A stretch of DNA of 64,000 nt, from positions 1 to 64,000 of the forward strand of contig JALMLS010000590.1 in assembly GCA_038496445.1 (NCBI GenBank), in the 5' to 3' direction. This document shows, piece by piece, positions 1-64,000 of the stretch. Under the pieces are notes generated by a model. The model ran no database searches. It saw nothing but the letters and a program-made list of their open reading frames with translations, and was not told where the DNA came from. Numbering within the stretch: the first letter of the stretch is position 1; the number at the start of each line of letters is the position of its first letter. The stretch comes from Trichosphaerium sp. ATCC 40318 (Eukaryota; Protista; Tubulinea). The translations under genes were made by a program, and so were the position numbers.

Positions 1-404
1 AAGCCTGATTCTGTAATTGGTGTATCCAAAATACGTTCGTCACCGTACTTTTGCCACAAGCCCTTGGACACCTTGTATGCACCTACGCTCGTTGTTATTA
101 TTTGCGCCTCAATATGCCGTTATTTTACCGTCGTATGTGCTACTTTCTTCACCCATAAGAAAAACTCTAGGATCATTTGCTAATTCTTCGTCTAGTGCCT
201 CTCTTAGTGCCTCACGTACTTGCATCTAGTGCGCGTGAGATTACTGAGTATAGTTGAGTTAGAGCGTACAACTTTTGGTGCAGCACTGTATGTGCGCTTA
301 GCAGTGCGAGTTTGTGACGATAGCGCTGTACGTTGAGCTAGTGACATACTTACTCCAGTTCTCAAGATGAGATAATAGTGCCTTACCCTTGCAATACGTA
401 TCAT
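1..404 (-). CDS. PDHB: Pyruvate dehydrogenase E1 beta subunit, 5' part (runs off the window start)
   Basis: Spliced minus-strand translation gives MIRIAR... (transit-peptide-like), then [27 protein letters not shown] and [27 protein letters not shown], the conserved E1-beta N-terminus. Confidence 0.93.
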
Positions 405-555
405 GGTGCCTCTTTGTTAGTTTTCAAAACAGAAACTGATTTTTATGCGCACTGGTCACAATTCTTCAATAAGCCTCAACCACTCAACGTTACAACAACC
501 AACATGAATAGGACCCACAAAGCGGGTCACAGAGCTGCACCTCTCTGGTCTAGTT

Positions 556-1784
556 TTAATCTTCACGCGTACTGGTAACTTTTGCAGCGTGTAACCATAG
601 CGACTCTTTGCTGTAGCCTATACCGTTGTCGCTACCAAATACGCTTTGATGGCTGCTTTGGTATGTGATTGCTGCAGCTAGTTGCAATGACGCAGTTCGC
701 AAGCACAGTAATGCTGTTGTTGATACAATTTTTGATACATTTGGTTTTTTTTTATAATTCGAGCTGTTTTCATACACTGGAAACGTTATACTGGGTGGTT
801 ATTGTACAGGCAAGCATTCTTGACATGCGTCAGATTAGGTTGAAGCATCTTCTGTGGCACGGTGCGGTAATGCAATTGCATCGTGTTCTAGACGCTGATT
901 GCATTCGTATGCGAGTAAAAAGTATTTGTACAGATCTTTCAGTCGTTCTTGAGCCTCGTAAGTCAGGTACGTAGCGTGTGGCACTGCATCGCAAACGCTG
1001 TGATAAACATCGTTCCAAGCCATCACGTGATTTACCTATAATCAAAAGATGTTTCAGCACTGGGGATGTACGAAAAGAGGTATTTGCACGTGAATACACA
1101 CGCAAGTAAAAATATGAGGTGTGGTCTCTTTGCAACACACGCACGCGTAGAAAACCCCCACGTGATATCACTTCACTGTACAGCAAATATAAATTAATGT
1201 TGTTGTCCGCCACTGAAAAGCAACCAGTTGGCAAATCGTCCAATTCCACCTTTTGACACAGTGTTAGCTGGTTTTTTTGATAAATTTTATTTTTTCAACA
1301 CCTGAAAAAATAAATACCTTTCTGTTTGTTTCCATAAAGCGTGTATACTCTCGCCAAAATGTTGTGGAGTCCTATTAACGGTTTTTAAGTCTAATGGGTG
1401 TACAACTAATAGAATTAAGAACCTGAAAAAATAGAAGCGTCTTTTGCGCTTCCTTCTTCATTTTTTGCATGCGATCGGCCAGTGCTCGTACTTTTTGCGA
1501 GTATTCAGTTGTTTCGCGCTTAAAAGCTGAAATTTACGGTGAATTAACGTCCTACATCTGAAAATACGAGTTACCTTCAATATTATCAAGCATGGACGGT
1601 TTTTCAGGTGCACTTTCAACCGACGCATTTGAAGCGCCAGATTTCGCGTCGTCAGCGCCTTCCTTTGCGATTTTTTGCCGTTTGGCCGGTTTACTTGTCG
1701 AACTGCGTGTACTACGCGTGGAAACTAATCAACGTGAGCCACAACAAGAGCACAGTAAAGAAAATAACCTTTTCTCTTGCTCAT
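556..1784 (-). CDS. ARID/BRIGHT DNA-binding domain protein
   Basis: Exons give FWREYTRFME...INLYLLYSEVISRGGFLRV...WNDVYHSV...RLKDLYKYFLLAYE, which fits the ARID consensus. Basic N-terminus MSKRK. The 3' end is uncertain. Confidence 0.75.
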
Positions 1785-2026
1785 AGAGCCATCAATCTAA
1801 AAGTGTGGCCACTGAGGTAACTTGAGCAAAAACTTTAAGTGAGGTGTCAGGCCTAAACAGAAAACAACCAAACACATGTTAACATACAATTTTAATAACA
1901 ATATACACTTAGGTACACGTAAAGAAAGTTGGTACAGAGCTTTTTTGGCCTAGTGCCACAAAAATAGGATAATTGATTGGTGGTTGTTCTTTTTTGCTTT
2001 GTCTGCAAATCAAAAAAACAAAAGAG

Positions 2027-3718
2027 TTAGACTGTAGCCCTAACATCAGCACGGTCGCCTCTCGTAGTCTCTGGCGTGAGCGCTCGCAAAAAGTGTTCTT
2101 TGGAGCAAGCGTTTTTCACAAATGGGTGCTAATAATAATAAATGTCAGATACTTGACAGCTTGTACTATGTATGGAAAGGCTATATATGACACGCACTGA
2201 AAGCAATTGATGGGCATCTGGTCTTCGCATTGGGTGCTTCATTAAGCAGTAGTTCTTAAATTCCTTGAATTCGTAGCTCCAATACCCCTCGTTAGAGAGT
2301 GGAGGTATGCCGTGTATATTCATCAATGTCATAGCACGCATAGGTGCTGATTTAAAGTACGGAGGTTCTCCTAAAGTACCAAAGTGTGAGGGACTTACTT
2401 TGAGGTTGTTGACAAAAAAAAAACAGAAGCAACAAGCCAGCAAAGGGTACCTTCTGCCATTTCGAAGCAAACAATACCGAGACTCCATATATCAACTTTG
2501 ACGCCATAACCAGCAGGACTCCCCAAAATTTCTGGAGCCATCCAATACGGCGTGCCAACAACCGTTTGCCGCTTTTGTTTTTTCTTGGTAAGTTGTGCTG
2601 CGAATCCAAAGTCGGCTATTGCGAAAAACCTTGGTCAGATTTTGATAGGCGAAGTCTTTGAGATAGATTGTTTAAAACGTACTTATTTTGACGTTGCCGT
2701 AAGCGTCAATGAGTATATTATCGCTTTTAACGTCCCTGTGTATCCTTCCCTTTGAATGTAGAAATTCCAGAGCCTTCAGTATCGACAAACAAACGTGTGC
2801 AATAGCGCGTTCTACAATAGGAATTAGGGCAATGACACATGCTAGCACTTTATGTTGCGCACCGTCAAATACAATGCCGTCCGCCAAAAACTCAAACAAA
2901 GCGCCTTTTTCCATCCACTCCATCACGACCTACCATGCGCTGTTAGTACAGTGTTTGCTTCGCTTATTTTTAGTTCTCCAGTTGTCCGTGCCGTACCCAT
3001 AGTTCGTCGGTGACAATGAAGCTGTCGAGGTAGGTGACGACATTGTTGTGTCGCTTTGACTTTTTCATAACCTGGATTTCGTTTTTCATCATTTGTGGTG
3101 TTATAACATTTTCCTTTAGCTTCATGCGCTTTATGCACACCATCTTTTTGGCCTTTTTGTGAAGAGCTGAAAATATGGTGCCAGACGTACTAAAATAATC
3201 ATAATGAGCTTTCTCAGGTTGCAATGCGTGTGAGGCGTTTTATTACATTGTTGACGAAAATGGTTGTTCGGAAATGGATTGTTGTTCGTTTTTTGAAATG
3301 AAAAAACCCAAAAACAACTAAAATAAATAAAATGTCGTACCCATGCTCTATTTGTCTTAATTGCGTGTATTCATCGGCATGACGGTGAGCATTGTCAGAT
3401 ACAACATCGAACAAAGATTTTTGTGATTGCTTTTTAGGTAGTTTCATCGCGCAGGCTCTTGTTTGTAGAATAGGTTTCTGTCTTATTGATTGGCGGTGCG
3501 TACTCGCAATTCTATCCTACACCAAATTCGTTTAGCTAAACGGATACGAACAATCGCGTAATGGATAGCTTTTTGCGTACCCGTCGTGTGGTTTTGGTGA
3601 GTTTTTTTTCTGTGCCTCTGTTGTTCGTTGGGCGGTTTAGATCGCTCATTGAACCAGTCACACGTAGGCGCGATCCAGAGGAGGGGTGCGTAACTTGTTT
3701 GTGGTGGGTAACGTGCAT
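2027..3718 (-). CDS. STE20/PAK-like Ser/Thr protein kinase
   Basis: [45 protein letters not shown] and LLSHPFV occur across short GT-AG introns. Confidence 0.9.
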
Positions 3719-3905
3719 TTTTGGTTGGTATCTTTCCGGATACAGGTGTGGGGTGATAGTGTTTACTCGTTGTAACGCGAGGTTGGTTTATCAAGGAAGA
3801 GCAGGCAGTTAAGTGAGTTTTAATTTGTGGTGTAGCAATTTGAGTTTTCATCGCAGTATAAACTGTTACCCAAGCGTAATATTGGCAAATCGAACAGGAG
3901 CATGC

Positions 3906-6900
3906 ATGAGTGAAGAACAGGAGCGTTTAGACGGATCACCTCGCAAATTGGTTGCTGCGGTGGCAGTAGCAGGTACGCGCACTTTGGGTAATTAAAAGAG
4001 GGTTGTTGTGACAAAATTAGAGTTCGACATTAATGAAGGCAATACAATATCTAGCAGCTACCCTGACAACGTACGTAATGTTCCTATACCGTTAACACAG
4101 TATCTTACAGCCTTTTTGACGGTATTTGCTGTAGTTCGACTTCCTTGGTTACTCCATTAATTATATAGCCGATCTTTGTCTTCCAGATAGGGTACAGTGT
4201 TTCCTCTACGCGCAACCAAGTTGATTTTCCCATTATTTTGTGTTTTCGCTGTGTCAGGCCATTTATTCGCGGATCAATGGTAGTGAAACGCTGACGGGTT
4301 GTACTGTTAGGGCCACTTACTGAAAGAAGATGGAACAATGCTATTCTTGCCGCCCCAAAACAATCCACAAGGCAAACCAGCGCTGTATGGTATAGCGCTC
4401 TTTAGAAACAAATCGGACGCAACAGTGAAGCGTGGTGCTATCCAAAAGAGTCTTGGTATGCATCAGTCAAAGTGTCATTGTGCACACTCATTTTTATTTT
4501 CATAGTTATATTTGGACGCGAACCCTATTTTGATGTGTTTGGCCCTATTGGTCGCGAGGCTGTAAAACAATACATTGTACGCATATGATGTGTTTGTCAT
4601 TTAACCATTATTGGTGTTGACACGTGCCCAGGACAATCCTGATCCCAATATCCTGCAAGAGGTCTACGATAGCCTCAACTCAGGCTGGATATCCGGCAAA
4701 ACTACCGTCACATTTCGAGAGCAGCAATTCAAAGTGGATGTACCAACATTGGAGGTGAATGTATACCCCGGCGCGTCATTAGTTAGTATTATTACACAAT
4801 TCGGTCCTGATACAATGCACCTGTGGTATTCAGTGTTATTGGGTTACAGGTAATTTTATTTCGTCAGTACTTTTGTAAGAAAGGAATTCTAATTGTTGTC
4901 TTAAAGAATCCTTTTCGTTGGTGCACCTGCGGCTGCAATATGTGCGATGGCGATAGCTTGTCCGTTATTTGTGCATCCTCTGCAAGGTACTGTCCAAGCA
5001 TTGCACTCGAGTAATAGTTAACTGTTGTTGTTGCAATAGGTGTTGGAGACAAAATTAGACCGTATGTTGCATTGACAAGCGCTGAGATCATGCTTATACC
5101 AGGAACAATCTCGTCCACCACAAACTTACTTTTCGAATCAAAACCACAGTGGTACGACACTTGTGCATCATTCAATACAGGTATTATTGTAAAGGGAGAA
5201 AAGACATTAAGCAGTCAAGCCAAAAAGTTCATTACGAACATCATAAAGTGCCTGGAAGAGAGAGATTGGAAAACATCCGATAAAAAGGAGGAATGGTGCG
5301 TATCTCTCGCTTGCATTTTGGTTTGGTATCTATTTTGTTGGTTAACATGTTGTTTCTATTGGTGCAGGGTGAGACAACAGTTTGTTACGTATACGCGTAG
5401 ATTTTTGTCCGGCGTGGAATCACTAGAATTTGATGACATGTTGCACAAGCAATTGGCCACCGTATTTAGAGGAGGGCCTCTATACGCCAAGTACGTATCC
5501 TTATACAACCGCGCTCTTTGTGTAATTGTGTGCTCATGTTCGCCTCAAAAGATGGCAAGAGAGAAGAGGCAAGCAACAGACTGCTCCAGATCAAGCAAAG
5601 GCCACTAAAGCGCTAGGCATGCTTGGCACCCTATCACAGAACCCTGAAATGAAATTAAGTAAAATGCAGGTACTCACCTGTATGTTGGATATACAGCGTG
5701 CCTTGAAAGATTTAGAAACGGCTGATGAGGTACGATACCCACACGCACACTCGACGCTTTTTTCCCCTTCTAACTTATTTTCTAGCTTGTAGAGCAGGGC
5801 GTTGTGGTTACCATTTGTCACATGCTGGGAAACCAAGGCTCAGGTGTGCGCAAGTATTCTTGCGAGATACTAGGCCAGTTGGTAGATAGCACAAACGGCA
5901 TGTTTCATATTATTGCTGGTAGTGTTGTACCACAAGTCAGCAAGCTCCTAGACGTACGTTTGAACTCGTATTCTCTTTGGGTTTTTTTATCGACTAGAGC
6001 CATGCTTTTCCTAACAGGTGTGGTTATAGGACCACATGCCCAACGTGAGACAGGCAGCTGCGCAAACTTTGACAAAATTTGCAACGTCGTATTGTGGATT
6101 TTATGCGATGCGTGAAAACAACTTGCAAAACACATTGACAGATATATTATTGTCTGAGTCTGGTTTGAATCTGAAGCGCCATGCTGCTTCAGCCTTATTG
6201 GAGGTACGAACCCGCCTTTTTGATATAGTGTGCCTTTTGTTGTAGATAGATACTCAACCATGAGCTTTAGATGGTATCTATGGGACAGTGCGCAGTTCAG
6301 AGGCTAGATGAGCTGCGTGGGTTTGTAAAGCGGAGTACTCTCGATTACGATTTCGAGGGGAATTTGTACATGATATTTGATGCCATAGGCGATCCTTTGA
6401 ATTGTCTTCCTGTCAGTGAGGCTACATCGAAACTACTTGGCGTGCGTAATTCTTGCAATTATTGGCAATTACATTGACGCTGGCGCAATAGGCCCTGCGC
6501 AAAAGTGACGGATCGCGAAATGAAGTCGCAGACAGCTTACTAGGATGTACGCTTCCGTATTGTTGTTTTTTTTTGATTTGCAAATCTGACCTTTGTTGCA
6601 CTAGCCATGAAGACAGACAATCGAATAGTATTAGAGGTCGTTGGTGGCGGAGGTGTTCAGACCTTGTTGGCTAGTATTCAAGAAGCTGGGCCAGAAGATG
6701 CGCTCAGTCGCACTTGCTTTCAAGTACAACCATTTCTTTACATTGTTGTCAATTTGTTTACTGTGTATTGTAGGCTATTGCATTGATTGCTGATGTTTGT
6801 ATTGGGAGAAAGAGTTTATTAGGCAACAAGGTAATTGAAAAGACGCTAGCTAGAATAGAGGAAGCTAGCGCACGGCCGTTATTCTTGTACGTTGTTATTG

Positions 6901-7522
6901 GTACTGGTTTTTCTGAAATTTGTTTTTCAGGTATTACATTGTACGCTTCCTCCACATATGTGCACAACATCAAGAAACTGCCCAGTGCTTTGCTGACTTG
7001 AACGGTGTTTCTTACCTGGTACCAGTAATCAAACGATATTATAGACAAGAAATTGTCAATACAGTATGTGTGCCATGTCTTGGCACAATCAAAGAAATAC
7101 TCACCAGTGATTCCTGCTTATATCCGCCCAAAACACACATTACTGTTGTGTTGGAACCTTTAAAGGGTTTACATGACTGGATACAAGAGGATATAAACAG
7201 TAGATGTCCTAATCAGGTACCGTTGGTGTCTTCCAATATACCTTTGTCTGACTGTGTGTACAATAGGAAATATGGGACTTATTGGACAGTGTAGTCACAC
7301 TGTGCTATGACAATACTAAAGCCACTACAGAGGTATGTAAAAACGGTATGGTTCGTTAGTGCTAATTTCAATTGAAAGACTGCAGACTTGCTTGCCAAAC
7401 TGCAAACAACGTCACCTGTTGTTGCACCCAAAACAAACAAACAGAACAAGCAAACATTTACAGACATCAACAACATTGTAAATGATTTGTTGAATGACGC
7501 AGAGGGAGTAACAGACATATAA
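3906..7522 (+). CDS. DENN (AVL9/DENND6/DENND11-like) domain protein with C-terminal ARM/HEAT repeats
   Basis: N-terminal VAVAEFDINEGNTISSSYP and LYGIALFRNKSDATVKRGAIQKSL are uDENN-like. Later helical motifs (PNVRQAAAQTL, GVRKYSCEILGQL, GGGGVQTLL) resemble ARM/HEAT repeats. Stop TAA at 7520-7522. Confidence 0.65.
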
Positions 7523-7599
7523 CATTGTAAATCATATAAATACGTTGTATATTGTAGTTTATTGGTACCCCAATATTCAAAATGTTACATATATCAATT

Positions 7600-7672
7600 G
7601 GGCGAGTGGTGTAATTGGTATCACACGCCCTTAGCATGGGCGAGGTACCGGGATCGAAGCCCGGCTTGTCCA
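7600..7672 (+). tRNA. tRNA-Ala (anticodon AGC)
   Basis: Cloverleaf: acceptor GGGCGAG/CTTGTCC with G3:U70, anticodon arm CGCCC-TTAGCAT-GGGCG, T arm CCGGG-ATCGAAG-CCCGG. Confidence 0.96.
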
Positions 7673-7678
7673 ACCATC

Positions 7679-7683
7679 TTTTT
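7679..7683 (+). terminator. Pol III oligo-T terminator of the tRNA gene
   Basis: T5 run 6 nt after the discriminator base. Confidence 0.7.
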
Positions 7684-8162
7684 ACATTTTGTTTTTATAT
7701 TTTAATGGTTTTGATTAAGTCTACCAACAATGTTGTAATCGTTGTTCAGGTCTGAACATATGCATAGACACAATTTTGTACTTTTATCAGTGAAGAATAG
7801 ATTGGCATTGTTCTATGGTTGTCATCAGTCATTGGCCAATGTGGTCAAAGTGTATGTGTTGCTTAGTAAAAAAATGGTGAGTGGTATCCAAAGTGTAGCT
7901 ATGGTGGTTATGGCATGCCTTAAAATTGATATCTTCAAGCTTGACCAATTTTAAAAGTTGCTGGGTTGTTTCTATCAATATTGAAATTGAGATTTTGACC
8001 TGTACTAACTCCATATGGAACCTGTACTTATGTGACCCATATACTTAACTTGTATGGGTTTCATACTATTGATTTATACTTTAACCATACAGGTTACATA
8101 CAGGTAAAGTACAAATTGTAATTATTGGATACACAACATACCTTTTTTTCTCATATAATGTA

Positions 8163-8248
8163 CAGTGGTGGAATCAAACAAAATACGCGTGCCTAAAACG
8201 TGCCATTTGCGTGGAAAATAAACATGCCCAAAACGTGCCATTTGCGTG
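8163..8248 (+). mobile_element. Solo terminus of the palindromic element family
   Basis: CAGTGGTGGAATC is identical to the termini at 9959 and 25821, and is followed by the same subterminal units (GCCCAAAACGTGCCATTTGCGTG). Confidence 0.75.
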
Positions 8249-8699
8249 TTGTATCCATGACCTGTCCTTAATAGAAATTTGGTCAAAAATTCAAAAATAA
8301 AAAAATTGACAAACTCAAAACTCAACCATCTCACCCCAAAGCTGATCACTAACAATAAAACATGTATCTACAAGTAAACAGTAGTTATGTTTGTATCGGC
8401 ATGGCTTTAAAAGTAGGCAAAAAATGTAAAAATACCCAAAAACCAACAATTTCTTGATTTTTCTATTTTTTGTGAATAACTCAGGTCTACTAGTATGAAT
8501 CCTTTAAAAAAAAAGTATGGCCCACTGTTAGATACAATGCATGGTTTCATGGTGGTTTGGGTTCAGTGCCCCTTTTTTGTACTTTCAAGGTCCAAAAAGC
8601 CAAGCCCACATGCAGACAAAGGGTTATAGCAGCAACATGAAGAGTGTTGTGTTGATGCATGGAGATTGAACAACACTCTAGCAGCTTTCTTAATTTTAG

Positions 8700-8912
8700 T
8701 AATATGTGTGGCAAACTATGTAAAAAATGAAAAGTATATGTGATGGGTTGGTTGACCTCATGCATATGGTACAGCAAAGACTTGAGAGTGAGAACAAAAA
8801 GTGTTGGAGAAAGAGAATCACCTTGCTTGTTTCCATTTTTAATCTTAAATGTGAAACTATGCTGGAAGATTAGCCAACATGCATTGAATAGCCTTGTGAG
8901 CAACTGAGTCAA
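8700..8912 (-). pseudogene. Non-LTR retrotransposon reverse transcriptase fragment
   Basis: FKIKNGNKQGDSLSPTLFVLTL matches the non-LTR RT motif GxxQGDxLSPxLF. The flanks are degenerate. Confidence 0.75.
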
Positions 8913-9014
8913 AGTTTTTGAAAGACAACAAACACAAAGTCATAATCCTATTTCACCAGTTGTGAGTGCTAGGTGACACCACTTTTCTAACAGTAAAATC
9001 GGGAGTAGATAATG

Positions 9015-9310
9015 CAGTAGTAAAATCGGAAGTACGTGTGAAGTACGTATATTGTACGTGTGAAAAAGTACGTGGCACGTACGTATATTGTACGTGTCAA
9101 AATACGTGCCACGTACGTATTTCATCCGTGTGAAAAGTACGTGGCACGTACGTATATTGTACGTGTGAAAAGTACGTGCCACGTACGTATATTGTACGTG
9201 TGAAAAGTACGTGCCACGTACGTATATTGTACGTGCGAAAAGTACGTGCCACGTACGTATATTGTACGTGTGAAAAGTACGTGGCACGTACGTATATTGT
9301 ACGTGTCAAA
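9015..9310 (+). repeat. Terminus plus ~35-bp tandem subterminal array of a related DNA element
   Basis: Starts CAGTAGTAAAATCGGAAGTACG (compare CAGTGGTGGAATCGGACAGTACG), then about 7 units of GTACGTG(G/C)CACGTACGTATATTGTACGTGTGAAAA. Confidence 0.85.
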
Positions 9311-9375
9311 AGTTGGAATTTTGCCTCGTTTTGAACAAAAAATACTAAAAACGATGGATTGGTTTATTGGTAATT

Positions 9376-9448
9376 ACAACTACTTATACATTACAATACA
9401 TTACAATACACTACATACAATACATTACAATACATTACAATACATTAC
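9376..9448 (+). repeat. (TACAA/TACAT)n pentanucleotide microsatellite
   Basis: Directly visible tacattacaatacattacaataca... run. Confidence 0.8.
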
Positions 9449-9958
9449 CACTAAACGACCATGTTTCTGGAGATATTTCTATCATCATGCCTTACCGACC
9501 TACAACTGCAACTTAACCACCACAACTTAATGACTATTCAGAAAAATGCTTGAAACCCATAATCGTCTTTAAAAAGTGGTTTAATAGAGCTATTAAGCCA
9601 TAATATCCTTAAACTACTCCAAATACATATTTTCTGTCGTTTTTGCTTAAAAATGGTGCACCAAACCCCAAACCACCATGAAACCATGCATTGTACCTAA
9701 TTATACCTAATGCTACATTTTCTGAGTGGTTTGTACAGAGAGACCAAAGTTATGCAATAAAACAACAAAACACAGCAAAAAGCTACATTTTGCACTTTAT
9801 TAAGTTTTCTCCTCTAGTTTTTAAGTAAATGCCCTAATAATCCTAAAACACCCTCTCCTATTAATAATACATGGTTTCGTACCTTGCGACTACAAGCTGT
9901 CTGTTATTTTTTGAGATTTTTTTTTGAATTTTTTGGCTACCAAATGCCAGATTTTTTG

Positions 9959-10342
9959 CAGTGGTGGAATCGGACAGTACGCGAATGGCACGTTTTGGGC
10001 ACGTTTTGGGCACGTTTTTTTTCCACGCAAATTGCACGTTTTGGGCACGTTTTTTTTCCACGCAAAAGGCACGTTTCTCTTCCACATGCTGGCCACGCAA
10101 ATGGCACGTTTTGGGCACGTTTTGGGCACGCGGATTTTCCACGTTTTGGACACGTTTTGGGCACGCATATTTTCCACGTTTTGGGCACGCTTTGGACACG
10201 TTTATTTCACACGTTTTGAACACGTTTTGGGCACGCATATTTCACACGTTTTAAGCACGTTTTGAGCACGCATATTTTCCACGCAAATGGCACGTTTTGG
10301 GCACGCGTATTTTTCACGCAAATGGCACGTTTTGAGCACGCA
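9959..10342 (+). repeat. Left terminus and subterminal repeat array
   Basis: Many CACGTTTTGGG (11-bp) and CACGCAAATGG units. Confidence 0.92.
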
Positions 10343-10417
10343 TAATACAGCAGTTGTTAACAAATTTTATAATATTTATTTAATTATATAAACCAACAAT
10401 CGTTACAAATAAATACA

Positions 10418-12872
10418 TTACTGCTCACTATCATCATCTTCATCTTGACTATCATCATCACTTTCAACAATATCCTCCAAAGAAAATGGCAGAGCAGCAT
10501 CGTATAATGTTAAAAAATGTTGTCTGGGTTTTAGTACAAGTAAAACTAAGTATTTTTTAAATAAATCATAATGTCTTATTAACAACCTACCTCCTGGATG
10601 TTCATCAGCAAATTTAATGTTTTTTGAGCTCCATAAAGAAGTGAATAGTTGTCCTAGTTTGTTTTGACGTGCTTTTTTTACAGTAGGATTTCGGCAAAAA
10701 ATGTCAGGTGTTTTTATCTACAAAATAGTCAATTGAATATGATAAAAAGAACAAATAAGGCTTACCTTGGTGCAAAACTGTTTGACTGCTTCTAAAGTGG
10801 TTAAAGCAGCAGTACCTGGGTTGAAAATACTGCTGGATTTATATTGTATAGGTTCAAAAGAACTTTTCTTGCAATTGAAAGTTTGATTACAAACAAGTTT
10901 TGCAAATCTTGCAATAACATCTGCATCGTACTTGCAAGCTGTTTAAAATTAATGTCATTAAGTTTATTTGATAAAAACTATAACGTACTTGCAAAGTAGT
11001 AAACTTTGGCAAAAGAAGGACGTATAAAAAACAATGTCCAAGTGCTAATGTTGAAATAAATATTTACGATCGGAATAAAAAAAAAAGTACCACAGTGGTA
11101 GAAAATCATTATAAGTATCTACAGCAATTAGTTTGTCTTGTATTGGTACTGGCAATATATAATATTCTGCATAATCGTCATCTTCTGATTCTTTCTCTGA
11201 GTAACACAATACTTTGCCCACTTTAGTTTTTTTCTTTGAAAAAAAATTATTAATAATTCCCAATATTGAAATGATTGATCGTACTCTGGTAAGCATTTTT
11301 GCTGTTCTAGTTTTAGAAAACAATCCAATATTAGGTTCTTTAGCATCCACTAAAACTCTAAATGCAGCATGAGTAATGAATGGTGGCTATGGTTTGTACT
11401 GAAGTATCATATCGGTAAATGCTTGTAAAGAAGGAGCAACAGATTCTCTTGTAAATAAAAAACAATAATCTGCAATTGTACTGTGCTTTAATAAGCAATA
11501 CATGGGAGTATTCCATTGTAGTGTTGTGTAGTACTGTTCATCATCATCTATTGAAGTTCCATCTGATGGTCTGGGTTGTTCAACGATTGGTGATTTTTGT
11601 TTTGTTTTTTTTGGTTTCCTCTTTCGTAATAGACTTGATTCTTCTTTTTCTCCTTGTGCTTCATGTAATTTAAATGGAGTTATCAATTTTGGTGTAGTAG
11701 TTAATTCAGATGAGTCAGACGATTCACTACAACAATCAATGAATAAAAAGGAAACAACCAAAAAAAAAGAAAGCAAGCAATCGTACTCTAAACTGTCAAC
11801 AGGTGTTGAGGTTTTTTGTTGTTTGGAGGTGTTTTTTTTAGCTTTTATAGCTGTGAGATATAGTTCCATACCTTCTTCATCAAGCTGTCTAATAAATATC
11901 AATAAAACTTGAAATAAATGGAAAAAAAATTGTACTTGAACGATAGAGGTAAACTGGCCATCCCAATAAACATGCCCTTTTGTACAGGAACAAAAGGAAT
12001 ATGCTTGTTTTGCCATGCTTGTTTAGTAACTGCTTTTAAGTTGGCTATTAATCCATCAGTGCTTTGTTTGTAAAAACTATTGTCTGTATTTACGAATGCA
12101 ATTAATTTTTTCTCTATATGAATGTATCAGTTCAAATTTGTTAAAAATGGCTTGCCTGCAAGTTCAAAAGCATGGTCCTCATTCTCAGTGATATAATTGA
12201 AAAATTTTCTAGCAAATTGTCCCAATCGCCTGTTTACAGAATCTCTAATAAATTTTGACATTTTTGTTTTATGTATATCCTCCATTTCCGATCCAAATTG
12301 CACTTTGAATTGTTTGGCAAGCTCCACATAAAAAGTGTCATCTTTAATGTGAGTATAAGGAAAGGCAAATAGCAATTTGGATCGTATCCAATCCTAATTA
12401 TTTTTTAATTGTTAAGGGTTTTAAACAGATTTTTGGTTCAACGATCGTACCCATTTTCTCTTTTCAATGTCCTCAATTTGTTTGTGAGTTGTTATAAATT
12501 GTTTGAAGTTAGCTTCAATGGTCTTAACAGCTTTGGTTATTTCTAAAACACCTTTTTCAACATTTGAAAGTCTTTTATCCATCGCATCCTTCATAACATT
12601 TATTGAATTCATCAATTCATCTAAAAACAATTAAATAAGGCAAAAACTAGGTAAACGATCGTACTGGTGGTTATGTTACCATAGGAATTTTCCAAAATCT
12701 CTTCAACTGATTCTGCTTCATTATTATTAACCAATCGCCTTCTTTTCTCAACTGTGCTATTTGTTCTGGATCGTTTTCTTTTGTTTGGTTGTTGTTTGCT
12801 TTTTTGAGGAGAAAATTGTTCCATATAACTATTTAGATCGTTTATAGCATTCATACCTTGAGAATTGTCCAT
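10418..12872 (-). CDS. Element gene B, left-arm copy (coiled coil, degenerate Ulp1-like domain, acidic tail)
   Basis: Mirror copy of 22896-25351. Confidence 0.65.
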
Positions 12873-12950
12873 TGTATTGCTTTAATTAATTTAGAGATCG
12901 TAATTGAATTAATTTTACCAATCGTAAGTCTTGGCTTTTCAAAATTACTT

Positions 12951-15498
12951 TTATTTATATACATTATCCATAGTAACTACTCCTACATACAATAAATCAG
13001 TCTGTACATGGAGATTTTAAAAACTTACCTTTATTGGCCATCATTTGATTGAAGTTATTGATTTCTTCATTGTGATTTGTACTTTGATCGGAATAAGAAG
13101 GAACATAATAAGGAAGAGATTTACAACAACAACAATTAATGTTAGAAATACTGTAATCGTCTTCTATTTGATTAAAATGTAATCTTTCCTTACGAAATCT
13201 GGCAAAATCTTTACCATGCCATTTTGTTATGCCATGAAAATACCATTTTGTGATAACCCCTAAAGGTTTTTGACCTAAATTGTAAGTAAGTTGGAGTAGT
13301 ATATATGTACTTACTTGGTAAATGAGAAAATGCTTTGACATGGGCATCGTTATAATTAATTATTGGACATGGAGTTATAAAAAATGTACTTCCTTCATTT
13401 GAATCGTTTCCCTTCCAGTTTTTTTGTAAGAAAAGAGACTGAGTCAGTATTGTTTTGGCATGAGTTAAAGTGTTAGGATCTTCTGGCATTTCAATAAAAG
13501 CCCAAGAGTCATGTACAAATCTGTAAGAAAATAAATTATTATTAAATGGAAAATAACATTTGTTGATCGTACTCATAAGAAACAAATCTATTCTTAAGCA
13601 CAACCTTTGCTCCAACAACTACACTTCCTTGGAAAGTTTTACATTCTTGAGAAATCAAATTCATTAATTGCAAGCTAATCACGATTAGTAATTTCAAAAA
13701 TTGATTTTTTTACCCATAATTATTGTAGATAATTAAATCTCCTTCATGTATTGACTGTTGATTAGTTTGTGGGTTAACTGCAAAAGCAGCACGGATAAGT
13801 AAGTGTTTGTTTGCTTGGGTTAAAGGATCATTTAAATCCAAATACAAGGCATGCTTCCAAACAAAGTTTCTTTTATAAGGATTGTCCCATCGTAATAAAT
13901 TTTTCCTTAATAATTTCATTTTTTGTTGTACCACTGATGATATTTCTTCCTCTGGTTGCAATTGACGAAGAATGACACTGTAGAAGCCTTTATGCTGGTT
14001 GTTTTTAAATTGTACCCTTGCTCTATGTCTTATCGTTGAAGGCATGCCACCATGCAATGCCCAAGCAAAACTAATTCCATCTATTTGTACTGTTTTTTTT
14101 CTGGCTATTAAAAAAAATTGAACAATAAAAAAAATGTACATGCCATTACTTACCAATATCAGATAATTCAATCGTTTTAAAACAATCCACATGATTTACA
14201 TCATTTTTATCAGCAGGAAAACCAATTATTGTGATACCAGCAGTTGGATGTGCATGGCCTCCATCGGTGTGCCATCCCAAAGTGTTACTTTGTGTGTAAT
14301 ACTGTAAAAAAAATTACAAAAATATCAAAAATCGTAAAGAAATACCTTTATCTCTATGCTGTAATATTTAGAGTCATATTCTGTTTTAGTTTTACTGTGA
14401 CCCCATAATAGAAAGTGTAGTTTATATAAACGGTGCAAAATAGTATTGTCAGTGGCAGATAAAGGGTTAGGAGGATGACAATGATTATTGCCATAAAGAA
14501 TTGGATTATCAGTATCGTAAGGAGACAACCAAGGACCAGCTCCAAAAAAAGCTGCAGCATGTTTTGTCATGTAATTACATGTTAATAGATCAGTTGCTTT
14601 GCTTGCACGATACTAAATTCAAGTTAATACTTGTAAGAAAGAAATATGTACCATGTAATGTAATTTATCTTTATGTAATTCAATAAATTGTCTTAAATCG
14701 TTTATTGTGTTTGCCATATACTGAGACTCATTCTTAATAACATATAGATTAGTTGTAACTCCATCTTTGTCCAGTTTATGATATTTAAGATGTATATCAC
14801 ATTCAGCTGTAGTCAGCTAAAGGTTTTGTAAGCACTTAAAACAAAAAAAAAAGTACCTTATCTGATTTAAATGTACGATTTCTTGAGTCATCAAAATGAA
14901 TCGTAGGAATGTTGGATTTTGCTCTTTTTTTAATTTGTTTATGATAGCCATCCTTGAACACTTCTTCAGGATAGTCTGATCCTATATAAATGGTTTACAA
15001 ATAAATGGTTGCAAAATGTCATTACTTACTTCCTGTTGTTATTGAATCGTAAGCCAACCGGATTTGTTTAACACTAGGAGCTTTATTTAAAGCTGATTTA
15101 CTAGTGTGTTGATTTGTTACACTATCATATAAGGCTATATTACCAGCCACTTCATATAAGTGTTGTATAGAGCATTTTTCTCTACTACATAACTTGAACA
15201 AAAAATGTAAATATCGTAATAAGAATTCTGGATAATGTACCTCAACAATGACTTTTTGAGCAGCTTTTGATAACTGTTGTTGTGTAGGACGATGTATAGT
15301 TTTGATTTTATTCAATATGACATCTCTTTGTGGTTTTTGGACTTCTAATTTTATCTTAAAGTCTTCAGATGAATCTTTTTGTAAACCCATGCCATTGTTG
15401 TATTTGTATAATGTGAGTACTGCATCGTATATGGCCTTTGTATATTCCTTTCTAAGTGTCTTATTTATATCTATTGTAGTTTTGTTTACTACAGCTAT
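12951..15498 (-). CDS. Element gene A, left-arm copy (AlkB-type 2OG-Fe(II) dioxygenase plus BAH-like domain)
   Basis: Mirror copy of 20270-22817. Differs by KHALY versus KHVLY. Confidence 0.7.
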
Positions 15499-15639
15499 CT
15501 AAATTCGAATTAGCCATTGACAAGTAAAAAATTAAACATATCAAACAAAACTCATTGTTGGACATTGAACAGCATGGCCAATCGCAATATAACCCACTGA
15601 CAGCATATGAAGTGCAACATAATTGATAACAACATGTCT

Positions 15640-18600
15640 GATGGCAGCATAACAACCAGCACAATTGACATGGTCAACACGATTGTAACAAGCTGACACG
15701 ATTGACATAGCCAACATGATTGACGATTGCAGCATAGCCAACACGATTGACATGGCCAACACGATTGACATAGCCGACACGAGCCGACACGAGCCGACAC
15801 GAGCAGCATAGCCAACACGATTGACATAGCTGACACGATCGCAGCATAACCAACACGATTGACATAGCTGGCACGATCGCAGCATAGTCAACACAATTGA
15901 CATAGCTGACACGATCGCAGCATAACCAACACGATCAGCAACGATTGCAGCATAGCCAACACGATCAACATAGCCGACACGATCAACATAGTCAACATGA
16001 TTGACATGGCCAACACGATTGACATAGCTGACACGATCAGCATAGCCAACACGATTGACATAGCTGACACGATCGCAGCATAACCAACATGGTCAGCAAC
16101 GATTGCAGCATAGCCAACACGATCAACATAGCCGACACGATTGACATAGCTGACACGATCGCAGCATAACCAACACGATTGACATGGCCAACACGATTGA
16201 CATAGCCGACACGATCAGCATAGCCAACACGATTGACATAGCTGACACGATCGCAGCATAACCAACATGATTGACATAGCTGACACGATCACAGCATAGC
16301 CAACATGATTGACGATTGCAGCATAGCCGACACGATTGACATAGCTGACACGATACAGCACAGCTGACATGATTGCAGCATAACTGCCATGATTAAAGCA
16401 TAGCTGACACAGTACAGCACAATCGACACGATCACTGCAGCATAACCAATACGACTGCCACAGCATAGCCGATACAATACAGCACAGCCAACACGATACA
16501 GCACAACCGACACGATCACTACAGCATAGCCTATACGATCACTGTGGCATAGCCAATATCAATTACAGCATAATCGATGCGATAACTGCAGCATAGCTGG
16601 TACAATCACCGCAGCATAGCCGATACGATCACCACAGCATAGCTGATACGATCGCTGCAGCATAGCCGATACGATCACCACAGCATAGCTGACACAATCA
16701 CTGCAGCATAGCCGATACGATCACTGCAGCATAGCTGACACAATCACTGCAGCATAGCTGATATGATCACTGCAGCATAGCCGATACGATCACTGCAGCA
16801 TAGCTGACACAATAGCTGACACAATCACTGCAGCATAGCTGATATGATCACTGCAGCATAGCCGATAGCGATACGATCACTGCAGCATAGCCGATACGAT
16901 CACCACAGCATAGCTGACACAATCACTGCAGCATAGCTGATACGATCACTGCAGCATAGCCGATACGATCACCACAGTATAGCCGATACGATCGCTGCAG
17001 CATAGCCGATACGATCACCACAGCATAGCCGATACGATCACCACAGCATAGCCGATACGATCGCTGCAGCATAGCCGATACGATCACCACAGCATAGCTG
17101 ATACGATCGCCGCAGCATAGCCGATACGATCACCACAGCATAGCTGCACAATCACTGCAGCATAGCCGATACGATCACCACAGCATAGCCAATACGATCA
17201 CTGCAGCATAGCCGATACGATCACTGCAGCATAACTGACACAATCGCTGCAGCATAGCCGATACGATCGCTGCAGCATAGCTGACACGATCGCCACAACA
17301 TAGCCAATACAGCATAGCCAATGCAGCATAGCTGGTACGATCACTAGTACTACGCAACATAGCTGACACAGCATAGCCAACAAGATCGCCAACGATGCGC
17401 AGCATAGCTGATACACAGCATAGCCAACACGATCGCCAAACAATACATAGCATAGCCAATACACCATAGCCAACAAGATCGCGACGCAATCGCTAGCCGA
17501 TACACAGCATAGCTGATACAGCAAAGCCGACACGATTGCCAACCGATACGCAGTATAGCTGATACACCAAAGCCGACACGATCGCTAACCTATACACAGC
17601 ATAGCCGACACGATCGCTAACCGATACACAGCATAGCCGATACAGCAAAGCCAACACGATCTAACGATACGCAGCAAAGCCGACATGATCACCAGCCAAT
17701 ACGCAGCAGAGCCGACACGATCGCTAACCGATACACAGCAGAGCCGAAACGATCGCTAAAACCGATACGCAGCATAGCAATACAGCAAAGCCGACACGAT
17801 CGCTAGCCAATACGCAGCAGAGCTGAAACGATCACTAACCGATACGCAGCATAGCGATACAGCAAAGCCGACACGATCACCAGCTGACACGCAGCAAAGC
17901 CGACGCGATCGCTAACCGATACGCAGCATAGCCAATACAGCAAAGCCGACGTGATCGCCAGCCGATACGCAGCAGAGCCGAGCGATCGTGTCGGCTTTGC
18001 TGTATTGCTATGCTGCGTATCGGTTTTAGCGATCGTTTCGGCTCTGCTGTGTATCGGTTAGCGATCGTGTCGGCTCTGCTGCGTATTGGCTGGTGATCAT
18101 GTCGGCTTTGCTGCGTATCGGTTAGATCGTGTTGGCTTTGCTGTATCGGCTATGCTGTGTATCGGTTAGCGATCGTGTCGGCTATGCTGTGTATAGGTTA
18201 GCGATCGTGTCGGCTTTGGTGTATCAGCTATACTGCGTATCGGTTGGCAATCGTGTCGGCTTTGCTGTATCAGCTATGCTGTGTATCGGCTAGCGATTGC
18301 GTCGCGATCTTGTTGGCTATGGTGTATTGGCTATGCTATGTATTGTTTGGCGATCGTGTTGGCTATGCTGTGTATCAGCTATGCTGCGCATCGTTGGCGA
18401 TCTTGTTGGCTATGCTGTGTCAGCTATGTTGCGTAGTACTAGTGATCGTACCAGCTATGCTGCATTGGCTATGCTGTATTGGCTATGTTGTGGCGATCGT
18501 GTCAGCTATGCTGCAGCGATCGTATCGGCTATGCTGCAGCGATTGTGTCAGTTATGCTGCAGTGATCGTATCGGCTATGCTGCAGTGATCGTATTGGCTA

Positions 18601-20130
18601 TGCTGTGGTGATCGTATCGGCTATGCTGCAGTGATTGTGCAGCTATGCTGTGGTGATCGTATCGGCTATGCTGCGGCGATCGTATCAGCTATGCTGTGGT
18701 GATCGTATCGGCTATGCTGCAGCGATCGTATCGGCTATGCTGTGGTGATCGTATCGGCTATGCTGTGGTGATCGTATCGGCTATGCTGCAGCGATCGTAT
18801 CGGCTATACTGTGGTGATCGTATCGGCTATGCTGCAGTGATCGTATCAGCTATGCTGCAGTGATTGTGTCAGCTATGCTGTGGTGATCGTATCGGCTATG
18901 CTGCAGTGATCGTATCGGCTATGCTGCAGTGATCATATCAGCTATGCTGCAGTGATTGTGTCAGCTATGCTGCAGTGATCGTATCGGCTATGCTGCAGTG
19001 ATCGTATCAGCTATGCTGCAGTGATTGTGTCAGCTATGCTGTGGTGATCGTATCGGCTATGCTGCAGTGATTGTGTCAGCTATGCTGTGGTGATCGTATC
19101 GGCTATGCTGCAGCGATCGTATCAGCTATGCTGTGGTGATCGTATCGGCTATGCTGCGGTGATTGTACCAGCTATGCTGCAGTTATCGCATCGATTATGC
19201 TGTAATTGATATTGGCTATGCCACAGTGATCGTATAGGCTATGCTGTAGTGATCGTGTCGGTTGTGCTGTATCGTGTTGGCTGTGCTGTATTGTATCGGC
19301 TATGCTGTGGCAGTCGTATTGGTTATGCTGCAGTGATCGTGTCGATTGTGCTGTACTGTGTCAGCTATGCTTTAATCATGGCAGTTATGCTGCAATCATG
19401 TCAGCTGTGCTGTATCGTGTCAGCTATGTCAATCGTGTCGGCTATGCTGCAATCGTCAATCATGTTGGCTATGCTGTGATCGTGTCAGCTATGTCAATCA
19501 TGTTGGTTATGCTGCGATCGTGTCAGCTATGTCAATCGTGTTGGCTATGCTGATCGTGTCGGCTATGTCAATCGTGTTGGCCATGTCAATCGTGTTGGTT
19601 ATGCTGCGATCGTGTCAGCTATGTCAATCGTGTCGGCTATGTTGATCGTGTTGGCTATGCTGCAATCGTTGCTGACCATGTTGGTTATGCTGCGATCGTG
19701 TCAGCTATGTCAATCGTGTTGGCTATGCTGATCGTGTCAGCTATGTCAATCGTGTTGGCCATGTCAATCATGTTGACTATGTTGATCGTGTCGGCTATGT
19801 TGATCGTGTTGGCTATGCTGCAATCGTTGCTGATCGTGTTGGTTATGCTGCGATCGTGTCAGCTATGTCAATTGTGTTGACTATGCTGCGATCGTGCCAG
19901 CTATGTCAATCGTGTTGGTTATGCTGCGATCGTGTCAGCTATGTCAATCGTGTTGGCTATGCTGCTCGTGTCGGCTCGTGTCGGCTCGTGTCGGCTATGT
20001 CAATCGTGTTGGCCATGTCAATCGTGTTGGCTATGCTGCAATCGTCAATCATGTTGGCTATGTCAATCGTGTCAGCTTGTTACAATCGTGTTGACCATGT
20101 CAATTGTGCTGGTTGTTATGCTGCCATCAG
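15640..20130. repeat. Central head-to-head satellite of the palindrome
   Basis: Core ATCGT(G/A)TCGGCTATGCTG. Units are 18/20 bp in the outer zones, 23 bp in the middle zones and ~30 bp at the centre. Orientation flips at 17980/17981. Confidence 0.95.
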
Positions 20131-20269
20131 ACATGTTGTTATCAATTATGTTGCACTTCATATGCTGTCAGTGGGTTATATTGCGATTGGCCATGCTGTT
20201 CAATGTCCAACAATGAGTTTTGTTTGATATGTTTAATTTTTTACTTGTCAATGGCTAATTCGAATTTAG

Positions 20270-22817
20270 ATAGCTGTAGTAAACAAAACTACAATAGATA
20301 TAAATAAGACACTTAGAAAGGAATATACAAAGGCCATATACGATGCAGTACTCACATTATACAAATACAACAATGGCATGGGTTTACAAAAAGATTCATC
20401 TGAAGACTTTAAGATAAAATTAGAAGTCCAAAAACCACAAAGAGATGTCATATTGAATAAAATCAAAACTATACATCGTCCTACACAACAACAGTTATCA
20501 AAAGCTGCTCAAAAAGTCATTGTTGAGGTACATTATCCAGAATTCTTATTACGATATTTACATTTTTTGTTCAAGTTATGTAGTAGAGAAAAATGCTCTA
20601 TACAACACTTATATGAAGTGGCTGGTAATATAGCCTTATATGATAGTGTAACAAATCAACACACTAGTAAATCAGCTTTAAATAAAGCTCCTAGTGTTAA
20701 ACAAATCCGGTTGGCTTACGATTCAATAACAACAGGAAGTAAGTAATGACATTTTGCAACCATTTATTTGTAAACCATTTATATAGGATCAGACTATCCT
20801 GAAGAAGTGTTCAAGGATGGCTATCATAAACAAATTAAAAAAAGAGCAAAATCCAACATTCCTACGATTCATTTTGATGACTCAAGAAATCGTACATTTA
20901 AATCAGATAAGGTACTTTTTTTTTTGTTTTAAGTGCTTACAAAACCTTTAGCTGACTACAGCTGAATGTGATATACATCTTAAATATCATAAACTGGACA
21001 AAGATGGAGTTACAACTAATCTATATGTTATTAAGAATGAGTCTCAGTATATGGCAAACACAATAAACGATTTAAGACAATTTATTGAATTACATAAAGA
21101 TAAATTACATTACATGGTACATATTTCTTTCTTACAAGTATTAACTTGAATTTAGTATCGTGCAAGCAAAGCAACTGATCTATTAACATGTAATTACATG
21201 ACAAAACATGCTGCAGCTTTTTTTGGAGCTGGTCCTTGGTTGTCTCCTTACGATACTGATAATCCAATTCTTTATGGCAATAATCATTGTCATCCTCCTA
21301 ACCCTTTATCTGCCACTGACAATACTATTTTGCACCGTTTATATAAACTACACTTTCTATTATGGGGTCACAGTAAAACTAAAACAGAATATGACTCTAA
21401 ATATTACAGCATAGAGATAAAGGTATTTCTTTACGATTTTTGATATTTTTGTAATTTTTTTTACAGTATTACACACAAAGTAACACTTTGGGATGGCACA
21501 CCGATGGAGGCCATGCACATCCAACTGCTGGTATCACAATAATTGGTTTTCCTGCTGATAAAAATGATGTAAATCATGTGGATTGTTTTAAAACGATTGA
21601 ATTATCTGATATTGGTAAGTAATGGCATGTACATTTTTTTTATTGTTCAATTTTTTTTAATAGCCAGAAAAAAAACAGTACAAATAGATGGAATTAGTTT
21701 TGCTTGGGCATTGCATGGTGGCATGCCTTCAACGATAAGACATAGAGCAAGGGTACAATTTAAAAACAACCAGCATAAAGGCTTCTACAGTGTCATTCTT
21801 CGTCAATTGCAACCAGAGGAAGAAATATCATCAGTGGTACAACAAAAAATGAAATTATTAAGGAAAAATTTATTACGATGGGACAATCCTTATAAAAGAA
21901 ACTTTGTTTGGAAGCATGTTTTGTATTTGGATTTAAATGATCCTTTAACCCAAGCAAACAAACACTTACTTATCCGTGCTGCTTTTGCAGTTAACCCACA
22001 AACTAATCAACAGTCAATACATGAAGGAGATTTAATTATCTACAATAATTATGGGTAAAAAAATCAATTTTTGAAATTACTAATCGTGATTAGCTTGCAA
22101 TTAATGAATTTGATTTCTCAAGAATGTAAAACTTTCCAAGGAAGTGTAGTTGTTGGAGCAAAGGTTGTGCTTAAGAATAGATTTGTTTCTTATGAGTACG
22201 ATCAACAAATGTTATTTTCCATTTAATAATAATTTATTTTCTTACAGATTTGTACATGACTCTTGGGCTTTTATTGAAATGCCAGAAGATCCTAACACTT
22301 TAACTCATGCCAAAACAATACTGACTCAGTCTCTTTTCTTACAAAAAAACTGGAAGGGAAACGATTCAAATGAAGGAAGTACATTTTTTATAACTCCATG
22401 TCCAATAATTAATTATAACGATGCCCATGTCAAAGCATTTTCTCATTTACCAAGTAAGTACATATATACTACTCCAACTTACTTACAATTTAGGTCAAAA
22501 ACCTTTAGGGGTTATCACAAAATGGTATTTTCATGGCATAACAAAATGGCATGGTAAAGATTTTGCCAGATTTCGTAAGGAAAGATTACATTTTAATCAA
22601 ATAGAAGACGATTACAGTATTTCTAACATTAATTGTTGTTGTTGTAAATCTCTTCCTTATTATGTTCCTTCTTATTCCGATCAAAGTACAAATCACAATG
22701 AAGAAATCAATAACTTCAATCAAATGATGGCCAATAAAGGTAAGTTTTTAAAATCTCCATGTACAGACTGATTTATTGTATGTAGGAGTAGTTACTATGG
22801 ATAATGTATATAAATAA
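20270..22817 (+). CDS. Element gene A, right-arm copy: AlkB-type 2OG-Fe(II) dioxygenase plus BAH-like domain (start codon not resolved)
   Basis: Splicing about 8 GT-AG introns gives one open frame containing SIEIKYYTQSNTLGWHTDGGHAHPTAGITIIG...WALHGGMPSTIRHRARV...GFYSVILRQ, then YEFVHDSWAFIEMPEDP...GVITKWYFHG...ERLHFNQIEDDYSISNINCCC. Stop at 22815-22817. Confidence 0.72.
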
Positions 22818-22895
22818 AAGTAATTTTGAAAAGCCAAGACTTACGATTGGTAAAATTAATTCAATTACGATCTCTAAATTAATTAAAGCAATACA

Positions 22896-25351
22896 ATGGA
22901 CAATTCTCAAGGTATGAATGCTATAAACGATCTAAATAGTTATATGGAACAATTTTCTCCTCAAAAAAGCAAACAACAACCAAACAAAAGAAAACGATCC
23001 AGAACAAATAGCACAGTTGAGAAAAGAAGGCGATTGGTTAATAATAATGAAGCAGAATCAGTTGAAGAGATTTTGGAAAATTCCTATGGTAACATAACCA
23101 CCAGTACGATCGTTTACCTAGTTTTTGCCTTATTTAATTGTTTTTAGATGAATTGATGAATTCAATAAATGTTATGAAGGATGCGATGGATAAAAGACTT
23201 TCAAATGTTGAAAAAGGTGTTTTAGAAATAACCAAAGCTGTTAAGACCATTGAAGCTAACTTCAAACAATTTATAACAACTCACAAACAAATTGAGGACA
23301 TTGAAAAGAGAAAATGGGTACGATCGTTGAACCAAAAATCTGTTTAAAACCCTTAACAATTAAAAAATAATTAGGATTGGATACGATCCAAATTGCTATT
23401 TGCCTTTCCTTATACTCACATTAAAGATGACACTTTTTATGTGGAGCTTGCCAAACAATTCAAAGTGCAATTTGGATCGGAAATGGAGGATATACATAAA
23501 ACAAAAATGTCAAAATTTATTAGAGATTCTGTAAACAGGCGATTGGGACAATTTGCTAGAAAATTTTTCAATTATATCACTGAGAATGAGGACCATGCTT
23601 TTGAACTTGCAGGCAAGCCATTTTTAACAAATTTGAACTGATACATTCATATAGAGAAAAAATTAATTGCATTCGTAAATACAGACAATAGTTTTTACAA
23701 ACAAAGCACTGATGGATTAATAGCCAACTTAAAAGCAGTTACTAAACAAGCATGGCAAAACAAGCATATTCCTTTTGTTCCTGTACAAAAGGGCATGTTT
23801 ATTGGGATGGCCAGTTTACCTCTATCGTTCAAGTACAATTTTTTTTCCATTTATTTCAAGTTTTATTGATATTTATTAGACAGCTTGATGAAGAAGGTAT
23901 GGAACTATATCTCACAGCTATAAAAGCTAAAAAAAACACCTCCAAACAACAAAAAACCTCAACACCTGTTGACAGTTTAGAGTACGATTGCTTGCTTTCT
24001 TTTTTTTTTGGTTGTTTCCTTTTTATTCATTGATTGTTGTAGTGAATCGTCTGACTCATCTGAATTAACTACTACACCAAAATTGATAACTCCATTTAAA
24101 TTACATGAAGCACAAGGAGAAAAAGAAGAATCAAGTCTATTACGAAAGAGGAAACCAAAAAAAACAAAACAAAAATCACCAATCGTTGAACAACCCAGAC
24201 CATCAGATGGAACTTCAATAGATGATGATGAACAGTACTACACAACACTACAATGGAATACTCCCATGTATTGCTTATTAAAGCACAGTACAATTGCAGA
24301 TTATTGTTTTTTATTTACAAGAGAATCTGTTGCTCCTTCTTTACAAGCATTTACCGATATGATACTTCAGTACAAACCATAGCCACCATTCATTACTCAT
24401 GCTGCATTTAGAGTTTTAGTGGATGCTAAAGAACCTAATATTGGATTGTTTTCTAAAACTAGAACAGCAAAAATGCTTACCAGAGTACGATCAATCATTT
24501 CAATATTGGGAATTATTAATAATTTTTTTTCAAAGAAAAAAACTAAAGTGGGCAAAGTATTGTGTTACTCAGAGAAAGAATCAGAAGATGACGATTATGC
24601 AGAATATTATATATTGCCAGTACCAATACAAGACAAACTAATTGCTGTAGATACTTATAATGATTTTCTACCACTGTGGTACTTTTTTTTTTATTCCGAT
24701 CGTAAATATTTATTTCAACATTAGCACTTGGACATTGTTTTTTATACGTCCTTCTTTTGCCAAAGTTTACTACTTTGCAAGTACGTTATAGTTTTTATCA
24801 AATAAACTTAATGACATTAATTTTAAACAGCTTGCAAGTACGATGCAGATGTTATTGCAAGATTTGCAAAACTTGTTTGTAATCAAACTTTCAATTGCAA
24901 GAAAAGTTCTTTTGAACCTATACAATATAAATCCAGCAGTATTTTCAACCCAGGTACTGCTGCTTTAACCACTTTAGAAGCAGTCAAACAGTTTTGCACC
25001 AAGGTAAGCCTTATTTGTTCTTTTTATCATATTCAATTGACTATTTTGTAGATAAAAACACCTGACATTTTTTGCCGAAATCCTACTGTAAAAAAAGCAC
25101 GTCAAAACAAACTAGGACAACTATTCACTTCTTTATGGAGCTCAAAAAACATTAAATTTGCTGATGAACATCCAGGAGGTAGGTTGTTAATAAGACATTA
25201 TGATTTATTTAAAAAATACTTAGTTTTACTTGTACTAAAACCCAGACAACATTTTTTAACATTATATGATGCTGCTCTGCCATTTTCTTTGGAGGATATT
25301 GTTGAAAGTGATGATGATAGTCAAGATGAAGATGATGATAGTGAGCAGTAA
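22896..25351 (+). CDS. Element gene B, right-arm copy: NLS and coiled-coil protein with a degenerate Ulp1/C48-like domain and acidic tail
   Basis: Splicing gives a continuous frame from MDNSQG to DEDDDSEQ*. It has an NLS-like KRKRSR and a segment YYILPVPI...TWTLFFIRPSFAKVYYF resembling the Ulp1 beta core. The domain call is tentative. Confidence 0.65.
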
Positions 25352-25426
25352 TGTATTTATTTGTAACGATTGTTGGTTTATATAATTAAATAAATATTAT
25401 AAAATTTGTTAACAACTGCTGTATTA

Positions 25427-25821
25427 TGCGTGCTCAAAACGTGCCATTTGCGTGAAAAATACGCGTGCCCAAAACGTGCCATTTGCGTGGAAAATATGCG
25501 TGCTCAAAACGTGCTTAAAACGTGTGAAATATGCGTGCCCAAAACGTGTTCAAAACGTGTGAAATAAACGTGTCCAAAGCGTGCCCAAAACGTGGAAAAT
25601 ATGCGTGCCCAAAACGTGTCCAAAACGTGGAAAATCCGCGTGCCCAAAACGTGCCCAAAACGTGCCATTTGCGTGGCCAGCATGTGGAAGAGAAACGTGC
25701 CTTTTGCGTGGAAAAAAAACGTGCCCAAAACGTGCCCAAAACGTGCAATTTGCGTGGAAAAAAAACGTGCCCAAAACGTGCCCAAAACGTGCCATTCGCG
25801 TACTGTCCGATTCCACCACTG
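25427..25821 (-). repeat. Right subterminal repeat array and terminus
   Basis: Mirror of 9959-10342 with one extra 11-bp unit. Confidence 0.92.
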
Positions 25822-26290
25822 TCAGTACTGAATAGGGTAGGAGAGAGTGGGTTACCTTGTCTTGTATGTATCATGTTCAACTTTGAATGTTCTGTTGGAG
25901 ACAACCCCATTAATTCTAACAGCAACTTGGATTTGGAGCTGCCCAACAATGGCCTTAGCCATGACAGGAGAGAGACCAATGTGGATGAGAATTAGTATGA
26001 GTACATTGTGTGCACAGCTATCAAACGCCTTTTTGTTGTCCAATGGGCAAAGAGAGAGTGGAGTACCTTTATTATGATGAGCTTCAACTTTTTCCAATGT
26101 GGCAATTTGGTTATCAACTATATCACAACCTGGAATAAAACTGTTTTGGTTAGGACTTATCATGCTAGGTAAAAATTTGAGTAGCCTTTTATTGATGACC
26201 TTCATGATAGTTTGATAGTTAAAAGGTACCTGGACTACAGAAATGCCTTGAAATTGTCAGCAATGGAACATATGTCTGGAATAAAAAGAC
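25822..26290 (-). pseudogene. L1/Tx1-type non-LTR reverse transcriptase fragment, truncated by the palindrome end
   Basis: YQTIMKVINKRLLKFLPSMISPNQNSFIPG...LDNKKAFDS..., then a frameshift, then RQGNPLSPTLF abutting the terminus at 25821. Confidence 0.88.
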
Positions 26291-26603
26291 CACCTAAGTG
26301 AAATGGTAGCAAAGTTTTATTTGAATAAAGCACTGGAATAGTGTAAAGTTAACATGAGAGTTGAGTGAAGTAGAAGAAGCATGGTGAGAAAATATAAAAA
26401 AAAAATCATCCACTGACATCCAAACACTGGCTAATTGCCATGGTAGTAAGTGAAGACAGCTAGAAGTAAAATCCTTTAGGAGATGTTGCATGCTTTGCTT
26501 AATTCTGGAAGCCTCCTTAAGACTGGACACTGGTTGAGTGAAAATGATTACATTAGTGAGAATCAACAGGATATTGAAAAGCTGCAAGATTTATTATTTT
26601 ACA

Positions 26604-29600
26604 TTAAGCCAAATAAGATGCAGAGTTGGATTGTTTAATAGCCTGTACTTGTTCATAGGAGAATAACTAAACAACAATCAACAGAAAAATAAAGCAACAA
26701 AAACCAACCTGTTCTACTTCAACCCATTGATCTTGGTGAGTTCTGTTAAAGCTTCTTAATGCTTCAGCAACAGCTTCATTTATTGGATTTGGAGCATTGC
26801 GGTGACTGGCTATTTCCTCCCTATTGAGTAGTTAGTTTAATAGCACAACCACTTGGGACTTGCATTATACTTGGTAACCACTTTGGCAAGCTGTATGGAC
26901 AACTCTCTGCAATGGCAATCAAACCCAACACAGCCCCATGACGTTTAGCAATTGCCAGTTTTGCATCTGTTATGTTGTTTAGTGGCAATAACCTGCACCA
27001 CATGTGTACCTTTGGCGTTTAACAGTTTTATTTGCTTTTTAGACAAAGGCAATGCTTGTAACTTGAACCCATCAACCAATTTATCAACAGTCCATGCTGT
27101 TGACTTAATGATTGATGACAGACAAGTTTTGGCAACATTTCTGACTTCAACCTGGACATCCACCAAGCTTTGAGATACAAACACTAAAATGTGTTCAACA
27201 TCTTGTTTAGACATAACACATGCGTGATTGAATGTCAATATCCTAAACAACAGCTCAATTGGTGGGCAGGAAATACAGAAACATGCACATACTGAAGGAA
27301 TGGAAGCAATGCAACGCGCACTCTCCACGCAGGATGGTCAGCTACCACCTGGATTTGTGAATAGATTATATCATGAATATCTTTCTTGCTGTATAATATT
27401 TGTGAAGCAAGGGCCAATACAGCTCGTGCCAAATTCCTGGTTGGGTGAGTTAAACACATTGTAATAAATGGGAGACTATTGTACCTAACGTCTTCATGTA
27501 ATGCCACATGAAGTTTTAGAATAATTGGTAAAAGCTGTGGCAAGTAGTGAACCATAGGTGATGAAATAGAAATACTGAGAACCATCTATTATTATTGGGA
27601 AAAGTTAAAAATCAAATGAACGCTAACAACGCTTATCATACCCATTCAAGTATTGTTTCACATGCATGTGCTATCGTGTCATTATCGGCAACTTTAAGCG
27701 CAATGTAATTTTGGAGTATTTGTTTGAACTGCTGGACGTAAGATTGCAACGTTGAATCAATTGTCAGCTTCCATTTTCCCTGTTGTTGATAGGACCTGCC
27801 TAACTCGAATACCTACAACCCCTAAGCATTGTGTATGCTATGTGTATACACTGTACCTTGCTTATGATGCTTGCTATTTGCTGGCGCACACGCTTGTAGT
27901 CATGGCCGAGTATATTCGCATCAGATACTGATTTTAGTAATGCCACTAGCCCACACTCAATTCAAATATGCACAAGTAAAACGTACAGGCTTTTGGGTAC
28001 GACCGCCAAGAAGTTCCAATGAGATATGCTTCTATAAAGGACAGCTTCTTTATCAGAGATGTGGATGACTGGTTAGGATCAAACTCAATTGAGTCTAGCT
28101 CTTGTGGTATAAAACTGCAGCGTCTAGGATCCCTACTAGATTTTAGCAAATCGAAATAACCACGCAGTTGTGTGTGGTAACTGGTGTACCTGTCTTGTGC
28201 CGCATAACGCAATGCGAACTGCCAATCGTTGAGAGATTGTGGGGATTCGAATTTAGCGTGTAATGCACGTGTGATGACGTCTTGAGCGAGTTTGCACTAT
28301 TCAAATATGTTAGCCGCACTGTTGTTAACAATAACTAAAACAAAAGCATCACGCACCATGACAATACTACGAGCGTAGTCCGTCTTATTTGAGGCGAGGA
28401 CTAGTCCAATGAAGATCTCAATAACTACACATTGTCTAGGTAGAACCACAATATTAGCTGTGGCCACATGGATGAAACACAAACGCACGAAGCACGTGAA
28501 GTGGACGTCGCCTTCTCTAGGAGTAATTCTCTACAGGCTTCACAAGCACCATCAACCATGTCAAAGATGGCCATCCAAAAGTATGTTAGTTCTACGCCAC
28601 CACGTGAACTATTAGACGCAAAGCTCACAGACCTGCCATATTTGTGAGCGTGGATAGTGGCGTAAAGTTGTAGGGTAGGAAACGTACTCAAAGGAAGCGG
28701 TCATGTGGAAAAGGTTGCTCATCGATGATTTTAGCAGGTTAACTCCAGACAAGCCACGACCATTGTCTCCTGACTTGGTAAAAACGTATTGCTCTTCCAA
28801 TCGTGTCAGGAACTGCTCTAGTTGAGGTCGTTCAACCAACCACGTCAAGCTGCGTAGCAATATAGGGGAAGGTGTCAGCGGTTTGTTTGCTGAACTCGTT
28901 TCAGGTCGTAGAGGATAATTGGTTGATGTAACAGCGCCATTCCACCCGACCCAACCATTGTCAATAAATCCAAAGCCATCGTATTCATTTCCCGTAGGTG
29001 TGGTTAATGAAGTAAGCGATGCAGGCGTTATATCCGCATTGGTATTTTGTGTTTGCGATGGAGAAATTTGAGCGTGTGCTGTGACATAACCAATTGCCAC
29101 GTTCCTCACCCAAGCCAAGGACTCCATAAGTGTCGTTTGCTTAACAGGTACAGGTTAACAAACAATGTGCGAAAAGTAACGAGCCAAGAGAGAGGAGGCC
29201 GTACAAGCGTGTCTTGATCAAGTGAAGTTAATTCGCAAGGCATGTTGGACTGGGATAACATCACCAATGACATGATGCCCATCGCCTTGTATCGCCAATG
29301 ACCATCTGCTTTGCCTACAAATGATGATAGCATCTTCATGACATTTTCTTTACTCTCATCAATGGTCTTTGACCTAGTCGCCATCGTAAAGTTAGCGGTA
29401 CACAAAACAGAAAAAAAGAGTTTGTACAATTCTTTATAATCTTGTTCGGCAGCCGATGCTTCGCTTGTGGACAATTGTAAATTACCTGTTGCAATGATTA
29501 CCACCAAAAACTGAGCAAGAAGCGTGTAAGAACGTACCTGTAGGCAATCCAAATCTTGGGTCATCCAGCCGCTTGTACGCTTTGACGCAACTACAATATA

Positions 29601-32600
29601 GGAGCGTTACGCCAGCTTGAATGTCAGCGCTGTCGTGGCTGTGCATTGACAACAAAATACTAAGAAGCTCTTCCGTTTTCTTCCAAGTTTTAACGCACTG
29701 CAAGAAGGGACAAGTTAAGAGAAGGGTAGATGTCAAAACAACTGGTAGCGCACCTCGAATGAAAAGAATGCATTGGTGAAAGCAAGTGTGGCTTTTAAGA
29801 TATCTTGGGCGTCTATTGTTGTTTTGTCACGTGACAATTCTACAGGGAGTAAGTAAGCGTGGTACCTATGCTTACGCACGCTTGGCGTGTTGTTCTGGCT
29901 CCCTCAAGACACTCAGCATTTTTGGTAGGAAGTATGAACGCGACCCACGCAGATACTTGAAAGTATTGAACACCGTTGGCCTACAACTCGTCAGTTACAT
30001 ATGTACGTTTTAAAAGTTAAAACAAATAAGTTATAGCTGGAACAGTACATGGCAACGGCATTGTAGTTCAAAATAGCGGCATCAATGAGCGCTGTTATTG
30101 CTGACTTGAAAGGGTCTAATGGTAATCCATCTAAACGCAGGCGGTTATTTGGAGAATAAGTTCGTGGCGGGGCGTACAGAAAGCATTCACGTGCAATCGA
30201 TTCAAATGGAGAAGATATGCCTTTTCTATCCTTAAGCCACGCACAGGCAGCTTTTCATAGTCGGATGCACCCATCACATCTTTCAATGATGCTGCAAGGA
30301 ATGAGTGTCTTGCCCTCTCTTTATCGAAACGTTTGTTTGAAATCCCACGACAGACGATCACACTGCCGAACACCTATCCACAAAAATCAGTAAACGAAGC
30401 CAGCTGTATGTAACCAAGAACTAGGATCGTACCTTATCTACCTTCTTAATCAACCGCGTGTTGGATCGGAGGTGCTCCAGAAGGTTGGGCAGCAACTTGA
30501 CATACGCCATGCGCACATCCAATACGCCTGATGGCACTTCAAGGCCTATGTATAACGGTGAAGGCACAGGGAAAATGTCGCTGGTAGTTGTTGTGCGGCT
30601 GTCCGGTAGGATTGGTGAAGCATTGCGAACAATTGCCTCTAATACCTTCAACTGCCTCCACACTGCGACTCGTTCTTTTTCTTTGGTTATTGCAGTGTCA
30701 ATGGAACGTAAGATATTGGTTGATTGAGCGCCATAATCGTTGACTAGCGATGTTGCAAACTGGATGGTATCCTTTGTCTACGCCGCCACACACAATCAAT
30801 TAATTTTTATGCACGTGAAATGACCTATTTTTACAAACGTACCGGCATGACCCAATTGTCTTTCATCTCGAGATGTTCAGGGACTGTTGTTCCCCAGTAC
30901 TTGACGTGCGTGTCGGCGAATTCGGAATCATCCCATATTTTATTGGTGACACTTCTCAACGTGCGAGGATAGACTTGCGTCAATGTGAACAACAGGTTCC
31001 GCAATAATTTACAGCCAGCTTTAACCACTTCCTTACGCGAATCGCCAATAGAAGCCGCGAGTAACTTGGCCAACATGCTCCTGTTTTTGAAGATGAGTCT
31101 CAGCATATTATCCATCGCTTTATATGACGTGACGTACTTGTACTCAAGAGCATGTATGCCGGCATGCTTGAATGCCTTAGCCACCAAATTTAGGCGCCAG
31201 GCGATGGTGGATTTACCGCCTGATAATTCTAAAGACTTCAAGTTAAACAAAAATTGAACAAGTAATACAACGAAGCCGCACCCTCCTTATTGTCGTCTCC
31301 TTGCTTGTATTCGAAATCACACAATATATCAACTACATGTTTTAACCCTACAAACGCCATCCGTTAGCTATTGCACAAAAACGGAAGTGTCAAACGATAG
31401 ATACCTTCTTTGGGGTTGGCCCACACAGCGTAGTCCAAAATGCGGCAGTACTTGAGAAGCAGTTAGCATATATGTCGCATAATGCACTTAATTATAAAGG
31501 CGTACACTGACAAGCGCGTTGTTGTGCGTGCTGTTTTTGACAAAACTCAAGACCTTGATCAGCGCGCTCTTCCAAAAAGTGGCTGAAAAGATAGGCTGTC
31601 AGAAAAATTTTGTGAGAATAAACATGTAGTATACATACGGCTCATTTGCATCCAAAATGCTTGCATCGCCCTTGAGAATACAAACATGGCGTAGCTGCGC
31701 AACATGCCCATACCATGAGGTCTGCCCTTTTCCTCCACTTCCGAGTTGTTGAGCTATCGCCACGGGTAAGTAAATAACGAACATGTCATGGTCAGACCAC
31801 TTAAACGCACGAATGTGAAGCTGGTGTCTAGAAATTGTACTATCCAATCGCCGAAATATGATGTCGCTTCTCCTCTAGCCGCATAAAGCTCTGACTGTGC
31901 ATCCTCTCCAGAGAGATTTGCATCTTCGAACAGCGGCACGCGAGAAATAACTGAGTACAGGAATTTAAGAGCTTGAATTGACTTGCTAGAAACACACAAC
32001 CCATAATCAGTCATCAAATGTATACTTGGTCACAGAACACGCACGCATAGTCATTGACGTCAATGCCAAGAAGTGCCAGTTCAAGAAAGCCTTAAAACGT
32101 TTCGTTAGCACGTTCAACTGTGCGGGTTATGGCAGGGAGGAGGGATAACACAAATTAGATAGTGGGTAGATACCTGGTAACTGCCTACAGAATTGTGCCG
32201 TGTTGAATGCGTTTGGAACGAGCACGCCTCCTAGTAACTCAAAAGCTACGAGCGTTTGATGTGCCTAAACAAGTAAATAGTGTAAGGAGGAGGAGGGGGG
32301 AGAAAGAGGAAACAAATATAAGCTTTATCTAAACAAGTTTTACCTGTGTTATTGTTGTCATTGCATAATCCACACGACCCATCACAACTGACTCTATTTT
32401 GTGCGGTGTTATCGCTGCTAGATGACGCAAACACGCTATGCAAGAGGGTGTGTTTAGTAGTCAATGGAGAAGAGGCAATGTAGTACCAGTGCAATACATC
32501 TTCATTTGCCTGCTCCTAGCAAAGACACCAACCATTATCACCTAATTGCCGCTTTAAGCCGCTATAATACCACAGCCAACGTACGGGTGTTACAATGTCT

Positions 32601-34231
32601 GAAAGACGGTCTATACAAGCTTGTGATACCTTGTACCTGTCGTCCGTCTTGGACTTGAGGACGCGTTGTCGAAATGATGCAGTGAGGTGGCTAATGAACC
32701 CTTTGTTGCAACCGACGCATTAGCGAACACTGTTTACACACCCATATTAACTTATTACTTACTTGCTAGCTGTCCTGTCCATCTCCCTATAGGCACTTGA
32801 GTTAGACCAGGGAAAATATGTGAAGAGTTGCACCTTCATTGGATGGATGGTAGTAATCCTTAATGGCTGAAAACAGCCGCTCAATCTCATTCATGACACG
32901 ATCATCTTCCTTCATTATCATGTACGCCAGTAATCGCCCCATAGCCTGTAACGAACAGTGAACACTCACGAATAGTAAGGGACGAATGGACTAACACTTG
33001 ATAATCCGTATTTAGGTGCGATGACGGACATGTTGTGTTTCTTAACAGGCATCTGCTTCTTTGTAAGTTTCACTAATTTCGAAGATCCAACAGCCAAATC
33101 TAATACACGTTTGTTACACATACCAAAAACAACCCAGTGGGAAATATAAAAAGGCGTCGATACATACCTGTGTAGTAGGTGATACAGTGCAATATCTGAT
33201 CAACGTGGTCATCCCAGGTAACTCTGCCGCACTGATGTTTCGCCACACGTGCATAGTAGCCAAAGAACATGGACTGCCATTCCACACAACCTTCTAATGC
33301 AAAGTGTGAATTAAACAACACAAAGTATTGGTAGGGGCATGACATACGCGTCCACGTGTGCAATGCCACTATCTTCGGCAGTACGACGTCAATTGACGCT
33401 GCACAATCTTGACCTTTGGAAGGAAGAAGCAACAACATGTAGGCGGTATTCAGATAAAAGAGCTTGTGGTGAGGGCACAGTGATGGCCAAAAGAAGTCGA
33501 TAATTTCATTTGCAGCGCCATCAGCCCAGTGACTACACAGTATAAATTAAACGCCTTGCATGAATGCCAAACCGTACTGTCTGCAACGTTGAACTAATGC
33601 GGCAATGGAGCCTCGACTACATTAAGAGATAATGTTAGGATCACACAGAGCACACTACACCTGTATGCCAACTAATCACAACCGTTGTAACGTACGTTGA
33701 GGTGTCCTTGTTTGTGAAGTTAGGGACAGGACGAGAACTGGTGTCTGCTAACACTTTGTACAAGTCCTTCCAGTCTACTGCAAGTGTCAGTGAACTACTA
33801 CGCCTGCAATGTATTAGTATAGCACATACAAGCGTTATTTTAGGTTACCATAGTAATGCATGGCAAGCTTTCGCTATTTTGTTTTTTGAGCCAGCTGGGG
33901 ATCGTAAAAGCGCTTGTATGAGGTTTTTCACCAAGTCTTGACGCAGAGGCTATACTAATAAGCACAATACACGATAATGTTTTTCGCACAGCTTCTAAAT
34001 CAATTTTTAAGCGCTTTAGATCATGTAGAGCCGTCATGGTAGGGTGTAAGCCTGTTGTAATTAGCGAACACTACAATTTTGTACGCACTTACCCTTGGTG
34101 GTTGCTAGCGCGTATTTAACGCGTGAGATGATGTTTTGTACAACTTGATCGTTATTTTGATTAACGGCGTCAACATAGTGCGTAGGATACAGCACACTTA
34201 GTGGAAATTCGTCAGTGGCTTCGCTTTCCAT
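26604..34231 (-). CDS. PSME4: Proteasome activator PA200/Blm10
   Basis: Large multi-exon HEAT-like protein. C-terminal RHGAVLGLIAIAESCPYSLPKWLP...PNPINEAVAEALRSFNRTHQDQW...SYLA* matches the Blm10/PA200 C-terminal domain. Confidence 0.88.
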
Positions 34232-34433
34232 GCTGACAGTTGGTACGATGGATCAATTATGCCAAATGCGGGACAAATGGAGTATTGTTGACTCAACATT
34301 TGTCATTAATGCGCTTCCCATTTTTTTGGTAACCCAGCTGGCTTCACACCGCAGTAGTTTTCAATTTTTTTTGATGCACGTGTACAATACAAATGTTAAG
34401 TTACAGGTTTTATTTGGTGACCATTAAAGGTGG

Positions 34434-36148
34434 TCATCGTCTTGTTTTTCTGAGCCTTTTCTTAGCGCGATTAGACTTGAAGTTTAGATTTGTACTGCCT
34501 TCATGATCCTTTGAATCTTGTGAGCGCATACGCTTTCTGTGTGCAAGTTGATCGTAGCCGCCTGTTTCCTTCATTTCCTACAACCATCATTAGTATTTTT
34601 TTTGCATTTCTTTTTTTTTTTGTTTGATTTTACTATCACTATCACTATCACACAAATGACGTACGATTGCAGCTGACCTTTGCGCTTCTGTTACACGCTC
34701 AGTGAGAACAGTGACGAGATCCTCATCATGCTCGTATTCCTCCATCTTTTTGCCAATGTATTTCTCTATGCGTTGAAAGTACTCAACATTGTATTGTGTC
34801 ACCATTGTAATAGCCGACCCATGCTGGCCCGCACGTGCCGTACGTCCAACACGATGGATGTATGTCTTTGAGGAAAGCGGTATATCGTAATTTACAACAA
34901 GATCTACCTTTGGTAAATCGAGACCTCGGCTACCAACATCGGTGCAAACGAGGACATTTGTGTGTTTCTTCGAAAAGCTATCAAGGTTGGCAAGACGCGT
35001 GGCCTGTGTCAACTTGCTGTGTAAAGGTGTTGCATGAAAACCTAGATGCTTCAATACGAGAGCCATCTTTTGTACAAGCACACATCTATCCAGGAAGACG
35101 ATTATCTGCGATCCAGGATATTGTGTCACTATAAAAAAAGGCAAAGTGTCAGCGATAACATTTTTGTGGATTCTAGCACAACTACAAAGTAATAATCTAC
35201 TTGCAAAAAGCATTATTCAGTCACGCACATATATAGGCCAAGTAGGCATCCCTCCTATTAGCTGGGAAAAACAAGTAATACTGCTTCAGCGTATCAACAG
35301 TCTCATATTTTGTATTTACGCTGATCATCACAGGCTTCATGACGGCCACCTTTTTCAATTTTTCAACGCGATGTGTCATCGTCGCAGAGAAAAGCATCGT
35401 TTGCCTGTTTGCGCTTATCTTTTGTAGTATTCTCTTGAGCTCGTCTGCAAAGTCCATTGACAATAGTTTATCTGCCTCATCAAGTACCTACGACAATTGT
35501 AAGTGGTTGGCTTTACCCCCGCTGCAGTGTTGGGATTGCGCACCAAGTATTTTAGCGAGCGTTCCAAAGAGAACCCCTTTGTATTTTGTAGGTGATCTAA
35601 TACACGCCCAGGAGTTCCAACAATGATGTGTGGTTTTTTAGCGAGCTCTATAGCTTGTTTTACAACCGTTATTCCGCCTGTGATCGTTACTGTTTGAATA
35701 CCTGTATATTGGATAAGTGTCATGTCAATGTTGATGCCACGAACCAATACGGGCGCCCAATTGGAATACTTGTTTGTTAATTTGGTGAGCGAGTTCTCTA
35801 AAAGCCATAAGACAGCGTATATAGTCGTATAACGTACCTTGTAGGCGTGAGAATTAACGCAAAAAGCGGTGAGGGATTTTCCAGCAAAGATTGCAGAATA
35901 GGTAGTACAAACGCAGCTGTTTTACCAGAACTATTAAATAAACGTTAAAAGTGAAAGATTAAACGTTATTACCCTGTTTGTGCCAAACCTACAACGTCTT
36001 TACCTTCTAGCGCAGGTGGAATCGCTGCTGATTGGATTTTTGTTGGTATTTTCCACTCTAGCCCGGCGCAAGCGTCGCATAGGACATCACGTAGACCAAG
36101 AGCCTCGAAAGTCTTCCCAACATCAAAAGCGTCCTTAGAGAGATCCAT
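34434..36148 (-). CDS. DDX47: DEAD-box RNA helicase DDX47/RRP3
   Basis: Q motif [63 protein letters not shown] and [13 protein letters not shown]. Confidence 0.9.
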
Positions 36149-36297
36149 TCTGTAGGTTATTTATGTATTCTGAAAATGTGAGAAAAATGTAACAAAAAAT
36201 GCCGCAACCTATTTTTATTCTCAGTTTTTTCCCCTACTTATTTTGCTCGCAAAATGTCAACATTGTTCTACAAAACAGTAATTCTTGCTTGAACACA

Positions 36298-38614
36298 ATG
36301 GCATGCGCGACAGTAGATGATATAGAAGATATGGTGGGCATTGGCGCAAACCCAACGGAACGACCTCCTAAAATGCAGGTCCTTCCTAAAGTACACAAAA
36401 AACGCACCAACGCACCGGTAAGATACATTTACGTCATTTTTAATAGTTTTTTATTTATTAATTTTGTGTGGCAAACCTTTTGCGTTCAACGCATCTAACG
36501 GATTCTTCTCTACGCCGAAATAAGTCACAGAGCAACCTAACCGTTTTTTTAAATCACAGGCGCCTCAAGGCAGCGTAGAACTACTAGGCGAGAACAAGGC
36601 CTTGATTCCTGGCACAGAAACCGTTTTTATAAAAACGTGGGGATGCAGTCACAACAACTCTGGTAACTAAGACACATTGGTCTTGCCTCACACGCTATCT
36701 AGACTCAGAATACATGGCTGGGCTATTGCAGGAGTATGGTTATAATATCTCTAATGCAAAGGACGCGGCAGCGCTTTGGGTTCTAAACAGTTGTACTGTC
36801 AAGGGTCCCTCTGAAGTGCGTAATCCTATTAAACCGGTTCTGTTGGCTAATGTGGCGGTTAAAAAGGCACATTTGGTAACGTGGATAAAGGAAGCGTCAC
36901 AAAAGAAAAAGAAGGTCGTAGTGTGCGGTTGTGTGCCTCAAGCGCAGCCAAATCACGTCGAGTATGATGGATTGTCTCTAGTGGGCGTCACACAAATTGA
37001 TCGAATCACAGAGGTCGTTGAAGAGACATTGAAAGGACACAATGTGCGCCCTATTGCGCCACAGACTATTGTCTTATGGTTACTCAATAGGTGCAATTGC
37101 TTGGTGTTAAACGTGTTGATCGGAGGAAGGCTCCAGGTGCAGCACTGAACTTGCCTAAGATTCGCAAAAACCCATTGATTGAGATCGTACCCATCTCAAC
37201 AGGATGTCTCAACTACTGTACCTACTGTAAAACAAAGCAAGCCAGAGGCGATCTCGTATCATACGTATGTGGTGTAAAGCGGTTGCTCCCACTTTGCTGT
37301 GGTAGTATTATTGTGGCTCTTATTTTAACTTGGTATTCACACTAGCCACCAGATGAGATTGTACGACGCATACAAACAGTGGTTGGTGAGGGCATCAAAG
37401 AGATTTGGCTTTCTTCAGAAGATACAGGGGCGTACGGTATTGACATCAAAACAAACATCGCAGAGCTGCTACAAAAGATTGTTAAAGTACTTCCCAAAGG
37501 TAACCACGCTGATTTACATTCAAACCCCTCTTTTGAAATGTTGGCTTCAACGGGAATCCAAATAACATTCTAACATGTTGTTGTGTTAGATGTCATGATG
37601 CGCGTCGGTATGACAAATCCACCTTACATACTAGATCACATTGAAGCCGTGGCTGAAATACTAAAGCACCCAAATGTGTATTCCTTTTTGCACATCCCAG
37701 TACGTCTGACTTATTACATTTGCGATTAGCGCTTATAAAATAGAGTCATACAATTCGACATGTCATTAACTCTTTTTTTTTTTTTCAAGGTCCAAGCAGC
37801 GTCAGACAGAGTACTACACGTCATGAGACGAAAATATAACTGCAACGATTTCAAGTACGGGCATAGTTGAAGACATGTAGCGATAATGTTTAATGCGCAA
37901 TGTCCAACAGTAGTGATATTGAAATGTTTTGTTAACTCTCAAATTTAGAAAGGTAGTCGACTACTTGCGCACTAACGTACCTGGAGTCACCATAGCCACG
38001 GATATTAGTGCGTACCACATATGTATTTCCTTTAAACTTATGTGCGGTCTCTATTAGTTTGTGGATTTCCAACGGAGACAGATGAGGAGTTTGAGGAGAC
38101 AATGGCACTTTGCAAGAAATACAAATTCGCAGTATTGCACATTTCCCAGTTTTATCCTCGACCAGGAACACCAGCCGCCAAAATGAAGCGTGTCAACACG
38201 AAAGTGGTACGTGTTCGGATCTCTCTAGTACTTTGATGTTGACGTCAAGCCAAACAGGTCAAAGAGAGGAGCAGAGCGCTCACCAAGTTGTTTGAATCGT
38301 ATTTCCCACACGCTCAAAAGAGCAACAATATCTACAAAAACGTGCTTATAACTGAAATGGCGAGAGATGGCGTACACATGGTCGGTCACAACAAATTTTA
38401 TGAACAGATACTGTTACCTTGTGATAAATCTCTCTTTGGAAAGATGGTTACCGTGCAGGCCACAGAAACTGGACGACACTACATCAAGGGCAAAATAATA
38501 ACATCTACCACCACCAAATCATCCAACTTTCAGTTGTTACTTTTATACATTGTGCTGACGATTGGCCTGGGCGTGCTCAGCGTTTACATTGCTTCCGCAA
38601 ACTACCAAGTGTAA
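36298..38614 (+). CDS. CDKAL1: tRNA t6A37 methylthiotransferase (radical SAM)
   Basis: [56 protein letters not shown], a TRAM-like end and a C-terminal TM helix. Confidence 0.94.
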
Positions 38615-38736
38615 AATCAATAAAAAAAATCCTTCTTCCATTTGAAGTGTGCTTAGGGTGTTGCTTGGCAGCTTTGTTAGCGAGCATAGTTGCACGTGCA
38701 ACGAATTGTTAAAAAGTCAGTCTCTTTTCAACCGAC

Positions 38737-40797
38737 ATGCAGATTAGTCTTCTAAGTTCTGATAACGATGCGCATGTATGAGTAACAAGGCTGAGGAAGA
38801 GGAAGAAGACCGGGAATTGGTGTGTACATCTGAGGCTTGTCTGAAATTTATGTACTGATGGAAACATGTAGGTGATACTATATGGCCCACCATTCTCTGT
38901 GCGTATGCGGTTGTTTATTTCCATTTTGTAACGATAACAAGGGTAAAACACGTTATTGTCGCAATAAACTACCCGAGCATGCTGTCATAGTGTTAGATAG
39001 CCCTTCTATGGCGAATAAATCCCTCCACAAAGTTTGCAGAAAAATTTCTAAAACGTTACTATCCGGTACTGACGTTGTTGTAAACGACTGCAACGCGCTT
39101 CAACGCACAAGGTAACTAACGCGTGTAATGATACACTTGTAATACTATCGTAGAGCCTCGTACATTAAACACGTCAAAGAGCAGCTAGGCGAACGCGCTA
39201 TGATCAAATGCATAGTGCTACAACCGTTGGGTGGGATTGATCAATGCCGTTGGAGTTATCATCAAAAGCTTGTTCAAACTGCTTTGGACGAATCAGGCAC
39301 TAATTAATTAGCAAGGGTAGAACATTTTTTTGGGTTTGACAGATTTTCTGGTAGATGCTGCAACTTCAAAGAAAGCACCAATAATATCACCTGACACTTG
39401 GCGTGAGTGGGCAGCTATGCTCTTACCTGGTGAGTCTACAAATCAACCAAGCTTGGAAGAAGGCTACAGAGACTTACTCTACAAACCATCCAACTTGCAC
39501 ATCGATCGCCAACAGCTGCAATGCAAAGGCTTGTTTATACCAGTCGATGCCTTGTACGAACTAAAACGTGACCCATCTGACGAGAACGCTTACACAATGC
39601 ACGACAAATTCGAATCATGCGCCACAATCATAAAACACTGGTTGGATGCAGAGCAGGTAGGTACTGGAGCTATCTATAAATTCACTCCAACACATTGTGT
39701 AGGTGCGGAAGGTGTTTGTGCTCGTTGACGAACATGTTCTTTTCCCTGCTAACCTAGCGCTCAAAGCGGATGATCCAGACGCTCAAATAGCATCGTACTG
39801 TGTATTTGATTGGGTATTAGAAAGTTAACTGTGGTAGTATTTTGAAGTGTAGGTTCGTTATGTACCATGCTTTGAGGAGATTGGCCACAGATTTTGATTT
39901 GTTCTTTGTACTAAACCACTAGCGCTTTCTTGCTGTGTGTCAGACTGGCACAACCTAATTTTGCCTACAGGTTTCATGTGCTTATGGAAGTGCCGGCGTA
40001 GACGCCTTTTTCAGACCGCCTCAGGCTGGTATGATCGCGACGTTACAAGTACAACATCCATCCATACACCCAAAATCCGGTTTTAGTTACTCGTCGTGTA
40101 GATGGCTTTTGGCGTGGACTTGCGAACATCACTCTTTGTTTCAAACACGACCAAAGACAGCGGGGAAGCATTAGCAGAAAATTGCGGTATTCCACAGTGT
40201 CGCGCAAAAGATTTTTTTTCAGACTCTGGATGGACAATAGCAAGCACTTTGTACGGTTGTATATAAAATCCTTGCTACTTGCGCGGGCGCAGCTGACATT
40301 AACACGAGGCAAAAATATGTAGTTCAACCTCAGAAGATACCCAAGTATATTGAAGCGATTGAATTGAGTGATACTCCTTGGAAGAAAGACACGTAAGTTT
40401 TTTTTTTTTCGAAACCGTTACTTGTTTTTTTAAACGTTAAGAAAATGCTGTGTGCTACTTGTATTTTTTTTTTTGTGACTAATTAGGGGTTGTTGTAAGG
40501 TCTGAGATACTCATGGAGAGGGGAGAAACTATTGAAGGGTGTTTGGGTGTTTATAATCTCACCATACAATTTGGTCACTCGCTAGGGATGATATGCGTGT
40601 CATCGGATAGTAGTGGCGAAGAGGACGTGCAAGAGGACGAAGATCTATTTGATAAAGTGGAGCACGTTCCCAGCCCTCGCAAATTGCCGCGCTGGATGGC
40701 TACTGCTTCACAAGAAAACAGCAAGAGACCTCATGAAGACAATGAGTTGGAAACATCTAGGCCCAAAAAACGAGCAAAGCAAGAAAAAGACGATTAA
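38737..40797 (+). CDS. Divergent PNKP-like protein (P-loop kinase-like and HAD-like segments)
   Basis: GKTRYC...GTDVVVNDCNALQRTRASYI resembles the PNK kinase domain, and FFRPPQAGMI resembles the HAD RKPxxGM motif. Boundaries are uncertain. Confidence 0.45.
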
Positions 40798-40991
40798 ACT
40801 CGTGCACGTAAATTGTATTGTACAATACAAAACAGCAATTGTAATTTTACAGCTATTTTCGTCGGTTTTTTTCTTTTGTATCAAAGATTCTCAGATTTGT
40901 CACGTCCACCCTTTTTACGCAATGATAGCAAAGCGCAGGTTCGTGCAATACTTTGTTGCTATGTGATTCTAACCAAGTAAGGTGGCATTAA

Positions 40992-43900
40992 ATGGAAACT
41001 AGCTCAGCCACGTCCGAAAAAGGCTCTAGTCTCCCTGTGGAGCATATCCATCGCACAGAGGACCGCCCGAAGGCCATCACGCAACTCTCAACAGACCAAT
41101 CCGCTGCAGATGCTACAAACGTCAAACAAGTACGCCTTAGCGCGCAACATTACATTTTCGTGTTTACATAGCAATTTACGTGAGTTTTGGCTCCATTTGG
41201 TTTTTTTTTGTTTACAAAAAGGCGCTCTCATCAAAAGTAGACGCCCTTGAAAATACCAGCGCGGTGTGTTGCGTGTTGGATGGGTCTGATCGGCTGTATT
41301 AGTCCAACGTCCAGCCCTGTCAGCAGATCAGTGCCCGCCTGACATAACCCTCTCTGCAACATCCTTTGGTGTGGATTGTGCTTTGTACCCTAAAGTATTT
41401 TAGACCTCAAATGCTGCCCCAGCTGAACCAATGGTTAAAGACATTATAAACCACGACAACTGCACTGCTTGTGGCTTCTTGGGCGATTTATTGTGTTGCG
41501 ATGGTTGTCCCAAGGCTTTTCACTTTGAGTGCTTAAACCCGCCTATTGGCTCAACAGAACTACCTGGTAAATACCAACACCGAAACTTTCGTATTTTGCA
41601 TTAATTTTGTTGTGCACTCATAAAAATTATAGATGGCGATTGGTATTGTAACGAGTGCAAGGCTGCCGCCAATGTACGCTTTAAAACGCAAAGTTCGCCT
41701 ATTGATAAATCCGTTGTTATTCGCTCTTACGAAAAAAATGGCACCAAAACGCGCTTCGCCTCTTTGCACGGTGTAGCACCCTCATTTTATACTTTTTCAA
41801 AAAAAGCTGATAGTTGTTTTTTTTTTCGTAACAGGGCATAAACAAAGGAGAAAATAATTCTGCTCTACAACCGCTATTCGAGACTCTTTCCGCTTCAAAT
41901 CCAAAAGTATTCAACCTTCCTCCGGGTATAAAACGATCAGTTCAGAAAGGTGCAAAATAAGTTTGCTTTGAAGCCATGAAATTATTCGTTTTCAGTTTTT
42001 ATGTAAAGTCCTTTTTCTGCTCTTTTTTTTTTTTTGATTAACAACACAATTGACCAAGCCATAGTAAAGTCTCGTAAACGCAACTCACAACAATCAGAGT
42101 TGTACGACGTCTTGAAAAAACCTCACACAGCGCAGGAACGCTACGCACTCGATGAAGCAGAAACATTAAACAAACACACGGCAGTGGTACTCTGTGACTA
42201 TTGATTCATTGTTCTTACTTGGTTTTTTTTTGCAGTGGGCTGACCGCCAGCAACAAAATTCACATACACGACATAGCAAGTTCAATGTTCTACCCAATGG
42301 TGGCTCTGTAAAGGACTCGGTGTCCCTCAATTTTCCGCCATCAAAGCGCCAGCAGGTACACACCGTACACTACGCGTTCTAATAAACAGCAATTATTACT
42401 TGCGTCTTCTCACATCTCTGCGAAGCGTGCACCACGGCCCACTGCTGGTATGGACCCTAGTATCGCCGCTACAATAGCTCCTCAATCAGCGTTTCCGACT
42501 GGACGTCACCCTTGGCCCTGGGGCGTTTGGTCGAATCACATCAAACACCAACAACAGGAGATACAAGTGCCACAAACTGTAAATCAAGACGAGGTAGAAG
42601 AAGATGAAAAAGCATGTACTGAGCACGCTGCACAATTACAGTTCAAGTATCAGATAGAGTCACATCAGCGAAAACTACAGGAGGAACAACTGGACGACTA
42701 CTTGGCATTTAAATCAGGAACTAACAAGTACTTTAAACCATACATACACTATAACCACACATACACTCAAATTAAAATCGTTTTTGTTTTTCGTTGCGAC
42801 TACCCTAAAACTTACACTGCACAGCGCAAACATGATCGCAGATATGCAACAAAACCTTAATGCCTTGTTACTACAGGCAATGGTAAGTGCCTAACGTTTC
42901 CCTCGGATCAAAACTAACAGTGAACACTAGCCGCGTATTACGCCTCAAAATCCAGAAAGCGTAAGCATAACGGGCGATGTACATACACAAATTATGTCCC
43001 AAATGAGGTACAAATGAGTTTTTTGAATATTTTATTTGTGGCTCACATTGTGATTGCGCGTAGCCCGTTGTTTGTACAATTTTTAGCATGGCAACGCATG
43101 ATGCAACTGTCAGCACAACTTAATATAGCAACACAAGCACGTAAACCATCACATCAGTCAGTAAGGAGCGATACCTCGCTCCCACAACGAAAACGTACGC
43201 GAACCTTTTTTTTATTGTGCCTCCTTTTGGTTTGGTTTTCCAATGCGTGTAGGGTCGTATAACGATCAAGACACAACAAGAAGGCAGTCACGCCCGACAA
43301 AAAGACAGAGAACAATGGCAAACGCAGAGCAGACAGCCAACGCAAGCAACAGGTGCCGCAACATTATCTAGAAGTCTGTACTCTGATTAACGCCAATTGA
43401 AACAACAGATCTAGAGTATTGTTAAAAGTTAAGCAATCCGTTGAGAGCGATGCTGTGATGACTGATGAGCATATTGTAGATGTTGATAATGTACTTGCAC
43501 TTGCATTTAAACGGCATGGTACTAAACAAAGAGCTTTTAGGGGTCACATAACACCAGCTCACAACCAGAGCCAATGGATGTTGACAGTGTAGAAATAAAA
43601 CAAGAACTTGATGAGGGCACCAACCACAAGGGTTCAGAGGCTACAGATAATCACACAGATGAACGGTCAGAGCCTGCACCAACAAAGCAAGCTAGGACGC
43701 CAATAACATTAAAGATTGTTGGTTCAGGCGCCTCCGCCACCGTAGAAAATGGAATACAGTCCGAATCACGGATGGAGTACTTGCTTGAGCGTGGCATAGC
43801 TTCGTTGTCTTGCTTCCGCGATCAAAGTAAGCGCTTTTATACTATATTGTTTTTACATGCACTTGTTTGTTAACTGCTATTGTAGGCGAGGTAATGACCA

Positions 43901-44449
43901 GCGTATTCCCTGTTCTGATGAAAAAACACCATTTGATAGTTGGACGGAATGCTGAAGGCATTGACATTGATTTAAGCGCCGTGTCTTCGTCCAGGCTTGT
44001 CTCGCATAGGCACCTTGCAATTAGATACGAAGAAAATACAGACATGTTTGTAGTGACGAACATGGGTCGCAACGGCACCAAGGTAGAGAACCAATAATTA
44101 TTTCTTGTATTAAATGGCCTGCAACTAGGTGAAACCTTCGCTTGATGGCCAAGAACAGATACACCTGGGCATCGATGAATCGTTTGAACTAAGAGATAGC
44201 TCCATTTTAGATCTGGGCCTTCTTCAACTCAGATTCAATGTACGTGTGAATCCACTAGTTTTCTTCTTTCCTCGAAGGCTCTTGTTTAAACAAAGCGCAC
44301 GCTTTTCGTGTTTACAATTTACAGCTTTCTACAAAAACAGTACAGTATACATTGATTTGCGTACTTATTATTATTATTACAATAGATTATTAAGCAACCT
44401 GGAGAACCGTCTCCATTCGCGTGACGGCGTGTCTCACAGCCACACTTAA
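40992..44449 (+). CDS. PHD-finger and FHA domain chromatin protein (PHF12/Rco1-like architecture)
   Basis: [31 protein letters not shown]...WYCNEC (PHD) and IVGRN...[10 protein letters not shown]...[10 protein letters not shown] (FHA). A single-gene model is inferred. Confidence 0.75.
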
Positions 44450-44603
44450 CCAAATAACCGTGTAAATAAATGTAAGTGCGCTGGACTAAAACACTTAACC
44501 CCCCTATGCATACAAAACAACTCTACAACCCTTTTTTTTTCTTTTTTTTTCAAGGTTGAAGAGAACGACTAGCTACGATCTAAATCGGCTCAAAAACGGT
44601 GAA

Positions 44604-47600
44604 TTACGAGTTGGCATCAGTAATGGCTTTGATCCACTTGTCAAGTGTCGCTTTATCCCGTGTGGCGAAGACGAGACGTTCGTGGCCTATTTAAGTCAGA
44701 AAAAAGAACGTGCGGAAGTGCGCTGTACCTCGCGCTTGTAGCTGGAAGGCAAATCGTCTATCGCCAAGGTTCGTAATTTGCTGAGGTTTACATTGCGCCG
44801 TATTGAATGGTGTGCCATGCGGAATGTTCTGTTTTGGCGGTTAGTTCAGTTATTTGGTCGAGTACACAGAAGTCGAAAATACTGGAAAAGCGTACTGTTT
44901 TTTTGGTGGATTGATAATACAACTTAGTACCGCGTAACTCTACCCACCTGTCTACGCAAAGCATTAGTAACGACACTAGGAATAAAACACCCGAGCGGGA
45001 CAAAGGGATGTACCTTCCCATCCTATAGTGCCCAGGAATTCAACGCGCTCGGCTAGATTGGGCTTAACACTAGAACCCCTTCGTGCTAAAAATGTTAATC
45101 CGTAGCTTGGAAGCGGTGTTATGTGTACCTGAATCATGCAATACTTGTTTCGATTTTTTTCTTGACAACAACCGTTGAGGCGGTGGTGACTCTGCATCTA
45201 TCAACGAAGCTTAGTGCCATGCAAGGGCGGTATTACTTTTGTCTACGCACCATCACCAAAGTCTATACCGGCAAACTTTGCAGGCCGCATGCTGGCATCA
45301 ACGCTAAGGTTTTGAGATGACTGCGCACGTGAAAATGATCTTCCCGCCTAATTGCGTATTAGTTGGAAATACTCCACTTCTACTCTAGTTTGTAGCGTAC
45401 GCCAGGGGCGGATGGAGGCTGCCTAGTTGACTGAGATGAAGTAGGTGCGCCTACGCAGATGCATGAGTATGGTATTTGAACAATGGCTGATTGTAAAAGC
45501 GTACCAGGTCGCCTGCTTGTTGCTGGTGTTGAGTTCATCAAGCCTTCCCTCCCTTTTTTTCGGATCTTTGAATGATTGTTAATGAAAGCAGTTAGGACAT
45601 TGGGTACCTGTCCAAGGTGCACCGTGCTCCGGCGCTCTCTGGGACTACTAACAGCTGCCGGTGTTGGATCCCGACGTTTACTTGCGGTGCTGCTGCTACT
45701 ACCATTCATCATATTCAGCGAGAGCGGAGTATCTTCCGAGTATTTTTGTTGTTCTAGCACTGAGATTGTATTTTCCACCTTCGTCAGGCACGACCGCAAA
45801 GTGCTGGCCACACTCTTTAAGTGAGCAATAGACAGCACGCCTAGGTTAGTATCTGTCAGTGCTCAACATGTAAGCGTATTGACCAAACCTCCTGAAGGCA
45901 TGCCAAGAAGTGAGGCAAGCAGTAGAAGCTCTGAACCAGCTGCAACATCTGCTGCAATTTTTCTTCCCATTTTCTTCGGCTTGCGTTCGAAATCTGCCAG
46001 GTTAGGTGGCTGGTAGGCAGTGAAACTACGCTCTCTCGTGTGTCCACGCCTCCTCACCCTTGGGGATCTCTTTGGCTTTGGAGAAGGCTTTGGTTTGGCT
46101 GTACGTAGTAGAGATGTGAGTGAGACCAAATAAAACGCGTCATATTGTACCTAGCTCGTCACCCAGCTGGTCTTCATGGTCTGGAGATGGCGACCTGCTA
46201 CCGCCCTCCATATCCTCGACAACCATCATGAGTTCCTCTTCTCGTTCTCTATATCGATGGATAAGTTCTGTTTGTGCAGCAACGCGCATTTGTCGCTCTC
46301 TTTCGAGCATATCTTTCAATTCCTGCTCTTTTTTCTTTATTTCCATCTCGCGTTGTCTACGCTCCTCTTCTTGAAGTAGACGTCGTTCTCTGGCTTCATC
46401 CTCTCGTTTGCGTCTCTCTTCTTCTTGGCGTCGTACTTGAGCTGATCTAAGAACGTGTCACGTGGGTTCAACAGTTAATTTGTGGTGTGGTACCTCTCTC
46501 GCTCCTCCTTTTCCTTCTTTGCTTGCAAAAGGTTCTGGGTGGTTGTATATGACGTGTAACGGCGGAAGACTGTATATGGTAAACAATGAATAATGGCATG
46601 GAGATGACGTACATGATTGCATCAGCAGCACACTTGACGCCCTTTGCAACTTGGTATTGTAGGCAATGGACTGCCTGAAAAGCGTCTGAAGGAGAACAAT
46701 GTCCTCTTTCATTTTTGCCACCATGGCACGATCCTTACGACCCTTTTGAACAATAGTGTTAACAGCAGTAGTACACTTTTTAAATTGTTGGCGTACTTGG
46801 ATTGTGGCTTTGAATCTCCTCTGCAATGCCACAATAGCTTTGCGCTGTTGAGCGTATATCTTCTTTTGGCGGTAGCCCTTCCAGTATCTAACAATGACAC
46901 GTGATGCACGCAAGTACTTGACGCGACGTCTGGCCAAAAAACCTCTACAAGTACAATTTGTAAGCATGGGTTGTTGCGGTATTGTTGGATTGTCACTAAC
47001 CGAACCACTTTTTGAATCTTGGTGGCAGGGATGTTCAACTGTTGTGCTGTCTTCTCTACCAATTCGTTGTACTAGTAACTCAGTTAGGTAATGCAACTCA
47101 GAATGGTTGTGCTTGTGACATACTGTACTCTCTTTGAGGAACACTTTAGTCAGTCCCAGCTGGCATTGCTCCTTAACCAAATCTAACATGGCTTGTAAGT
47201 TCCCGACTACTAACCCTTTGAAGAGCTGTACCTAGTTTAACTATGATACTGTTAGCTATCGATCTGCCGCTTCCATGTTCCTTCATTGTTGGCAACAGAA
47301 TCTTGAACTGGTTCACAAAGTCTGTAATCGTTATGCGAATAGGATAACCCGCTTTCCTGCATTACTGTGTCAATACACGTATCCCTATATTGTAGCTTGG
47401 GATGAGGTACCGTATTTTGATGGTGTCCAAAACACCTGCACATCTCAGCTGTGACAGCACATTCGCGCCCTCAAACACTTGTGGTTGTTTCATTTGGTTT
47501 GGCTTTATACACCTGATCCAGTGCGGTGTGGTTGTCGTCACCATGTCCATCAACTTGTTGAGTTGTGTGCTAAAGTTAGTACCAACAGTGATGGGTTTAC

Positions 47601-50600
47601 CACGCTTAAGCTTTGGTTTCTCGACAAGTGTCTTTATAAAAGGATGCTGGGAAGACTTGCACAAGTCCACCAGTTCATCTTTTAACGTGTCCTTATTCTT
47701 TTCCAAGAAGCCGGTAGCATCGTAAGCCACCTTGTCGGCGTAGTGAGAAATAATGAATTTCTTTTTGTTCAGCCTGTCAGCTTGAAAATGAGGTTCCTTT
47801 CCTACAAATAAATCAAACACAAGCTATGTATAACCACGAAATGGAGCCTCACCATGATTGGCTACAATCTTGGTAGTGAATGTCTCATCTGTAGCGCGAG
47901 GGAAAGCGCTCTCCTCGTCCAGCAATGATAGAATACCGAGAGGCCCTTGTTGAGCTGTCAGTGTGGATCATGTTATTTTTGAGACGTACTCTTTTCTATA
48001 CAATCGATGACGGCCTGATTACTATCATTTCAGCGTCAGTACTACTCATATTGAGAAAGTTATTAGGCGTACTCGTCGAATGATACGCTGGAGTAGTCGA
48101 TCTCTTCAGTGATGGCATCGTTCAATTCCCTAAACAAACTTTGTTAGCTATTCGTGTCCTTAAGAAGAGGTGACTTACCAACTGAAAGTGTGTATGTTGT
48201 AGTGTTGTTGGAGTTTTTCATTACTGTAATTAATGCAAAATTGTTCTGTTGTCGAAATCAAGTCAGAAAAAAAAGTCATTAAGAAAAAAGTGTTGTGCCA
48301 AAGGAGTTTGTTTCAAAGTCTTCAAAGCCAACTATTATATAGGCATTAGTGGACAAAGTACACGCCAACTAGAGTCGAATACGTACATATATCGAGCAAA
48401 CCAATGAACAAGTGAGCGTCATCGTCACTCATTGTCTTGTTAATCCTTCCAACAAGCCAGTTGAACAGATTCCTAAAACAACATAAAAACGTCGCCATCT
48501 TGGTACCCACATCAAGCTCCATACCCGTAGAGTGCTAATATATACGTAAGTATTTAAGCACACTAAATCAATATGGCGTACCTTTAGCTAGCGCATCTCT
48601 GCAATCTACTGCCTTTCCAATATTGTCAGATGAATAATAACAAGTACTCTATTTGCTTACTTGTTCTAGCGTGTATGGTACTCTAAAGTACTCGCCTCTA
48701 ATGTAGTTTTTCCTGTACAACAAAGCATCCACGAGTTTGTCGTAGTCCACCTGAAGTAATTCGGCAACCCTATTGTTCACGTGTGGGAAAGCGGCGTGAA
48801 ATCTGAGGCGACAATTTTGAATACGTACCATTCAGCCTGTTGAGGGTAACCTACACTGAACGTTATGCTTCCAAAATGAGCAACTCTATCAAAATGACGT
48901 ACGAAGCTCTGCTACATCGTCCTTGGTAGAAAAGCCTATGTTACCAATGTGCAACACACTCGCTAAAATTCTGAATATTGTGTCCCTAACAACCCAAGTC
49001 AGAGATACTCACAGTACAATTACGTACTGTTCCTCTTTGCTAATTTGCACAGTCTCAAAAGCGCGAAGTACAGCCTCGAACTCGTGCAAGAGAGTCAGCA
49101 AAATATTAAAAAATAAGTAGTCGTATCTCTTTGTCATCCACGCCTTTAATAGCCACTTCACTGGAATTAAGATATTGAAAGTCTGCAGGTACAGATAGCT
49201 TATACTTTTCCCTCAATTCATCGTTGGCTCCACTTAGAAACTACAAGGAACAAATGTGAGCGGACAGACCAACTTGCGCTTGACTTCAAATTAGTTTGTT
49301 TTTACCTGATAAAATATGTGATATGATCGCTCCCTCTTTGCACGCTGAACTAGCCTACTCTATATATTATAAGTAAACCATTCATATCAATGTGCATACC
49401 TTTTCTAGGAGGTAATTTTGCATGCCACATCCTGTAAGCTGACCAGCCTTGTTGAATTGCAGCTGGAGAAATTTACCAAAACTAAAGCATGTCAACACTA
49501 GTGCACTATACATTGTCGAGACCGCACCGAGATGAATTATCATTCCTCGTTGTACGAGCGTTACCAAAAGCTTCTAGGATAGGGTTTGTCTCTTGTATCT
49601 TCTTGTCGATGTTTCCAGACTCCAAAGCCTTTCCTATCGTACGTCATGAGCAAAATCATTCAGCACTTCTATTGCGCACCGCCAATCAAAGAGAGGTATC
49701 TCATAACAAACTTTGCTGTTTCTGTCTTGCCTGCAATTTAATGAACAACAGACAGCTCCATATATCCACCAAACGTACCTGCTCCGGATTCGCCAGAAAT
49801 AAGAATACTCTACAGCAACTGTCAGTGTGTAAAACGTCACCATTAAAAAATGGTGAGAACCTGCGATTTTTGATTGACCAACATCATTCTGTATGCGCCG
49901 TCTGCTAGTGCAAACACGTGTGGCTTGACTTCATTCCTTTTTTTACCCTAAGCAAGAACCGTTAGCACTGGGCGCTTTTTAGGAGCCAGATGGATACCTT
50001 GTACGAGTTCATGACTTCTCGGCTGTAAATAGGCAGTCTCTCAAATGGGCTAGTTGCGAGGTTAGTGCAAACATAAAGCCCAATTAAAACTCACTTGACG
50101 GCCACAACTAGTCTACCAGCGAATGTCTAGGATATTATGGATGAGTCGGGGAAGTTTGCCGAAAAATACGTACATAAATCTCATTTTTTTCAAACCTTTT
50201 GCGAATGTTGTATAAAATGCTTGTGGTTTAACTTAGCAATAACCGTTTTAATGAAATACAAACCTGGACTCATGCAATTCAGGTAACTACAGAAAAATGT
50301 CATTTAATTGTGTGAGCGCTCTTAGAGGGTTTACCTGTAACATATCATCCACTTCTTGTAGCACTGACTCGCTTACTAAAACAATATTAAACACGAAAAA
50401 GTATGTGTGCTTGTACCTATGCGATGGACCTGATCTTGCCTCATACTGTACTCCTCATCGCCCCTAAAATATTGTTGGAGTCGACCGCCATATGTCGCTT
50501 ACCATAGCACCATAAAGTTCCTAAATAATTGGTTAAAAAGGTAATGTTAGAAAATTCTTACTTTGTCCCAATTGCAGAGATCTTTCCTACCAGGTACAGT

Positions 50601-50845
50601 TTAGTGTCGCACGTGCACAGTAAAATATTTTTAAAAGAGATTTCGTCCGGAAATGGGGTCTAATGCATCAAAGCAGGGACAGTAGCCCACATTGAGACGT
50701 ATGTTGGCGCGTTTCGCCGATTATCATACCTTCTATCCATCCTTCCTTAGGATGGCAAAAGAACACTGCGGTGCCCACCTACGGGAGTTTACGGAGCGCG
50801 TCTATAACATTGACGTACCATCAGTCCTTTCTGCACGTCACCCAT
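44604..50845 (-). CDS. Unconventional myosin heavy chain (motor, IQ, charged helix, C-terminal PH-like domain)
   Basis: [60 protein letters not shown]-like RGFLARR, an E/R-rich helix, and [12 protein letters not shown]...LDKWIKAI*. Confidence 0.93.
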
Positions 50846-51213
50846 CGTTATAGTTACTATTCTTGTAGACGGGTTGCTATGTACGTCTTTGGGTGAGTTA
50901 AGTACTATTAATACTATTTTACTGCGCCTCGCCACTTATAAGCCTCTTTTAGTGCACAGAAAAAACACCGCAAGTACTTTAAAACACTCTTAAATTATCA
51001 CGTGTCGCTAAGGGAGATTACCGGACTTGGATTGTAGACACTATAATTTCTTTTGGAGACAACCAAACTAGTCAAAGCTGTGATGAATTCAACGCCTTTC
51101 ATGGTACCGGGAGAACTTAAAACAATGTTTGAGGGTTTGAGTATAGTGCTGGAAGCAAACAAAGGACGTTCTGACAAAAATAAAGATATATATTTGTCTC
51201 AGGTATTATAGTT

Positions 51214-52201
51214 CTACTCTTTCTTGGCTTTCTTCTCCCTCTTGGACTTGTCTCCGTATATCAAAATCTGTACAATAATGGTACCATTCATAAAGACGCT
51301 CACAAGGTAGTTTGTCAAAACTAATAACATTGTTAAAAAAAACACCCAAAAGGTTGAATTTTAACGCACTCATTGGGTCACCAACTTCAGAGAGAGTTGT
51401 GAAGATGCGTGCCAAATTACCACCAAAGTTCATAACAAATGACATGAGTGCCAATTGTCCTGCGTCACCAGTCTTAACAGTTGTTAGTAAACATGTATTG
51501 GAATGTGGATGGGTTTTTTCAATCGTACCCTGAATGTTTGAATGATTTGTGGGATTTTAGAGACAGTAAAGACAACAATGGAGGACGCTTGACACAATCG
51601 GCGCACGTCAACTGTTGCGTGTGCAATCAAGAAGTAGTTCAATCCAACCACAGCCGCTATAGTAGCGAGAAAGTTGAGCGGTAAACCACCTTTACAGTTG
51701 GTATAGATGAGATACAGGATCACGATATCTACAAAACTGCGTCAATAAGACATGATGTGACTGGATAAAAAAGTGTACTGACCTTGTACTAGGATAACGA
51801 TGGCCTCGCCATAAGTAGAAAATGGCATGTCCAACATGAATGGATAACAAAAGTTAAACGTAAATCTGTTCGAAAGCGTCAGTGGTATTGAAGCGAGGAT
51901 GACGTGGCACTCAAAACCTTACCCAACACACTCCAACAGGTACATTTGCAAGGATATGCCGTTACTGTTACCGGCAGCGATAATTTTTTGTATTTGAGGT
52001 ACTTTCACCATAAAGGCGCCCATAATCACAGCAAACCCAAGTAATTTTGATATTAGTAGCTGAAGGCATGCAGTATCTAATTTATTGTAAGAAAAGCGTT
52101 TAATTTGTATTTTAGTAACTGAGGAAGTCCTGCTTTTCAAAAAAGGTTGCATGACAATCATTAGTGAGAAAGCCGTAATCTACAAGCAGTTGCGTGTCCA
52201 T
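51214..52201 (-). CDS. MPDU1: Mannose-P-dolichol utilization defect 1 (PQ-loop protein)
   Basis: LLISKLLGFAVIMGAFMVKVPQIQKI, PFSTYGE, SKIPQI and GGNLARIFTT. Confidence 0.9.
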
Positions 52202-52362
52202 TGATGCGTTTTTATCACTGTGCTTAAAAGCTCTTAAGGTAGAACCGTGTTTTTTTCAGTGAATACCAAAGAAAGCAATGTTGTGGCGTTAGTATTGAAC
52301 GTACGGGCCAAATGACTACCTGCTAAGACTATGGCATTCAACTGTAAGCTATTGGGGGTACA

Positions 52363-53943
52363 ATGAGATCCAAATACATTTTAGTAACCCTTTCTCAGTT
52401 AAAAAAGTGGCATGTGAGTGAATACGCGAGATGTGGGGTGAAAAAAATATGCTTACGGCGATACGCGCGTTCTGCACGAAAATCAGACCGCTCACCTCGA
52501 ACCTTTCTGGAATCGCCACAATTCTCATACCATAGCGATGGTGTTGTAGTAGGTGAGTTCCACTTGTTGTTTTAATTCAAACTGTAAAAGGTATTGATGA
52601 GGCAGGGAGGGGCCCTATGCTCGGTCCTATGGTACGAGCGCTATACAATATTGTTGAATGACACATCACAGGTTATGGCAGCAATTGCTATCGCTCCAAC
52701 GAGCGAAGCTACGTTACAGGTACACCACAGCAATAGAAATAAACGCAAACAAGGATTAGGAGCTTGGTGTAAAGGATTCCAAAAAACTTAGCCGCACCAA
52801 ACGCGAGTCAATGGAAAATGTTCGTGTTTATTCTACCAAACATAACCTCACCAGCCTTAGAAAGTGCGAGAAGCATCTGCGCTGGTACAACGTCGTAAAA
52901 GTGTTTATAGAATTGATAATAAATACATTTTATTGTTAGGTACTCACACGCCATGTAAGCGCAGAACAGATTGACCAAAGACGGCTTTCAGGAGAGTCAC
53001 TCAATGAAATTGAGTTCTCCGTACGTATGGATTTAACAGATCCAAGATGTAGTACTGACTTTACGAAAGATGATGGAGTCACTTCTGGCCTCCATTCAAA
53101 AAACACGAATGAACGTATGCCACGTGTATGTTGATGCTCTGACATCCAAGCCCGAGTCAGCTATCATACCTATGCGCAATCGATTTCCTATGTACACTCC
53201 AATTGTTTATTATTATGACATTAACCGTGCTGGCAAGGTTTCCTATGACTTCTGAGATTAGAGGGGATGATAAGTTTTTGTCTGTAAGATCACCACACAA
53301 TAGCCAAGGTGTCATGTTAACAGGTGTTTTTGAAAGGTATCTGCTGCTTCTATAGTCGCCAAATGCGAGCGAGATAGATCTATGGATGAGATTGGAGAGG
53401 CGCATGGTAACAAGCTTGGTATGATGTACTTGTACATAACACGTTCGCTGATGGTAATCCAAGGGTCTGGCTATATGCTAGATAAACATACAAGCAAATT
53501 TTTGCTGCAACTGAACAAATCTGACGTAGCTATACCTCCTTTCGTGAGACGCACGTGGCAATCAAAATATGATAGAATATCTGTGCCTGTGAATGCAAAG
53601 ACAATAGAACAGCATAAATCCAATAACTCTGAACTCCATCGCACTGTTAGCTCTGAAACACCTGCTCTTTCTGATGAGTTAAATGGTTTGCACATTACAA
53701 TCACATTGAAAGATGCTAACAGTACCATTAGCGCTCCTGGGTGATATTCATGACTTAAAATATGACTGGCTTGAAAAACTATCGGATAGCTTCATAGCAG
53801 GCGGTGTAACAGAACTGTCACAGATGAAAAAATGGAATAGACGTGATATGAATGCCATACTAAAAAATCAGTTCAGTATATCGCATACAGCAGACAGAAG
53901 GAAGATTGTAACAGCGATATGGGCTAAAAACAAAGGAAAGTAA
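52363..53943 (+). CDS. Ribonuclease H2 subunit A / RNase HII family protein with a C-terminal SAM-like domain
   Basis: VGIDEAGRGPMLGPM, GVKDSK, VYVDA, GDDKF, SAASIVAK and GSGY. Start position is uncertain. Confidence 0.85.
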
Positions 53944-54010
53944 AATAACTTAAAATAGGCATTTGTTAAGCCAATGTACAATTTGTAAAATCTCTCGTAA
54001 ATAATGATGA

Positions 54011-56832
54011 ATGTCGCTGCGTGTCGCTGTGAAAGCACAACGGAACCGGAGGCATACGATCCACGTCAAAAGAACAGGTTTTGTTAACTCGTTAAATATT
54101 TACACGCTGAAAATCCTCAAGCAACGCATAAACAACCTTTACCACGCGGATATTGGGACAATGTTAACAATCAACGACTTTTTTTTGATAGTCTATGTGA
54201 GAAGCTAAACGTGCGCGTACAACACGACTGGTACACAGTGACAACCAAAATGGTGGTGAATCATGGAGGTGGAAGTATAATGACAAAGTACCAAATACTA
54301 TGAACAAAAATGCCATTTGACGCTGCCATAGGTACAAAGGCTCAGTATATAACGCTACAAACACAATTTACCCATGGTTTAAGTTGACACCTGGCGAATT
54401 CAAGTACGGCTGTAGACCACAACTTTAGCGCTCACTAATCCACAAGGAATGCACCCGCACGCTATTGGACTTCTGTGGTCAATCAACAGTCTGAAATGAA
54501 CAGAGTTGCACAAGAATTTGATGTGAAGATGTTGGATGATTGGTATCGTGTTACCCGAACATCTCTCAAGGCTTCGGGTGTAGCAGCACTCCTACAACAG
54601 TACCTTCACCTTTTACAAATACAAGCATTAAATATACTTTAAGATTTGATGGATGCTTACAGACAGCCTTGAGAACCATTTACGCTAATCATACTTGGCA
54701 TACTTGGCAATTTATGTGAGTTTGATTAATCAGCTATTTATCACGACTAACCATCGACCCAGAGATACACCAGAAACCCAAGACTCGATATCACGGCGGG
54801 TTGAAGCTCTAGTCCATGATCTTAAAGTAAAGTTTGAGGATGATTGGTACAATGTCTCCAATGCCGAGTTCACAGACAACATAAATGGCTTAGCACTCAC
54901 CTTGTGCGTCCACGTGATCTCTAGTTATAACCGAGTACTAATAAAATAGACACTATGGTGGAGAAGTGGGAGATATCATACCTCGTCTTTATCCTCGATA
55001 CAAGTGGCTACCTTTCAAGTTCAAGTACGAAAACTCATGGTGCAATGTAATTATACTAAATGCGACAGGAATATACCAAAATCATTTTTGGATGACAAGA
55101 GCAACCACCGTTTAATTGCAGACTATCTTGGCTCTAATCATTTTGGCATTACCTTGGACAACCTGGATGGATGGTATGATGTTAGTCTTAGTCACATAGA
55201 GCACACCAATGCAGCGCCGCTCTTAACCATGTGAGTATTGCCCGACTGTAACTCAATACCATTCTAATTCAGCCTCAAGGTACAATCAGTCGTTGCCTCA
55301 ATTCCTCAAAAGCCTGTATCCTGAGCACCCCTGGACTACCTGGAAGTTCAAGTACAAGTTGATTGGCTGTAATGTTGAATACTTACAGTTTGGATTAGAA
55401 CAAGTATTCTCGATTATATTTCGAAACAACACAATTTTAAGACAATGGACTGTTGGTACAGCGTATCACTACAAGACCTCAAAGATTGGGGAGCATCGTC
55501 TCTAGTGGCAGAGTATGTGAGCTTTATATTCTTGATAGACTAATGTACAACTGTTCAGGTTCAAATCTTTGGAGGGAGTACTAACTGCAGGCTATCCTTC
55601 ATTTAAATGGAACACGAAAATGTTCACAAAGCGCCCACACAAAAATTTGTTGGCAATACAACGTGATACAATGTACAAAATTGGCATAAAACTCGGTGTC
55701 AAAGAACTGAAAAATTGGTACAATGTTCTTGCTGACGATGTCATCAAACTCCCTGGAGGTAGGAGCATACTGAATAAGTACGAACACATATTACAATGCA
55801 CTAATTAAACGATATTTAGATACAATAAATCGTTAGTAAAAGTACTACAGGCAACCTATCCCAACTTTTTCTGGGTGCCTTGGAAATTTGTGTGAGTTTA
55901 ATTCTGTGGTTTATTATGTTCTTTGAATTAATCAGCAATCCTTCAGATCCATTTCGAACGTCCACCGACCTGGATACTGGCAAGATATTGAAAACCAAAA
56001 GGATTTTATCAAGGATGTTGAGAAAGAACTGAACATTAGAAAGTGGGACGAATGGTACACGTGCTCCCGTATCTTCCAAATACAAACACAATAACAGGTA
56101 TCGAGTATCACTTGCTCAAGTCAAACAATACGGTGGAAATGGTGTTGTAGCGTATTTCCCTCGTTTGCTTGCGTCAGTATACAACACCGAACCGTGGGAA
56201 TGGCACAAGTTTGTGCTTCACTCTAAAAAAGCAGGACAAAGGTAACTATTGCCTGACCTATCACGTGCTGTTTTGACACTGGTATAGAATACTAGTACAA
56301 CGCACCATGCAAGCGTTCCCAGGTCTAGAGGTTGAGGAAGAACATTTAATTGGGCTTAAAGAATCATCAAACACAGCCATGACTGTTGATGTCTTTGTTC
56401 CTGAGCACAATCTGGCACTTGAGTACCAAGGTTGGTTATTACAACCCTTCATATCAACGCTAATTAACCAAGGCGAGCATCATTATAAAACTTCAGTACC
56501 ATATCAAGTACCAGCTCAAGTATTCGGTATGCGTGATGCACACAAGGCACAAATATGTCGCGACAGTGGTAGGCTGTAAAATCATATAATTTTTTCTAAA
56601 TGATACAGGCATTAGACTCGTGTCCGTACCCTATTGGTGGGATGGTTCACTGGAGGAGCTGGTAGACACTATCAATACGCATACAGATTTGGTAATATCT
56701 GCGCCTTCACGGAGGACGGCTGCACCTTCAAAAGCGCTACAAGGAAATGGTCCGTTCTTTCAACTTATTTCTTTTTTTGTACTGAAATTCTTTATTCCAG
56801 AAAAAGCACAAAAGCTCATGCAACCACATTGA
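54011..56832 (+). CDS. Tandem ~70-aa Trp-rich repeat protein with a C-terminal PD-(D/E)xK (Vsr/DUF559/RAP-like) nuclease domain
   Basis: Seven spliced repeats (PxxYW...NQ...DWYxV...GG...Y..S...YP...WxxWxF), then VDVFVPEHNLALEYQGEHHY...RDAHKAQICRDSGIRLVSVPYWW. Confidence 0.8.
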
Positions 56833-56861
56833 TTCTAAATTGTTACTGATTGCATACCCCT

Positions 56862-59672
56862 TCAGTCGGCAAATAACTGCCGGTAGTACTGTACAAATGA
56901 GATATCGTCTGTAAAATGAAATTTGTTTAACAGCGCGTCCTTGTCCACTACTTCTTCCAATTGTGGAAACGAAGCCAGCTGGTTCTTGAGATCATCTTTG
57001 TGACTCGGTGTTAATCTACATACAAGCCACCGTGCCATCGATTGCCCTTCATCAAACTTGCGTATAATAGGTTGTGGGAATCTGCATTGAGCCGACCGAA
57101 CCGCAAAAGAATGGCAGCTGTTCCTCACCTAATTAGAAAAACCATGTTAGCCCACCAACCCACGCACATTGTCGAGAGTAACGCACGGTATCATAGTGAG
57201 GTGTTGCTACATCTGTACCACTCCAAATAAAAACGTCAGTATGGTGGTCTAAGAGGAGCACGGTGTCACTTTGAAGTGCCAAGTCTTCAAGAGGTAGCCT
57301 GACAAACTGCCACTTATACTTTTCTTTTGTTGCAAATAAAGGCGGATCAACCAATCGTATCGAATCACTTGCACTTGCCATTAAGAAAAGATACGTTATA
57401 TAAGCAATATCATCTGAATGTTGAAGGATTGGCCTAAATATAGTTGAGTTGACAGAATACGCACAAAATAAAATAGTACCCAAGGATAGGTCCTTGCCGT
57501 AATTGGAATAGCCTACCGGGATTAATTAACGTCAATTAAAAATAATATTTGGCTACAGTACCTCCGTGGTACTGCTCCAAGATGTTTAGGTATCGCATGA
57601 GAGCCTCCACCACTTGATTTTCCAACGGTTTTAACAAACTTTCTCAAAACTGTGTCCAAATATTGTTGACTCTTCTCAACTGAATTTTTCCAAGCAATCA
57701 GCGCCTACCAATTACAAATTAGTACATAGTATTCCACTACTCAACTTACAGCACTCTTTGCTATAAGGACTGTAAGAATATCTGCGTTAACGCCTTTTAC
57801 ATAGTCAACAAAGGACGCAATCAAAGGCAAACACTTTGTTATGATACGTTGCATCCTAAAGAAAAAGAAGAAATATCAATATAAAAGTTATGTTTAGATT
57901 GCACGTGCCTTGAACCGTCACGTGTTATAAAAGTGGCGACAAACTGTAAGTATACATTCTTTTGTGTTGAAATACCGTCTAGGACATTGAATAATACTGT
58001 AAAACATTGACGTGGTTGAACACCAGTCATCCGCGAGTAATGTGCATTATCCTTCGTCCCCACAGATTCACTAACCTAGTAGATCGTTTGTAATCGTCAC
58101 ACATGCCAACTGTTATCAAGTTACCGTACGTATGCATCCCTTGAATCAACTTGCAAGGCTGGACCAATAATGTGCTTTACCTACAACCTAACGTTACAAC
58201 CATGACAACAAAACCTATTCAAATTGGTACTCACATCGAGGCCCTTGCTTGTACGTATAGAAAGTATACCAGCACGGCCAACATCTAAGATGTCATCACA
58301 ATCGAGTTGTAGTGTCTAAGCATACCTCGATAAAGCGACAGCATCAAGTCTTTAGCGAACTCTGCGCCAAACTGCTCTCTGGGTATAACTATTCCTCCAC
58401 AATCTGATACAAGGTACTGCAACGCTCTCACTTCAAAGTTCAAATGTCCAACACAAAAAATATCAATACCTGTTTGCAACAACAAGTTAGAGATAACTCA
58501 AGTCACTAACACAATTTTTCGAGCCAAAACCACGTGCCAATATCATTTTGTAAGCATATTCGACTCATTTGTTTGTAGTAGTCTATAGACGCTCTGCGCA
58601 AATTACTATCACTCTCGTTCCTTTCATTTGTTACTCGATAAGGCTGTTGTTCAGGGAGAGCTCCAGGTCCATAGTTGGGCGTCCCAGTCATAAACACAGT
58701 AATCCTGCCATGATTATGTCCCATAAGATTAATGGCGGCTTCCAAAGCTGCACCCAATGCACGTGGTTTTACAACATGCTGCTTGTGTCCTCCCTTCTTT
58801 TCTTTTGCTCTTTCTGTAAGTGCTAATAAAATAGCTTGTATGTTATCAACACAATTCTTAAAAGAAGCCATGTGCGAAGATTTGTTCGTAGCCAATCGCG
58901 AAATATCGTGCTGTTGCAAAAATGAATGTCCAGGCAGTACGAAAGCACGACAAAGTTTAGGTGAACCAGCCAAGTGATACACATGAACAACAGACGTAAG
59001 GACTACCAATCCAATCAACGTGGACGGTGGCATCAAAGCAATGGCACTGTGAATAGAGGAAGCCAGGTTCTAAATCAAGGTTGTAAGGGCTTATTCAATA
59101 AAATCAAAAAAAAAAAGAGCTACCTTCATTTCTTGTTTAGTAATGTGACCATCAATAACAAACACGTTATGGCATGACCCTTGCCACTCGGGTTGAGTGG
59201 GCTGTAATACATCAATGACATCGTAATCTGCTCCTTGAGGGCGTAGAGGTACTGTAGGAAGTGCACAAGAGTTCACAAAGCCGCAGAAGAGGCATTTCCA
59301 TTGACACCCATCTTGACATTCAACAGTTAACATAAAACTTCAAAATACTGTAACTACCTTCTGCTTGAGACGCAAACGATACAAATGAGGTACCATAGGC
59401 AGAACACTGATAGCACTGGGGAAGTGACGCCACGCAAGGCGGTGCAGGGTTTAATACCGCCGTTGGTTGTAATAACGCTCCCACAGGCAATGAACTAACG
59501 ACAGCGTTAGAACAAACGACTTTAGGGCTTGTATTCACAAAATATGTACTGTACGTCACCTTATCCTGTGAATTGGCGCCACGGGGATAGCTGACGCCGA
59601 AAACAGTAGTGGGTTAGCAACTGGTAGCACATAAGAGGGATGGGCCTCTTTTTTCGATGCTTCGGCAGCCAT
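56862..59672 (-). CDS. Sec23-family COPII protein (divergent)
   Basis: Zn finger CYQC...WKCLFC, trunk PRALGAALEAA and GTPNYGPG, gelsolin-like VLLLDHHTDVFIWSG, RFPQP, SMARWL and FTDDISF. Confidence 0.85.
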
Positions 59673-59836
59673 AGGCGCAAGGAGATGCTAATTCAGTTGC
59701 TGACGTTGTCAATCACAGATTTTGACACTTTGAGTCAAAATCATTAAAAGCTGTGTTTGACGACATCTGACAACCACAATGTATTACTGCACAACAGTAC
59801 AAAACCATTACAGACACATTCAGAACTGTTTAACAA

Positions 59837-60998
59837 ATGGAACAGCAACTTTTCATTAAAGCTACTCTTGGCGCCAAGTTATACGCGCCAATTACAAAAT
59901 GCCACATTTTGCCACCTTATTTGAGAAGCACTGCAGTGCGATTACTCAGTCAAAACGGTTCATAAGTTTCAACTTACGCTAACGCACCAAGCATAGGTAA
60001 GTTTACAGCAACGGTCTACGGTAGACCTACTAGCACCGTTCTACTTGCTTTGTTCGTATACTTATAAATCGTAGGATACCTTCACCAAGTACCGCAGGAC
60101 CATGGCACAAACCAGAGACAATTTTGTGTTATCCACCAATTTTGAAGACTACAAGGCACGTAAACAAGCTACAAAAACTCCAAAACGCGAGACACCGTAT
60201 CGTTTTCGTTTGTACACTCCTTTTGAGGCCAACGATTGCACTTTCCTTGCATTCGGTGAAGTGATGCGGATAGCTGAGTGCCCCGCTTAGCAAGTAACGT
60301 CGAAAACTGTATTGTGCGCTAGTTACGGTTATTTGCCGTGCACGTGAGCTTAAAAGCCAACTCAGAGGTTTTAACACCACTGGGGTTGTAAGCGATGTGG
60401 TGGTGAATCTCCACTTAGCACAGTAGCGCAACAAACCTAACTTGTGACGAAATCAGGGAAACCGATGGATACTCGCGTTTTTTGAGTTTTTATAGGATGT
60501 TTAAACCAAAAAGACCAGAAGGACACGATTTGAAGCATGCCAAATCATGTCCTTTTGCTTTTTTTTCTCTCTCGTGCTTACCCCTTATTTTAGGCGTTAT
60601 GTGACGCTGAGATTATGGCAAAAGATGCTGAGATTGCTACAAAAGATGCCCAGCTTGCTGACAGGGATGCCAAAATCGTTGAGCTAAAACGAGAGTGTAT
60701 CAAAGCAGCTGCAGATTCAGAGGAAAAATCTCGTTTGGTAGAACACCTCAAACGTCAACTTGACGAGGAATCAAGCAAAAAAAGAGCCGCTGATCAGGAG
60801 CTGAAACGGTCAAGGGCAGACATCAAAAGGCAGCGAACACATCGCATCCAAACCCTGACTAGAGCCAAGCAAAAAATGGAAAAGCTTGACTTTGGCTCTG
60901 CAAAGGATGCTATGGAAGATGTTTTAGAGGAAGATGTGAGACGCGAAGATGAAGTAGAGCTAGAAGAGCAACTAAGAGTTAGTGATAATGAGCAGTAG
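59837..60998 (+). CDS. Hypothetical protein with a C-terminal coiled coil
   Basis: Exon-like segments from MEQQLF... and a charged heptad exon at 60615-60998. No family recognised. Confidence 0.5.
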
Positions 60999-61838
60999 CA
61001 AAGCAACAACTTTCTTTTTTGCTGGCCAAATGCACGCGATATTAATACGTACTGTCAATTACTAGCCAGTACTAGTACACTGGGCTATTTCCCTTTTAGA
61101 AAAGGACATTAGCGCCAGACAAGACTAAAAACGCACCAATGGCCCGTAATCCGCGCAGGTATGCTGAGGTAGAATAGTGATTGCGTGTATATATCAACAT
61201 ACCTCATAACTACAAAGCAAACAAAAACAAGAACGTACCGCAGCGAAAGTTACTGCTTTTGCTTTAACATTCTATTTGGCAAAAGTAAAACAAAAATAAA
61301 TTTGACACATTGTGACACGCATAGATTTAATATCACCATTTTTTTATTTTGACTACGGTTGCAAAAGATACAACATTACCAAACCGATTAAGCAATGGCC
61401 GCATGAACTACTCGTGAAATATGAAGCGTACTTCCGTGAGTGAGCGGAATACAATGCACATTTAATTAAAATTTAAAGGTGTAATAGCGTCTCACTCACG
61501 AAATCTCTTTTGTGAAGCTGTTGATACTTGTAGGCTTTCTCGTATGTCGCACACGCATCGCTGAATATATGTTCGTGACAGAGCACAATAGTTTGTGGGT
61601 AATGTGATCTGAACATTTGTTTGACGCATCTTTAAGACTTAGCTGAAAACACTAAAAACTTAGGCAAACTGCATTTCGGGGTGTTTTTGCCGTATGAATC
61701 ATAAACCGTCTAAGATCCAGAAACGACTCATACTGCCACTTTTCGTGGTTGGACTTAAAGGCTGTTAAGCGATTTTAGGCGACGTCAGTAAATTATTTGA
61801 AATTTCTTTTCACGTAGTAAAGAGACAAGCGCATAGCA

Positions 61839-63291
61839 ATGACTAGTGAGCTGTGGGACGATTTCAATGATGGCTTAGTACTACCAGACATAGAAGGCGG
61901 TTTAAACTCAAACACTATGTGGGATCAGCACTTGCATGACGATAGCGCTCCAATCATTGACGGCAATTTCTCAGGTGATGAATCTACAACATCGTCGTAC
62001 GATTCTCCAGTGCCCTCTCCTGGCAATAATTACGATAACATGATGATCGGGGACATTACCAGCCTACTGTACACACGTTTTGCTACATAACATAATTATT
62101 TGCTGACGTTGTAAAAAGACCAACTCCTGCGTTTACCCAGAATGCTGGTGCCTCAATGGGCCAAAACGATGGAGAAATAATCGCTGTACAAACTGGAGCA
62201 CATATAAATGTACAAAACAAGCTTTTCATCCATTTTTTCATCTCATCACTTCCTTAGACATCCATAAACGACATTTCTTATCAAAAAAACCATGGTTCGA
62301 GGCAACCACCTCCAAGAAGTACGTACACGCTTGGATATTTAAAACAAAGACCAGCCATAATAATAGAACTCTTTTTTAGTTCAACCAAACTATGGCGTTA
62401 AAAGAAAACAACAAGATGACATACACTCAAGACCAGTAAAGCGTAGCAAGTCGAAACAACAAACACAAATTCCAGCAGGTATTATCAACAAAAAATTTAA
62501 TTGCCTCCACACTACTCTAGTACGATACTAAAATATTTTTCTAGAAATTGCACACGTGTATATAAGCCAAGAAGACTTGTTAAATATTTCAAGCACTGCA
62601 TTCGAACAACGTGTAAAAAAGTTGAGCATGCACAGATCATTCACACTAGCTGAAAGCAAAGAAATTAAACGACAACGCCGACTTGTTAGAAACCGTGAAT
62701 ATGCACGTGCTTCAAGACAAAAGAAAAAAGCAGACATTAAATCACTTCGTGCTCGTATCAACACGTGCGTTTTTAATCTAAAACCAAAAAGTGAAACACT
62801 AACTTGATCCTTTTAGGTTAGAGGTTGAAAATGAGGCATTAAAAAAGGAGGTTGGCATGCTCAACAACAAAGTAAAAGAGCTTCAAAGCACTCCTTTTAT
62901 GAATACAGGGCACTCTCAAGCGCCAGTAGTGAATAATGGCGGTATCTCTCCATTTTTTGACGCCAGCAAGCTATCATCTATTCAAATCAATCCATTCAAT
63001 TTTTCTGCCCAAGGCAAGGTCGGCGTTGCACTCTTTGCCTTACTCTTCATGGCTGTATTCTACTTGCCAATGTCAAACCTTCCAGGACGCAACCAATTAG
63101 GCCAGCACTCTCCTCGACGCATACTTGAAAATAGCAAACTGCCAGTTAACGATTTATACAACGGTGAGATTTCAGGACCTCAGTCGATAAACACCATTAT
63201 ACCCGATACCCCTCCAGCATGTGGTCCCTTACGGTATGGCTACGTTTATTGTGGCATCGGTGACGCAGAGCATTACACAGCGGCGGCTTGA
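61839..63291 (+). CDS. Membrane-tethered bZIP transcription factor (ATF6/CREB3/bZIP28-like architecture)
   Basis: KRQRRLVRNREYARASRQKKK plus leucine zipper, TM segment VGVALFALLFMAVFYLPM, then RRIL. Confidence 0.82.
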
Positions 63292-63469
63292 TTTGTACAG
63301 TACTTGTAATTGTAAATAACCAGTAATTTTAATAATATAAGCCAAAAAAAAAACATGTTGTGTTTTTCTTTCTTTGTTCTTTATTTTAGAAATAATTAAA
63401 AGTACATTTGCATCCTCACTGCAGGTAACTACCTAGCCAGCGAATAATTTCAGTATGGCCAAACTTCCA

Positions 63470-64000
63470 AGTCATTTGACTCTCTCTAGATATCAGTAAT
63501 GTAAGTAAGCGAGCCTAAGGATAGATTGCTTTTGTATTATACGCACCTGCGAAGTCGGCCTGTACGGATCGTGACAACCAATTCTAAATGCTGCACATGT
63601 TGTATGATCCATCTTGCCTTGGTTCAGATGAGTTAGTCTAGAGATAGACAGTTACGCAGTTCTTACCTGGATACTTGGCATAATCACTTGCAAGAGGGAG
63701 ATTTGGGTTCTGTTCCATAAACTCTCTGCTCGAACTAGTTGTGAGTCGGCAATGATCCATCAGTTTCTTGGATATCTGTCTTGGCGATATAAATGTTTCA
63801 TCCGCCCCTATCAGCGCCTGCAGCAACTTGCATTCGTAAAGCTAAAAACAATAAAACGTCAAAAAAAAAACAGAAAAAAAACATGGCAAAAAAAAGTGTT
63901 CCGAACCATTTTCGCGTGCGACACCATGTCTCTGTCAAGTGAGTCCCAAGCAACACCAGCAGTAATTCCTTTAATATTGGCTTCTGCTGGAGATTTGCCT
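63470..64000 (-). CDS. 3' part of an unidentified spliced gene (runs off the window end)
   Basis: Exon-like frames such as LQALIGADETFISPRQISKKLMDHC... are bounded by GT-AG introns. Confidence 0.4.

Follow-up and report, generated by a model that had tools for sequence, protein, structure and literature searches.

How transposon-borne dioxygenases find their own element is an open question. We know of no enzyme of its own for the address protein VANC, and of no described address for the TET transposons of fungi and algae. In a 64,000-nt window (the whole stretch of DNA that was analyzed) from Trichosphaerium sp. ATCC 40318, a palindromic element offers a candidate address, the motif ACGAT, together with a candidate enzyme. 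It also shows that sequence alone can reveal such systems, through the contexts in which the CpGs of a decaying element survive. A compact motif-guided demethylase would be useful for epigenome editing.

Anatomy of the palindrome

The sequence-only reading had described a giant palindrome with two near-identical arms, and self-BLAST bore this out, recovering the 15.9-kb stretch at 9959-25821 as one inverted match. When positions 9959-17980 (8022 bp) were globally aligned with the reverse complement of 17981-25821 (7841 bp), 7822 of the 8035 columns were identical and 176 belonged to an unpaired central loop, which accounts for the difference between the 8.0-kb left side and its paired part of 7.8 kb. 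The order described for each arm (from the outside: terminus, CACGT array, gene B, gene A, and satellite, with the genes reading outward) was recovered as well, and mirror symmetry ended, as stated, exactly at CAGTG/CACTG. The features were as follows.

9959-9971, + strand: left terminus CAGTGGTGGAATC, type L, from the alignment
9987-10344, + strand: left subterminal array, 11- and 35-bp units with CACGT/CACGC
10418-12872, - strand: gene B, left copy, 11 exons, 645 aa, open
12951-15390, - strand: gene A, left copy, 10 exons, at least 680 aa, open
15640-17980, + strand: left satellite, 69 ACGAT, all on the + strand
17805-17980, no strand: unpaired 176-bp loop
17981-20128, - strand: right satellite, mirror copy, 67 ACGAT on the - strand
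20378-22817, + strand: gene A, right copy, frame open from 20270
22896-25351, + strand: gene B, right copy
25425-25793, - strand: right subterminal array, one additional 11-bp unit
25809-25821, - strand: right terminus, type L, identical to the left CAGTGGTGGAATC

All of the arm differences noted earlier were present in the alignment: a further 11-bp unit in the right subterminal array (25746); a SNP at 10502/25267 (TAC/TAT); a 1-bp difference in intronic homopolymer length at 11760/24009; a 2-bp change at 13848/21920 (GCC/GTT, Ala/Val); and satellite insertions of 12 and 6 bp on the left. The alignment added three more satellite substitutions (16725-16726 and 16764), a 1-bp indel at 17665/18121, and the 176-bp unpaired loop. 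Arm divergence amounted to 3 substitutions in 5.7 kb. Because real-looking C-to-T changes and the 11-bp unit differ between the arms, the arms are two physical copies.

Two intact cargo genes

All exons of genes A and B were open in both arms, with introns of 39 to 72 nt; the true start of the left copy of gene A may lie about 100 to 170 bp further in. The exons of the right copies and two regions of interest in gene A are given below.

Gene A exons 1-5, + strand: 20378-20738, 20787-20911, 20952-21116, 21156-21422, 21467-21614
Gene A exons 6-10, + strand: 21664-22054, 22094-22195, 22248-22453, 22494-22739, 22786-22817
Gene B exons 1-6, + strand: 22896-23103, 23148-23317, 23375-23612, 23685-23832, 23880-23981, 24043-24369
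Gene B exons 7-11, + strand: 24412-24484, 24536-24678, 24725-24780, 24831-25003, 25052-25351
21467-21614, + strand: gene A exon 5, GWHTD (HxD at 21497-21505), candidate Fe(II) ligands
21664-22054, + strand: gene A exon 6, four predicted strands, by eye on a low-confidence model

The domain names proposed earlier, a 2OG-Fe(II) dioxygenase and an Ulp1-like domain, were not established. Exon-by-exon database searches found no homologues of proteins A and B, the scanned exons of both genes had no match in Pfam, PHROGs, NCBIfam, or PDB, and two predicted folds of the gene products yielded nothing informative. Single exons of gene A matched neither PF13532 nor PF12851 (TET_JBP). Against an AlkB profile, exon 5 was joint top of 2091 six-frame stretches and in the right register, with an E value of 0.77 that is weak and not significant window-wide; hhalign gave P = 0.003 to 0.01, and the match was limited to this exon. 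By eye, exon 6 can be read in two registers, which place the candidate distal His at 21714 or 21741 and the candidate 2OG-binding Arg at 21744 or 21801; the exon matched no 2OG-Fe(II) dioxygenase profile, and its model (pLDDT 44) had no fold match. On these sequence features, the gene A product is a probable, still putative, 2OG-Fe(II) dioxygenase.

Gene B encodes a coiled coil in exon 2 and a three-helix segment in exon 3. No Pfam or PDB match to an Ulp1/C48 peptidase was obtained for exons 7 to 11. By eye, the pattern of exons 7 to 10 is colinear with Ulp1, with Thr, Ala, and Ala at the positions of the His-Asp-Cys triad, and these exons possibly encode at most a dead Ulp1-like domain. No transposase was detectable in the element; the scanned exons of genes A and B had no Pfam match to a hAT DDE transposase and no VANC-homologous or MuDR transposase domain.

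Termini, subterminal arrays, and flanks

Three further features adjoined the palindrome.

8163-8248, + strand: third terminus of the palindrome's family, type R
8277-9945, strand not given: older decayed inverted-repeat element with a 35-bp CpG-rich array (9030-9313)
25822-26205, - strand: decayed LINE reverse-transcriptase fragment (RVT_1, E = 2e-4)

Subterminal arrays adjoined both types of end, at 9987-10344 for the 9959 end and at 8180-8248 for the 8163 end. The CpGs of the left array were almost undecayed (30 intact and 2 decayed forms), and its repeated units are likely transposase-binding sites. The evidence supports the sequence-only reading of a transposon-type element without a detectable transposase; the element has termini, subterminal arrays that preserve CpG, and a cargo of two intact genes. 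The third terminus has the same 13 bp as the 9959 end, followed by subterminal units in the opposite orientation; because these repeats are reversed, the parent family probably has two different ends. The type-R terminus is the probable other end of the parent element, and the palindrome probably consists of two copies of one half of that family.

The earlier description of the flanks as unrelated held for the two relative to each other, but the left flank contains this third family terminus. It also contains the decayed element, whose array unit resembles the palindrome's subterminal unit and whose outer arms scored 117.5 against a shuffle maximum of 90.5. The LINE fragment is cut off at the right terminus and starts with a 10-bp palindrome, TCAGTACTGA; its continuation was absent from the left flank. 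The reported lack of a target site duplication (TSD) was reproduced: none of 2 to 12 bp was present at the palindrome ends, and for an 8-bp TSD only 1/8 and 2/8 positions matched for the two possible end pairs.

The central junction

The units of the left satellite grade toward the center from 18/20 through 23 to 14/32 bp, and the inversion junction at 17980/17981 adjoins a self-complementary CGATCG. In the explanation that we prefer, one half of a transposon is present in each arm as a genuine and very young copy. The palindrome would have formed in vivo: after a break or a stall within the satellite, the DNA would have folded back on itself or fused at CGATCG. Insertion of the second L end at a new site by aberrant transposition would explain the missing TSD.

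The center also has the shape of an amplification fold-back chimera, and the strongest competing explanation, to which we give a sizeable minority chance, is that the join is an artefact. A satellite fold-back chimera arising in amplification or library preparation would have linked two real copies from different loci; the real element would continue past the satellite into a transposase half, and the ACGAT system would still be real. The A-B-inverted-A geometry with a 176-nt loop fits this, as would an 8-nt overlap at the junction (AGCGATCG), the length obtained had the left array gone on with that variant; otherwise the overlap is about 1 nt. Inverted chimeras from MDA are reported to peak at a distance of 250 to 300 nt and an overlap of 5 to 8 nt (PMC9984789). 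The nonmatching flanks, the absent TSD, and the cut LINE without continuation agree with it, and, to judge from the type-R end at 8163, normal elements should be asymmetric. The closest relative of the host is a metagenome contig, which makes it more likely that the material came from a single cell. However, a simple fold-back would have mirrored the flank too, so that a multicopy element and a path switch are needed, and differences between the arms occur as close as 140 bp to the axis. To the left and to the right, the loss of CpG passes gradually into the ends of the host genes, which is what a single old nest flanked by convergent genes would show, although two nests would give the same gradient. 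Against a native join, a near-perfect 16-kb palindrome is expected to be unstable. A native palindrome has about even odds, and the earlier caveat of an amplification chimera or misjoin keeps a weight only somewhat short of that.

ACGAT tiling and CpG decay

CpG observed/expected ratios were about 0.9 in host genes, 0.04 in the LINE flank, and, in the element genes, 0.13 for nonmotif CpGs, an eightfold depletion, versus 1.5 for CGAT. In the host, CGAT was underrepresented (0.7). One tiled region covered both genes of the right arm.

20340-25370, + strand: ACGAT/CGAT tiling, 44 of 56 CpGs in CGAT, 26 coding-strand ACGAT

These 26 ACGAT compare with 2.45 expected under a Markov model (p = 3e-18) and with 5.7 for same-composition 5-mers without CpG (p = 5e-10), an excess of about fivefold; because both null expectations are exceeded, the motif is enriched and not merely spared. 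Among eight host windows of equal size, no nonhomopolymer 5-mer passed p = 6e-6. The motif was strand biased (26 versus 10). At synonymous third positions, C:T was 12:22 before GAT versus 1:133 before other G-codons (p = 9e-9), and six of seven GTACG in the genes continued with AT (five being intron donors), versus 10/125 in the host. Coding-strand ACGAT in gene A was evenly spaced (CV 0.33, mean 174 bp; none of 20,000 random placements was as even). ACGAT is also the repeating core of the satellite, which lies upstream of gene A; there the motif CpG was intact in 57/71 units and the neighboring GCCGAC CpG in 16/52, the units not being independent.

Nonmotif CpGs lay farther from motifs than chance, a distribution that does not point to a protective halo. 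The SNP that separates the arms at 25267 is a decay of TACGAT to TATGAT, which indicates that motif sites do get methylated. The loss of CpG outside CGAT suggests a sequence-specific defense against host methylation, and the anti-silencing role proposed by the sequence-only reading gains new, independent evidence from the tiling.

Starting from the observed structure, the two intact genes, the way in which CpG has decayed, the enrichment and spacing of the motif, and the third terminus, we infer host methylation, a motif binder, an enzyme activity, a superfamily, and a native join. Each arm would be half of a larger TIR DNA transposon with hAT-like ends, comprising the type-L end, two cargo genes, and the satellite; the missing half would carry the transposase and a type-R end like that at 8163. 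The host would methylate CpG in repeats. A factor encoded by the element (gene B, or part of gene A) would bind ACGAT, a word concentrated in the satellite and recurring at intervals of about 100 to 170 bp along both genes. By blocking 5mC or removing it, this factor would maintain expression of the element, with the probable dioxygenase from gene A as the eraser. Taken whole, this scheme of a young transposon half, ACGAT-guided anti-silencing, and in vivo palindrome formation is as apt to fail as to hold.

A fairly unlikely alternative is that ACGAT is passive mimicry and not element-encoded targeting. A host methylase would disfavor CGAT, perhaps through an adjacent ApT 6mA, regularly spaced CpGs would be kept only in this resistant context, and host readers of unmethylated CpG or the 6mA machinery would treat the element as a gene. 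Old nest DNA indeed keeps CGAT about threefold better than other CpGs (6/13; observed/expected 0.36 versus 0.11; p = 0.04), all CpGs together are evenly spaced (CV 0.54, mean 98 bp) with near-motif CGAA sites filling the gaps, and CGAT is followed by A in only 6/44 cases, like the VATB preference of AMT1 (PMC12695648); host methylase preference may explain part of the CGAT pattern. Mimicry fits poorly, however, with the LINE flank, where 0 CGAT were found versus 5.6 expected, with a CGAT share in the element (44/56) above that in the nest (p = 0.03), with a preferred word that is specifically ACGAT, strand biased and the building block of a 2-kb satellite, and with the lack of strict nucleosome phase (Rayleigh p = 0.4 to 0.9).

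Relation to known systems

Whether or not the join is real, the ACGAT pattern parallels VANDAL/VANC anti-silencing in Arabidopsis, where the motif lies in tandem repeats in the same orientation and at high density (PMC5735166). Here, too, the motif was enriched, oriented, dense, amplified in tandem repeats, and not enriched in the host. Both systems have a short, dense, one-orientation motif, dynamic tandem repeats upstream of genes and motif copies in introns, cargo genes besides the transposase, and host CpG methylation of repeats, the last being presumed in our case (PMC5735166). They differ in that the present motif itself contains CpG, recurs along the coding exons in synonymous positions, and adjoins a probable dioxygenase gene, whereas VANC motifs are mainly noncoding; no homology was found, and the host is not a plant.

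TET cargo occurs in fungal and Chlamydomonas DNA transposons, which resemble this element in their CA..TG ends and in a candidate 2OG-Fe(II) dioxygenase against 5mC silencing (PMC12730594; 10.64898/2026.10.09.758095). In contrast, no exon here matched TET_JBP, the AlkB match was weak and lay around HxD, and transposase and TSD were lacking. No report of cis motif tiling was found in the literature on TET/JBP transposons. A bolder reading, which we consider unlikely, is a native mobile fold-back element with 7.8-kb gene-bearing arms that encodes a 5mC eraser addressed by sequence. An adaptor, either DNA-binding or a pseudo-protease, would read ACGAT at about nucleosome spacing in exons, introns, and satellite and would guide a divergent AlkB/TET-like dioxygenase, demethylating only its own family. 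If true, VANDAL-type anti-silencing would have arisen independently in a protist, on an element that also carries the enzyme.

The mobile fold-back element of the sequence-only reading was not established: there is no TSD and no second copy, a metagenome pattern scan for dispersed copies gave chance matches only, and the 8163 end suggests an inverted dimer of a half-element. We know of no foldback with spliced genes in its arms. Like FB, Tetris, and Galileo, the palindrome is non-autonomous, with very long, internally repetitive inverted arms (7.8 kb) around a short noncoding middle (the 176-bp loop) (PMC4079207); its arms are several times longer and contain spliced genes, a TSD is absent, and one locus is known. 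It is improbable that a true multicopy foldback family, with 7.8-kb gene-bearing TIRs moving as a unit, is represented here by the joined arms of two insertions, the TSD being missing because the assembly joined these where reads could not span 16 kb. Such a family would suit the identity of the ends, the almost complete preservation of subterminal CpGs, the intact state of the genes in the two arms, and the low arm divergence, and foldbacks arise via transposase loss and TIR elongation; however, the one foldback compared here in detail has TIRs of up to 1.7 kb and no coding middle (PMC4079207), and the 8163 end differs from the L end. If native, the palindrome would have arms much longer than those of the compared foldbacks, with genes in them; if artefactual, it illustrates clearly how a satellite can seed a chimera.

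Mu killer and Ac killer of maize are one-end inverted duplications (10.1101/2020.01.07.897926). The palindrome likewise is probably an inverted duplication of one transposon end and adjoining genes, fused at an internal break and lacking the other end; both of its ends are type L, with a different type-R end at 8163, and an intact parent element was not observed. Its arms are longer (7.8 kb versus 1.8 to 3.9 kb in the Ac cases) and hold whole outward-reading genes and no transposase sequence, and the 8-bp TSDs of Ac composite insertions are absent. That it serves the host as a killer allele, with read-through from the convergent host genes yielding a long hairpin RNA and, through it, trans silencing of the family, is very improbable: the PA200-like gene reads toward the right end and stops about 780 bp from it, but 16 kb of read-through would be needed and the element's own genes, reading outward, would form no hairpin.

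The ends resemble those of hAT elements such as maize Ac/Ds, which have a short TIR, subterminal arrays of CpG words (AAAACGTG here, AAACGG in Ac), and two distinguishable ends (PMC3260210). They differ in lacking a hAT transposase and an 8-bp TSD, and subterminal arrays also occur in other superfamilies; in the present family, a 13-bp TIR accompanied by arrays was common to the 9959 and 8163 ends.

Structure of the palindromic element

The sequence-only reading had described a giant palindrome whose arms each held a terminus, CACGT arrays, two genes, and a satellite. Alignment of 9959-17980 with the reverse complement of 17981-25821 showed 7822 of 8035 columns identical, and together with inspection of the termini and exon-by-exon checks of the genes, it confirmed that description as a whole. 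The main features of the locus are as follows:

8163: third terminus (putative type R end), in the left flank
8277-9945: an older inverted-repeat element, now decayed and best preserved in its core at 8528-8578 / 9649-9700
9959 and 25821: palindrome termini (putative type L ends)
17805-17980: unpaired 176-bp loop, ending at the inversion junction 17980/17981
20378-22817 (+): gene A, right copy
22896-25351 (+): gene B, right copy
25822-26205: LINE fragment

CAGTGGTGGAATC marked the exact limit of symmetry on the left and right, and comparison of the flanks revealed no target site duplication (TSD) of 2 to 12 bp, both as previously described. The arm differences noted earlier were also recovered. 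In the full alignment, the gaps were the loop, a subterminal unit of 11 bp, satellite insertions of 12 and 6 bp, and two 1-bp positions; the substitutions comprised one at 10502/25267, two adjacent ones at 13848/21920, and three within the satellite. Divergence outside the satellite thus amounted to 3 substitutions per ~5.7 kb. All three read C in the left arm and T in the right on the coding strand, with one at a CpG, and the arms therefore look like two distinct physical copies, not one sequence duplicated in writing. An assembly mirror of a single sequence was ruled out by these differences and by the unmirrored flanks, and an rDNA-type minichromosome by the embedding of the palindrome among host genes. 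Of five sites at which the satellites differ, four lay within ~160 bp of the left arm (16707-16885), including two partial unit duplications, which may reflect either unequal exchange or consensus error.

ACGAT signature

Of the 56 CpGs across the two genes, 44 lay inside CGAT on either strand, and the observed/expected ratio was 1.5 for motif CpGs and 0.13 for CpGs outside the motif. The coding strands carried 26 copies of ACGAT, where dinucleotide frequencies predict 2.45 (p=3e-18) and CpG-free words matched in composition give 5.7 (p=5e-10). Comparable word enrichment was absent from eight host windows, and host CGAT was under-used (0.7). The synonymous third-position C:T ratio was 12:22 preceding GAT and 1:133 preceding other G-starting codons (p=9e-9), and GTACGAT opened five intron donors; the enrichment is therefore not explained by protein sequence. 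Within gene A, coding-strand copies had a mean spacing of 174 bp (CV 0.33), an evenness reached by no random placement out of 20000; strict nucleosome periodicity was ruled out, as the spacing kept no strict phase. The satellite is itself built from this word: the left-arm copy contained 69 occurrences, all on one strand, and the motif CpG was intact in 57 of 71 satellite units, compared with 16 of 52 for the neighboring CpG (units are not independent). Decayed motif forms were also found, including the arm SNP at 25267, indicating that motif CpGs can be methylated and that the word is probably maintained, not simply immune.

Selection on the ACGAT word is well supported. The signature is new relative to the sequence-only reading and is valid whether or not the central join is real, and it carries the main weight of the finding. 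The risk of artifact and the unproven domains count against the finding as a whole.

Proposed anti-silencing and the host-preference alternative

The best reading of the signature would be sequence-specific anti-silencing, in which ACGAT is read by a putative binding protein, a step that we infer, and the element thereby counters silencing. The Arabidopsis protein VANC21 binds to a short motif and strips methylation from the entire transposon; within the VANC21 transposon family, this motif is dense, oriented, and multiplied through tandem repeats (PMC5735166). TET/JBP dioxygenases carried by fungal and algal DNA transposons have been proposed to fill a comparable role as enzymes (PMC12730594; 10.64898/2026.10.09.758095). 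The element resembles the VANC21 system in its cis pattern of a dense, oriented, tandem-repeated word and the TET/JBP-carrying transposons in having a candidate enzyme, gene A; exon-by-exon searches found neither VANC nor transposase homology.

The main rival explanation is that CGAT survives through host preference, not through targeting by the element. Old nest DNA, the repeat-rich sequence around the palindrome, retained CGAT at roughly three times the rate for the remaining CpGs (6/13, p=0.04), and A seldom followed CGAT, matching the 6mA preference of AMT1 (PMC12695648). Non-motif CpGs near motifs were unprotected, which is consistent with host preference and ruled out a protective halo. 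However, the LINE flank contained 0 CGAT versus 5.6 expected, and mere resistance would not yield a fivefold, strand-biased, evenly spaced enrichment. The interpretation proposed earlier was partly supported: an anti-silencing role was strengthened by the enrichment, spacing, and synonymous bias of ACGAT, and the domain assignments, a mobile fold-back element, and a native join were not established. By analogy, the element would work like a VANDAL-type anti-silencing element, and its shape is that of Mu-killer or foldback elements. Each of these assignments failed on tested features: VANC and transposase homology were not found, and the palindrome had no TSD.

Genes A and B

Models built by hand from the DNA sequence gave 10 exons and at least 680 amino acids for gene A and 11 exons and 645 amino acids for gene B, both open in each arm. 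Their introns were 39 to 72 nt long and GT-AG throughout, except for one GC-AG. Exon-by-exon searches of Pfam, PHROGs, and NCBIfam with both genes returned nothing meaningful; the generic coiled-coil matches of gene B exon 2 were the sole hits. For gene A exon 6, relatives were found neither among 1.84 billion representatives nor in viral contigs or in a word-indexed search that is blind to much longer proteins; exact look-up of two ORFs, PDB sequence searches, and phage/plasmid tblastn gave no matches. No transposase was found alongside the two genes, in agreement with the earlier description.

The sequence-only reading had linked the cargo to 2OG-Fe(II) dioxygenases and Ulp1-like proteins. 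Gene A exon 5 contains GWHTD. Scored with an AlkB profile assembled from 208 sequences, it ranked joint first among the window's 2091 six-frame stretches, in HxD register (E=0.77; hhalign P=0.003). Exon 6, in contrast, drew no support from the profile, and Pfam matches were absent, as were matches of any exon to the Pfam TET/JBP family; by eye it has a plausible distal His and Arg, and its predicted model was strand rich at low confidence (single-sequence fold, pLDDT 44). Gene A is somewhat more likely than not to encode a 2OG-Fe(II) dioxygenase. Its reading frame stays open upstream of the first Met, and at 20270-20400 (+) it includes another weak resemblance to AlkB, in which Gln replaces His (hhalign P=0.08). 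Gene B exon 3 was predicted to form three helices (single-sequence fold, pLDDT 65), and Foldseek returned no significant match for this fold or that of gene A exon 6. The Ulp1 pattern in the C-terminal part of gene B, seen by eye, has its catalytic positions substituted and was confirmed by no tool. Two intact orphan genes of an unplaced lineage are a share of the element's interest.

Termini and element family

The 13-bp terminus recurred identically at 8163, followed by the palindrome's subterminal units in reverse at up to ~90% identity. The simplest reading is a family with two unlike ends, L and R, of which the palindrome would represent two L halves; this R end and the missing TSD weigh against the fold-back element proposed from the shape. 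Positions 8163 and 25821 were ruled out as the end pair of one insertion, as they had no TSD. In the subterminal arrays, 30 CpGs were intact and 2 decayed, as expected of putative transposase sites under selection. Ac/Ds likewise combines a short terminal inverted repeat with arrays of a CpG word (PMC3260210), but with neither a transposase nor a TSD found, hAT is a candidate superfamily. A scan of metagenomes for the short terminal pattern gave chance matches alone among the matches listed.

The older element at 8277-9945 contains a 35-bp CpG-rich array (9030-9313) and a 5/10-bp array (9386-9448). The AAGTACGTGCC unit of the 35-bp array is similar to the giant element's subterminal unit, and the older element is possibly the relic of a sister subfamily.

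Origin of the central join

Chances are about even that the palindrome is a native dimer at this locus, a reading supported by the two distinct copies, by the halting of symmetry at the termini, and by a known route: in maize, one-end inverted duplications arise by aberrant transposition with broken-end fusion (10.1101/2020.01.07.897926). Immediately beyond the right terminus lies a perfect 10-bp palindrome, TCAGTACTGA (25822-25831), a class with a frequency of 0.0013 per position in the window. Spotted post hoc, it could be two fused 4-bp element ends or a hairpin (P-nucleotide) footprint, and as the latter it was counted for a native join.

The chimera or misjoin already considered in the sequence-only reading is a serious, if less probable, alternative. 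The junction is shaped like an amplification chimera: the loop spans 176 nt, and the overlap at the self-complementary CGATCG may be 8 nt, values near published ranges (PMC9984789); the host DNA may be single-cell material, and non-matching flanks are the outcome expected of misjoining two loci. Against an artifact, the arms differ as two copies do. A true multicopy foldback family with swapped flanks is unlikely.

Flanks and host DNA

The window's host genome is compact, with short introns, and the element is part of a repeat nest bordered on the left by a tRNA-Ala(AGC) gene (7599-7676) and on the right by a PA200-like gene, whose 3' end faces the nest (stop at 26604; by eye). Nest elements could possibly target tRNA-adjacent DNA. 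The palindrome's right terminus truncates a LINE reverse transcriptase (RT) with no continuation in the left flank, and the two flanks are therefore not one simple insertion site. The ORF at 8547-8912 (-), inside the old inverted repeat, has by eye a LINE-RT-like QGxxLSPxLF motif and no RT match in Pfam; it was ruled out as the continuation, as both pieces cover the same motif.

CpG observed/expected was ~0.9 in host genes and 0.04 in the right-side LINE fragment, climbing back to normal across 1 to 1.5 kb on both sides of the nest, a pattern that suggests long-standing CpG methylation directed at repeats. The depletion reached into the 3' ends of both neighboring host genes (7000-7500 and 26600-27800). 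In host DNA (1-7000 and 27800-64000), GATC was under-used (0.6) and every CGA-starting word stood at ~0.7, with overall CpG near normal.

Host genes within 27000-64000 included those for the PA200-like protein, DDX47/RRP3, UPF0004 (MiaB/CDKAL1-like), myosin, Sec23/24, and a bZIP factor; a STE20-like kinase was recognized by eye near 2700-3200. Protein identity of the DDX47 helicase was ~55% with named taxa, which shows that the host is not human, and 88% with a protein from JGI sample 3300044452, where a 1.5-kb contig holds its only close relative (71% identity at the DNA level); a related organism, along with related elements, may be present in that sample. A small imperfect palindrome (60508-60565) and a 21-bp tandem repeat (60606-60659) lie near a coiled-coil ORF.

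Follow-up and report, generated by a model that had tools for sequence, protein, structure and literature searches.

The window, a stretch of 64,000 nucleotides of Trichosphaerium sp. ATCC 40318 DNA (contig JALMLS010000590.1), carries a palindromic element in which two gene-bearing arms surround a satellite (Table 1). When its right half was reverse-complemented and aligned to the left half, the identity was 99.5% over 7858 columns, with 6 mismatches and 5 gaps. The arms differ at too few sites to display the clustering of transitions in one context that RIP-like hypermutation would leave between duplicated copies. Terminal inverted repeats are present, the sequence at the 9959 end being the reverse complement of that at 25821, and a subterminal array lies at each of them. 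No target-site duplication was found when the bases outside both termini were compared at 2–8 bp, and the left outer flank is unlike the right one. The family is otherwise represented in the window by a single end-like fragment (8164–8250). Translated-search scans of metagenome and viral contigs revealed no relatives, and queries with the termini had no match in genome and viral collections. A word scan with the subterminal repeat returned three metagenome loci, which had a simple repeat alone in common, and no Rfam RNA family was found anywhere in the window. In the host DNA, a DDX47-like exon was 86% identical to one JGI contig and about 50% identical to all other matches, in a search whose length limit leaves aside full-length proteins, and an exact-protein look-up with one host ORF gave no match. 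The arms are near-identical mirror copies, so one arm alone of this single sampled element was taken as independent evidence.

Table 1. Features of the palindromic element and its flanks (positions in the window).
Feature	Position	Strand	Description
Left flank, CpG-poor	7677..9958	.	End-like fragment of the element's family at 8164–8250; 35-bp tandem array at 9030–9313
Whole palindromic element	9959..25821	.	15.9 kb; mirror arms on either side of a central satellite; inverted termini begin with CAGTGGTGGAATC
Left terminus and subterminal array	9959..10344	.	11/35-bp units of GGCACGTTTTG type; 35 CpGs, 1 in CGAT/ATCG
Left unique arm, mirror of right arm	10345..15655	-	57 CpGs, 45 in CGAT/ATCG
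Left-arm copies of the three modelled genes	~12997–15390, 12127–12872, 10418–12016	-	Coordinates by mirroring
Central satellite	15656..20112	.	GC ~50%; itself palindromic, imperfect centre near 17805–17980
Right unique arm	20113..25424	+	AT-rich, CpG-poor; 36 ACGAT/ATCGT sites; locus of the finding
Modelled gene 1	20378..22771	+	Splice model: 9 exons, 2043-nt CDS, introns 39–52 nt; orphan
Modelled gene 2	22896..23641	+	3 exons, 645-nt CDS; orphan
Modelled gene 3	23752..25351	+	6 exons, 1353-nt CDS, acidic C-terminus; orphan
Right subterminal array and terminus	25425..25821	.	Mirror of 9959–10344; 36 CpGs, 1 in CGAT/ATCG, 31 in RCGTG/CACGY
Right flank, strongly CpG-depleted	25822..27500	-	CpG rho 0.17, TpG/CpA 1.48; weak reverse-transcriptase match at 25852–26205

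In the product of gene 2, a helical region comes after a basic stretch. Gene 1 carries H-x-D and H...R stretches, which had been taken for a dioxygenase in the initial annotation. The gene models were searched exon by exon, as 20 exon-level pieces in the case of Pfam. No Pfam match was obtained for these pieces at E up to 1, phmmer gave none at the exon level among 1.84 billion (1.84e9) representative proteins, and the PDB sequence search with the same kind of pieces was also negative. The single-sequence AlphaFold model of the putative dioxygenase was of low confidence (pLDDT 43.8). The proposal that the element is protected by its own dioxygenase thus received no support, as a TET/JBP or other 2OG-Fe dioxygenase domain was not found in the exon-by-exon search. 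Furthermore, the stop-free stretches of the arm gave no match to a transposase family, nor was a DNA-binding domain identified in the element's proteins.

In this work, a marked bias in the sequence context of CpG was confirmed in the right arm. The segment 20221–25400 (5180 nt, GC 30.7%) had a CpG observed/expected ratio of 0.46, compared with 0.89–0.93 in host DNA. Its 56 CpGs include 33 in CGAT and 11 in ATCG, which gives exactly the 44 of 56 that had been estimated in the initial annotation. From the base composition of the arm itself, some 22% would be expected in these contexts (binomial P ~9e-19), close to the quarter suggested there. Only 12.5% of host CpGs (217 of 1736) are in these contexts; host DNA thus lacks the bias, whose presence in host genes had been named earlier as refuting a CpG-sparing reading. 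CGAT is the sole CGNN context above one in the arm (observed/expected 1.50, versus 0.70 in the host and 0.10 in the CpG-poor flanks). The finer unit is the pentamer ACGAT/ATCGT, which accounts for 36 of the 56 CpGs, mostly as W-ACGAT-Y. The base preceding CG at the in-context arm sites was A in 36 cases, C in 5, G in 3 and T in none, CGA was followed in the arm by T 44 times and by A 7 times (C and G, 0), and ACGAT is followed by a pyrimidine at 26 of 36 sites in the arm and at 64 of 67 in the satellite. The depletion of CpG apart from the motif was likewise borne out, since the arm contains 20 CpGs outside ACGAT, about 0.2 of expectation. The statement on CGAT/ATCG holds for the unique arms only and does not extend to the subterminal arrays.

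ACGAT is not only retained, it is in excess. The 36 sites of the arm compare with 10.1 expected from base composition, 3.8 from dinucleotide frequencies and 9.4 from an order-2 model, a 3.6-fold excess over base composition and 9.5-fold over the dinucleotide expectation, while the count in host DNA was near expectation. It is the top pentamer outlier of the arm (z 16.5) and the most abundant of the 160 pentamers composed of three A/T and two G/C bases, a class in which the non-CpG members have a mean of 11.2 and a maximum of 27. In the 1139 nt of non-exon arm DNA, 13 sites were found against 1.9 expected (about 7-fold), and the CpG observed/expected ratio of 0.95 there is due solely to ACGAT; in the exons there were 23 against 8.1. 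The sites occur on either strand and in every codon phase, and introns and spacers contain them too. Synonymous codons create CpG almost exclusively where the outcome is ACGAT: the Thr codon ACG was used in 3 of 10 cases before AT and in 0 of 80 elsewhere, and the Arg codon CGA in 5 of 8 cases in the A_T context and in 4 of 45 elsewhere; the NAC codons considered below show the same restriction. Codon or amino-acid usage, which had been named as another outcome that would undo the claim, is therefore ruled out as the cause, the effect being strongest outside the exons. An explanation with no biology in it, whether chance, the usage of codons or amino acids, or an assembly error that copied one arm, could draw on the doubling of the apparent sample by the near-identical arms and on amino-acid composition, which raises some pentamer counts. 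However, a single arm gives P ~2e-10 to 5e-23 for the bias, and the two flanks of the palindrome are different and indels distinguish the satellite halves, which also makes a simple fold-back artefact of assembly unlikely, so this explanation is close to refuted. No internal duplications that could inflate the count were found in the arm, and the ACGAT sites are thus independent of each other. They lie about 144 bp apart on average and are more evenly spaced than random placement would give (CV 0.68, P ~0.01). Gaps of 130–195 bp are in excess, as noticed post hoc, and the spacing in the arm has no long-range periodicity; a nucleosome-like periodicity was rejected for this reason.

Methylated repeats lose CpG through deamination of 5-methylcytosine. 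CpG methylation directed at transposable elements across eukaryotes has been reviewed (PMC12344493). The element resembles repeats eroded in this way in that CpG is scarce in its unique arms and in both flanks but not in host genes. The flanks are in classic decay, with a CpG rho of 0.17–0.20 and a TpG/CpA of 1.48–1.50, so a process that erodes CpG exists in this genome. According to the initial annotation, the host methylates repeat CpG, and CpGs beside ApT escape by a flanking preference of the methyltransferase, by antagonism between adenine and cytosine methylation or by local oxidation. This sparing would account for the ~5-fold depletion of non-motif CpGs. It would also account for the NAC codons, which were used in 9 of 21 cases before GAT (43%), not significantly different from the neutral 63 of 189 (33%), and in 0 of 55 before other G; the neutral rate before GAT is explained by plain sparing and counts against a maintained motif. 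In the left flank (7677–9035), all 4 CpGs outside the end-like fragment are ATCG, as had been noted. On the other hand, the segment 7690–9000 contains the fragment of the element's own family and leans to ATCG, and it was dropped, with the right flank as the clean control. There, CGAT/ATCG holds 2 of 23 CpGs, and the bias is absent despite CpG depletion; this is evidence against a flanking preference that holds throughout the host. Moreover, under sparing the motif should be no more frequent than the neutral expectation, so the excess of ACGAT, at the top of its composition class, speaks against escape from decay. Unlike in ordinary erosion, one pentamer is exempt and over-represented, and the TpG/CpA of the arm (1.28) is near that of the host (1.22–1.25). 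The requirement also spans five to six bases, including the lack of T before CG, and thus goes beyond an adjacent ApT. Of the earlier proposal, the depletion of other CpGs, the lack of bias in the host, the motif in common with the satellite and the exclusion of codon use stand; the escape itself is at odds with the excess and the right flank, and we regard it as rather unlikely.

Several intron donors had been described as GTACGAT. This heptamer occurs six times on the sense strand of the arm and forms 4 of the 15 modelled donors, including both donors of gene 2. Three GTACGAT donors account for 5 of the 13 non-exon ACGAT sites, and GTACG-type hexamers are common in host DNA too, so some of the sites may be held by splicing. 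If ACGAT acted generally in RNA, as a sense-strand splicing or RNA-binding signal, the strand bias in the arm (26 sense, 10 antisense; P 0.011) would also be explained. However, the ten antisense sites, the sites in spacers outside the modelled genes and the position of most sites away from splice junctions do not fit such a signal, and in each half of the satellite the motif is on the strand opposite to the arm majority. A role in RNA is accordingly very improbable as an explanation of the whole pattern.

The central satellite is built from the same motif, as had been recognized earlier. It contains 310 CpGs, 243 of them in CGAT/ATCG, with 67 ACGAT sites per half, and its units of 18, 23, 32, 46 and 77 bp all carry ACGAT followed by a pyrimidine. 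In addition, the satellite is CpG-rich (observed/expected 1.15–1.39), which is a further point against sparing. Since ACGAT is the core of all unit types, and the edge of the arm next to the satellite (20113–20340) grades into degenerate units, the arms could have been seeded by satellite fragments or conversion tracts, or else the motif could have arisen by a sequence-specific mutational bias. Nevertheless, the arm sites resemble the satellite units in W-ACGAT-Y alone, they lie in every phase of open reading frames that remain intact, and the arm has no internal repeats. Such a mutational or recombinational origin is quite improbable. The subterminal arrays have 35–36 CpGs each, about 30 of them in a second context, RCGTG/CACGY. 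This second motif is confined to the arrays, so the CpGs of the element persist within reiterated motifs.

As a word that is specific, in excess, independent of coding and shared with the satellite, ACGAT has the properties of a reiterated recognition motif. Given this excess and sharing, together with the bias-free right flank, we hypothesize that the palindromic element maintains ACGAT, usually as W-ACGAT-Y, as a recognition motif, and that it is not simply a CpG spared from decay. This reading is given a probability of roughly 0.45. The motif would be presented about once per 20 bp in the central satellite and at the spacing given above through the gene-bearing arms, and the other CpGs of the arms would have been lost or avoided. 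ACGAT would be read by a protein, and the likeliest reader would be a sequence-specific DNA-binding or DNA-modifying factor, encoded by the element or by the host, which would have to engage the entire element. The loss of the other CpGs may reflect CpG-directed methylation followed by decay, or selection that avoids such methylation or decay. A more speculative and unlikely extension is that the element labels itself with ACGAT. An element-associated factor would bind the sites or mark them chemically, at intervals of roughly nucleosome scale, the satellite being a dense array for nucleation, and host silencing directed at CpG would thereby be kept off the element's genes. Such anti-silencing would be transposon-borne and sequence-addressed, and every CpG beyond the reach of the factor would have been removed.

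Several known systems share some of these features. The plant cut-and-paste transposons Ac/Ds and En/Spm have subterminal repeats that bind the transposase. The element similarly has 11-bp CpG-bearing arrays near its inverted termini at both ends; in contrast to these transposons, it carries ACGAT through genes, introns and spacers and has a 4.4-kb central satellite, and a transposase was not found. Foldback-type transposons have long inverted arms that partly consist of tandem repeats. Long inverted arms with tandem subrepeats are also present here, the arms being very long and near-identical and the length of the tandem unit changing along the arm. However, the large satellite of the element is central, its arms contain intron-bearing genes, and neither a target duplication nor a further copy was observed. 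Reiterated words are also known from replicons, such as the initiator-protein sites of parvoviruses and the Chi or uptake sequences of bacteria. As in these, a word of 5–6 bases lies far above expectation throughout the element and forms a dense array at one place; the differences are that the element is a eukaryotic chromosomal insert, that ACGAT carries almost the only CpGs of the arms and that its reader is putative. Fungal DNA transposons carrying a TET/JBP dioxygenase have been described (PMC12730594). They would be a parallel for an anti-methylation enzyme borne by the element, as earlier proposed, although its exons have no TET/JBP or 2OG-dioxygenase match and no transposase.

The CpG depletion of repeats is usually taken as a passive scar of methylation. 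Here, the survivors are almost all one five-base word, which is written into synonymous codons, intron starts and spacers and amplified as a satellite. If ACGAT is merely a blind spot of a methyltransferase, it would define a flanking requirement of five to six bases, unusually long for eukaryotic CpG methylation. If, on the other hand, binding or base modification is addressed to ACGAT, it would be a concrete motif to be looked for in modification and occupancy data, and a compact sequence-level handle on a mobile element facing CpG-directed defence.

An exact count of the CpG dinucleotides in the right unique arm of the element (20221-25400) returned 56, of which 33 lie in CGAT and 11 in ATCG, in full agreement with the by-eye estimate of the initial annotation (about 44 of about 56). 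The composition of the right arm predicts a share of about 22% for this context. Host DNA does not carry the same bias, with 12.5% of its CpGs in CGAT/ATCG. Among the sixteen CGNN contexts of the right arm, CGAT alone exceeds one (observed/expected 1.50); for host DNA its value is 0.70 and for the CpG-poor flanks 0.10. The true unit is the pentamer ACGAT/ATCGT (hereafter ACGAT), which holds 36 of the 56 right-arm CpGs. In this arm CG is preceded by A, C, G, and T 36, 5, 3, and 0 times, and CGA is followed by T, A, C, and G 44, 7, 0, and 0 times, respectively; furthermore, a pyrimidine follows ACGAT at 26/36 arm sites and 64/67 satellite sites. The central satellite is also built on CGAT, as had been proposed (243 of its 310 CpGs in CGAT/ATCG). 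The claim that CpG is purged except in this context holds for the unique arms and is limited to them, because the subterminal arrays keep 35-36 CpGs each in a different context.

The arm belongs to a near-perfect palindrome of 15.9 kb (window 9959-25821). An alignment of its halves spans 7858 columns at 99.5% identity, with 6 mismatches and 5 gaps, and the unique arm parts are distinguished only by one substitution and a length difference of a single base. From each end to the centre, the order is inverted terminus, subterminal array, unique arm, and central satellite. A simple fold-back artefact is an unlikely source of the palindrome because the outer flanks are dissimilar to one another and indels separate the satellite halves. 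No target-site duplication was visible at the element ends. The length difference falls inside a modelled intron; where the left copy of the stretch concerned (11387-12016, minus strand) has a single long open frame, the right copy (23752-24382) has two, neither copy being disrupted under the splice model.

Features of the element and its surroundings (window coordinates)
Feature	Position	Strand	Description
tRNA-Ala (AGC) gene	7599-7676		left flank, directly abuts CpG-poor repeat cluster
End-like fragment of the element's own family	8164-8250		within CpG-poor left-flank DNA
35-bp tandem array	9030-9313		eight copies, just left of the element
Subterminal array, each end			~390 bp, 11/35-bp units
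Unique arm, each half			~5.3 kb, AT-rich, GC ~31%
Central satellite	15656-20112		4.4 kb, GC ~50%, units of 18, 23, 32, 46, and 77 bp, centre imperfect
Gene 1	20378-22771	+	9 exons, splice model
Gene 2	22896-23641	+	3 exons, splice model
Gene 3	23752-25351	+	6 exons, splice model
Right flank	25822-28000		CpG-poor DNA with weak reverse-transcriptase match

The arm contains 36 ACGAT sites, whereas base composition predicts 10.1, dinucleotide frequencies 3.8, and a second-order model 9.4; in host DNA the observed/expected ratios are near 1. ACGAT is the top pentamer outlier in the arm (z 16.5), and chance or artefact is a minor alternative. It also has the highest raw count of the 160 strand-collapsed pentamers composed of three A/T and two G/C; in this class, pentamers lacking CpG occur 11.2 times on average, with the 95th percentile at 20 and the highest count at 27. 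Since about 10-11 sites per 5.2 kb are expected whatever the G+C content, 36 sites do not arise from survival alone. Exons hold 23 sites (8.1 expected), and the non-exon arm DNA (1139 nt, GC 25%) holds 13 (1.9 expected), its CpG observed/expected of 0.95 being owed solely to the motif. The arm has no internal duplications, and thus the sites are independent; seeding of the arms with ACGAT from the satellite is a minor alternative.

Codon use is ruled out as the cause of the bias, because all three phases are occupied in the modelled coding sequence (sense 3/9/5, antisense 2/3/1), sites also lie outside exons, and synonymous choice is bound to context. Thr is encoded by ACG in 3/10 cases when the next codon starts with AT and in 0/80 elsewhere, NAY codons end in C in 9/21 cases before GAT and 0/55 before other G-initial codons, and Arg is encoded by CGA in 5/8 cases between A and T and 4/45 elsewhere, the first case of each pair being ACGAT-forming. 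NAC was used at 43% before GAT and at 33% before non-G codons; this non-significant difference is what sparing alone predicts. Three GTACGAT donors account for five non-exon sites and GTACG-type hexamers are frequent in the host too, so splicing may hold some of the non-exon sites. Donors reading GTACGAT had been noticed initially and make up 4 of the 15 modelled donors, and the sense strand has six occurrences of GTACGAT. The tetramer GTAC is likewise in excess in 20221-25400 (30 vs 10.8 expected from dinucleotides), which GTAC-type intron starts explain in part only. In host DNA (window 1-7500 and 28000-64000), GTACGT (48) and GTACGA (29) outnumber GTAAGT (27), an indication that introns in this host commonly begin with CpG-containing GTACG-type sequences.

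The gene models come from heuristic splicing (longest stop-free path via GTA...YAG introns); all three genes read from the centre outward, and their introns are uniformly short (39-61 nt). Exon-by-exon searches of the three genes matched no Pfam family. The 129-residue exon that carries the putative second metal ligand of the dioxygenase suggested initially had no match among 1.84 billion representative proteins, in the PDB, or in metagenome and viral contigs, and its single-sequence model (pLDDT 43.8) was too poor for a fold search. With no family, homologue, or PDB match, the dioxygenase is therefore an unverified short-motif reading. No relatives of the element were found among representative proteins, metagenome and viral contigs, and genome collections.

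The right flank is strongly CpG-depleted, observed/expected falling to 0.09 in some windows of 1 kb; its TpG/CpA is clearly in excess (1.48), and only 2/23 of its CpGs are in CGAT/ATCG (Fisher P 8e-9 vs arm). Thus, this genome erodes repeat CpG without general sparing of that context. TpG/CpA in the arm is 1.28, near the host level of 1.22-1.25. The right flank includes degenerate reverse-transcriptase-like DNA from 25852-26205 (minus strand) to about 27500 (RVT_1 E 1.9e-4, below the Pfam cut-off). The left flank is an unclean control, with family-related fragments and an ATCG lean; its four isolated CpGs in 7677-9035 are all ATCG, as the initial annotation had it. The end-like fragment shares its first 13 bases with the element terminus, these being followed by subterminal-type repeats, and it is probably a remnant of another family member. 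The 35-bp array is rich in ACGT-type CpGs amid otherwise CpG-poor DNA and resembles the subterminal arrays only via CACGT-like words. Insertion next to the tRNA gene is possible. The host genes beyond the flanks (DDX47-like, myosin, Sec23/24, PSME4-like, UPF0004 radical-SAM protein) are intron-rich with normal CpG. One DDX47-like exon (34590-35213, minus strand) has 86% identity to a protein encoded by a JGI metagenome contig of 1.5 kb (sample 3300044452); with all other length-eligible matches the identity is only about 50%.

The escape from methylation or decay proposed initially for CGAT/ATCG CpGs accounts for the CpG depletion and the codon-boundary rate; however, it leaves unexplained why ACGAT is in excess, why specificity extends over five to six bases, why the right flank is unbiased, and why the satellite is CpG-rich, and as a sole cause we consider it unlikely. 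ACGAT sites in the arm are spaced more evenly than expected at random (CV 0.68, P ~0.01), with a post hoc excess of 130-195-bp gaps and no long-range period. Orientation in the arm is biased (26 sense, 10 antisense, P 0.011), and a function at the RNA level is a minor alternative. In each half the satellite motif lies on the strand opposite to that of most arm sites, and the element as a whole therefore has no polarity.

We hypothesize, at a probability of roughly 0.45, that the element maintains ACGAT, usually as W-ACGAT-Y, as a recognition word, packed densely into the satellite and scattered along the arms. Its reader would probably be a sequence-specific DNA-binding or DNA-modifying factor, and a CpG-directed process, whose existence the flanks show, would have eliminated the remaining CpGs or caused selection against them. 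The element does not match TET/JBP-carrying transposons (PMC12730594) in the features tested, as no dioxygenase domain and no transposase turned up in the searches. It is like methylated repeats in its CpG loss, like cut-and-paste DNA transposons in its reiterated subterminal motifs, and like foldback elements in its long inverted arms bearing repeats. In some replicons a short word recognized by a protein recurs over the full length, and it is the logic of these replicons that the element, by analogy, would most closely resemble.
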